NCBI GenBank assembly: GCA_951406725.2
Contig: OX597820.1
Coordinates: forward strand, 55,552,001 to 55,616,000
Reading direction: 5' to 3'
Origin: Octopus vulgaris
Lineage: Eukaryota
DNA: 64,000 bases
Positions 1-64,000 of this stretch are shown here, one piece after another. A program made the translations under genes and the position numbers. The notes beneath the pieces are model-generated. The model worked only from the letters and a program-made list of their open reading frames with translations, was not told where the DNA came from and did no database searches. Numbering within the stretch: position 1 is the stretch's first letter; the number at the start of each line of letters is the position of its first letter.

Positions 1-899
1 CGAGACCAAAATTTGAAATTGCCTCTTTATTCAGTCAGCTGCAAGTTAGTTCTGCTGTTATGGACATCATCTTTTGCAGAGTCTACGTTGACATTTTTAA
101 TTAGCAAGGTTTTCCCTTCCCATTATAACAACTAACACCATGCAGCCTTTGGTCAATTAATCATCCAATTAGTCAGTTGGCATCTCATTATTTTGCAGAA
201 AACAGAAAGTAGAAATTTTTTTTAATTTCCAAGTAAAAAGAAGCATGTTGAATTTGGTGTGACAGTTGACAAAAATAAACAAATAAATAAATATAAATGC
301 ATAAAAAAAATAGTCTTATTGTGTGGGGAGCGTTTATAAAATGTTTAAAAAAAACAAAAACAAAAGAAGGAAATAGTGTACAACTGTAAAAGTACAGTAA
401 AATGAAGGAATACTGTAAACCTCTATTAGACATAATATAAAAAACAAACATAAGGGATATTTTAAGAAAAAATGCTTGGCTATAAAACTAATCTATTGCC
501 CAATTTAATAGCCCCACCTGACCCTTGGTTGTTTTTTAGCAACATCTATGTAACGAGCGTTCAGAACAAGTATCTGGCCAGAGGATAACTTTTCCCCTTC
601 CTTCAACCAGCCTTGGAGATGCTGAAATGAGTCGGACACTGATATTTATGCTCTGATTAAGTGATAAAAAAATAGACTGCTTTGAAACCAGACCAACATC
701 ATTTAATAAAATTTTTATTCCATGTTATACTGCAGTGGCCCTCAGTCTTTTCTGCACCATGAACTGGTTTCATGCAAGACAATTTTTTCATAGACTAGGG
801 GATCACTCACATGACAAAACACAATAAAGTACATAACATGCAATTGAATTATTACATATATAATGCAAATGTAATTATTACATTGTATATTATGCACAA

Positions 900-1221
900 G
901 TGGAGGTGCAATGACCCAGTGGTTAGGGCAGCGCACTCGTGGTTGGAGGATCGCGGTTTCGATTCTCAGACTGGGCATTGTGTATTTATTGAGCGAAAAC
1001 ACCTAAAGCTCCACAAGGCTCTGGCAGGGGGTGGTGGCAACCCCTGTTGTACTCTTTTGCCCCAACTTTCTCTCATTCTCTCTTCCTGTTTCTTGAGTAA
1101 TGCTGCGATGGACTGGCGTCCCATCAAGCTGGGGGGGGGGCACATATACCACAGAAACCGGGAAACCGAGCCCATGAGCCTGGCCAGGCTTGAAAAGGGC
1201 ACATAAATAATAAAAAAAAAA
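900..1221 (+). mobile_element. Full-length tRNA-derived SINE with A-rich tail
   Basis: A box (tgacccagtggttag), B box (ggtttcgattctc), internal gcgatggactggcgtcccatc domain and A tail. Flanking direct repeat attatgca(c/t)aa is a probable TSD. Confidence 0.8.
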
Positions 1222-1329
1222 ATTATGCATAATATTTCTACTATTATTACATGATAATAGTTATAATACAACTAAGGCAGCAAGCTGGCAGAATTGTTAG
1301 CATGGGAGGGATTCTTTGGGGTTTGAATA

Positions 1330-1625
1330 AATGTAACAAAAGCAAAGTTTAAAGGAAATATTAGCCATTTTTCATAGTTTCTAGCAGTAAGCAAATAGGA
1401 AATAACAGTAGCTACACAAAGACAAAAATGTAATGGACTTAGCTTTATGAGAAACTGTACTGATGGTCATTAAGGAAAGAACAAGAACAACGTTACTGCA
1501 CAGCTAGAGTAAGAATGGTGAGGAAAATGTTCAAGAAGCTATTACCTCTGCTGGTAACAAAGGTATTCTCTCTCTGAATGAGGGAAAGATTACATAATAT
1601 TTGAATATGAAGTGTAATGTTGCAT
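1330..1625 (+). mobile_element. Highly decayed RTE LINE RT C-terminal remnant
   Basis: Resembles the RTE remnants at 25555-25920 and 39040-39440 (agaagctattacctctgctggtaacaaagg). Many stops. Confidence 0.45.
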
Positions 1626-2807
1626 ATTAACAAAACAAGAGCTGTGGCACTGAACCTAGAATCATGTGGTCAGGAATATCAAAAGTTTTGCAAAAAAAAA
1701 TAAAATAAAAACTTCATACAAACACAATATTCAAAGAAAGATTTTTTTTTGTTTTTAAAGTTAACTACATTAAGAAAAATTATGAAAAACAAAATGTCAC
1801 AAACTCCTGGGGAAGTTTTCATAGAGTGTTTTTGAAAAGTTGGACAATGAAAGCACTTACACACGAAATACCCACTATATACAAACTTCTTCTCTAAGGA
1901 TTTGTCACACTCTCCTTTTATACACGCACACATCATTGTCATCATCATCATTTGCTGACCTGAACCATCATTAAAAGTCCTTCCCAGAGCTTATAATACT
2001 ACATTACCACACCAATATTTGACACTTGAAACCTGAATTTCTGATGATACTAATTTATCGTTGGTGGTTCAAAGGAAAATTCTACTAAATGTATATACAC
2101 AAACACATACAAACACATATATAAGCAGATTTTACATGTGTATGTGTGTGTGGATGTAGTATGCATTAGGTGCATAAAATATATTACAAAATCTCTCCTA
2201 CTAAATGTAAGCAGCCATGCAGATCTCATTTAAGAACTTGGTCTGACTCTTGACCCTTCTCATAATTTAACCCCTTGTTCCCTGAGCATGCAGCTGACTC
2301 CACCCTATGTTCCCTAAAGTTCATAATAAGGCAAGCTGCATGACAACCACAGCAGTACGGGTGACACCGAAAAGTATTCTTACATGCAGTAAAGAGGTTA
2401 TGAAGGGCATCCAGCCATAGAATCCATGCCAAAGTAGTCCTTGGACTCATGAGATCCTGTCGAACTGTCCAGTCCATGCCAGCATGGAATATGTACATTA
2501 AATGATGATATACATATATGTATATTTATATATGTGCATGTGTGTGTGTGCATGTGTATAAATCTTTATGTGTGTGTGTGTGTATATAAATATATATATA
2601 TATGATGATGGTGATATATATATGTATACACGATATTAGTACACACCCAAAACTTTTGGGAGGCAGATACAGTTATGTAATTCTTTCTCTAAATGGATAA
2701 AACAGAACTTGGCAGGATTTGATTGATCTCAGGACACAAAGGTATATAATGTAAATAAAAACTGCAAAGAATTTAACCTGTTGTTCTACTGTTTCTTTCA
2801 CTATATT

Positions 2808-3224
2808 TAATTCTTTATTACCCACAAGGGGCTAAACATAGAGGGGACAAACAAGGACAGACAAAGGGATTAAGTCTATTACATCGACCCCAGTGCGTAA
2901 CTGATACTTATTTAATCGATCCCGAAAGGATAAAAGGCGAAGTTGACCTAGGCGGAATTTGAACTCGGAACATAGTGACAGATGAAATACCTATTTCTTT
3001 ACTACCCACAAGGGGCTAAACACAGAGGGGACAAACAGGGACAGACAAATGGATTAAGTCAATTATATCGACCCCAGTGCATAACTGGTACTTATTTAAT
3101 TGACCCCGAAAGGATGAAAGGCGAAGTCAACCTCGGCGGAATTTAAACTCAGAACGTAGCGGCAGACGAAATACTGCTAAGCATTTCACCTGGCGTGCTA
3201 ACGTTTCTGTCAGCTCGCCGCCTT
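2808..3224 (-). mobile_element. tRNA-derived SINE with tandemly duplicated 3' half
   Basis: Head aggcggcgagctgacagaaacgttagcacgcc on minus. 2810-2990 repeats 2992-3170. Same family at 47990-48221. Confidence 0.75.
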
Positions 3225-3885
3225 AGATTAACTATATATATTAACTTCGACTATATTAAAAACAAAATATTAACTAATTTATGATGATGATATTGCTGAT
3301 GATGAGTTATCACGATGGCCACGTGTAGTGTCCACGTGCAAGAAGCAAACAGTTGAAAAAGAGAGGGGGGAGGGAGGAAGAAACTAAAAACCCCACCATA
3401 AAATCCTTTTCTTGGTTTACTCATCAAATACTCACTCAATGCAAAACACAATGTCGAAATTTATTTGTCACCAAAAAAGAATGCAGCAAACTATACTTTT
3501 CGAAAGGTAAATAAGCTGGGACATTCAGGTAATATTTTTTACATTTTGAACACACAAACACATACAAAGCAAAACAAAACACAAATCCCCTGTATTCTTG
3601 TAGAACATTTCCGTGACTTCTTTTCTTAGAGAGTGGCATAATCGGTAGTGTGTCAAATGAAATAACTTGCAGTACCAGTTTTGTCTCTTTGAGTTTCGAT
3701 TTCAAATCTCCCTCAGGTCCTTTGTCTTTCAACATTCCAAGGTAAATAAAATAAAATGCCAGAACTTTATTTTTGAAGTCAGGTACTAAGTTACAGGAAC
3801 ATAAACAAGCCAACAATGGTTGCCGAATGGTACAAAGCAAAGAGACAGACACACACACTCACACACATGATATATACACACATAC

Positions 3886-4141
3886 ATGGTGGCACGTAAA
3901 AAGCACCATCCGAGCGTGGCCGTTCGCCAGCCTCGACTGGCACCTGTGTCGGTGGCACATAAAAAGCACCCACTACACTCACTGAGTGGTTGGCATTAGG
4001 AAGGGCATCCAGCTGTAGAAACACTGCCAGATCTGACTGGGCCTGGTGCAGCCTTCAGGCTTCCCAGACCCCAGTTGAACCGTCCTACCCATGCTAGCAT
4101 GGAAAGCGGACGTTAAACGATGATGATGATGATGATGATGA
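3886..4141 (+). mobile_element. 5'-truncated RTE LINE 3' UTR with (GAT)n tail
   Basis: Same sequence as the 3' UTR that follows the RTE ORF end at 42690-43501; ends cggacgttaaac(gat)n. Confidence 0.8.
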
Positions 4142-5164
4142 TATATGACGGGCTTTTTCAGTTTCTACCAAATCCACTCACAAGGCTTTGGTCAAACTGA
4201 GGCTGTGGTAGAAGACACTTGCCCAAAGTGCCATGCAATGGGACTGAACTCGGAATCATGCGGTTGGGAAGCAAGCTTCTTACCGCACAGCCACACCTAC
4301 GCCTATAGTAAGTGATATTGCTTTAAATTTCCTCTGTCTACCTGATATGCTTTACAGTACATTATAGTTTAGCCCCAGGTCAGTCCTGGTCCAGTGGACT
4401 TTGATGAAAAAATGTTTCAGTGTCACAATCCTTTATTCTTAGTTTTCCCTTTTATTATTATCCAATAAGTCCTTTTGTAAGAAAATAGAATGCGGTTTGA
4501 GTTAGTTGTAGCTACTTTTTTCACATGAATATAAGAATTTCAAAGAGCCTCACCTACTGGATCAACATCTTTTAGTTGGTGGTAAGGTAGGGGCACGTTA
4601 TCTTAAAACGTTGGTGATAACAAGTCCCCACCCTCCAAATGTTGGTGCTTAGAAAAAGAATCAGGTTTTCCTCCTTGAAACAAAATGTAAGGCATTTGTT
4701 GAGAAAGATTTTATATCCAACACTGTTTAAGTTAAATGGCTGTGAGAGAATCACTTGACCAGTTCACTTTACTTTCCATTCAATAAAAATCTAATACATG
4801 AAAACTGTATTAGTATAGATTTTGTCACCAAATCTATATTAGTCTGAAATAGCTTTGAAGAAGTCATTATACAATTACAGATGGTTAACACGAATATTGG
4901 GAAATTTATATGCATAAGAAGTAATTTATTTTTGTATGAGACAAGTAACAGAACGAGGTCAGTAGTCTTGTAAGATGAAGCATCATCATCATCATTAAGT
5001 GTCCATTTTCCATACTAGTATGAGATGGATGGTTTGACAGGAACTGGCAAGCCAGAAGGCTGCACTGGGTTCCACTGTCTGTTTTGGCATGGTTTTTATG
5101 GCTGGATGCTCTTCCTAATGCAAACCACCCTTCAGATTGGACTGAGTGCTCAGTTGAGTATGGA

Positions 5165-5403
5165 ACATCATCATCATTTAGCGTCCGCTTTCCATGCTAG
5201 CATGGGTTGGACGGTTCAACTGGGGTCTGGGAAGCCAGAAGGCTGCACCAGGCCCAGTCTGATCTAGCAATGTTTCTACGGCTGGATGCCCTTCCTAACG
5301 CCAACCACTCCGTGAGTGTAGTGGGCGCTTTTTACGTGCCACCGGCACAGGTGCCAGACGGGGCTGGCAAACGGCCACAGTCGGATGGTGCTTTTTACGT
5401 GCC
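5165..5403 (-). mobile_element. RTE 3' UTR fragment
   Basis: (cat)n followed by the reverse-complemented RTE terminus. Confidence 0.75.
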
Positions 5404-5440
5404 AATATATAATAATAACAAACATAATGTATGTAAAGAT

Positions 5441-5662
5441 ATACAAAGAGGCGCTGAAAAGTTTCTGGCTTTAAGGGTATTGCAAAAAACCTGGTTGGAG
5501 TTGCAACCTTCATGAGTTGTTTTACACGATCAAAAAAAATGAAGGATCACTGCAATAAGTGTGTGAATCTGAGAGGGGAATATGTTGAATAAAACCATAA
5601 ATAACTGGTCCTTTGTATTTTCTTGTACCTGAAGCCAGAAACTTTTCAGCCCCATCACTGTA
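5441..5662. mobile_element. Mariner-derived MITE
   Basis: Inverted repeats gctgaaaagtttctggctt ... aagccagaaacttttcagc, with TA at both ends. Confidence 0.7.
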
Positions 5663-6189
5663 TATCTGTAACTAGTTTTACTAGAAGTACAACTTGTCAT
5701 GTATTAGTTAGTCTATACAGTTCTGAATCCTGGACAAGTTACAGTTATAGATATGGATTATATACCATTTAATGTTCATTTCCATGCTGGCATGGGTTAG
5801 ACAGGCCATCAGCATCCAATTCAGTTCTTATTCAGAGTTACTGCCCTACTAGAGGTGTCAGAGAACCATGCCTTCCTTGTACATGCAACTTTTGTCATGA
5901 TTTTTTTTATGACTGGATATATTTCCTAGCATTAACCATTTTGCAGAGTGATTTTATCATGGAACCATTACTAGAGAGGTTGTTTCATTTTTGGCAAGAC
6001 TAGAGGATCCTCTCTACCTAGGTTTTTTTCAGCTCACTAGAATACCCAAACCATCAATAATGATGGCAGATGTTTAACTAAAGTATGTGATAATTATATT
6101 TCAGTTTATATGTATGAATTTTCAATGTTTCCAACTGAAGATATTGTTGAAAAATGTATACAATGAAAGTTGTTCATGAGAGTATGAGA

Positions 6190-6720
6190 ATCATCATCAT
6201 CATCATCATCATCGTTTAACGTCCGCTTTCCATGCTAGCATGGGTTGGACGGTTCAACTGGGGTCTGGCAAGCTCGAAGGCTGCACCAGGCCAGTCAGAT
6301 CTGGCAGTGTTTCTACAGCTGGATGCCCTTCCTAACGCCAACCACTCCGAGAGTGTAGTGGGTGATTTTATGTGCCACCGACACAGGTGCCAGGCGAGGC
6401 TGGCAGACGGCCACGCTCAGATGGTGTTTTTATGTGCCACCGACACAGGTGCCAGACGAGGCTGGCAGACAGCCACGCTCGGATGGTGTTTTTATGTGCC
6501 ACCGACACAGGTGCCAGACGAGGCTGGCGAATGGCCACGCTCGGATGGTGTTTGTTACGTGCCCTCAGCACGGAGGCCAGTCGATGCAGTACTGGCTACG
6601 GTCACGCTCGGATGGTTTTCTTATGTGCCACCGGCACTGGTACCACAAGGATACAAATTCCATTGATGTTCATCTATTTTGATTTGGTTTGATTTGATTT
6701 GATTTGATTTGATTGATTTG
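6190..6720 (-). mobile_element. RTE 3' UTR containing an internal ~62 bp tandem array
   Basis: (cat)n start. Unit atggtgtttttatgtgccaccgacacaggtgccag... begins at 6421, 6483 and 6545. Confidence 0.8.
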
Positions 6721-7323
6721 GTAAATAAAAATTCCAAAATAACAGGAAAATAAGAAAATGATATTTACCACTCTCAAAATATTATACAGGTTTTATTACT
6801 TTTAACATGTATGACATGTTGTAGTCACTGATTTACTTGCTATTCCACATTGTTATTTTTTGCAGTAATCTTCTATCTAATTTTACAAATGTTTACAAAC
6901 ATGACCAGACATGTTTTCACAGAATAATGAAAATGAATAACATTGCTTGTATGACAGTGATAATTTTTTACAACTATCACATGATGTCAAATCAAGGAAG
7001 CACAAACATACATATACGTGATGGGATTCTTTCAGTTTCCACCTACCAAATCCACTCACAAGGCTTTGTTCAGCCCAGGGTTATAGTAGTAGACACTTGT
7101 TCAATGTGCCATGTACTGAGACTGAACCCATAAAATGTTGTTGGGAAAATTCTTGCCACATAGTCATGCCTGCCTGCACATAATTTATACAACTATATCT
7201 ATACGCATATATAAATTTGTATATCTTTCTATTCAAATTTTAAGCACAATTAAACTGGAAATTTTCAAAGTATTTACCACACTACTGCACATACCAATGC
7301 ATGACTCCTATTTTGATATATTA

Positions 7324-8244
7324 CAAGGATAAGTCAAAAATTATATGCACTCATTTCTGTAACCTATTAAAACAAAAGTTGGGGTTGAGCAATTATTGTT
7401 TTTCAACATAGTCTACTTTTTCATGCACTCCTTCTAGTTGTCCACAAGCTTGCTTATTCCATTGGAGATGAAGGTTTTTGGCAAGGTTTTTGGATGGTTG
7501 CATATTCTTTTATACCATGCTTCCTGCCCTTCTTCATCTGTAGCAAATCGACAACCTGGTAACGGATGTTTGAGTAGTCCAAAGAGGTGATCGTTGGAAG
7601 TGGAGAGATCTGGGCTGTATAAAGTGCATTCCAACAACTCCAAACCTAATTTTTCAATGCTAATTGAATCTTCATGTCAGTGGTGAGTCCTGCTCCCTTT
7701 TCATGCTTCAAGCTTGTCCAGCTGTATTTAACCCTTTTGTTACCATATTTCTGTTGAGATGCTCTGTGTTTCTTTCAATTAATTTTAAATATAATAAAGA
7801 ATTAAGTAAAATAACTTAGTTATCATTAGGGTAGTGTTAGGAACATAAATTGTGACTAAGATTTGGTGGAAGATTTTAATTCAGAACTTTTGAAAACAAG
7901 ACATTTGTATTCCAGAGCCAGAGGCGGTTTCAGCCATACTCACTTCTACATGATAGAGAGCATTGCTCCCATATTGTACTGAAAGCTAGCAACGAATTTC
8001 AGCAACTGACAGACCTTCAAACTAGAGAAACTGGATCACTGATCTCTCTTCTTCTTTAGTGCACACTGCCAGCAGAGAGGCCATTTTTACTTTGTAACAC
8101 AACAAAGAAAACTGGAGCGATCAAGCTCAAACCCATGTTACGTACCACAAAAGTACCATCTTTCAGCACCAGAACACTGAAGGTAGTTCGGCCAAGTTAA
8201 AGAAAGTTTGGGCAAAAGTGCAGATAAGTTTTGACTTACCCTTA
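7324..8244 (-). mobile_element. Internally deleted mariner with a nested truncated piggyBac-type MITE (7732-~7935)
   Basis: TIRs TA-caaggataagtcaaaaattatatgcac and gtgcagataagttttgacttaccctta-TA. ORF 7434..7643 carries the mariner motif YSPDLSTSNDHLFG.LK. Confidence 0.8.
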
Positions 8245-9740
8245 TATTCTATACTGAAGCGATATTATAGTATTCTATACTAAAACAATATGGCTTCTAA
8301 AAAAATAAAAAGATACAAACTGTAATAAATGACAGATTCAGAATGTTCCAAGAGACATAACATGACATGATGGAAAAACCAGTGAAAAGACATTGTTAAT
8401 ATAACACGTCAGTCGTTTGGGATGAATAAGACATTCCTTTCCATTCAAAAGAAAACTTCATAGTTTCAATGAAGAAAGCTGGTCATGTCATCATGCCAAG
8501 ATAAAGTGTGGTTGGGCAGAAAGACAAAATATGATAAATATGATAACAGACAAAAATAAGCAAAACAAGAACTCCTGAGACAGATTTAATGACTTTACAT
8601 TTTTTCTTTTACAAATCATACACTCGCACACAGACACACTGACACACAAATACATACACACACACACATACATATTGGATCAAATACACTACCTTAAAAA
8701 ATATAGTTTTTTTGACATTGACATAGGAATTTGCATCTTTTATCTTTTAATCTTTTATTTCAGTTATTACACTGCGATCATGCTGGAAGACCACTCCGAA
8801 GGGTTTAGTCAAATAATCACCTTCAGTACATATTTTTAAAGTCTGGTAACTATTTTTACAGCTTTTTTTGAAAAACTTAGTTATGGGGGACATAAACAAA
8901 CCAACACTGGTTGTCAAAGGGTAGTGGGGGACAAACACAAACACAAAGACACACACATATATCTTCTCTTTTACTTGTTTGTCATTAGACCGTGGCCATG
9001 TTGGGGTACTGCCTTGAAGAGTTTTTCGTCAAACAAATTGACCCCAATGCTCTTTTTCTTAAGCCTGATACTTATTCTGTTGGTATCTTTTACCAAACTA
9101 GTAAGTTGTGGGGATGTAAACAAACCAACACCAGTTGTCAAGTGATGGTGGTGATGGTGATGGACAAACACAGACACAAAGACACACATGATGAGCATTT
9201 TTCAGTTTCAGTCTACCAAATCCACTCAGAAGACCGGTCAGGCCCGAGGCTATAGTAGGGACCGGACCTGGAACCATGTGGTTGGGAAGCAAGCACATTA
9301 CAGCACATTGCTGCATTTGTTGGTAATTGCTTAGGTCATCTCAAGCAGCCCTTTGAGCAGTGACCCAGTCAGTCCCCATCTCTGCAAGACACTTTCTCAT
9401 CCACTGTTACCAGGTTGCATGTGCCCAACAAACACAAATCATCACCCCAGCTTGATCCCCAAAGAAGAGAGCACAATGTATGAAATCCAACTCAGAAAAC
9501 TGAGAAACACTACCAAACAGTCTGAATCATACAAGTAAACTTTTGAATCATACAAGTAAGAGGAAATATCCTGGATTCTTAGTATTGTTGTTGGCTGGTT
9601 ATGAAATCCAACCAATGGTAATGATGATAGAGAAATGAAATAAAAAAGAAATTTGTTTACAATTTTACAGTTAACAGAGCATAACAGTGACTCATTAAGA
9701 AACACAACCATGCCCCACACACACATACACTTCAACATAT

Positions 9741-10240
<500 letters not shown>

Positions 10241-10661
10241 ATATTTATATATATATAGATATGGCTGTTTGATCTGAGAAAACTAGATTTCACCTAGCCT
10301 TTATACATGAAGAACACAATAATGTAATCACACACACACACAAAAAAAATAGTCATAGCATGGTCATGTGGAAAATATGCATAGTCACTTATAAACACTG
10401 CTAGCAGATCAAATAGAAACACTACCTCAATGTAGCTATTGGTCTCAGTCTGAGTACTTTATCTTACTATTTCACTAATTATCTACAGTACACACACACA
10501 AACACACACTCTTTCTCCCTCTCTACCTGTTTATATACATGATTTCATATACTCTCTAAAAGTGAATGCATTGATGAACAAGGTGGTGTCCCAAAAAGTC
10601 AAACCTCCAAAGATGAATGCTACAACCATCTCAGTATTGACAAAATTATGAATGTATGTGT

Positions 10662-10735
<74 letters not shown>

Positions 10736-10739
10736 GTAA

Positions 10740-11962
<1,223 letters not shown>

Positions 11963-12044
11963 TATGTACACATATATATGCATATATATATATATATACA
12001 TATACACACATATATACATACACATGTGTATATATACACACATA

Positions 12045-12691
12045 TTTGTTTGGCATCCTTTCTGTCTCGGGAGACAATGGAGTTGCGCTTTTTTTTTTTT
12101 TTTTTTTTTTCTAGGTCTAGTCCGGCTGTTATATTTTATTTCCTGTTACATTTCTTGCCCGCTTTTCGAGTCGTACTCTTAGCTCCAAGCACCCAATGGA
12201 ACAGGCGGCTTGTGGCGGGTCAGCACCTTATTAACTGGGGGCTGCCCAGCTTGAGGTGGGCAGTAGTTAACCAATAGGACACGGAAGTCCCTCCCACCGG
12301 CAGAGGTAACCCGTAGCGTCCATATTTTACGCCAATCTGAATGGACTTATCACTCGTAACTGTTACCTCCCGTGTTGTTTCTGCAGCTTTTTACAGCAGC
12401 ACTGAAGTGTCCTCTCCAGTTTTGCGCAGGCCTGGGCTATAGATAAGAAAGTCCTGGGTAGCCCAATCGTCAGGTTTCCTCTCTCGACCTTGCTGATGTA
12501 GTCCAGTGGAGTGCAGTGCATTACGTTTGGCACCAGCTTGGTTGCAGGAGCTGCCGGAAGAGTGTCGAATCGAACACTAGACTGCCTTCGGGGCTCCACT
12601 CCGGATTTCATTGAAGGTTGTCTCCTTTCCGTAACCCTGGATAGGGGCCCATACCGGGTACTGTCAGCCGGAGCCAGCTGAGCCCGGAACT

Positions 12692-12695
<4 letters not shown>
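12045..12695 (-). mobile_element. Short GC-rich non-autonomous RTE-like element
   Basis: Minus strand ends ccattgtctcccgagacagaaaggatgccaaac, which resembles an RTE 3' end. No RT. CpGs retained. Sits in microsatellite. Confidence 0.55.
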
Positions 12696-12765
<70 letters not shown>

Positions 12766-12790
12766 TATACATATATATATATATATACAT

Positions 12791-12827
<37 letters not shown>

Positions 12828-12867
12828 TACATATATATATATATGTTTATATATACATACATACACA

Positions 12868-13310
12868 CATCATCATCATCATCGTTTAACGTCCATTTTC
12901 TATGCTAGCATGGGTTGGATGGTTTGACCGGGGTCTGGGAAGCCAGGATGCTGCACCAGGCTCCAGTCTGATCTGGCAGTGTTTTTACAGCTGGATGCCC
13001 TTCCTAACGCCAACCACTCTGTGAGTGTAGTGGGTGCTTTTTACATGCCACCGGCACAGATGCCATGGGAGGCTGGCAACGGCCACAATCGGTTGGTGCT
13101 TTTTACGTGCTAGCCGCACAGACGCCAGTCAAGGTGGTACTGGCATCATTCACGTTTAGATGGTACTTTTTACGTGCCACCGGCAAGAGTACCACAACTA
13201 CAATTTCCATTTGATTTTTATTTTGATGTTGATGTACTTGACTCAATAGGTCTCCTCAAGCACAGCAGGCCGTCCTACGATCCAAGGTACTTTGGATGGG
13301 CTGGGGCTGC
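12868..13310 (-). mobile_element. RTE 3' UTR fragment
   Basis: (cat)n tail plus family sequence. Confidence 0.8.
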
Positions 13311-15199
13311 TACACACACACACACACGTTCAGATAAGCACATACACATATACATGCATTCAGAGAAGCATGCAAGCATATACACACACACACACCACTT
13401 TAGCCATTTCTTGCAAGTGAGAATGTGAGAATGATTGAATAGCCTGTACCATGCATTAGCTAACTGCTTCAGGTACTTACATGGTTGAGAGCAGACATAG
13501 ATACACTCTTGGCCCTACCATCCTCGTCACAACAGAACACTGAAGATGTGACTGTTAGAGAGAGGAATGGCTGTACTAACACTCAGTTGGTACTCATTTT
13601 CAGTGAAGTAGCCTGGAGCAACACAAAGTGATCTGTCTTGCACAGAAAAATAGCATGAACACCCAGCCGAGGAATCAAATTCATTACCATCCCATCAGCT
13701 TCACACACACATACACAGACACACAGACATGTACACAGACACATACACACACACACCTCTTTCGCATATTCAGATTCAAGGAACTGTCTTGGCTTAAACA
13801 ATAAAGGTTTGTCACTTTGTTAAAGAGTGGCTTAGATTCTACAAAGAACTTAACTAAATTTCAAAGAAATATACTAACAAACATGCACAACACACACACA
13901 TATAAATATAAGCATACATACACACACACACACACTTACAAACTGCAAGAATTGTCTTTAATAGCCTTTTTCACTCAGATAATGAGCTGGTTGAATTCTG
14001 TGAAAAAGAACCTAAATATATTTCAATGAAAAACATCATAAACACACACACATGTGAGTGCCCACACACATACACACACACATACATACATACATATACA
14101 CTTATGCATGCACACTAACACAAGCATTTATACACACACATATGCTCGTGCACACGTTATTCTTGGTGATTCAGTTAGAAGTGGAATGAACTTAAATAAA
14201 ACCAGGTACTCAATACATCAAGAAGAAGATAGAATAATTCATATAATGAGAAGTACACATTGTAAAGTAGTTGGCATTAGGATGTTCAACCAGCCTTAGA
14301 AACCATGGCAAACCTGACAAACCATCCACTCTAAGCCAGCAGGAAACATGGACAGATAATGATAATGATGATGGTGGTGGTGGTGGTGATGATGATGAAG
14401 ATGAAGTAGCTCTTACAGAAGTGGTACTGTTTCATTCATAAAGAATTCATCTGCAAGACGCTACTATGTGTCTGTGGTTAAGCGGGTTTGGACAGAACTA
14501 GTTGATTGGCAGTTATAGGTGTTGCAATTTAGTTGGTATAAAGAGGTTTGCATACCACATGATGGTTAGGTCCGCATTACCCCACAAGGAGCATGGGGCC
14601 AGTTTCCCAGTATTTCTGGTATATATATTCCTCCCCGGATGGGATGCCAGTCCATCACAAAATTACTCATTTTTACCTGCTGAGTGAACTGGAGCAACAG
14701 CATAGTCCAGGAATCGAAACCACAATCTTGCGATCATGAGTCCAACACTCTAACCACCATACTATGCACATCCACACAAAGAATATGATGCCTCACAGTT
14801 TTTGTGATGACTTTCTGCCCTTCCAGAGTCAACTCTGCCTTTCATGTTTTAAAGTTTGATAAAAATAGGATCAAGATCAATTCAAGACTATGGAATGGCA
14901 GAATTGTTAGTGTTGGACAAGATGCTTTATAGAATCAGTAATGGCTCTTTGCATTCTGAAGGCAACAAGAGTGTGCCAAGTGATATCATATCATGACATG
15001 ATGTCACTTGGCACCAAGAAAGGGATGGTGAAGGGACACTTGCATGCATAGGCAATGGGTAGTCTTCCACAAAAAAACTTGGCTGGTTTGTGCATCATGC
15101 TCAACTTTAACCAACTGTAGTCCTGGACACACACAGACACACGTGTGCATGCATGCACACATACTCACACATGTACATGCATACACACACATGTATGTG

Positions 15200-15790
15200 A
15201 TGAACTTTTCTCTTTAGTTCTGTCCACATTTGCTTGATGATATTTAAGTCAGAGCTGGCTAATCTTTCAATATGGTAACACCTTCATCAGCCAGATTCTG
15301 TTGTTGCACGTAATCTGTGGTATGGCACTCCGTTATGTTGAAAAATCTCACCTTCATCCAAGTCTGGTATCAAATTGTCCTTCAGAAACTGGATGTATTT
15401 GGCACTATTCAAGTTACGATCAATTTTAACCAACTTTCTTGAACCATCACTCTTTATGTCTCTCCAAAGCATCAGACTCTTACCCCCAAATGTCACTGTT
15501 TTCATCATGTAACGATGGTTGTTTCGCTTTCCTGGATATCTTTTGACAAATTCTCACTTATTATTTGATTGCTTTATGTGAGGTGGATGTAAACTTTTGC
15601 ACAGCTATTTTTGATGGTTGTCTCGCATCTTCCACTTGCATTTAGAACCCCTACAACACAATATAATGACCCCAACAGGGCCAATGTTTCATCTGTAAAA
15701 AACACAATGTGAAACATCCACTTATAAGTTGGCAATTAGTAGAAATTTACAATAGTTTAAAGTGGTCGAAGACTTTAGCACGAAACTGTA
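15200..15790 (-). mobile_element. Tc1-like transposase remnant
   Basis: ORF 15287..15508: TVTFGGKSLMLW...LNSAKYIQFLKDNLIP...IFQHNGVPYHR. Confidence 0.8.
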
Positions 15791-15903
15791 TGTATGTATG
15801 TATGTATGTATGATGTATGTGTGTATGTACGCGTGAGTGAGTATATATATGTATCCATGCCAGCATGGAAGGCAGACGTTAAATGATGAAGATATATATA
15901 TAT

Positions 15904-16398
15904 CAGGCAAGTGAAATCGAAATCAAACTCAGTGACTGGCATCCATTGCTAGTGGAACGCTAAGAGTACCATACGAGCGAGACCGTTGCCAGTGCAACAA
16001 GCTGGCCTTCATGCCGATGGCATGTTAAAAACACCATTCAAGCATGATCATTACCTGTGTCGCCTTATTAGCACTTGTGCTGGAGGCACGTGAAAAAACA
16101 TTCGAGCGAGGTCATTTCCAGTGCCGCTGGACTGGCTCCTGTGCAGGTGGCACATAAAAAGCACCATTTGAGCTTGGCCATTGCCAGTACCACCTAACTG
16201 GCACTCATGCCGGTAGCAAGTAAAAGCACCCTCTACACTTTCGGAGTGGTTGGCGTTAGGAAGGGCATCCAACAGTAGAAACTCTGCCAGATCAGATTGG
16301 AGTCTGGTTCGCCAGACCTCAGTCAAATCATCCAACCCATGCTAGCATGGAAAGCAGATGTTAAATGATGATGATGATGATGAAGATGATGATGATGA
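15904..16398 (+). mobile_element. RTE 3' UTR with (GAT)n tail
   Basis: Family sequence with tail at 16365-16398. Confidence 0.75.
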
Positions 16399-16829
16399 GT
16401 AGTTGCCAGTATATTTTACCACCATTACCACCACCATTATGAAACAATGAAGATAAGTGTTGACATCACACCACAATGTTAGGGAAGGGATAGATGGCTG
16501 TCTGGACGGAAGAAGCAGAAACAGCTGATCTGATTTCCTTGAATACAGCCCATTACTGACACAATGTGAAAAATATGTGAAAACTTTGTAAAATGTTAAT
16601 TTTTCACTTAAATTATCATTGGCTTGATGACAGGACATGGAAAAGATCCGGTGCCTTAGCTGGCTGCGAGAGACTTCCCTCCTGTTCTTTTGAATGAATT
16701 TCAATTAAGGAAAACAACAAAGAGAAAATAGAAGGGGAAAGAGGAGGAGAAGAAAAGAGTAACTGAATGACAGGTAGAATGATGTATGAATATACAAGCA
16801 CAGACAAGCACACATATATACATACATAC

Positions 16830-16898
<69 letters not shown>

Positions 16899-16944
16899 TA
16901 TATATACACACACACACACATATATATATCTATGTATATATATG

Positions 16945-16990
<46 letters not shown>

Positions 16991-18189
16991 ACATATGTAT
17001 GTGTGTATGTATATATATATATATATACATATATGAATATGCACACACATACACAATAACATTAACATTAACAACAACAACAACAACCATCCTTAAGACA
17101 TTCCAAAAATTCTTGGTCTGTATCCACTGGTTGGACATAATACATACACATACCATCATTCATATATAACAATGCACACTTACATAAATACAGATACACA
17201 CACACACACATATTTGAAGACAAACACCTGGGCAATGACTAAATTCCAATAGATATTTGTCACTTTTCTTTGGTAATGGATGCTAATCCCTTTGAAAAAA
17301 AAAAACAAATCAATTACAACAGGTATTTCACCATTTCACTTCTGTTTTACTAATAGGTTTTATAACAAACATGGAAGCGTGTGTGTGTGTGTGTGAGTGA
17401 GTGTGTGTGTTTGTGTGTGTGTGTGTGTGCTATTGTTAAATGATAAAATTTTTATCATGGCAATTTTTTTTTAAATGGTTTGGTCATGAAAAAAAGTTGT
17501 GCCCATGACCTTCATAGATACACCAACATTGACATAGTTTGTGTTCAGCCTGAATGCAGATGGGAACCTTTATATACGTAGGTACGTAGATAGATAGATA
17601 GATAGATAGATAGACAGATAAATAGGTAGACAGCAGATGAGTGGGTTGATAGAGAGATGGATGGAAGCAAGAAAGGGAGTGAAAGTAGAACTTTACACAA
17701 GAAAATGCCATTTAGTAAAGATGATGCTGTGCTCCCAGGATATAGCTACTCCATGAACTTCCCAAACAAGCTATGAAGTACTATAATTGCTCCATGTTTC
17801 ACTCTATATCTACATGTGACACAGATCGTAAAACATGGTTGTTATAGTTGCTGATTAGCCCCACACTAGTCTTGATAAAATAGACCCATTACCACAAAAA
17901 TTCCAGTTGCCCCGACTTTTTTTTATTTTCCAGACAATGTATCTGGGATCACTACACACTGCTTTCTTCTCTTTTAAAGATGTTTGGGTGTGATGTGTGA
18001 TATGATGAAAATTTGGGTGTTATTTCTAACAGGCTGAGTGTTCACATTGTGGCTTCAATCATTCGTTTGTCAGCTGATAACTAAAATATAGTGGTTGAAA
18101 GAAAAGTTATCTGCTTTGCTGAAAGTTAAAAAAGTGACCTTTCATCAGTATTCATGACCTCACCAATGACATTCCCCTTCTATTTTAGG

Positions 18190-18565
18190 TTGTCGTCGTC
18201 ATCATCATCATTTAACGTCCGTTTTCCATGCTGGCATGGTTGGATGGTTTGGCAGGAGCCAGCCAATTAGGGAGCTGTCCAGACTTCAAATTGTCTGTTG
18301 TGGCAACGTTTCTACAGCTGGATGCCCTTTCTAATGCCAACCACTTTATAGAGAGTGTTGGGTACTTGTTATGTGCCACCGGCATGGGAGCATTTATGCA
18401 GCACCAGCATGAGTGCATTTTATGTGACACTGGCACCTGTAAAAGACAAGTTTGTATGGAAGGATGACAGTGATTTGACTTGGCTTGACACATCTTCTCA
18501 AGTACAGCCACAAATCCCGGTCCCTTGCCATTTCCTCAGTGAAGCCCAGCGTCTGAAGATCCTTT
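18190..18565 (-). mobile_element. RTE ORF end plus 3' UTR
   Basis: ORF 18394..18690 includes KDLQTLGFTEEMARDRDLW, the RTE C-terminus. Confidence 0.75.
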
Positions 18566-18659
18566 AGGACATTGATAAACTTAGCTGAATGACTGACTGA
18601 ACAATTAAAGAATTGATTATTAAACTGTCTTTCTCGGCAATCTGAGGATAAACAAATTT

Positions 18660-19440
18660 TATACATTTCATACAGAATGAAGAGAAGCACATTTGAGAAT
18701 CTTCACTGCACTACCAATATCCAAAATCCACCACGTACACAGCATAGGTTCCATAACAGCAGAGATTGACTACAAAATGGCATGCCACACTTCTAGACAG
18801 AGGAAAAGTCTCAGAGTTTGTTCATCAGAGAGAATATGAAAACCTGAAAGAACCCACAGAGTCTTTACCATGCAGACTTGTTAACATTGTGATAGATCAA
18901 CAAAAGAAGTGAAAGCTTCAAAATGGATTTGCTGCCACCACTTTTCTTCAGTCTTGCACAAGCACCAATCTGCAATCTACTGAACAGCAGCAGCAATGGA
19001 CATAATTGACAGAATGGCAAATTGTATCACTTGTCCTACACTCATGATCTCAAGATATTTGTGGAGGTTGTCAACCCGCGATGGTTCTACTCAATATTAT
19101 GAAGACTTGTTGGAATCAACAAGTGTGCCAGAACCACCTTCAGATCAGTAAAACAGACCGAGACTGCAAGCCTAGACTTTGACAGTAGCATCATGACCGA
19201 GGTATTATTTCCAGATAGCACATAAAGTACCTTGGAGGGAACAAAGCAGATGACATACAACATTCAACCATGAATGAGAAGATCCAGAAAGGACACCGGA
19301 AACGACTGTGGATGATATTAAAGTACAAATTGAATATAGCTGACAAATTTAAAGCTATTAACACTTTAGCAATACCCGAAGTGATGTACTACTTCAACAA
19401 CATCAATTGGAAAGTGAATGACATCAGGAGATTGGCATAT
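18660..19440 (+). pseudogene. Decayed R4/Dong-clade (restriction-like endonuclease) LINE RT fragment
   Basis: KYLGG...RKRLWMILKYKLNIADKFKAINTLAIPEVMYYFNNINW resembles the R4/Dong post-RT region. Left boundary uncertain. Confidence 0.65.
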
Positions 19441-20510
19441 ATGCAGTGCACAAAATGTGGTGATATCCAAAGAAGAGGAAATCCATCTGGGGCCAGTCAA
19501 TGAATCCTGCATATTTGGGACTCCTCTGACTACCAAGAGGGTAAGTGCTCTCTCTCATCTGTACTCCCTGGCCTATACATGGATGCCAAAATGGACCCAT
19601 TGACTAGAGGCATGCTTAAAAATAAAGGAGCTTACTCTTAAATAATTCTTTCTAAGATAGGCTTGAGGTGAAGGATATATCCTGCTATGTTGTTGGTTGT
19701 GTATTTTAGATTCATTGTATTGGCGATACAAAGATAAAAGGCAAAATTGTCTTCTGCTGGATTTGAACTCAGAATATAAAGCTATATAACCAAATTACTG
19801 TATGACATTTTGTTCAATATATTCCACCAATTCTGCTAATCCACTTAACAACAACAACAGCAGCAGCAATGATAGTTACTTTTATAATTTAATAAAATCA
19901 CTGATGAACGATTGGTAGTTTTGTAAAATTGGTAGAGCTTGAACAAAATGTCTTGTGGCATTTAGCTACAACTCTTTATATTCTGATTTCAAATCACATG
20001 AAGGTCAATTTTGCTTTTTATCTCCTCTGGTGTTGATGAAATAATGTCACTAATAATACTGACTATGTTCCTCACTGATAATACCGATAAGTCGCTGATA
20101 ATAGTGATTAAGTTCCTCGCCCAAATTTTAGGCCCAGTAACTAGGTTAGAAATCAATAACAATACTAATACGTTATATTTATTCATTCAATTAAAGATAA
20201 ACTTAACCTCTGCAGTGTTTGAACTCAGGATGTAGAAAGGGCCAGAGTAAATTCTGTATGTTATTTAATCCATCACGTACCTTTCCCATTCAATGATAAT
20301 AATAATTCTTTCAAAATTTGGCACAAAACCAGCAATTTTAAGGGAAAGGGGAAAGCCAATTACATTGATCCCAGTACTTGATTAGTACTTAATTTTATTA
20401 AACCCCCAAAAGGATAAGAGGCAAAGTTGGCCTCAGAACATAGAGGGCTAAGCATTTTTGGCTGGTGTGTTAACAATTCTGCCAGCTCACTGCCTTACCA
20501 TTCAATAATA

Positions 20511-22235
20511 CAAGGGGAAGTCAAAAGATATCTAAACTTTCACCAAAACTATTTTTAGGTTAGCTGCTCGCTTTCAGTGCTTGCATGCTGAAAGGTGGTC
20601 CTCTTGTGGTATGTAACAGAGGTTTGACCTTGATTGCTCCAGTTTTCTTTCTTGCATTAGAGAAGACTTGTCAAGCCAAGTGAAACAGAAGTCATGCCTG
20701 ATGTTGGTTCATCTAACTGGCACCTGAGCTGGTGGCATGCAAAGAGCACCTTTTGAGCATTGGGCTTGACAGAAGCAAAGTGGCTGAGTTCCTTTGAGCG
20801 TTGGGCTTCATGGAAGCAATGACCAAGACCTTTGGCATTATGTTGTGCTTTAAAAGAAGACCCATCAAGCTGAGCAAAATCGCAGTTGTGGCAGATACTG
20901 GTGTCACACAAATGGCACCTATGCCAGTGGCATGTAAAAGCACCCTTAAAATTTAAAAGTGGTTGGCGTTAGGAAGGGCATCCAGCTGTAGAAAATCATG
21001 CCAAACCAGACTGGAGTCCTTTACAGCCTTCCAGCTTACCAGCCCTGGTCAAACTGTCCAACGCATGCCAGCATGGACAACAGATGTTAAATTATGATGA
21101 TGATGTTACACATTAATCATGGCCACTCCACTGGCAGTGTGCATCAAGGAAGAATGGATCAGTGATCTGATTTCTCTGGTCTAAAAGTGTGTCAGGAGCT
21201 GAAATTCATTGTGGGGTTCCAGTACAATATAAGGACAGTGCTCTACGGCATAGAATTGCATATGAGTAGATGAAGAAGTCAAAAATGGCTGGGCAAGCAT
21301 AAAGCACAAAGAGGGAGCAGGATGCTCATCAACTTCTATCACAGACATGTAGATTCAACAAGCTCAAGAGATGGTTTAGGTGAGCCAACAAGTGACCATT
21401 GATGACGTGACATGTTCTCTGCATATTATTCACAGTTCTGTATACAAAATCATTCATGACAAGCATTGCTAGTGTAAAATCTGTGTGTGATGGGTACCAA
21501 GAAAGCTTACCAAAACATATAAGTACAATTGTGTGGAGGTCTGTCAATGCTTACTCGACCGCTACAATGATGAAGGCAAAGTTTTTTCAGAGAGAATAGT
21601 TGAAGTGGATGAAACTTGGGTTTATCATTTTGAACCAGAATCCAAAAGGCAGTGAATGGAGTGGAAACACCCAGAATCACCAGCAAAAAAAGGAATTCAA
21701 GACTCAACCTTCCACAGAAAAAGTGATGCTAACCAGTTTTGGGGATGCAGAAGGGCCTGTACTGGAACATTAGCTGGAAAAGGGATCTACAGTCACTAGT
21801 GTAAGTTACAGAGAAATGCTGACCAACAAAGTGAAACCAGCAATTTGCTTCAAACGCTGAAGTCTATTGTCAAAGTAAGTGTTATTGTTACACATAGTTA
21901 CACAACAATGCACACCAACATACAGTTACCTACACCATTAAAACCATTGAAAAATTGGGTTTCAAGTTGTTGGAACATACTTTATACCGTCCAGATCTTG
22001 CCCCTTCCAACTATCACCTCTTTGAACTGCTCAAACATCTTCTATATGGGCATTGATTTGCTACAGATGAAGAAATGCAGGAAACAGTGCATAAATAGCT
22101 GTGCAACCAGCTGAAAACCTTCTCTGATGGAATAAGTAAGCTTGTAGACTACTGGAAAAAGCACATGAGAAAGCAAGGTTTTCGGTTTAAGAAATTACAG
22201 AAACAAGGGTGCATACACTTTTTGACATACCCTTG
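20511..22235 (+). mobile_element. Full-length decayed mariner with a nested RTE 3' insertion (~20655-21105)
   Basis: TIRs TA-caaggggaagtcaaaa and ttttgacatacccttg-TA. Transposase remnants (WVP, VDETWVYHFEPESKRQ, Y..DLAPSNYHLF) with stops. Same family as 7324-8244, in the opposite orientation. Confidence 0.85.
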
Positions 22236-23243
22236 TATTAATAATTCTTTCTAATTTTGGCACAAAACCAGCTATTTTGATGAGAGGAAAAATCAATTAC
22301 ATCAACCCTAGGACTCAACAGGTGCTTATTTTATCGACCATAAAAGGATGAAAGGCAAACCTGACTTCAGCAGAATTTGAACTCAGGAAGTAAAAGCAGG
22401 AAGAAATGCAGCTAAGCATTTTGTCTATATAAATTTTGACTAAATAAAGTGTGTTCCAACAACTTGAAACCCAATTTTTCAATGGTTTTAATGGTGTAGG
22501 TAACTGTATGTTGGTGTGCATTGTTGTGTAACTATGTGTAACAATAACACTTGCTTTGACAATAGACTTCAGAAGTCTAAATTCCGTTTTTGGATTTGGC
22601 TTGCAAGATTCTTTATATGAGTTTGTGTGTTGAAGCATATTCTGTTGTGTCTGGGGAGAGTCATTTTCTTTTTGTCAGCTTGCTGCCTTACTATTCAATA
22701 AAAATGATAATGGAAGACGAAAAAACAGTTATTACAGAAAATCTTGTTGAAGAAGGCAAAACAGAAGTCTAAATTCCGTTTTGGGATTTGGTTTGCAAGA
22801 TTCTTTATATGAGTTTGTTTGTTGAAGCATATTCTGTTGTGTCTGGGGAGAGTCATTTTCTTTTTGTGCCTTATAATTTCCACTTATTTCTTATTTTTAT
22901 TTTCCTAAAATTTTCGTTGCATCTTACAACCTTAAGTCACAAAAAGAAAATGACTCTCCCCAGACCCAACAGAAGTCTAAAGTTTTAAAGGAAAAAAAAA
23001 GCCAAAAAAAACTCAATAATTAAATACATGTATATAAAAGTAATTATGTATCTTATGTGTTGCTTGTTGTCTTCGTTACCTGTTAATAAAGTTTAACAAA
23101 ATAAATAATGCAAATCAGTTGAACCATAAAGCTACCTATACTCACTGTAATTTTAAACTAAAAACATACAAAAGAAAAAATTAGGCAAAAAAAGAAGAGC
23201 AAAGAAAAAAGTGAAGAAAAGAAACAGCAAAAAAGCTACCTAC

Positions 23244-23329
23244 TTGTGGAATTCACAAGCTGCTTTACTTTGTCAATAAATGGTGGGAAACCAATTTGGT
23301 CCATTGAAGCACCAACCTGATTTATGAAC
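23244..23329 (-). CDS. SRBD1: SRBD1 exon D (K-FINQVGASMDQIGFPPFIDKVKQLVNST)
   Basis: 86 nt. Acceptor tattttttcag|G, donor ACAA|gtaggt. Phase 2 in, matching exon C; phase 1 out. Resembles the segment following IHPESY in SRBD1 as recalled (F...IG.....VG.P....K). Implies a 32 kb intron. Confidence 0.8.
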
Positions 23330-23942
23330 CTGAAAAAATAACACCAGTGTTCTTTAATAAATATTAGTACAAATATATACACATATACATACACACACAT
23401 ACATACATATCTCTCTCTCTCTATCTATATATATATATATATAGAAAGCAGCAAAATTATCACTAACTGTTACTCAGAGTTTCATGTTCCAATTTGCTGG
23501 ACAGTTTTGTTTAAAATAGAACAAAAATAAGGTTATATGCAAAAATATGCAATTAGTTTGATAGATACACATTTGAAAATGGTTTTGTTTTGTTGGTCCT
23601 TTCAACTAACGGTCTTTTCAATAACCAGTTGCATGCAATAACAAATTCTGGTATAAAATCATATTATTATAAAAATCAAAGAAAACCTTAAATCAAAAAT
23701 AGCTTATAAAGAAGAAAAAGGCCTGAATACCCAGGGTAAATAATTAGTTGTAAAATATTAATCAATTAATAAATTAAATTAATTGATAAATTAAAAGATA
23801 TCTGTTTAAAAAAATTTTCACACTAGATTACATATACATTTAGCAGTATATACATACACATACCAAACCATCTATAATATACATATATACACTAAACATA
23901 CAGATGCAGGTATATGGCTACATACATATACAGACATAAATA

Positions 23943-24165
23943 TACTGTAAATCCTCGTGTATAATCCGCATTTTTTCCACAAAATTTAAAGGTTAAAATC
24001 CCTAGTGTGTACTATATACGAGGTTAAAAATGAAAATTATTTTCCAAGCAATGTCCGAGTCTCTATTTGCCGTCCGGCAATATTTATTTAGACGCATTTT
24101 GTGATGTCGGACACAAAAATACCTTAAGCTAAGCCTGAAAGCAATGAAGTCATAACAGTTTAAGG
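23943..24165. mobile_element. pogo/Tc2-like DNA transposon end
   Basis: TA-ctgtaaatcctcgtgtataatccgc terminus with internal inverted tatacgagg. The other end was not found. Confidence 0.45.
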
Positions 24166-24316
24166 GGCAGTAGATGGGGTCTGATTGGTGCCAAAATTTA
24201 CACTGGGGGGTAAAATGGGGTGGGCAATGGTGTGAGGGGTGTTGCAAGTCACTCGGGGCTACTGTTTGGTTGCTATCACCACCAAAATCCGAGCGAAGCA
24301 CGTGTCAAAATAGCTA

Positions 24317-24317
<1 letters not shown>

Positions 24318-24402
<85 letters not shown>

Positions 24403-24806
24403 GGCAGTTTGTCTGTCTGTGTGTCTGTCAGGTTGTACCCTCACCCTGACCACGGCTTTCAACCGATTTTGATGAAACTTGACACACACATAGCCCAATG
24501 TCATAATTCAAAACTAACGCAACGAAAATTTTGAAAAGTTCCCCCAGTTCTGAAAAAAATCGATAAATTCGACATGGGGTCGAGAATCTAAGCTTTTTAT
24601 ATGCAACACATTTTCTGTCTAGGGGACACAACTCGACAGCTAGGGACAGCTAGGAACATCGTATACACAGAAGTATTCGAGTGAAGAGAAGACATTGCAA
24701 CCTACACATGCGCCTTCGTTCCCTAGAGGGAAAGGACTAGATTGGGATTAGTCGTTGCCTACTAGGGGCTCTTACATACCCGGGCAACGCCGGGCTATGC
24801 TGCTAG
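24318..24806 (+). mobile_element. Non-autonomous Helitron, preceded by the 3' end of another Helitron (~24170-24317)
   Basis: 5' TC, internal (TA)n and gtct repeats, 3' hairpin cccgggcaacgccggg (24779-24794), then CTAG|T. The upstream copy ends ccgagcgaagcacgtgtcaaaatagCTAG at 24317. Confidence 0.8.
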
Positions 24807-24811
24807 TATGT

Positions 24812-25150
<339 letters not shown>

Positions 25151-25554
25151 ATTTATTTTTATATATATAACTATATCTATATATATGTATGTACATTACA
25201 CATACACACACACATACATACTTGTTTATTATTCTACACCAGCAAGCAATGTAGCTGTTATGTAAATTACTAACATGCTGGTAATTATAGCAAAACTTAA
25301 CGTAAAAATAAAACACTGGTATGTGAATAATCTACATAACAAAACACCTGAAAATGTCTAATTTTCAAATCAGTATATCTGGTTTATTTATATCCTTTTA
25401 TAGTATAGAAACATAACAACAGTAGCTTTAAATAGAACTTCAGAGTAGCAGCATAATGTAGGGCATTTGACTGCTAATGAAGATTAATAAACTAAAAATG
25501 GCAATATCTGGTTAATTCTTCTTTTACAGAATGTAGTGAGGTTATATCATAAAC

Positions 25555-26660
25555 ATGCCCAAGAAGTTCCCTGGAAGTAGTAGAAAGTTTCTGTTACCTA
25601 GGTCACCTAATTAGCAGTGGAGCAGGATGTTCTGAAAGTATAGTTGGCTGAATAAGAATAGGATGGAAAAAGTTCTAGGAGTTATTACCACTGTTGGTAT
25701 TAAAATGTCTCTTCTTCAGAATGTTAGATAGATTGTGTGATACTTGTGTATGAACAGTAGTGTTACACGGGCCTTGAATGCTGAGGACATGCAAATGCCA
25801 GAAAGAAATGTATGCTACTGATGGGTGTGCAATATCAGTGCATGAACAACAAAGTGCAAATCAGATGTAGTTTGCAAAAGAGAATGCTGCACTGTATGCT
25901 CATGTCATACATATGGATGGAAGGCGCATGGCTTAATGGTTGTTGCTTGTTGTCTTTGTTACCTGTTAATAAAGTTTAACAAAATAGATAATGCAAATCA
26001 GTTGAACCACAAACCTACCTATACTCACTGTAATTTTAAACTAAAAACATGCAAAAGAAAAAAAATCAGGCACACAATCACAAGATCGTGATTTCAATTC
26101 CCAGCGACATGTTGTGTCCTTAGGCAAGACACTTTATTTCACATTGCTCCAGTACACTCAGCTGGCAAAAATGAATAGAACCTGTATTTCAAAGGGCCAG
26201 CCTTGTCATACTCTGTGTCTCGTGGAATCTCTCTAAGAACTATTTTAACCCTTTAGTGTTCTGATTATTCTATCAAACATAATGCCTATTGATTCCCATT
26301 GATTTGAATTAATCATGCATTATCTCATATCTTCAAGATCTTGATGGTGTAATTACTTAATGTAGAATAACATTGTAGGATAGGTGTGAGAGCCTAGATC
26401 TGGTCAGTTTGAACATAAAACAGATTAAATATTTTGGCCGGATATGGCCGGTTTAAATACTAAAGGGTTAAGGGCACATGTGTCTGTGGAGTGCTCAGCC
26501 ACTTGCATGTTAATTTCACGAGCAGGCTGTTCCATTGATTGGATCAACTGGAACCCTCATCATCATAATTGATGGAGTGGCAGCTACATGTGGATGATAA
26601 TAGCTGTATAAAGAAGTGTCAATCACTTCAAATGGCTAGAGCTTGTGGAAAAGGAAGAAG
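25555..26660 (+). mobile_element. Decayed RTE fragment interrupted by a tRNA SINE (~25922-26584), itself interrupted by a piggyBac MITE
   Basis: RTE-like EVVESFCYLG...ISSGAGCSES. SINE flanked by TSD tacat(a/g)tggatg at 25908-25919 and 26585-26596. Confidence 0.7.
26249..26467. mobile_element. piggyBac-type MITE
   Basis: TTAA-ccctttag...ctaaaggg-TTAA. Confidence 0.85.
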
Positions 26661-26989
26661 ACTACAAAGGTGATAGACATTTTGCTGGGCTTGACAGGCT
26701 TGTCCAACATAGTAAAAGTGAAGTCCTAAAAGTATTAGGTTGACTATTAGACAGTTCTTCAGGTGGTTTTCTGTGAATCACTCAATAATAGTTACACAGT
26801 TGATTCCCAGCTTGAATAATTTTCCTGATATATTATGCCAAGTATTCCTTCATAAATTTATTGAGCACTCAGTGTTAGAATATATGGAGAAATCAGGTAT
26901 TATGTTGACTTAACGTAGCTATGTAAAAGTCTTCAATTTATAGCATATTTATCTATAATACATTAAAAGCCAGTTTCAGTCTTGCTTGC

Positions 26990-27460
26990 TTGCTTGTAAT
27001 GTTACTCAGTGAAACTGGTGCATATTGGGAAAATATTGTGAATTAAGTTTACTCTGAAATGTTAATATGAATCGAATGAAACTAATTTTGCGTAAATCGG
27101 CAAAGTAGTTTCCAAGATATTAGAGATTCTCAGGGTATAAATACCCAAAATGGTGCATAATGGGAAAATATTCCAAAAATAATCTTCAACCTGAAAGGGA
27201 AGAAATTCTTATCCTTTTATTAGACAGTGAGTTGACAACGGAAAAAAAAAAAACGATTTTTTTGTTTTTACAATTTCTACTTTTGCTTTTCTTAAACACC
27301 ATATTTTAATCATTTACAAATATTTTTAAGCGAATGTGATTTCAAAAATGTAAGCTGTTTGTACAGTAAGTATGTATATTGTAGCTAAACAGGCAATATT
27401 TTATTATTTTCTAAAATTATTTTCAAGTGAATACTATTACAAAAATATTTTTTGGCATAC
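26990..27460. repeat. Inverted duplication, outer left block (pairs with 52920-53372)
   Basis: atgttactcag...cagggtataaatacccaaaa...gatttcaaaa is the reverse complement of 53372-52920, with many substitutions. Confidence 0.85.
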
Positions 27461-27770
27461 AAAAATATATTCTAAAGTAGAAATGAATTTAAAAATATGG
27501 TAGATTTTTTTGCTGAACTGCTAAGTTACATGGACGTAAACATACCAACATGAGTTGTCAAGTGAAGGTGGTGGTGGTGGTGGGGGTGGGGACAAACACT
27601 CACACAACAGGCTTCTTTCAGTTTCTGTTCACCAAATCCATTCACAAGGCTTTGGTTAGCCCGAGGCTATAGTAGAAGACTCTTGCCCAAGGTGTCATGC
27701 AGTGGGACTGAACCTGGAATCATGTGGTTGGTAAGCAAGCTACTTACCACACAGCTATTCCTGCACCTAT

Positions 27771-28270
27771 ATCATCATCGTTTAATGTCCGTTTTCCGCG
27801 CTAGCATGGGTTGGACGGTTTGACCGGGGTCTGGGAAGCCAGGAGGCTGCACCAGGCTCCAGTCTGATCTGGCAGTGTTTCTACAGCTGGATGCCCTTCC
27901 TAACGCCAACCACTCCGTGAGTGTAGTGGGTGCTTTTTACGTGCCACCGGCACAGGTGCCAGGAGAGTCTGGCAGCGGCCACGATCGGTTGGTGCTTTTA
28001 ACGTGCCACCGGCACGGAAGCCAGTCAAGGCGGCGCTGGCATCGGCCACGTTTGGATGGTGCTTTTTACGTGCCACCGGCACAGAAGCCAGTTCAGGCGG
28101 CACTGGCACCGGTCACGTTTGTCGGATGGTGCTTTTTATGTGCCACCGGCACAGGTGTCACAACTGCTATTTCCATTGATATTTATTTCAATTATTTCCT
28201 TTGATATTTATTTCGATGTTCATGTACTTGACTCAATAGGTCTCCTCAAGCACAGCGGGATGTTCTGAAA
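27771..28270 (-). mobile_element. RTE 3' UTR
   Basis: Family sequence with CpGs retained. Confidence 0.8.
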
Positions 28271-30828
28271 TCCTAGGTGTTATCGTATAACTTATAAGTT
28301 GCTCTGCATTACTTTTCCACTGATGCACGTGTGTATGTTGTGTGTGTGTGTGTGTGTGTAAATGTATATTTGTATGTGTGTGTGTACATTTTAGTGTTAA
28401 TAACTTATATAAACACAATTACAGAAGTAAGGAGATGGGAAGATATACTTTTTCATTCCTGTTCATCATATGAACTATAATAATATGAATAGTGCCGATC
28501 TCAGCAAAGGAATAAACCATAAGAAATACATAACAGATTCTATGTTATAGTCCTATGTATTGCAAGTCTTCTGCAACAGTCATTTCTTTTATAACATTGT
28601 GTGCAACAATCAGGTACTTTAGTTTAAAGAAATTGAGACAAGTTTATATTTGGTACAACCAGCATAAGTAAATTAAAACCACTTTCTTATTCAGCATTCT
28701 ATTTCATTAACAACATACAACAAATGTGAAAGGATATTGGAATCAACACAATTTGGCTGATGTTGGATAAAATTATGATTTTAGAGAAATGTTTATACTG
28801 ATTTGTCAGTAGAAAGTACCATCATGTAGGGTACAATACAGAGAAAAGAAAAGAGGAAATTCTAACTACCTCATAGTGTTAAAAAGCACTATCCTGCAAT
28901 GAATTGAAATGAGTTTTCTGTAGTTGAGGTATAAAAAAAATATCTCTAAAACCACATTTTGATTTTTAAAAAAATATTAAAATTAGAATTTTGAAGAACG
29001 TTTTAGACAGTGTAGACTTTAATAACTGCTTTCTTTTTGTAAAAGTTACATACTCATAACCAATTAAGAAGAAGCTTTCTTTGTTATAGTATTAATCACT
29101 AGCCTGCACCTAATCTGTTCCCATCGAGCTTTTCCCACCTCTCATCGTCCTAACACCCATCTCTTAGAACTTTACTAATGTAGACTGTAAAAGTGCATCT
29201 GATGTAAGGTCAACATTAGGAAAATTACATAATCTAGAAAATCGCTTTCATTCTAAAAATATTAGTGTAATTAAATACATTTTTTACTCAATTTTACTAT
29301 TTGTCTTGTAAAGTCATACAGTTGTGTTATCACTGTATTAATTTTCTTTTTCAGAGACAGTTTTCAGGTTTGTGTTTTGAACATCAGATATTTAGGACTT
29401 GTTACATTATATTTTTAATATAAAAATAAATTTTTTTCTGAAAATAACAAACGAAAAACATGAATCAAAATATTAATTCAAATGTATTATTTTAGATTTT
29501 CAAAGTGATAAAAGTGATAAAAACATTTTAACCAGAGCAAATCAAGTTACTTGCTGAAAAGGAGCTTCATGACAATATGTGATTCAGAAGAGAGGTAGGT
29601 GGGTGGTGAGAGGAGTTAGAAATTGGTGATGGTTTCAGAGTGGATCTTCAAGGTACAAGGTGAGTAGGAATGAGTAGAGTAAGGGTGCCAGAAGTAAGCG
29701 GGAGCAATTGTGGTTGCTTGATTGGGTGGTGAGAGGCTTACTTCCCAACCACATGGTTCCAGGTTCAGTGTCACTGCATGGCACCTTTGGTAAGTGTCTT
29801 CTACTATAGCCCCAGGCTGACCAAAGCCTTGTGAGTGGATTTGGTAGACAGAAACAACAATACACACACACACACACACCAATAGATGTTGGTACATTTG
29901 CATCCCTGTAACTTAACAGTTTGGCAAAAGAGACCAATAGAATAAGTACTAGGCTTGAAAAATAAGTCCTGGGGTTGATTTGTTCAACCAAATCCCTTCA
30001 AGGCAGTACTCCAGCATGGCTGCAGTCCAATGACTGAAACAAGTAAAGGAATAAAACAATGCACAGCAACGAGTGTATTAGAAAACTGAAACTTAACCTT
30101 CAGTACACTGCATTTGCTCTAGAATTGTTTCCCATACGACTGCCCTGTTACTACAGGGAGGGAAACTCATATGGTGACATGATGCATCTACAGTGTGCTA
30201 AAGGTTAAAAAAGTTAAATTTACAGATTGTGCTCTGCTAGCATAGCTCGTGGGGGTCACTGAGGCACACAGGTCACTGTACCACAAGGACTGGACCTTGT
30301 GGCGGCTACATCTACTGCAGCTCAAATATTGGATAACAAAAATGTCTAACATCAGTTGAAACATGCAAAAAGAGATGACATGATGGTGGTGGCAGTGGTG
30401 TCAGTGGTGGTATCATTTCAACATTCACTTCTTTATGCTGGCATGGGTTGGATGGAGTTTATTGAGATAGATTTTCTATTGCTGGATGTCCATCCTGTCA
30501 CCAACCCCCATCTGTTTCTAAGGAAGGTAATTACCCCCCCCCCCCCTCCATGGTAAAACATTGCAAAATACTGGAAATGAATGACACTGCTTGTATGACA
30601 TTAACATTCATTTACAACTATCAAGCTATATCAATACAAGGAAACATAAACACACATCCACACTGACAAACATGTGCACACACAAACACAACAAACTTCT
30701 TTCAGTTTCTATTTATGAAATCCACTCACAAAGCTTTGGCTGTTTGGTTGTATGGTGTTATAGTTCAAGTAGTTAAGAAGCCAACTTCCTACCATATATC
30801 CATACCTGATAAATAATGAAATGATTAA

Positions 30829-31070
30829 CCCTTTCGTTAGTGTATTTATTTTGAGATGCTTTGTTTTCTTTTAATTAATTTTAAATATAACAAAGGATTT
30901 AGTAAAATAACTTAATTACCATTAAGCTGGTGTTAAGAACATAAATTGTGACTAAGGTTTGGTTTAAGATTTTAAGAAATCAAGACATTTGTACTACATT
31001 TTTACTAAGAAAACAAGACATTTGTACTACAGAGCTAGAGCTGGTTTCAGCCAGGTTGGTATCGAAAGGG
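30829..31070. mobile_element. piggyBac-type MITE (second family)
   Basis: TTAA-ccctttcg...cgaaaggg-TTAA. Body matches 7732-7935. Confidence 0.85.
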
Positions 31071-31909
31071 TTAATAAACAAAATGAACATGTTATATAAA
31101 AAGAGATGACATATAAAAGTAGGTGAAATAAAAGTACAGTGAGTGGATGATGGATAGTAAACATGATATTGCAGATGTAAAACTTAGTGAAATATAAGGA
31201 GAAATGAGAAATAAGATCTGAGATTGCTGGACTTCCCAGGTGAGATGACACATGGTTGAAACACATGTCAAAGAGCGATATAAAATGTCATAGTATTTCC
31301 AGGTCACAATGTCCACAATGTGTGTGGAAATACTGTTACAACTCCAAGGTTAAAAGTTTTGTCTCTCTGATATATATAAACCGCAACTTATTTCCCACAT
31401 TAAAAGGTAATGTTTGTAAATTCAGACAATAAACAGGTAATTAAATATCTGCTTTTCATCTTTTGTAGTTTAGAATGTTCGTGTGAAAATGTAGGGCGGA
31501 CACCGTACAGAAAATTAAGTAGAAATAATGTATTTCAAAGGAACAACACAGAAGTGGGGTTTGACATATGGATTAAAAAAAAAAGTTGGGAATGAATAGA
31601 AAGAAAAAAAAAAATCATATACAGAGAAAACTATATGTTTGTCTTAGATTTGCTCTCTTCTCTGAGAATTGAGGGGTTCACTTAGTAACTGTCTACTGAT
31701 TGACAACATAAAAGATGGGACATTTTAAAATGCAGACTATATATATATATCATCATCATCGTTTAACGTCTTTCCATGCTAGCATGGGTTAGATGATTTG
31801 ACTGAGGTCTGGCGAACCAGATGGTTGCACCAGACTCCAATCTGATCTGGCAGAGTTTCTACAGCTGGATGCCATTCCTAATGCCAACCATTCTGAGAGT
31901 GTAGTGGGT

Positions 31910-32612
31910 GCTATATATATATATATATATATAAAACTCAACTTGTGTGTCTGTGTGTGTATCTGTGTGTGTGTTTGTGTGTTTAACTTCCCGGCACATC
32001 TCCTCCTAGCCAATAAATCGTAGAACCACCAAAAATGGGTCACTTAAAGTTTAGGCGAATGAAAATTGAACTGCGCTATTTCTGTTCCGAAATTCATCTC
32101 GCACGTGCAAAAATCGATAATGTGTTTGTTTAGACCTTATCCCATGCATTGAATAGTGAACTTTACTCAGTCAGCTGTTTGACGTGAACTGTGTTCACCA
32201 GGTGTGCAAGCATGCGTAAATTGCATGAAAAATAAAAAATCAAGATATAAAAATGAATCACCGTAAACATTGTAGAAATTCGGCAAAGAAATGAATTTTC
32301 GGGATGTAGCCTGGAGGGTTTTTTTGTATTAATCGTTTGGATTTTGTGAACACATACCAATTGTTTTCATAACATTTTTAACGCTTTGAATTAAATGTGA
32401 CCATTTTGCATTGAGTCTGCAGTTTGAATCACTTTAACCAAATTTTAGCAGGCCGGATTTTTGATCATCACGATACATCGCCAGTGACTCCCTGAAACTC
32501 TCCCCTGAAATCCCCATTGAGAAATCTATTATATATATAATAATACTTTGAATGTGACTCCTGAGAAAGAGTAAAAGTAATTATCTAATGAACGACGGGT
32601 ATTACTGCTAGT
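31910..32612 (+). mobile_element. Probable non-autonomous Helitron
   Basis: Begins ctatatat...aaaactcaacttgtgtgtctgtgtg and ends aacgacgggttattactgCTAG|T. CpG-rich body. Confidence 0.6.
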
Positions 32613-32647
32613 AATATATATATATATATATATGAATATATATATAT

Positions 32648-32950
32648 ATCATCATCATCGTTTAACGTCCGTTTTCCGCGCTAGCACGGGTTGGACGGTT
32701 TCGACCGGGGTCTGGGAAGCCAGGGGCTGCCCCAGTCTCCAGTCTGGTCTGGCAGTGTTTCTACAGCTGGATGCCCTTCCTAACGCCAACCACTCCGCGA
32801 GTGTAGTGGGAGCTTTTTACGTGCCACCTGCACAGGTGCCAGAGGGGTCTGGCATCGGCCACGGTCAGTTGGTGCTTTTTATGTGCCACCTGCACAGAAG
32901 CCAGTCGGGGCGGTGCTGGCATCGGCCACGTTCGGATGGTGCTTTTTATG
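32648..32950 (-). mobile_element. RTE 3' UTR (young)
   Basis: Family sequence with (cat)n tail. Confidence 0.8.
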
Positions 32951-34238
32951 GGGGGGGTGCAGAAATATAGGGGAGCACCAGTGGGGAGGGGTGTTTGGAG
33001 AAACGATGACAGGTTCTAGACAAGTAGAACGTAGGATATCACGAGAGGGGTAATGCATGGTGAAATAGCGTATTGAAGAGGGGGGTTCGAAGAGTAGACA
33101 CCTATAATGGTGGTGGGAGAAGCGACATCCGGTATAGATGGAGCAAAAATATAGAGATATCCGGTGGTGGTGGTGGTGGTGGTGGTGGTGGGCAAGGGCG
33201 GGTGCACCGCGAATACGCGAAGGTTGAAAGACGAGAGAGTGAGGACTTGGACGGGCAAAATTAATAAAGGGACGGTGGAGAAATGGAGAAATTATCGGCA
33301 CATAATGATGAGAGGAATTAGGGAATACAATGACAACTGCTTAAGCGTATTAGTAATTAGTAAGTAGATAAAATAGATAGATAGCTAAAAACATAATCAA
33401 GAAATGAGGCACGTTACTTGACGGGCTGGCTTAAAAATGCTCTTAGCAATGGAAGGGGGAAGGAAGAGGGGGAGGGCAAACAACGTAAAAGAGGGAGAGA
33501 GAGAAAGGGAATAGTGGAACCCCGCGATATATATATATATACACACACACACCTCATCATCATCATCACTTAACGCCCACATTCCTTGCAGGTGGGACTC
33601 AAAATTTTCTTCAGGTTGAGTAGCCTATCCTGCTCAAAAGGGTTGTTTAAGGATGATGAATGAAACACCCATGTTTCTGGAGGTGAAATATTCAAACCCC
33701 AAAGTATTTTTAACACATGGCTATGATGCTCCCCCATCACTCTTGCTCATGATCAGAGATGTATATATCCTTGCCTACTACGGAACATACTTGATTGGTT
33801 AAGGCCAAGCAAGTGACAAGCAAATTTGTATTGAGCAAAATATTTGCTGTACCCTTCTTTTACACGAAGATTATTATTATTATTATTATTATTATTTACA
33901 GATATATATATGTAATATATGTATATATATATATATATCTGTAAAATTAATATGTGACAATTATTCAGTAGCCATGATAAAACTCTGGGTTTCCATCCCG
34001 ACATCCGAAACTCGGAGTTTTATCATAGTGAAATGAAAATAAACTTTGGAAACAGCAATGCCACCATAGGTTACATGGAAACAATGAATGTGTTTTCAAG
34101 GGAGATAATCAAAGAATGTAACATTGTAATACTTTATGTAAAGGATCATTAAAAGACATCCATTTCTCTATATGTTATAAGGAAATACAGTCTCTCTCTC
34201 ACATGCACATGCACACATACATACAAAAAAGATGTATA

Positions 34239-35690
34239 CATACCCTGGCCAAAATAAGTTTAAGACCGATGATGACAGTTCTACTCCTTCATTAATTTAT
34301 TTTAAATAAAACTATAAAATTGTTTTACTTTTTACAGTTTATGTAGAATTTTTTTCTCTTTCAAATGATATAAGCTTTATATATCTTTCTACAATTTGAA
34401 TGATTTTAATGTGCAAATAATTCAAATGATTAAAAATTATTGGCAAAATAAGTTTAAGACCACACCAAGATTATTTTGTCTAAATTGAAAATTTACAGCA
34501 CAAATGATCAAACAAAATTTTATTATTAGTATCTAGTTCCATAGCCATTATCTTCAATTACAGCCTTACAACAGCGGGACATGGAGTTCAACAAATGAGC
34601 ACAAAAATCACTTGGAATGTTCTGCCATATTTCTTCAATAAAATTATATAATGGGGAAAAAGTTGTTGATTTTTAAGCATGAGCTCTTTTAGAACCATAA
34701 TTCCATAAATTTCTTATCGGATTCAACACCAGGCTCTGCAGAGGCCACTCAATAACCACCATATTATTGCACTCAAAATATTGCAAAACTTTCCAAAGCT
34801 TATGAATGGGATAATTGCCCTGCTGGAAAGTAGATCCTGGTGACATCTGATTATTTAAATATGGCAGCACATTTTCATTTACTAATTGCAGATAGCCTAC
34901 ACTGTTCAGTATGCCATGAACCTTAACTATTGGACCAACACCTAAGCTGCTGAACGTGGCCCATATCATTACCCCACCACCTCCTGCTTGTGTCATTTTC
35001 TTGACACATTTAGGATGGAATTCTTCAGTTGGACAGTGTCTAACATAAGTCTTTCCATCTGATCCAAAGATGCAGAAGCGAGATTCATTTCTCCAAAGAA
35101 ATTTTGACCAGTCTTCAGCTGTCCATTTAATATGGCTCTTAGCAAACTTAATCCACTTCCACTGGTTCATCTTAGAAATCATCAGCTTCTTTCAAGCGAT
35201 CTGGTTGAACAGACCAAATTCTTTTAGGCAGTTTCTGACAGTTTGTAGTGTAAAGCTGGTGTCAGTTTCATCAGATAATTGCTTGCAAATGTCCACTGGT
35301 GTTAGCATTCGATTACATTCAGAGAGCATTCGATTACATTCAGAATTTGCCGATCAATCTGTACTGCTGTTTTTCTTGAAGTGCCCATTTTTTTGCCAAA
35401 CTTTATATTGGCCAGTGGCTTGGTAAAGCTTCCATGCTTGAACACAAGCCATTTTGCTGCATCCTAATTGCTTGCTTAATGCTCATGAAGGACACATTTT
35501 GCTGATGAGGCAACATGATCTTTGATCTAATAATTGGGCTGATACTATGATTCTTTCCCATAGCGAATTAATGTGTAACAATGTTCGATTATTAAACAAA
35601 ACAGTGCAGTATGAGCAGCCATTTGGTTTATTAATTTGCATAATCTTGGTACACCCTTAAACAAAATAATATTGGTACGGTCTTAAATAT
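34239..35690 (-). mobile_element. Tc1-like element with IR/DR-type end; transposase pseudogene ~35561-34526
   Basis: ORF 34673..35182 (FAKSHIKWTAEDWSK..W..ESRF...GGGGVMIW...FQQGN...WP.QS..LNPI.NLW) and C-terminal GYGTRY*. Direct repeat aaaataagtttaagacc at ~34251 and ~34445. Confidence 0.88.
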
Positions 35691-35703
35691 AAATATATAT
35701 ATA

Positions 35704-36101
35704 GGACACAAAACTCCACTTGTGAAAACCTGTTGAGGCAAGTGAAAATCAAAATCGTAATCTGATACCAGTGCCGGTGGCATGTAAGAGAACCATTTGA
35801 ACGTGGCCGTAGCCAGCACCGTCCGACTGGCCTCCATGCCGGTGGCACGTAAAAAGCACCAACCGATCGTGGCCGTTTGCCAGCCTCGTCTGGCACGTAA
35901 AAAGCACCCACTACACTCACGGAGTGGTTGACGTTAGTAAGGACATCCAGCTGTAGAAACATTGCCAGATCAGACTGGGCCTGGTGCAGCCTTCTGGCTT
36001 CCCAGACCCCAGTTGAACCGTCCAACCCATGCCAGCATGGAAAGCGGACGTTAAATAATGATGATGATGATGATATACATATATATACATATATATATAC
36101 A

Positions 36102-36155
<54 letters not shown>

Positions 36156-36653
36156 CATATAAATACATATGTATATATACATATAAATACATATGTATAT
36201 ATACATATAAATACATATGTATATATACATATAAATACATATGTATATATACATATAAATACATATATATATATATATACATACGTATATACATGTATAT
36301 ACATACGTATATATATATATATATATATATACATACATATATACATACATATATATATATACACATACATATATATATATATGTATATATATATACATAT
36401 ATATACACGTACACGCATACACATATATACATATATATATATATCTATATATACATATATATATACATACATATACATACACATAACTATATACATAATA
36501 TATATACATACATATATATACATATATTTATATACATACATATATATACATATATTTATATACATACATATATATACATACATTTATATACATACATATA
36601 TATATATATATACATACATATATATATACATACATTTATATACATACATATAT

Positions 36654-36686
<33 letters not shown>

Positions 36687-36736
36687 TATACATGCATACA
36701 TACATATATACACATACATACATATATATATACATG

Positions 36737-36808
<72 letters not shown>

Positions 36809-37175
36809 AAGCACCATTCGAGTGTGATTGTTACCAGCATCGCCTTACTGGCACTTGTGCTGGTGGTACGTGAAAAACATCATTCGAGCAACTGTGTTGT
36901 CAGTGCCGCTCCTGTGCAGGTGACATGTAAAAACACCATTTGAGTGTAGCCGTTGCCAGTACCGCTTGACTGGCTCTTGTGCCAGTGGCATGTAAAAGCA
37001 CCCACTACATTCTCAGGGTGGTTGGCATTAGGAAAGGCATCCAGCTGTAGAAACTCTGCCAGATTAGACTGGATCCTGGTGCAGCCATCTGGCTCACCAG
37101 TCCCCAGTTAAACCGTCCAACCCATGCCAGCATGGAAAGCAGACGTTAAACGATGATGATGATGGTGGTGATGAT
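35704..37175 (+). repeat. Two RTE 3' UTRs (35704-36072, 36809-37175) around a ~735 bp compound (AT/AC) microsatellite with a 22 bp minisatellite
   Basis: (GAT)n tails. Unit atacatataaatacatatgtat repeats ~5 times at ~36155-36265. (AC)n at 36739-36798. Confidence 0.85.
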
Positions 37176-37434
37176 ATATATATATACTACTAATATAAAG
37201 ATAAAAGTTTATTAATGAATTTTATCAGTGGCCAGCATATGAAAAATATGTTTTAAAGTGAAAATTATAAATACAATTATAAATAAGGGCAAAAGAAAAT
37301 TTTCTTTGCCAATATGCTGAAAAATAGACACTAAATCATCTAACCACATAAAATATTCACTTATATTATTACATCATATGCCAAAATGAGGAAAGCAAGC
37401 TAACAGAAATTCATAAAAATATATCTATACAGAC

Positions 37435-38715
37435 ACACTCACATCTATTTAATGGTAACTGTTGGAAAAGGAGTATTCAGTACCATAGTATTTGGGTTGA
37501 GTCAGTTTCTTGCTACTCTGAGTTTCACTTGTGAGTGTAAAGGGTCTTTGGGCAAGTTATGACATAACTTGTGACAAAATAATATATGTATGTGTTTGTT
37601 TGTTTATGTGAGTAGATATGTGTCAATTAGTGTGTGTGTGTGCATTTATTTATATGTGTGTAGATGTATGTGATTTTTATTTATATATATATTTATGTTG
37701 CGAAAAGCTGTTTTTTTTGGAGGGCAGGGGTTAAACCAGCAATCAATACGAAACTAATATTTATTATTGTGGACAAAGAACTCAGTTCAGAAAAAATTTT
37801 TTTACATTTCAATACATTTCTATGGTGTCTGTTGGTTTATGTATTTTCCCAGCATAAACCTATTTGTGAGACTAAGTCAACCAATTGTTACTGATTTGTA
37901 TTTTTATTTTGTTGTCAACTACTTTTCTACTTCTATTGACTTTCACCCACCTAGACTAGAGCAGAAACACACACACACACATAAACACACACAGAGAGGC
38001 ACACACATACATAAGCATACATACTTGCTAAGAAAAGTGACAAGACAGAAAGAACTGTCACATTCCATATGCACAAACACACATACACACATATTTGAAG
38101 ACAGTCATCAAACAAGTCAAAGATAGAAATATATTTACACATTATATGAGAAAGAGAGAGAGAAAGAGAAGAAAGAAAAACACCCATAAACAATGCTGAT
38201 TGCACTATCTTTTTTTATAAAGAAGGGTGTGACTGAGAAAGATTTGTCTTTTCCAGTGCTTTTTTGTGAAATCAATTAGAAATGGAAAATAATGTTAATT
38301 AATAACTTTCATGTCACATGTTTGTCACGCTTTTATGCTTTGTAAGAAGGGAAAATACACTCTCTTAAAAAAAAAATTAAAGTGAGAAAAATGGAATAAT
38401 ATCGCCATGGCTCATTTGAGGTTTCGGTAATGGTCTAGGTGTCGCTGTGTTAAAAGGTTCACTTTGCAGCTGGTTTCTGGTTCAATCCCTCTAGGTGCCA
38501 CCTTAGACAGGTATTTTCTTTTAGAGTATTGGGGTGACCAAACCCCTATGTGTAGAATTTGAAAGACTGAAACTGTTTGGAAGCCTATCATATGGATTGT
38601 TCCCATTGTCAGTTGGTAGACTTGAACCCTCACCCAGTTTAGTAGCATTACATGGTCCTTGGATATTTTTAAGATAGTCCATTCTGAAGCATGCATTTTG
38701 ATCAGGCCCTCTCTC
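37435..38715. repeat. Inverted duplication, middle left block (pairs with 48486-50880)
   Basis: Mirror-image ORF peptides: VFSQHKPICETKST in 37664(+) and 49971(-); LNWVRVQ.YQLTMGTIHMIGF in 38412(-) and 49206(+). Confidence 0.92.
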
Positions 38716-39039
38716 TAAATAAAACTTTCTCTTTTTCTTTCACCAAACTTAGTACCCTGAAAAGGGTGATGAATGCTGTCTTTCCTCCTCAAACTGTCAT
38801 AATGTAAAAAATTTTCATCATCCTCTACTATCCAGTTTTCCATGCTTGCGTGGGTCAGATGGAATTTGTTGAGTCAGATTTTTCTGCAGCCCATCTGGTT
38901 GCCAACCTGTTTCCAAGCATGGTAATATTTCTCTTAGGTCAAACATTTTTCATGGAAGAGTGGAAAAAAACAACACTGCTTGTATGATGTTCATTTACAA
39001 CCATTATGTGATGTTAGGACAAGTGTGCACACCCACACA

Positions 39040-40115
39040 TGAAGAATGAAGAGTAGATTGTATGATGCTTGTCTTAGAACTGCAATGCAGAGGACTTAAG
39101 GAAACTGGAAAGAAATGAAGTGAGCATTCTTCGTTGGATATACTAAGTGAGTATGCATGAAATAATTAGTGCAAAGGTGCTGAGTGAAAAAAATTGGGTA
39201 TAAGATGTATCAGATGTGTTCAAGAAAGAAAACTGCACTGGTATGGGTATGTGATACATATGGATGAGGACAGCTCAATAAAGAAATGCTATTTGCTTAA
39301 CGTGGCTGGAACTTGTGGGAGAGGGAGACCCAGGAAGACACTAAATGAACTGGTTAAGGCTGACCTCAGGACTCTGAACCTGACAAATGAGATGACGAAG
39401 TACTGAGATCTCTGGTGATATGAGGGCCTCATAAAGACTCATCACCCCACAGCAAAATTGAGTTCTGGAAATGTTGTTACAGTGATTCCATGCCTCATGC
39501 ATTATAACTTTTTTTCCCTCCTCAGCAACTATATCATTTTTACTACTCCAACTGCTTGCCCTCCTCTTCTGCATCTCTCCATATTTTCCCCAGTTCATGG
39601 TTCTTATATCATCCACCCTTAAAGTCTACCCATTTTCCATTTTGGGAGTCTGCCTTCTCACCTCCACCCTTCACCTCATATAATCTTGCAAACTATCCTC
39701 TCACCCACTTCTACTCAGTCTGTGGCATGTGGGACCACCTGGGTGCCTCAACACCAGTATCTATTTCTTGCAACTCCTACTGAGCATTTTCTCTTTCCCC
39801 CTTTTTCTGTTGTAGATGTGAGTAGCCATGCAGATATCCCTTTACAGGAAACTGCTCTCCACCACCACCACCACCAGTAATTCCCTCATCCCCTAGGATA
39901 AAACTGATCCTCCCCATTCCCACTAAGGTTCACAGTCCTGCAAACTGCATGGCAACCTCAATAGTACAGGTGGCACAAAAAAAAAGCACCCAGTCCAGCT
40001 GCAAAAAGTAACATCAAAGCAGACATTGGAGCTCGATGCAGTCCTTGAACACATCAGATATGGTTCAACTCTCCAATTCATGCCAGCATGGAACATGGAC
40101 ATCAAATGTGGATGA
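39040..40115 (+). mobile_element. Old RTE C-terminus plus 3' UTR
   Basis: ORF 39194..39406: VQERKLHWYGYV..M...GRGRPRKT. Confidence 0.75.
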
Positions 40116-40419
40116 TCACAATGACAGCAAGCTTCCTTCAATTTCCGTTTACCAAATTCATTCACAAGGCTTTGGTCAGCCTGAGGATGTAGTAGAAGAC
40201 ACTTGCCCAAGACGTCACACAGTAGGAACTGGACCTTAGAATACATGGCTGGAAAGCAAGCTCCTTAACCACACAACCATGCCTGTCCCTAGTCAAGCAT
40301 ATAGAACAAAAATGCTCATACGGATAGGATACTGTTCTTTCACAGATAACCATGCCAACAGACTCTATTAAACTTAAAATTTAAAGCCATGCATTTTCTG
40401 GCATTTGTTTTATTTTATT

Positions 40420-40930
40420 GAAACTACGAATATTCACAAATAAACACATTGGCTATGAAGTTAAGGTCCTGGGTCATTAATCATGATACTAAGTTAAGAT
40501 CTTTATGTCATCTATTTCATAAGGGTTTAAGGCAAATCCCATAACTTTAGTCGCTCCCATTTACTCAGTTTTTACTATGCCTTTGATTATGTTATCTGCA
40601 ATAAGAAGGAAATTTGTTTCAACAATGCAACAAGTTGTTTTAATATAGTAGTTTAGTTGGGGGAAATGAATGAAAACCATGAAAATGGTTGGTGCACCAG
40701 GTCTATTTCTATGTTTTTACTTTTTCATCTTTTATCTTTGAGTGGCCATGCTGGGGCACTGGCTTGAAAAATTTTAGTAGAATAAATTGACCCCAGGTCT
40801 TATTTTTTTAAGCCTGGTAAATTATTCTGTCAGTCTCTTTTGTTGAGCTGCTAAGTTACAGGGATGTAAACACACCAGCACTGGTTGTCAAGTGGAGGAG
40901 GTAGGGTCCAAAAACAGACACAAATACACA
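40420..40930. repeat. Inverted duplication, inner-middle left block (pairs with 47410-47935), including a shared SINE 3' half
   Basis: aaccatgaaaatggttggtgcaccaggtct is the reverse complement of agacctggtgcaccaaccattttcatggtt (~47638). The SINE abuts the same position in both arms. Confidence 0.88.
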
Positions 40931-40933
40931 CAC

Positions 40934-40964
<31 letters not shown>

Positions 40965-41699
40965 TGTATGTATGTATGTATGTATGTATGTATGCATGTA
41001 TGTATGCATGTGTGTGTGCATGTATGTATGTATGTATGTATGTATGTATGTATGTATGTATTACAATAAAAAATGTAGGTGCATGCATGCTAATATTCTT
41101 AAGTTATTACACCTGGAAGAGTACAGAACAAGATTTCTCCAGTAGAATTTGCCTAATTTGTCACCTCTAAAGGAAACTAAAAAAGTACTTACAATTAAAA
41201 TGTTACTGCACATTTTTTTTCTTGCAGCCAAGAATAACATTTTAAAAATTTACTATATTTTATTAAAACAAAAAATGGGTTTTTCCAAAAATAAGCCCAT
41301 CCAATTTTAAGCCTGTGGGCTTCATCATCATCATCATCATCGTTTAACGTCCGCTTTCCATGCTAGCATGGGTTAGATGGTTCGACCGGGGATCTGGGAA
41401 GCCAGAAAGGCTGCACCAGGCTCCAGTCTGATCTGGCAGTGTTTCTACAGCTGGATGCCCTTCCTAACGCCAACCACTCCGTATTTAGAAACTCTTTTCA
41501 TGAGTAGCCCCAGTAATTTTTATTATTTTCAGAAAAAAAAAAACTATTTAAGCAAAATTATTTAAGTCCGTATTTAAGCCCATGGGCTTATTTTTGGAAA
41601 AAGTAGTATTTGAAAAAAGTACAGTAGAATTTGCCTAATTATAACTTTGATAGGTTTCGGCCAGTATTGGCCCAGGCCATGTGTAACTCAAAAGCATCA

Positions 41700-42580
41700 T
41701 CTGGTGAAGTCTTTTAGTCATATATGAGGCACCATAGCCCACTCTGGCAAAGAGTTATTATCGTTGGAGACATATCCGAGTGTAGGAGGTTGGTCTGAGA
41801 TTTTTTGAAGAAATTTGTCCAGTGAACATTTGAATTTTATGGGATCCATTTCTGTTTTGACATATTTTGGTATGGTATTAAAGAGAGCTAGACTGGTTGA
41901 GGTAAAGTAATTGTGACATAATGCTGCTATGTGTACCAGGTTCAATTTTTGTAGTGGGCGGATAGCACAGGGGCCAAGTCTTGGATGGATTTTAAAATTG
42001 ATGCCAACATCATTTGGGCAATATTGATGGAATATTTTCCACATAACATAAATGCTGCCTATCTCTGGAGTGCTTCTACTTTCATAAGTTGCTTTATATG
42101 AGGGGACCATAGTGGGCAACAGTACTCAAGGTGGGGTTGGGCAAAAGTAGAGTAGAGAAGGATGATGGTGTACGTATCTCTAGACCGGAAAGTTCTCAGA
42201 ATCTAGGAGCACATCTTACGGGCCAAGTCAACATTGCAGTTTACGTGGGAACTCCAGCTTAACTTGTTATCAACAATTACTCCGAGATCTCTGGTATTGT
42301 TGGATGACACTAGGGAGTTGCCTGAGGGAAGAGCATATGGCAATTTCAGAGTTTCCTCTTTCCCAAAGTGGATCAAATCAAACTTCTCTTCATTTAAAAG
42401 CATCTTGTTTTTTACCGCCCATAGGACAATAGCAAACGGATCTAACTGAAGGCATGTTTGGTCTCTCATGCCGTTTATGGCTTTCTGGAGTTTGGAGTCA
42501 TCTGCGAAGATTTTCAATGTAGAATGTTTGATAACATCTACTATGTCATTGGTGTAAATAATGATGTGGAGTGGCCCATG
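41700..42580 (-). pseudogene. CR1/L2-group LINE RT C-terminal fragment
   Basis: IYTND...KIFADDSKL...W...NKMLLNEEKF...RDLGVIVDNKLSWSSHV in ORFs 42203..42517 and 41718..42119. Confidence 0.85.
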
Positions 42581-42637
42581 GAGAAAATTGAAAGTGACGA
42601 ATTATTCAGTAACATTTTTCTGCAATAAGTATGTATG

Positions 42638-42687
<50 letters not shown>

Positions 42688-42689
42688 CA

Positions 42690-43500
42690 TACTCGACAGA
42701 GTGTTAGTACCTTGAGAGAAATGTTGGACCTAAGAAGCATCAGTTGTGGTGTGCAAGAGAGACGATTGCGCTGGTATGGTCATGTGGCGAGAATGGATGA
42801 AGATAGGTGTGTGAAAAAGTGCCAATCCCTAGCAGTTGAGGGAACCCGTGGAAGAGGTAGACCCAGGAAAACCTGGGACGAGGTGGTGAAGCACGACCTT
42901 CAAACTTTAGGCCTCACTGAGGAAATGACCAGCGACCGAAACCTTTGGAAATATGCTGTGCGTGAGAAGACCAGGCAGGACAAGTGAGTCCAGCCCACTT
43001 ATGCATGCCTTTCCTCCCTTGGACACACAAAGACCTGTTGAGGCAAGCGAAGTCGATATCGAACCTCATCCGATGACAGGCACCCATGCTTGCGAAGACC
43101 TGTTGGGGCAAGTGAAATCGAAATCGGAATCGAAATTGAACCAATCCTATGACTGGCACTCGGCAGATGCCAGGACCCCTGGACTGGTGGTACGTAAAAA
43201 GCACCATCCGAATCGTGGCCGATGCCAGTGCCGCCTCGACTGGCTTCTGTGCCGGTGGCACGTAAAATGCACCAATCTGACCGTGGCCATTGCCAACCTC
43301 ACCTGGCACCTGTGCAGGTGGCACGTAAAAAGCACCCACTACACTCACGGAGTGGTTGGTGTTAGGAAGGGCATCCAGCTGTAGAAACATTGCCAGATAA
43401 GACTGGAGCCTGGTGCAGCCTTCTGGCTTCCCAGATCCCCGGTCGAACCGTCCAACCCATGCTAGCATGGAGAACGGACGTTAAATGATGATGACGATGA

Positions 43501-43501
<1 letters not shown>
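42690..43501 (+). mobile_element. Young 5'-truncated RTE LINE: ORF C-terminus, 3' UTR, (GAT)n tail
   Basis: VQERRLRWYGHVARM...GRGRPRKTWDEVVKHDL...* runs directly into the ubiquitous 3' UTR family, which identifies that family as RTE. Confidence 0.9.
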
Positions 43502-43533
<32 letters not shown>

Positions 43534-44599
43534 GTGTGTGTGTGAGTGTTTATTTAAAATGGACATCAGAAAAGAGTCCACTTGTCATTAATTGTTGTTA
43601 ACTTACCTCCTCTCTCCTTAAAGCTACGCATTCATCACACACACACACGTGTGTGTGTGTGTGTGTATTTATGAAAGTATGTATGCAACATAGCATGTAT
43701 ATCCCTGAAGTCAATTTCAAGCATTATTCTCCTCTTTTTGACCTCACAACTCAACTTTTTTTCTATTGAACCAAATTTCAAATTTTGTAGCTCAAAATGT
43801 AGCTTAGGAGGCGATCAATCTAAAAATGTATAAACATCAAATTTGGTAAAAAACTGAATTAGTGACAAGCCTAGAGATGGTCACAAGTGAGTTAATGTTG
43901 ATCTTAAGAATATTATTCACACCACATTCTATTACAATATATATTTATTACAATATAGTGTATTCTATGAAAATGAGGCAGATCTTTGCAAAATACCTAA
44001 ATAGTGAATAGAATCAAACAGTTTTCAATATTGATTGCCAATTTTGGCAGAAGGCCATCAAATCCAGAGGGGAGGGAAGTTGATTATATCGACCTCAGCA
44101 CTCAGCTGATACTCATTTTATTGAGTACCGAAAAGATAAAAGGCAAAGACAACCTTGGTGGAATTTGAACTCAGAATGTAGAGATAAATGAAATGCCGTG
44201 AAGCTTTCATCCTGCCTGTTAATGACTCTGCCAGCTCATTGTCTGAGCATTGTAATGAGTAATAATATAACTTGAAAACTGTTTTATGCTCTTATGGCAC
44301 ATTTAGCTTACATAATAACTTTTTCCTTTTGAATATTTTTTGAAAAGATTAGCACCACGACACTTGTCTTGCTGAGTTCTATCATATGAGCTAAACAAAA
44401 ACAAAATATTCAGGTTTTGAATTTACTTCTAGGTGTTACCACTGTTTCCGGTAGTAGTTTATTATTTTAAAATTTTGTTTTGATATAATTAGCATCATGG
44501 GATCCCTGTAGTCGAGAAGCGGTCGCAAGTGAGTAAATGTTGACCTTAAGAATATTATTCACATACTACCGTGTGTGAATGATACACACACACACACAC

Positions 44600-44977
44600 A
44601 TATATGTGTGTATGCACGACAGGCTTCTTTCAGTTTCTATCAACCAAACACATTCACAAGGTTTTTGTTGGCCCAAGGCTATTATAGAAGACGCTTGTTC
44701 AAGGTGCCACGCAGTATGACTCAACCTGGAACCATGTGGTTGAGAAGCAATGTAATTCACATCTACACACAACTACAAAACAATGTTTCAGCTAAGCACT
44801 GTTCTTTTATGAATTGAAAATATAGAACAAACACAAGACTGAAAGTAAAGCGGGAACGTACAACTCGTTTTTCGACATGTGGATTGATGAGAGATAAACA
44901 AAAGTAAATAAAATGGAAATATATTGCAAGGGAGTGGCAGGAAAACGTGTTTAGACACGTGGATTAATGAAAGGTAA
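44600..44977. repeat. Inverted duplication, innermost left block (pairs with 46557-46915)
   Basis: Identical peptide YLSLIHVSKHVFLPLPCNIFPFYLLLFISHQSTCRKTSC in ORFs 44788(-) and 46549(+). Confidence 0.95.
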
Positions 44978-44984
44978 ACAGAAG

Positions 44985-45188
44985 TAAACGATACTACCCT
45001 CCTGAATCCCAGTTCAAAAGGGATATCCCCTAACTGTTCCAACTGTTGCAGCAGTGGCTCAAGAGCCAGCACATACAGAAGAGGTGACAGTGGGTAGCCC
45101 TGATGGACCAAACGTGCAATGTGAAATGATTCCAATAGGTAGCTGTTTACTTTGACCACCAAGCAGGTGCCACTGTGCATTGCAGCAA
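44985..45188 (-). pseudogene. L1/Tx1-like RT fragment
   Basis: VKVNSYLLESFHI.R.VHQGYPLSPLLYVLALEPLL resembles the L1-type QGCPLSPLL...LEPL motif. Confidence 0.75.
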
Positions 45189-45191
45189 ATG

Positions 45192-45238
<47 letters not shown>

Positions 45239-45277
45239 CCTTTCTACTATAGGTACAAGACCTGGATTTTTGTGGGG

Positions 45278-45414
45278 AGTTCAGTACAGCTCCAGAAAAC
45301 AGTGTTCTTAGGGACAGCTAGGATACTTAGAAGGGTTTTTGGCATGTAAGGTTACTTGTTGTTGACCGATGTTAGAAATTTTTTTTTCCAACAGTCTAAT
45401 CTGTTGTGTGTATA

Positions 45415-45458
<44 letters not shown>
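45278..45458 (+). mobile_element. 3' tip of an R4/Dong-like LINE with (AAT)n tail
   Basis: LQKTVFLGTARILRRVFGM* followed by a short UTR and (AAT)n. Confidence 0.65.
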
Positions 45459-45459
<1 letters not shown>

Positions 45460-46001
45460 GCCCTGATGCAGTACCAGGCAATGGCTCTCATGGCTTCTGA
45501 TCTTAACTAATTGGAAGTGTTATCATCTACATTGTTTTGTCTTGGTATAAAAGATGGGCTACAGCAAATATTCTGCTCAATACCACAGATTTACTTGTTA
45601 GTTGTTTGACTTTAACCAGTTGAGCACGTCCCTTAGTGGCTGATGATATGTGCATCTCTGATCATGAGCAGAAGTAGTGGTGAAGCATCATAGCCGTGTG
45701 TTGAGAGGGATTCTTGGAGGTTTGGATAATATGGGTGGTTAGTTCAACATCCTTAAACAATCTTTATTCAGGGACCTTTTGAGCGGGATGGGCTACTCGA
45801 CCAGAAGAAAATTCTAACTGGGCCCCACCTGCAAGGTCATGCACTGTTTATCTTGATATGAGATCACCATGTCGCACACATTTGGTTGTGATGCATGTGC
45901 CTGGTGTACCCTTATCAGACGGGTAGTCATGATGGGTATACTGGGCTTCATATATATTTTACCCCAGTGTCACTTTGATGGCATGCACTGCTCTCTCACT
46001 C
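45459..46001. mobile_element. Non-coding dispersed repeat embedded in (AAT)n
   Basis: Flanked by AAT arrays on both sides. An inverted partial copy lies at ~33575-33870 next to (ATT)n. Confidence 0.6.
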
Positions 46002-46035
<34 letters not shown>

Positions 46036-47989
46036 CCAATCCTTTCTACTATAGGCACAAGGCCTGAAATTTTTTGGGAGGAGTAAGCCAAGTACATTGA
46101 CCCCAGTGCTTCAATGGTACTTAATCTATTGACACCAAAAGGATGAAATGGAAAGTTGACCTCAACAGGTAAAATACAGCTAGGCATTTTGCCCAGTGTG
46201 AGAACGATTCTGCCGGCTCACCGCCTTAATAATAATAATAATAATAATAATGATGATGATGATGATGATGATAATAATACCCTTAGAGAGTATGTAGTAT
46301 ATATATACTACATATACTACATAATCTCAGTTAACCAAAGTTGTTCAACACATAGTTACAAACGTGAGATCCTAAGTGTATTTGGTAAGGAAAACACTCC
46401 TCCAAAATATATTCTTCCTCAGTCCTATCGTTAACCAGTTAATTATTCAGCAATGAACTCCTACAATTCTCACAGAGGGGAGTGAATCTAAGGAACCACT
46501 TATTTTTCATTCGTATCATGATTTTTCTTTGTTTACCTCCTTGCATTTATGTTTGCTTACCTTTCATTAATCCACGTGTCTAAACACGTTTTTCTGCCAC
46601 TCCCTTGCAATATATTTCCATTTTATTTACTTTTGTTTATCTCTCATCAATCCACATGTCGAAAAACGAGTTGTAGATTCCCGCTTTACTTTCGGTCTTG
46701 TGTTCGTCCTATATATTTTCAATTCATAAGAGAAAAGCGCTTAGCTGAAATATTGTTTTGTAGTTGTGTGTAGATGGGAATTATATTGCTTCTCAACCAC
46801 ATGGTTCCAGGTTGAGTCCCACTGCATAGCACCTTGGGCAAGTGTCTTTTACAATAACCTCAGGCCTACAAAATCCTTGTGAACGGATCTGGTAGACAGA
46901 AACTGAAAGAAGTCCATCATATATATATATATCATCATCGTCATCATCATTGTTAAACGTCCGTTTTCCATGCTTGCATGGGTTGGACGGTTCGACCGGG
47001 GTCTGCGAAAACAGGAGGCTGCATCAGGCTCCAGTCTATTTATATATATATGTGGTTTTATCTCTAATTTAATATATATATTTATACTGTAAAATTGGAT
47101 TTAATCCTAAATCTAATTTTTCCCTGTAAGTTTGGAATTACTCCCTAATATTATTATTATTATTTTATATATATATATATGTATACGTGAGTTGTCTAAG
47201 AGACCATAAGCCAGGGTAAAGATGGACTCGTATATCTGTTAATAGAGTAAGTATATCATCCGAAATATATAGAATTATATATCCATCATGGCTGATCTTA
47301 CCAATCGGTTTCATGCAAAGAATACAATGGAGTGTAAGATAACAATCTGATTATATAACCTTACGCTCATATAATTTCAGATAATATATGTGTGTGGGGG
47401 GGGAGTATCTATGTGTGTCTTTGTGTCTATGTTTGTCCACCATCCTCACCGTTTGGCAACAAGTGTTGGTGTGTTTACATCCCATAACTTAGCAGCATGG
47501 TAGAATAAGTACCATGGTTAAAAAAGTAAGTACTGGGGCTGATTCATCCAATTAAAATTCTTCAAGGTAAGTGCCCCAATATGGCTGCAGTCTAATGACT
47601 GAAACAAGTAAAAGATAAAAGATAGAAACATAGAAACAGACCTGGTGCACCAACCATTTTCATGGTTTGCGTTCAATTCCCACAGCCGAGCTACCATACT
47701 GAAATGACTTGTTGCCCTGTTGAACCAAATTTCCTTCCTAGTGCAGGTAACACAATCAAGGGCATAGTAAACAGTAAGTACATGGGAGTAGCTAAAGTTA
47801 TAGGGCTTTGTTTTGAACCCTTATGAAGTAGATGACATTAAAGTCTTAATTTAGTATTATATAGTTAATGGCCCAGGACTTTAACATCATAGCCAATATG
47901 CTTACTGTAAAGAACCATATTTTCAGAAACATCTTCCTCATGCTGATTATCATTATCATCATCATCACCATCACCATCATCATCTTTCT

Positions 47990-48221
47990 TATTTCTTTTA
48001 CTGCCCACAAGTGGCTAAACACAGAGGGGACAAACAAGGACAGACAAACGGATTAAGTTGATTATATCGACCCCAGTGTGCAACTGGTACTTACTTAATT
48101 GACCCCGAAAGGATGAAAGGCAAAGTCGACATCGGTGGAATTTGAACTCAGAATGTAGTGGCAGACGAAATGCCACTAAGTATTTCGCCTGGCGTGCTAA
48201 CGTTTCTGCCAGCTCGCCGCC
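47990..48221 (-). mobile_element. tRNA-derived SINE (family of 2808-3224)
   Basis: Near-identical to 2992-3224. Confidence 0.8.
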
Positions 48222-48560
48222 ATCATCATCATCATCATCATCATCATTCGTCATTTGACAAGTCCCTTGGGGGCTGTTGGAGTGCTGCAGCAATATAACG
48301 TATCTAGGGCAAGAAAGCCTAGCAGAGTCCACCCCTCTCAAGGCTATCTTCATTTAAAACCCATTTTCCATGCAGGTATGAGTCAAATGGTTTGATAGGA
48401 GCTGGCAAAGCCAGGAGCCGCACCAGGTTCCACTATTTGCTTTGGCATGGTTTCCACAGCTTAATGCCTTTTCTATAACTAACCACAGAGGACCTGATCA
48501 GAATGCCTGTATCAGAATAGACTCTGCTAAAGGTATTCAAGAACCATGTGATGCCATTAA

Positions 48561-49235
48561 CCCTTTAGCATTCAGTTTACTCAGACACATGTAATGCTTG
48601 TTAATTCAAATTGCTTTGAATTAATCATGCATTAGCTCATAGCCTTCAGATTTCAATGATATACTCTTTTACTTGTTTCAGTCATTTCACTGCAGCCATG
48701 CTGGAGCAATGCCTTTAGTCGAGCAAATCGATTCTAGGACTTAATTATTCTTTGGAAGTCTAGTATTTATTCTATTGGTCTCTTTTGCTGAACCGCTAAG
48801 TTATGGGGACGTAAACACACCACTATCAGTTGTCAAGTGATGTTGGGGGTACACATAATCATATATATAAACACACATGCATATATGTGTATATATATAT
48901 ATATATACATACATATATATATATACATATATATGACAGGCTTCTTTCAGTTTCCGTCTACCAAATCCACTCACAAGGCTTTGGTCGGCCCGAGGCTATA
49001 GTAGAAGACACTTGCCCAAGATGCCATGCAGTGGGACTGAACCCAGAACCATGTGGTTCGTAAGCAAGCTACTTACCACACAGCCACTCCTACGCCTATG
49101 ATTATTTACTTTAGAATGATATTTTACTTTTAGAATGACATTTTAGAGTAGTTGTGTGAGGCCTGATCTGGTCACTTTCAACACAAAACAGGTAGAGTAT
49201 TTAGGTTGAATATGGCTGGTTTGAATGCTAAAGAG
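48561..49235. mobile_element. piggyBac-type MITE with nested SINE (48663-49098)
   Basis: TTAA-ccctttagcattca...tgaatgctaaagag-TTAA. Another copy at 58437-58619. Confidence 0.85.
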
Positions 49236-50362
49236 TTAAACTGGGTGAGAGTTCAAATCTACCAACTGACAATGGGAACGATCCATATGATAGGCTTCGA
49301 AACAGTTACAGTCTTTCAAATTCTACATTCAGGTGTTTGGTCACCCCAATACAATAACAGAAGATATTTGTCTAAGGTGGCACCTAAAGGGATTGAACCA
49401 GAAACCACATAGCTGCAAAGTGAACCACTTAACAACACAGCAACACCTAGGCCATTATAGAAACCTCAAATGAACCATGGTGGTATAATTCTATATTTTT
49501 TTTTTCGTTTTTAAGATACCATATTTTTCCTTCTTACAAGCATAAAAGCATGACAAACACGTGACATGAAAGTTATCAAAATTCATTATTTCCCATTTTC
49601 GGTTGATTTCACAAAAAAGCACTGGAAAAAAACAAAATTTTCTCAGTCACACCCGCCTTTATAAAAGAGAGGGTGTAGTCAGCATTGTTTATGCGTGTTT
49701 TTCTTTCTTCTCTTTCTCTTTCTCATATAATGTGTAAGTATATTTTTATTTCTGACTTGTTTGATGACTGTCTTCAAATATGATAGTGTGTGTGTGTGTG
49801 TGTGTGTTTGTGCATATGGAACGTGAGAGTTCTTTCTGTCTTGTCATTTTTCTAAGCAAGTATGTATGCTTATGTATGTGTGTGGAAGTGTGTGTGTGCG
49901 TCCCCTCAGGTTTAGGCGGGTGAAAGACAATAGAAGTAGAAAAGTAGTAGACACAAAATAAAAGTACAATTCAGTAGCAACTGGTTGACTTAGTCTCACA
50001 TATAGGTTTATGCTGGGAAAATACATGAACCAATGGAGACCACAGAAATATTTTTGAATGTACAAAGACTTTTCTAAACTCTTCTCCAAGTCTTTTCATC
50101 ACACTAATAAATATTAGTTTTATATTGATTGCTGATTTAACAAAAAAAATCTCAGCTTTTCTCATCATAAATATATATAGATAACAAAATCACACACGTA
50201 CATAAACACACATGTACACACATACAAATAGAATGAAGACACACATGCACACATACTATTTTACCACAAATTATGTCATAACTTGCTGAAGACCCAGTTC
50301 ACCCACATAAAATACTTATTTATCTCTACTATGATACTGAATACTAATTTTTCCAACATCTA

Positions 50363-50855
50363 CAGTGATCCCTCGCTACTTTGCGGTTCAACTATTGCGG
50401 ATTCACAACTTCGCGGATTTTAAAAATATATATGAACACCTAAAATTTTTTATTAAATCCATTAAAATATTAATAATAAATATTATTTCCTAGTCTAGGA
50501 ACGACGAAACAAGCTTAAAATAGCAAAAAAGCATATACAGGGATATTTGAACTTAACACGGGCTGTGATTGGTGCAATGGAGAGAGATGACGAATCTCAG
50601 CTTTCTGTTTTGTAATCTGGCCAGTGTAACAGTAACAATCTTTATTTTTTAAAATCTAAAGTATTATTGCTTAACAGTTGTCCTTGTTATTAATAGACTA
50701 CTGTAATAGGTGGGTTGTTAACAGTACAGGGAGGGTTTTAAAAGTCCAAATACATGTTAAATAAAAACTGTAAATATGGTGTCCCCACTTCGTGGAAATT
50801 CAGTTATTGTGGCCAGTCTCGGAACCAATCTACCACGATAAACGAGGGATCACTG
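50363..50855. mobile_element. pogo/Tigger-type MITE
   Basis: TA-cagtgatccctcg...cgagggatcactg-TA. Confidence 0.88.
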
Positions 50856-51477
50856 TAAACTAAACAGATGTGTACATGTGTGTATATATATCTTCTCTTA
50901 TTTGTTTCAGTCACCGCTTTAAAGGGTGTTAGCCGAAGAAATTGACCCCAGGACATATTCTTTGTAAGCTTAGTATTTATTCTATCGGTCTCTCTTGCTG
51001 AACTGCTAAGTTACGGGGACATAAACACACCCATATCAGCTGTTAAGTGATGGTAGGGCAAGCACAAACTCAAACCTGAATATATATATATGATGAACTT
51101 CTTCCAGTTTCTGTCAACCAAATCCACTCACAAGGCTTTGGTCGGCCCAAGGCTATAGGAGAAGATACTTGCCCAAGGTGCCAAGCAGGTGGGACTGGAC
51201 CTGAAACCATGTAGTTGGGAAGCAAGCTTCTTACCACACAGCCACAGAATAATAAAAAGAAAGTTCTTGATACAGTATTATATTTATTTGAAATAATGAG
51301 TAGAGATGATTTTTTGTGGGGGATAATTTTTATTTTAACGTTATTAATAATAATGTTTACAGTGAGTTACTCTGATATGAGCTTTGAGCTTTAAGTAGCT
51401 ATTTTCAAACTGAAAAATGTGTTTTACTAGTTGCTTGAATAGTGAAAGATATTTTTCTTACAAGTATACATGAAGAA

Positions 51478-51532
<55 letters not shown>

Positions 51533-51844
51533 TCATCATCATCATCATCGTTTAACATCCGTTTTCCGCGCTAGCATGACACATACACAAAATGGGGGTG
51601 AAATATATATATATAAAAATACAAAAGCGTGTTTGTGGTGGGGAAGAAGAAGCACAACAACAAACAAACACACATACATACATACACGCACATATATTTA
51701 TACATACATACATTTTTCCGTTTGAAAATGGCTATTTGAAGCTTGAAAAGCATATCAGAGTAACTCACTGAAAACATTATTATTAAGATTAAAATAAAAA
51801 TTATCCACCACTCTCCAAAAAGCCATCACTACTCATTTTTTCAA

Positions 51845-51901
<57 letters not shown>

Positions 51902-53889
51902 TACACACACACACACACATATATGTTGTGAAATATATTGAGTTTTAAACAAGTGCTTACTTGTCATACCTTCTAAAAGCACATAAAAAAGAATTTACAT
52001 AAAAATTCAGATATATATATATCTCAAAAGAGACCGATTGAAGACTACTGGTCAAATGACCTTACCTAAATTAACTCTCCCACTCCCTTATCTTTTTATT
52101 CCTTTTATTCTTTTCTATTTTCTTTTTTATATTCTTAATTTCTCTCCACATTTATATTCTCCACTCTTACTGTGCTCTCTACATATTTTGATCGAATCTT
52201 CTGCCTGTTAACAAGTACCTCCTTGCAACCATGTATACTTTCATTTAATCAAGACACCCTTGGCCTGACAAGCAGCCTGCGGTATACATCTTGCTTGAAT
52301 ATTTACCACTTCTGAGGTTCCACTTGCTATGAAACATATGTAACTCGGATCTTATCAACTGCATTTCCTTAACTCTTGCATTCTTATTTGCATACCCAGC
52401 AACCCTAGTTGCCTACTGGGAATTATAAAAAGAATTTTTTTCAGCTTATTGTACTTCAATATGAAAAAATCACAACCTTCCGCCTCAATAAATCACTATT
52501 ATTCCTAAAAGTTGTTTTTCATATCTACTATGGATTGCTTGAAGCTAACTTTCTTCCTACACCTTGATCCTGGGATCTTACATTTATATATATACTAGAC
52601 TACTGATGACCTGTTGGGTCACCAGGAAAGTCTGAGTTTTGTTTTGTGGGTCCTTTTTTCTTTTCCAGGTTATTTTGCATGCTTAGAACGAATGTGACAT
52701 AGAAATCACACATCAGTGGCTCCTTTACCCAGAAAAGGAAAGATTTGGCTGCTATTTCTTGCACACTTTGCTACTACATAATGGGTATTTCAAGTCCTTT
52801 ATCGCAAATAGCGGTTACGTGGTAACAGGGCATGCTAGAAATAGCAACCAAATCTTTCAAAATGAGATACATTGAATGTACTAAAAAAAAACCTATGGAA
52901 AAAAATTTCACACCAAGGTTACGAAAATTTTCGTAACGGTATTCATTTGAAAATAAATTTAAAAGATATTAAAATATTGTCAGTTGAAAGAAAGCTAAAA
53001 TATAAAAACTTTTTGTACAAACAACTTACAGTTTTGAAATCACATTTACTTAAAAATATTTCTCAATGATTAAAATATTGTGCTTAACAAAAGTGAAAAT
53101 AGAAACTGTAAAAAATTTGTATTGTTTCGTTGTCAAGTCAGTCTAACTGAAAGATAAGAATCACTTCCTTTTTAGGATTAAGTTAATTTCAGAGACTTTT
53201 CCCTTTATGCACAGTTTTGGGTATTTATACCCTGAAAACCCTTAATATTTTTACAACCACTTATCTGATTTATGTGAAATTTGTTTCATTCCATTTGTAT
53301 TTACATTTTAGGGGAACTTAATTCATAGTATTTTCCCATTATGTGCCAATTTGGCTGAGTAACATTGCAAGTTTAGTCATTCGACTGTGACCATGCTGGA
53401 GCACTGCCTTTTAGTCAAAGAAACCAACCCCTGGACTTATTCTTTGTAAGCCTCATGCTTATTATATCAGTCCCTTCTGATATAATGGCCACAGTTGAAT
53501 GACTGCTACAGTCATTTAACTGCAGCCATGCTGGAGCACTGCCTTTAGTCGAACAAATCCACACCAGGACTTATTTTTTGTAAGCCTAGTACTTATTCCA
53601 TCATTCTCTTTTGCTGAACTGTTAAGTTACAGGGACGTAAACAGACCAACATGAGTTGTCAAGCAATGGTTGGGGGCGGGGACAAACACAGACAGACAAA
53701 TACATACACATATAACAGGCTTCTTTCAGTTTCCATCTACGAAAACCACTCACAAGGCTTCAGTCGGCCCAAGGCTATAGTAGAAGACACTTGCCCAAGG
53801 TCCCAGGCAGTGCGACTGAACCCAGAACCATGTGGTTGGGAAGCAAGCTTCTTACCACACAGCAACTCCTGTGCCTATATATATATATA

Positions 53890-54122
53890 TAACATGTGAT
53901 CTCTTAAGCACCACCAGCTCAAATATTTTCTCCTCTGTCTTCCCTCTTTGGGATCTTTCCTTCTCCTTGTTTCCAACGAAGAGCTCCGCTCGAAACGTTA
54001 AACCCTCCTTCCCTTCTTTCCTGAGCGTCAATAATACTTTAATTGTTCCACGTCCTGCGTTGCTGTGTTTTTTTCTCCTTTTTTTCTCTTTTTTTCTGTG
54101 TTTTCTTGTTTGGATTAACTAT
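53890..54122 (+). mobile_element. Penelope-like terminal repeat remnant in (TA)n; relative at 59625-59806
   Basis: Shared ...gaagagc-loop-gctcgaaa(c/t)gttaaa...cctgagcgt...taatac layout with a hammerhead-like core. Confidence 0.5.
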
Positions 54123-54824
54123 ATATATATGCATGTATTTCTGTGTATGCTTGTGTAAGAAAATACAATTATGTGTAAGTATTTATGTGGGGGGATGTGC
54201 ATATATATATAAATGTAAATAGCTATACTGGTATATGTACAGATTTATATCTTGGTCATATATATATATATGAGAGAATGAATACATACTTCTACATACA
54301 TACATACATACATATATATATGTCTTATATTCCTGCCCACCACTACAAACTCAATACCACTATAAAATGGTCAAAACTTTTCACACAGGAACTTAGTTTG
54401 ACTTGAAAACCCCACTAGAATGGGAGAAAGTGCTAATACATGATCTAAGTTATATGATGTATAAAAAATGTAATATACAAATAAATATCTGTAAATATAA
54501 ACCATCCAATTTTCTGAGTACCTCATTTCTTCTAATATATATATATATAATACATTTAGGGTGTCTATATGCTTAAATACAGGTATGTATATGCATATAT
54601 GCACTATTGCTACTCCTATCCCCCTCTGCTTTCAGGTGCTTTTTTCTGAAGGTTTGGCAAGACTGAAAGAAAATGTAATTCATTGAGTAAGAATTACCTG
54701 TTTCACAGGACATGTGCAAGGACTCACTTCCTGTTGGCAGACATTCACAAATATATTCCTCTTCTTTATAGACTTAAAACAATAATACTCCAATTACTTG
54801 TTTCACTCTTCTGAAGTTCATATC

Positions 54825-55155
54825 ATTAGGGCCACCACAAACAATGTCAACACAATGAAAGGCCGGTCTGGTGAGATTGCTGAAATGCTACAACAGAGGC
54901 ATGTAGTTGCCTGATGGAAGGGAGCATTTACTAGACTCTTCATGGGCAAGGAACAAAAGTACAAACTCTTGCGGGTATGTAGTAGTGATGACATGTGTGA
55001 TATAGGTATGGTCTTGCCTGATAAGTGGGTAGATAAAGTGATCAAGATAGTCAGGGCGTGTGATAGGATTGATAAGTTAAAACTAGTATTAGATAATGCA
55101 ACATTAATATTTATCTTGGCATATGCACCACAAGCTGGATTAGCATATGATCAGA
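54825..55155 (+). pseudogene. RTE AP-endonuclease fragment
   Basis: NVNTMKGRSGEIAEML...WVDKVI...DRI.KLKLV...AYAPQAGL. Confidence 0.8.
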
Positions 55156-55373
55156 AGGCACAAGACCTTTCTCTCACTACAATTTTTTATCCACACACTC
55201 TCTCTCTATCAATTTCTCTTTGGGAATATCCCTCATTACTCCCCGTTTGTGTCCTTTCTCCTCTCACTCACTCTCTCTCTCTACTCTTCTCTCTGTCTTG
55301 TCTATTTCATTGGTGATTATGATGACAATACATACAATGACAAAAGATATATATCAAAAAGAAATCAACTTAC

Positions 55374-55538
55374 TTGCAAGCAATACCATAAGACTCTGGA
55401 TGGATCCAGGTGCGATCCAGTGGATTTGGTCCATCTTTCACTTCCAGCTTGACTTTCTTGGAACTTTGCTTTGACTCTGTTTTCAGTTTTCGTTTTTTCC
55501 CTTTTGAAGGTCCTGCTTCTATTTCACACACTTCTTCA
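55374..55538 (-). CDS. SRBD1: SRBD1 exon C (S-EEVCEIEAGPSKGKKRKLKTESKQSSKKVKLEVKDGPNPLDRTWIHPESYGIAC-K)
   Basis: 165 nt. Acceptor tcttacag|T, donor TGCAA|gtaagt. Phase 2/2. Contains the conserved NPLD.T.IHPESY motif and a basic NLS-like patch. Confidence 0.94.
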
Positions 55539-55613
55539 CTGTAAGACATTGAAATATTGTTATCATTATTTCACCCCAGATCAGCTTTGAAGAAGTAGAC
55601 TTTTTCAGACATA

Positions 55614-56154
55614 TGAGGGGGTACCCAAAAGAAACTGGAATTTTGCAATATGATTTTATTCACTTAGCTTTACATGTTTACTCTTTTACCGCCTTCAAAG
55701 TATTCTCCATTTGAAGCAATGCATTGGACCAGAAGTGTTTTCCACTATTCCTGATGTTTTCATTCATTTGGGAGGTCGATGGATGCCCTGAACAAGGTTG
55801 GTCTTCAAGTGACAAGTGACCATTCCTAAAGCATGGAAACCACTCGTAAACTTGTTTTTTTGCTCATGGCAGCAGCCTTGTAAGCTGTTTGAAGCATGAC
55901 AACAGTTTTAGCTGCTATTTTCCCCTGCAGAAAACAGAATTTCAAGGAAGCATGCTGTTCCTTCATTTCAGCCATCGCAAAAATCAACAAACAGAGGAGA
56001 AGCACTGCAAGACAAAGGCACACCACATGACAATACAACTCCAGTGGATGACGTCAGTCGGCAGACTGTTGCCTGAAGATCACATCAAGTGGCTTCTAAT
56101 GGCAGAAGCTTGTAACACAGAGAACATTTCCAGTTACTTTTGGGTACTCTGTTG
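55614..56154 (-). mobile_element. Internally deleted mariner
   Basis: TIRs gggtacccaaaagaaactggaa and ttccagttacttttgggtac. ORF 55826..56038 has EQHASLKFCFLQGKIAAKTVVML, a mariner N-terminus. Confidence 0.75.
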
Positions 56155-56892
56155 TACGTGCTAGTGTGAATATGTGCTAAGAAGCTTGCCTCCAGACCAT
56201 GTAGTAGCAGTAGTGGCAGTGGCAGCACACCGTTGTCATCCACTTTTCCATATTTGCATAGGTTAGATGAAATTTACTGAGGCAGAATTTCTACAGCCAG
56301 ATTACTTTTCTGTTGCACACTCTCACCAGTTTCAAAATAAAAGATTGAAAATGAAGGATTCCGACTGTATGACACTGACACTCTTGTTTCCAACTATCAT
56401 GCAATGTCAAGACAAGGAAATGAAAACACAAAACACACATACCGATATATACAGATAGACTTATACAATGGTCTTCTTTTAGTTTCCATGTACCAAATCC
56501 TCTCACATGGCTTTTGTTGACTTGGGACTATAGTAGAAAATATTTGCCCAAAGTGGGATTGGACCTAATATCAGGTGGTTGGGGAGCAAAATTCTTGACC
56601 ACACAGCCCACATATATAATCTTTAGTATTGTGTAAAAACATGCACAAGTATATAATATATATAACCCATGCTAGCATGGAAAGCGGACGTTAAACGATG
56701 ATGATTTATATCACACACACACACACACAGTATCAGTTCTTAGCCACAAGTTTCTTTTGAGTTTTACCATACACTGCTCATTTACTCTGTGCTTGATTAT
56801 CTACAACTGGTTCACTCATCACTGCTGGCTGTGGCTAGACTAACAACATGATGGTGGGGTTCAAAAACTTCTCAGATCATAGTAAATGTGTA

Positions 56893-57078
<186 letters not shown>

Positions 57079-57639
57079 ATGGATATTGAAATAAATAGGA
57101 TACTGCAGCAAGTTTTGTGAATTCTTATTGTTGAGCTCAATTCAAATACTCCTGAAGGAGAAATCACATTTTTACACGGGGAGTAAAATGATAGGCCAGG
57201 CACCTCTACACTAGGGATGAGCAATCTTTTATTTGAGATGCAGTCTACATGAGACATGGCTCATCAACAGGCTGACCACTCTACTAAAAGAATTCAAGGT
57301 AATTTTTCGTTGGCATGCCATTCAAATAGTTCCACAGGCTGCAGTATGTCTATGTCCATGACTGCTTTTGACAGCTGTTTGATCAGCTAGAAATAACATC
57401 CAAATCTCACTCAGATCAAATCATACCACCTTAAAAAAGGTAGGGACACACTGGCTAATAGACTTAGACACACTTTATATAAAAGAACATGTAGGATTGT
57501 CATAGATAGCTTATCTTTGAATATAAGTCTTGCCAGTCAAAATAGATTTGAAGTAAAACAACAATCCACCTCTCTTTTGACCCAATGGGGAAGCCTCTCC
57601 ATGGTGGCTTCATCAGTTATAAAAGTCTATCAAACCTGC

Positions 57640-57985
57640 TGAGCTGCTGAAACCCCCTTCGGTCATGACTGACCATGGGATTGCACCTAGAAAGTTACCC
57701 TCCCAGGCACAAGTCCAGGCAAGGTTGTTTATGGAAGACCAGCAGTCACCCATGCATACAGGCCTCCCCTCTCCATGCCACCAGTGCTATCCAAGGGAAA
57801 GGCAAAGGCCGATACAGCTTGGCACCTGTGACATCGCAACTCATTTCTACAGATGAGTGAACAGGAGCAATGTGAAATAAAGTGTCTTGCTCAAGAACAC
57901 AACACGCAGCCCGGTCCGGGATTCGAACTCACAACCTCATGACCATAAGCTTGACACTCTAACCACTGAGCCATGTGCCTTCACA
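57640..57985 (-). mobile_element. tRNA-derived SINE
   Basis: Minus-strand head with A box tggctcagtggttagag and B box gagttcgaatccc. A 3' part recurs at 61725-61890. Confidence 0.8.
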
Positions 57986-59338
57986 AATCACACCATACGA
58001 ATTTAACATGTTGACCGCCACATGTATCACAAGTGGTTCATTACAGACTTCACACATCCATCATATGTATCACTGGTGGCACACTTGCATAATTTGAGAA
58101 AATATTTTATTCGGTATCTTTGACATAGTATTGAGGATATTTAAATAAACATGAGCACTAAATATTAAAGTTTAATTATGAAATATGAAAATGCAAAAAA
58201 ATTATATTTCCTTGGGATTAAACAGTATACAGTGCAACCGAAAATAATGTGGCACCACCAGTAAGTTCCAACAACAGTCCATGGCAATTAATGTGTTAAA
58301 AGGCACATTAGATGATGCATTCTCATGTACACTATTGCTTAAAAAAAGGGGCAGATAAGATAGCCATGGCAGGAATGCCTTAAACAATAAGTCTGCTCTA
58401 TCATAACTTATTGTCAAGCAAGTACACAAAGTTTGACCTTTTAGCATTCAGATTACTCAGTCAAATGTAATGTTTATTTATTCTCATTGGTTTGACGACA
58501 TGATAGTATATTTTTAGAATGACATTGTAGGGTAGGTGTGAGAGATGGAATCTGACTCATTTGAGTGTAAAACAGGTAGAAAATTTGGGCCAGATATGAC
58601 TGGTTTAAATGCTAAAGGGTTAAATTGATAGGACAGTTATGACTGGAATGCTTTTAATTATAAATTTACTTAACCAAGCTCTGCTTCAGTTAAACAATAA
58701 ATAACAGCACACAATACTTCAAAACCAATTGCACAAGAAGTTGCAGTGCAGTCATGTCTGTAAGTGAACTGGTAAGTTTACATTGTCATCAAGAGGTCCT
58801 GATTTCCATCCTAGTGAACAATACCGTGGGCAAGTGTCTTCTACTATGACTTTAGGTCAAACCAAACCACAGGAGTAAAATTGGGTAGGCAGAAATTGTA
58901 CAGAAATTGTAATTACATGAACTGTACATGTAATTAAATAGAGCTAACCTTGTCACACAATCTCATCCTGGATGAGATATTGAACATACCCTGTACCTTT
59001 TTGTTACCATATTTCTGTTGGAATATGCTGCCTTTATTTCATTTAATACTGAAATTAATGAAGAATTTAGCGAAGTAACTTTGTCATTAAGCTGGTGTTT
59101 AGAACAGATATTAACATGAAATTTTAATAGAAGGTTTTAATTTAGATCACTTTAAAAAGGTTTATGGGTACAACTCAATCAAGCATTATTGCTCATTCAG
59201 AGATAGTTTCATAGATTCAACAACCGGAATACTCATCGATGAAAGTGACACAAAATACATCATCAAAATGTATAGAAAGACAAAAACAGGTGTGTGTGTG
59301 TGTGTGCGTACATGCATGTGTGCATATTTAATACAGAC

Positions 59339-59515
59339 CTCAAATTTAATTTATTTCCAGTAGGGTTAATTCGGATAAATCCTGCACACTGATTGTATGT
59401 TTTCTCCCCGATGCCCTTCACCAGTCTTAACTGCTCACGGTTACAAAAGTTTCCTTGTTTTTCTCGCCATTCAATGATATGTTTAGCCTGTGATGAGCTC
59501 AAACCTGACACCTTC
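59339..59515 (-). CDS. SRBD1: SRBD1 exon B, helix-hairpin-helix region ([58 protein letters not shown])
   Basis: 177 nt. Acceptor tttatttccag|G, donor TTGAG|gtctgt. Phase 2 in and out, compatible with exon A. Matches the Tex HhH motif IIEWREK.G.F.NREQL..VKG.G.K...QCAGFIRI. Overlaps ORF 59263..59511. Confidence 0.95.
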
Positions 59516-59804
59516 CTGGAAATAAAAAGGTATATCTATTGAATTAATACTATACTTATGCATATTACACAATACTAGAGGTTATACATATGACACAATA
59601 ATTACTAACAGAATACAAAATGTATAATATATAGCCACTACACATTCTTTATTTTCTATCCTTGTTTCTTTCTTTGTTCCTTTCTGTAGAAGAGCATAGG
59701 CTCGAAATGTTAAAAACTTTTTCACTTCCTGAGCGTTATGCTAATACATCTGTTTGTTGTCCACACCATCTGTCTTCGTCTTTTGTTTTTTGTGTGAATT
59801 CTCC

Positions 59805-59847
<43 letters not shown>

Positions 59848-60282
59848 TACACACACACACACACACATACATACATACACACAAACACTCACACAAATTT
59901 GTATTATATATTTATCATAAGTTATATAACACATTATATATACTTCGATATAAACATATACATGGCATTAGGAAGGGCATCCAGCCATAAAAAAACATGC
60001 TAAATCAGACTGGAACCTGGTGCAGCTCCCCAGCTCAGTCAAACTGTCTAACCCATGCCAGCGTGGAAAGCAGACAGTAAATGATGCTGATGATGATAAA
60101 AGTAATGTTTAAATCTACAATTATATCGATATTACACAAGAAATGTTAGTTCTCTGTAACAAAATGCAACAGGTGTTTCTTTGACGATGCACTGTGATTA
60201 GACATCCACATGCACTTGGAACATTCAATGTCAAGTTCCTTGATGGCCTTGATTTTACTTAGCTGGACAGGTCTTCTCAAGC

Positions 60283-61224
60283 AGCCTTGAAGATGAAGAT
60301 CGAATAGGACGTCCAGTTGAGTTTGATGATAAGCTCCTTGAGGCATTACTTGAAGAAAATCCTGCATTATCAGTTGAAGAATTGGCAATAAAGCTTAGTT
60401 CAAACCATACAACTGTTCACCATCATCTTCAACATGGAAAGGTTCCTAAACTTGGAAAATGGGTGCCTCATGAACTGACCGAAAGCAACTGCAAATCCCG
60501 AGTTAATATCTGCTCTTCTCTCCATTCTCATGAACTCATTTCACACTTTTTGGATAGACTAGTGACTGGTGACGAAAAATGGATCTTCTCTCGAAATGTT
60601 AAATGTCATAAACAGTGGCTTGGTAAAAGGGAAAAAGCTCAACCACAACCGAGAAGGGAACTTTATGGAAAAAAGGTTCTTCTCTCTATCTGGTGGGATT
60701 GCAAAGGAGTAATTCACTTTGAATTGTTACCACCTAATGCAATGATACAACAATCAATGCTCAAGTGTACTGTCAGCAATTAAAACGTTTGAACCAAGCT
60801 TTGAAGGTAAAAAGACCCCACTTTAGTGAATCAAAAAGGAGTGATGTTTCATCAGGACAATGTGTGACCCCACACTGCAAAGATCACATCACAGAAGATC
60901 AAAGAGCTTGATTGGGAAAAAATTCCTCATCCACCTTATTCTCCCGACCTTGCTCCTTCAGACTACCATTTGTTTCGTAGTTTGCAGAATCTTTTGGTGG
61001 GCATAATATTTGCAAGCCAGGAGGAGGTCGAAACTGACATTTCAGAGTTCTTTGCTTTGAAACCAAAAGAGTTTTACATTAATGGGATTACAAAGCTTGT
61101 AAATTGATGGAAGAAAGTCATAGATAATCAGGGAAAGTACATTGATTAAATTTCAATTAAATATAATATTTGATCACTTGTTTTCTTTATTCAAAATTCA
61201 GACAGAACTTATGGGATGACCTGA
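60283..61224 (+). pseudogene. 5'-truncated D,D34D mariner transposase with right TIR
   Basis: WVPHEL, VTGDEKWIF, FHQDN and HPPYSPDLAPSDYHLFRSL, with frameshifts. End gacagaacttatgggatgacctga-TA. Confidence 0.9.
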
Positions 61225-62674
61225 TATATACATACATATACGCACAAAAACATATATATATATATTTTACTATTTTGCACATTACTTAATCATTGTTATA
61301 TATTTTATCTTATGTTTAATCTTTCCATAAGATGTAATTTTTCTAAATGGTATAATTTAATTTTTTCATTATTGAATTGATAAAAGGTGTTTTTTCTAAT
61401 TTATATATATATATATGTATATATATAGGCATAGATATAGAAACACTGTCGTGTATTTCCTATGTATAAACACACACACACGTATATATAATTCTAAAAA
61501 CACAATATATCATCATCATCATCAGCAGCAACAACATTGTTTCACACTTTCCTATGGTTATTTCTTTCCAATAAAGTTAGTATTTCCTCAAGGCCAGACA
61601 TGTTTTCATGGAAAATTGGAAACAAACAACACCATTTGCATGATGGTGACACACTCAATTATCACGATATCAACATGAGGAGGCACACACACACGCATGC
61701 AAACACACATTATAAACGCAGGGTGAGAACCCTCTCCAATCATGAATGACCATGGATTGCACATAGAAAGTTAACCTCTGAGGCACAATTCTGGGCAAGG
61801 TTTTTTTTACGGAAGACCAGCAGTCACCCATGCATACTGGCCTCCCCTCTCCACATCACCAGTGTTATCCAAGGGAAAGGCAAAGGCAAATACATGGACA
61901 CACTCACTGGTTTGATTTCCACTCATTTATTATTTATATTTTTTCTTCCAAAATCAAACCGGTGAGTGAAAAAACACAATCTGAGCATATCATAACTTTC
62001 CAGTATATACCGAAGTACCCTCTGATTAACTTCAACATAAAACTACCGCTTAATACTTGACAAAAAGAACACAAGACCATCAATCATATGACCAATCAAA
62101 ATCAAAAGAACCAACACTTAAATATTTTAGTGATCCGTTTATCATTTTAAACTCAATGATGAGTACAGCTGACTGTAAAGTTGGCTGCACAAAACCTTTA
62201 GGCATGGAGAAATAATTCCATCTACTTAGACGCAATTGTACAAATGTAAGAGTGGTGAGAAAGGATCTTCAGACATTGGACCTCACAGAAGGGATGACAA
62301 GGAACTGAGACTTCTGACAGTTTGCTGTGCTTGAGACAGTTTGCTGTGCTTGAGACAGTTTGCTGTGCTTAAGTAAAATCATGGGTGTTCTCGCATACAG
62401 GCATGTCTCCTATATCTCATTTCAGCCAAGTGATCCTAATCTTCTGGGCACATAGGTGCTGGTGCCACATAAAAGCATCCAGTACTCTGTAAAGTGGTTA
62501 GCATTAGGAAGGGCATCCAGCTGTAGAAACCAAACCAAATCAGATATGAAGCCTGAGTAGCTGGTCAGCTCCTGTCAAACTGTCCAACCCATGCCAGCAT
62601 GGAAAACAAACATTAAATGATGATAATGATGATGATGTAAAGTAGGGATGAGAAGGTTTACCTGAGTAACTCAC

Positions 62675-62781
62675 CTTAATAGATGTTCACTAGCTGTATT
62701 CAAGTCAACTCCAACAAAACTGACACACTCCTGTACAATACCATCTAAAGCATCTTTCAACTTGTTGTCCGCAACATCATG
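62675..62781 (-). CDS. SRBD1: SRBD1/Tex-like protein, internal exon A ([36 protein letters not shown])
   Basis: 107 nt. Acceptor cttcctatag|CAT, donor TTAAG|gtgagt. Translation matches the Tex/SRBD1 motif HDV...[14 protein letters not shown]. Ends in phase 2. Confidence 0.93.
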
Positions 62782-63164
62782 CTATAGGAAGAAATATATA
62801 GTGGTCATCCATCAAGGCCAACACACCATCACAACTATATCATCTTCATTAATGTATGACAGGTATCCAGGTATAAAAAAACAGTTGGTTCCATAAAAAA
62901 CTGAGATTGATTTAAAAGAGTAGATTAACCCCACCCCACCCCACAACTGCCAGCCTTGTGCCTAAATTAGAGAAAGGAAGTTATTAGTTTTATATTATTA
63001 CATACAATAACAAATCCACTGTCATGGTACCAAAACTTTTCTTATACAATATTACCACAACTGTTATCTCTCCCTCAAACCACCACAACTATAACACCAT
63101 CACAATCTCCAACACCACCATAACATCACAACTACACCTCCATCACCATGATACCATTATAACT

Positions 63165-63292
63165 CCACTACCACGACTACTACTATTACTACTACTACTA
63201 CTACTACTAATGCTGCTGCTGCTGCCGCCACCGCTGCTACTAGTGCTGCTGCCACCGCTACTGCTGCTGCTGCTACTACTACTGTTATTATC
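63165..63292. repeat. Compound (CTA)n/(CTG)n trinucleotide repeat
   Basis: Visible directly; the source of the poly-Leu ORF 63024..63338. Confidence 0.9.
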
Positions 63293-63569
63293 ATACCATT
63301 GTAACACGTCCATTATCATATCATCACTACTACAATAGTACCACCCATCATTATATACTCACAACTGTAACACTAGTGACACCATACTATCACATCATCA
63401 GTCTCATCATCATTTAACATCTGTTTTCCATTCTGGCATGGGTTGGACAGTCTGACAGGAGCTGGCCAGCAAAAGAGCTGCACCAGGCTCAATTGTCTGT
63501 TTTGGCAAGGTTTCTATGGCTGGATGCCCTTTAAAATCCCATACTGCACAACTTCCACAACTCTACCAT

Positions 63570-64000
63570 CTCTCTCATTCTCTCACATTTCTTGTTCTTT
63601 TTATGAAGTGCCCTGTCCATTATGTTCCAGAGGTGTTCAATAGGGTTCATATCTGGTGACTGGCTTGGCATGGAAACTTTTTAATGTTATTCTCATCCAA
63701 CAAATCTTGGGTCATTTTAGCTGTGTGACAAGGAGCTCCATCTTCCATAAATAGTCTTCTCTAATCATTTCATCACTGGAGAAGATTGGAAGGTGTCCTT
63801 TCTTCAATATGGACACATATTTATCTGAGTTTATGTTTCCTTCACATTCCACTAGCTCTGATCAACCATTGCTCCAAATTGCTCCCCAGCCCATCACAGA
63901 ATTGATGCCATGTTTCATTGTTGACTGCAATCTTTTCACATCAAATTCTTGATCAAAGAGTCTCCAGACCCACACTCAACCACAGTCAAGAAATACAGCA
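63570..64000 (-). mobile_element. Tc1-like transposase remnant running off the window
   Basis: Minus-strand translation: [15 protein letters not shown]...INSDKYVSIL...MEDGAPCHTAK...SPDMNPIEHLW. Confidence 0.8.

Follow-up and report, generated by a model that had tools for sequence, protein, structure and literature searches.

A 119-bp near-identical tract in an inverted duplication of Octopus vulgaris SRBD1 intron 15 and its probable origin by gene conversion

Intron 15 of SRBD1 in Octopus vulgaris carries an inverted duplication with arms at 37.4–45.0 kb and 46.5–50.9 kb of the analyzed window, i.e., the whole stretch of 64,000 nucleotides on contig OX597820.1 (55,552,001 to 55,616,000). Two 119-bp copies, here referred to as the core, are nearly identical between these arms, and this near-identity probably results from non-allelic gene conversion that took place at about the time when the sampled animals split from each other. 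An initial annotation of the window had left the choice between recent arm-to-arm conversion and selection on a duplicated enhancer, non-coding exon or RNA stem. Among these alternatives gene conversion is favored because the arms diverge in layers, identity changes stepwise within a shared neutral repeat and variation in the core is not depleted. The strong form of the selection reading is disfavored by the variants in the core, the lack of an acceptor and the lack of a G-U bias. Still, the survival of a combined E-box and GGATTA word as well as the end of arm identity at position +4 of a donor-like site hint at function.

The left copy of the core (44859..44977, + strand), which is the likely conversion tract, and the reverse complement of the right copy (46557..46675, - strand) match at 118 of 119 positions, with G at 44941 against 46593 as the sole mismatch; the single difference claimed before was thus reproduced. 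Likewise, the reported retention of CpGs was borne out by four CpGs per copy, corresponding to observed/expected ratios of 1.44 and 1.49 versus 0.36 for the window. The GC content of the core (0.345 vs. 0.336 in the flank, few sites) shows no detectable enrichment. A genome search with the core gave at least two matches from at least two candidates, both being lower bounds, and two copies are present in the other sampled animals also, with runs X3 and X5 yielding a merged contig of 118–119 nt at about double depth. Both a young dispersed repeat and an assembly or polishing artefact had been named as explanations that could overturn the observation. The number of genome matches and of copies in other animals speaks against the former, and the recovery of two core copies from the runs of other animals against the latter. 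A dispersed repeat or the terminal inverted repeat of a MITE was rejected as the core, given the few genomic copies and outer flanks which are themselves 90% homologous.

The core had been placed at the centre of a palindrome next to clearly diverged arm sequence, and this picture requires adjustment. It forms the inner end of the arms, and a non-palindromic spacer of 1,579 bp separates the two copies. The neighboring arm is diverged relative to the core only, as the outer flank (44700..44858, + strand) is still ~90% identical to its right partner (46676..46836, - strand), with mismatches at 15 of 159 positions compared to 1 of 119 in the core (Fisher p 0.0015). Inward of the core, no diverged arm follows; instead, a breakpoint is found at which the left arm runs from ~44989 into a fragment of a LINE reverse transcriptase (44989..45169, - strand), which truncates this arm and marks where homology stops on the inner side. 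The fragment matches a long LINE open reading frame 100 kb away at 66% on the DNA level, the protein alignment extends to ~44989, and the hit to Pfam RVT_1 (E 0.003) lies below the curated cut-off.

Divergence between the arms is arranged in layers of 20%, 12%, 23% and 9%, followed by 0.8% in the core; the arms are older than the tract, as the remaining arm sequence is 9–23% diverged. Block C (40412..40905, + strand) differs from its partner (47439..47932, - strand) at 95 of 477 positions (20%). Block B (37418..38712, + strand) and its partner (48487..50894, - strand), the latter split by later insertions, are 12% diverged, with 105 mismatches at 875 positions in 37730–38640 (block C vs. B, Fisher p 1e-4). 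Two genome matches were obtained for the unique part of block C and for each of two probes of block B, and a dispersed-repeat origin of both blocks and of the right inner flank was rejected. Block B holds an outward-facing TATA-like box, and no conserved reading frame was seen by eye in its alignment. Closer to the core, the distal part of a shared SINE-like repeat (44618..44699, + strand), of which 49 other copies occur in 264 kb, is 77% identical to 46837–46918 (19/82 mismatches). The first 52 bp of the outer flank are the end of the same repeat, the remainder being unique, and show mismatches at 4 of 52 positions (11 of 107 in the unique part). This step from 19/82 to 4/52 inside one repeat copy (p 0.033, chosen after looking) ignores functional boundaries, although the support it lends is modest. 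The pair 27049–27449/52924–53316 was dropped as an outer arm of the palindrome, since 1209 candidates identify it as a dispersed repeat. Beyond the third copy described below, no further arm paralogue was found in 464 kb except for one 48-bp match of 73%. The same 264 kb contain five other inverted pairs of 77–186 bp with 96–100% identity and less than 2 kb between copies, one of them graded in identity like this locus.

From these layers, the following history of the locus may be proposed. An inverted duplication of no less than 7.5 kb would have come first, its oldest layers now being ~20–23% diverged; later insertions would then have broken up the arms, and the LINE fragment would have cut the left arm at 44989. 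Patches would subsequently have been re-homogenized at different times (block B ~12%, outer flank ~9–10%, core ~1–3%), in each case when a broken arm was mended with its counterpart 1.6 kb away serving as template. The most recent tract, putatively 119 to ~135 bp long, would date from about the time when the sampled animals split, and each core copy would since have been mutating separately, CpGs first. The length of the core tract fits human non-allelic conversion tracts, for which a mean of 250 bp is given (Harpak et al., 10.1101/135152).

Variation was followed in seven of 12 runs listed as containing the core, which stem from six closely related samples, with all animals lying within ~2% of the window and no outgroup older than the tract among them. 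Neither an RNA run nor a distant octopod is among the 12, and no conclusion on expression or conservation is drawn from this. At least five variant sites occur in the 238 bp of the core (44874, 44947, 44968, 46570, and 46557) and at least four in 495 bp of unique flank (44849, 44857, 46438, and 46700). Counts on both sides are minimum values, as differences can be masked where contigs are merged (X3 and X5). Among the variants listed, densities in core and flank do not differ significantly (Fisher p 0.16), whereas mutation of the core at 0.1 times or 0.3 times the flank rate gives p values of 2e-5 and 0.003, respectively (1.5e-4 and 0.014 when the LINE piece is added to the flanks). Two of the core variants are CpG losses, and A>T at 46570 in the right-arm copy changes GGATTA to GGAATA in runs X1 and X4, i.e., in two of the five samples covering the site. 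Variation in the core is thus not depleted relative to its neighbors, which argues against strong constraint; the latter is disfavored because variants persist at undiminished density, remove two CpGs and break a GGATTA. The arms differ in the core at one position in the window, probably at four in X1, and at two between the left arm of X7 and the right arm of the window; the animals differ from one another to a similar extent. No change common to both arms in one lineage and missing from another, which would be the classic mark of conversion, occurs among the variants listed, and since each of them sits on one arm only, conversion described as ongoing is not supported.

The doubled motif noted initially is present in the left arm. 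Copy 1 (CATGTG GATTG ... ATAAACA; 44866..44909, + strand) and copy 2 (CACGTG GATTA ... GTAAACA; 44946..44989, + strand) are identical at 36 of 44 positions, but motif 2 of the right arm has GTAAGCA, which does not fit RTAAAYA. The doubling is an old tandem duplication of ~80 bp with copy 1 as its first unit, and the transcription-factor names attached to the motif are consensus look-alikes. Motif 2 and the right inner flank (46454–46616) have a third, older paralogue at 31527..31680 (+ strand), with alignments of 55 bp at 67% identity and of 78 bp at 77%. Though degraded, it keeps GACATATGGATTA with the E-box and GGATTA, the named sites being spared there, and this word is found in five homologous copies.

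As for the host gene, intron 15 (23331..55372, - strand) measures 32,044 bp, is of phase 2 and belongs to a gene of 18 exons. SRBD1 is continuous across this intron; a coding exon at the core was therefore rejected. SRBD1 is a housekeeping gene. In vertebrates it is linked to a Six gene cluster, and this link was dismissed for the octopus as three Six-domain matches lie on another contig. In a crude screen of the 100 kb on either side of the SRBD1 region, no developmental transcription factor was seen among the best 110 of 394 open reading frames, three of which were scanned with Pfam. A single-exon PKI-like gene is nested in the next SRBD1 intron, ~120 kb from the core. The literature searched yielded no paper that treats SRBD1 alongside introns of octopus or alongside genomic regulatory blocks.

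Purifying selection on both core copies as a duplicated enhancer (E-box, K50 homeodomain and Forkhead sites) of SRBD1 or the PKI-like gene is unlikely, even if several observations agree with it. The word CAYRTGGATTR occurs six times in 264 kb, always at this locus (1.3 expected), and the third paralogue has kept it despite an identity of 67–77%. Yet five of the six words descend from one ancestor, and three of the eight differences between the motif copies fall inside the named sites, which span 18 of 44 positions. The composite pattern has 13 genome matches, four of them at this locus, against ~16 expected, although a reversed control gave one match only. The CpG ratios of the core would suit an enhancer, as would the outsized introns 15 and 16 of SRBD1 (32 and 151 kb compared to 0.8–9 kb for the other 15 introns); the undepleted variation and the broken GGATTA would not. 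Moreover, real enhancers rarely preserve all bases of their spacers. An old enhancer may underlie the core, as suggested by the E-box and GGATTA in the third paralogue. Intronic regulatory elements were reported in coleoids (PMC13652810), the main text of that paper making no mention of SRBD1.

Both arms lie within one intron and are able to pair in the SRBD1 pre-mRNA, so that a 119-bp duplex could conceal a cryptic 5' splice site located at 46561 or feed ADAR and thereby keep the arms complementary; we regard this as improbable. The predicted energies are considerable (-200.8 kcal/mol for the core and -373 for ~250 bp), but such pairing follows from any inverted copy of this kind and hence is no sign of selection. 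The donor-like site claimed for the end of the core is present: AAG/GTAAGC at 46555..46563 (- strand, SRBD1 sense) is the only AAG/GTAAG on the sense strand of intron 15, and arm identity ends at its +4. In a small matrix trained on SRBD1's own sites, it scores 7.8 bits in the right arm compared to 4.7 for its left-arm counterpart, with real SRBD1 donors ranging from 3.1 to 13.3 bits and at least ten intronic GT sites outscoring it. The best acceptor within 400 bp reaches 4.1 bits, less than any of the 17 real ones (5.6–14.9), so that a complete cryptic poison exon is not supported; nor does any exon lie in the loop. Besides, the +4 position is changed in run X5 and no compensatory change was seen. 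All four transitions listed for the core would give G-U and not A-C on the sense strand (chance 1 in 16), but along the arms as a whole G-U pairs are not in excess (72 G-U, 85 A-C, p 0.34), nor significantly so in block D (17:10, p 0.25). Similarly improbable is a combined scenario in which an ancient E-box/K50 module, multiplied within the giant SRBD1 introns by tandem and inverted duplications until five copies existed, would evolve in concert, its two facing copies being refreshed by conversion, and would double as a long-range enhancer, with the PKI-like gene as candidate target, and as a duplex burying the splice site.

A further possibility, quite improbable in our judgment, is that a crossover between the arms flipped the 1.6-kb spacer and left the tract behind as its conversion footprint. 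The tract adjoins this spacer, and one contig of run X6 links the right inner flank to a left-type outer flank. However, X5 from the same sample has four separate flank contigs besides the merged core; the join in X6 is thus taken as an assembler artefact, and a spacer inversion deduced from it was not upheld. A 119-bp repeat is too long to be phased in contigs assembled from 31-mers, and in a human Y palindrome crossovers are rare compared to conversions (PMC3723533). As an explanation of the core, the lucky tail of a block with 10% divergence is very unlikely: simulations give p values of 0.0009–0.007 for any 119-bp window with at most one mismatch, and the longest other one-event stretch anywhere in the arms is just 45 bp. 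With permutation inside 44700–44977, p rises to 0.018, and many windows were scanned; the identity of the core accordingly exceeds chance, though not by a huge margin. Hardly probable at all is a first exon of an inward-facing pair of non-coding transcripts, for which the donor-like end of the core and an AT-rich TATA-like word ~40 bp upstream could be adduced, against a weak left donor followed by the LINE fragment, a third paralogue lacking a donor, the absence of any Rfam match in the window, and the lack of a stable fold in the core itself. A microRNA or structured RNA was likewise rejected, as the window has no Rfam match at gathering scores and neither arm a conserved hairpin.

If gene conversion is the correct reading, the core is an ordinary patch and a caution that near-identity of paralogues is not conservation; at the same time, it would provide a small, datable cephalopod example of non-allelic conversion, for which a literature search of incomplete coverage returned no octopus or cephalopod paper. 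If an enhancer safeguarded at the RNA level is involved instead, the pair would constitute a concertedly evolving enhancer of interest to cephalopod regulation and RNA editing.

Conversion is a familiar kind of DNA repair, and the octopus patch is most likely a fairly recent case of it. The intronic paralogues described by Harpak et al. (10.1101/135152) are similar in their short tract of high identity, in the order of 100–250 bp, and in conversion which lasts only in patches as copies diverge. Unlike these, the octopus duplicates are non-genic, inverted and located 1.6 kb apart in one intron; compared to that study, the tract is too short for a GC bias to be detected, and the sampled animals include no outgroup that would establish its direction. 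The human Y palindrome P6 shares the inverted arms around a spacer which are homogenized by copying (PMC3723533). Arms of this type are more than 99.9% identical over tens of kb and carry kb-long tracts, whereas the octopus arms, unlike Y- or X-type palindromes, share 77–90% identity, with 99% being attained over just 119 bp. Long inverted repeats of Caenorhabditis, which lie between paired paralogues, likewise feature an old duplication with matched arms, for which conversion or structural selection was proposed (PMC1803023). Their structure was kept for ~100 My while the sequence changed, whereas the octopus locus is known from close relatives only, and in contrast to the Caenorhabditis pairs no flanking paralogous genes were found at it. 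Finally, the poison-exon pairs of BRD2/BRD3 (PMC10789245) resemble the octopus arms in that intronic stretches of a single pre-mRNA are complementary and lie close to a word resembling a splice site. The octopus pair differs from them in having neither a conserved exon nor a good acceptor and in being a long duplicated copy which varies freely among close relatives.

The core lies in intron 15 (23331-55372; 32,044 bp) of SRBD1, a gene of 18 exons on the minus strand. A 56-aa query from the exon at 59.4 kb aligns over 96% of its length, with 100% identity, to an Octopus sinensis protein named SRBD1; no missing SRBD1 exon was found between 55373 and 23331. On G000:C7, the contig holding the window, the gene spans 55420947-55649600, with introns 15 and 16 measuring 32 and 151 kb (intron 16, 150,657 bp) compared with 0.8-9 kb for the other 15. 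Masking leaves three collinear inverted blocks, namely B (37418-38712 and 48487-50894), C (40412-40905 and 47439-47932) and D (44618-44988 and 46546-46918); when probed, B, C and the right inner flank each proved single-locus. The pair 27049-27449 and 52924-53316, a candidate for a fourth block, was dropped from the palindrome, as these are two members of a dispersed, AT-rich repeat family ~400 bp in length with 1209 genome candidates. The right arm only carries a 490-bp element (50365-50857) with short terminal inverted repeats (CAGTGATCCCTCG) and insertion at TA. Within block B, 38150-38260 (minus) and 49620-49745 (plus) each feature an outward-facing TATAAAA followed by a pyrimidine-rich tract, with ATGT/GTAAGT at 49733 in the right one. 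This TATAAAA pair looks like divergent promoters, but a reading frame common to both was not found, and conservation of block B is no higher than that of the repeat inside it.

The two core copies, 44859-44977 and the reverse complement of 46557-46675, differ only at 44941 (G) versus 46593 and so agree at 118 of 119 positions; this and the retention of CpGs had been noted in the initial annotation. Each copy has four CpGs (observed/expected 1.44 and 1.49 versus 0.36 in the window). A genome search with 44859-44990 returned at least two matches of two candidates, both within the window. The core is real and single-locus, and a transposon end was rejected. Outward in block D, mismatches step from 1/119 in the core to 11/107 in the unique flank; over the whole outer flank they amount to 15/159 (Fisher p 0.0015 against the core). 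The shared SINE-like copy shows 4/52 mismatches in its proximal 52 bp versus 19/82 in its distal part (p 0.033), and blocks C (95/477) and B (105/875) differ at p 1e-4. In the distal repeat, arm-to-arm identity (0.79) is no higher than the arms' identity with other members of the repeat (mean 0.77, highest value 0.83 of 40), and in the proximal repeat it reaches 0.92, above that to other copies (mean 0.79, maximum 0.90 of 37). Such a step inside a presumably neutral repeat copy would be the trace expected of conversion tracts differing in age. On the inner side, the left arm from about 44989 onward is a LINE reverse-transcriptase fragment sharing 66% identity with a long LINE frame at a distance of 100 kb, in agreement with the protein alignment (Pfam RVT_1, E 0.003, below cut-off). 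The inner edge of the core is the end of homology and not a fall-off in conservation.

The most likely history, which we hold with reasonable confidence, is an inverted duplication followed by decay, insertion and patchwise non-allelic gene conversion. A segment would have been duplicated in inverted orientation, the arms would have decayed while insertions entered, and conversion would then have re-copied them patch by patch, the last tract comprising 119 to about 135 bp and dating from roughly the time at which the sampled animals split. Inverted pairs of near-perfect identity are no rarity in this region: the same 264 kb hold five more (77-186 bp, 96-100%, less than 2 kb apart, mostly repeat-related). 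Fold-back elements at G000:C7 ~55431500-55432270 and ~55511280-55511840 have arms of 260-270 bp with 96-99% identity; the former is graded, with 7 mismatches across its outer 120 bp and 0 over the next 110. At 55464474-55466592, a perfect 123-bp inverted repeat lies on both sides of a frame resembling a Penelope-type GIY-YIG endonuclease; Pfam assigned this frame no family.

Core words were found in 12 sequencing runs (6 studies, 4 organism labels; RNA on record for none). Seven runs from six samples of other, closely related animals were compared, all differing by ~2% or less from the window, flanks included; X11 (zero differences) or X3 may be a sample that is non-independent of the window. 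The duplication is real, as X3 and X5 yield four separate flank contigs and one deeper, merged core contig of 118-119 nt (depth in X5 102.6 versus 33-62), and contigs of X7 and X4 span the left and the right copy, respectively. One X6 contig connects the right inner flank with the left-type outer flank; this join was taken as an assembler artefact, since X5 of the same sample lacks it. Core variants comprise 44874 G>A and 44968 T>C (left, X1), 44947 G>A (left, X7), 46570 A>T (right, X1 and X4) and 46557 T>C (last base of the right copy, X5). Unique-flank variants are 44849, 44857, 46438 and 46700 plus two small indels. In no animal does any of the variants listed occur on both arms. The 44941 difference is common to the window and X7 and, judging by contig ends, probably to X1.

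A constrained enhancer pair as the cause of the near-identity is unlikely, although it is the strongest of the alternatives. Variant sites number at least 5 in 238 bp of core versus at least 4 in 495 bp of unique flanks (p 0.16), these being minimum values as merged contigs can conceal differences. The core does not show the depletion of variation expected in a conserved element. A drop of arm divergence from 10% to 1% by selection would need a tenfold cut in rate, under which at least 5 of 9 variants in the core has p 2e-5, at least 4 of 8 once the edge site is set aside p 3e-4, and p 1.5e-4 applies when the more variable LINE piece (five letters in X7, only some places shown, and one in X1) is added to the flanks. 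Still, weak selection depletes polymorphism less than divergence. Two CpGs are lost (44874, 44947), and the 46570 variant turns GGATTA into GGAATA in two of the five samples covering it. The initial annotation had described a duplicated motif of E-box, GGATTR and RTAAAYA. Two copies (44866-44909 and 44946-44989) are indeed present, as remnants of a ~80-bp tandem duplication with 36/44 identical positions and a fuller second unit in the right arm. Inside the named sites (18 positions) lie 3 of the 8 differences (3.3 expected), where degenerate consensus letters had absorbed them. Single words are common (per 119 bp, E-boxes 0.15, GGATTR 0.09, RTAAAYA 0.22); among 9,666 windows, all three words occur together in 19, and two copies of every word in none. 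The tandem duplication accounts for the doubling in the core. The complete composite pattern has 13 genome matches, 4 of them at this locus, with ~16 expected from base composition and 1 match for the reversed control. The names K50, Forkhead and bHLH are consensus labels for candidate sites. CAYRTGGATTR occurs six times in 264 kb, always at this locus, and is kept in a weak third paralogue of the second motif and of the right inner flank (31527-31680; 67% over 55 bp and 77% over 78 bp). This clustering and survival would favour an old function, but five of the six are copies of a single word, and matches of this kind also anchor the alignment. The module may be a functional enhancer while the near-identity stems from copying, both being compatible.

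A selected RNA duplex as the source of the near-identity is improbable. The arms are predicted to pair in the SRBD1 pre-mRNA at -200.8 kcal/mol, but pairing is expected of any inverted copy, and arm differences on the sense strand show no G-U excess (72:85; block D 17:10, p 0.25). In its favour, all four core transitions among animals would yield G-U (chance 1 in 16). Neither a stable fold of the core alone nor an Rfam match was found. Equally improbable is an enhancer pair that evolves in concert and at the same time conceals a cryptic splice site. Arm identity stops at +4 of AAG/GTAAGC, a word that occurs nowhere else on the intron's sense strand. The previously suggested donor-like end scores 7.8 bits (matrix of 17 SRBD1 donors, range 3.1-13.3), with at least 10 of 1,897 intronic GT sites scoring higher; the best acceptor within 400 bp, at 4.1 bits, is lower than all 17 real ones. 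Slightly less credible is the tract as an inversion footprint. A chance match is very hard to credit: the simulated scan probability is 0.0009-0.007 at 10% divergence, permutation inside 44700-44977 gives p 0.018, the second-longest one-event stretch in the arms measures 45 bp, and the core match exceeds chance. That the core copies, with their donor-like ends, are non-coding first exons is the least plausible of all.

Besides, SRBD1 intron 16 contains a single-exon 246-aa frame in a CpG-rich stretch (G000:C7:55474361-55475098, minus), preceded by TGACGTCA and by a CCAAT word in reverse orientation. Its RRNALHD word resembles the pseudosubstrate sequence found in inhibitors of protein kinase A; Pfam PKI gave E 0.058, below cut-off, and the exact sequence had no match in the protein collection. 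The frame is a candidate for a feedback inhibitor that would be induced by cAMP and that sits within a housekeeping gene. About 90 kb past the SRBD1 3' end, exon-sized frames on the opposite strand (positions 9149-9289 and 5564-5791 of the stretches L044 and L045, respectively) resemble CDC16/APC6, which Pfam left unconfirmed.

The core is most likely explained by a known process. A literature search confined to main texts turned up no work on this locus or on cephalopod gene conversion. The locus is not a Y-type palindrome, and complementarity is the sole feature that the core has in common with poison-exon structures (PMC10789245). Non-allelic gene conversion between intronic duplicates is reported to have a mean tract of 250 bp and to slow with copy divergence (10.1101/135152). 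The core would work the same way as such intronic duplicates (10.1101/135152) and as arm-to-arm conversion in palindromes (PMC3723533, PMC1803023).
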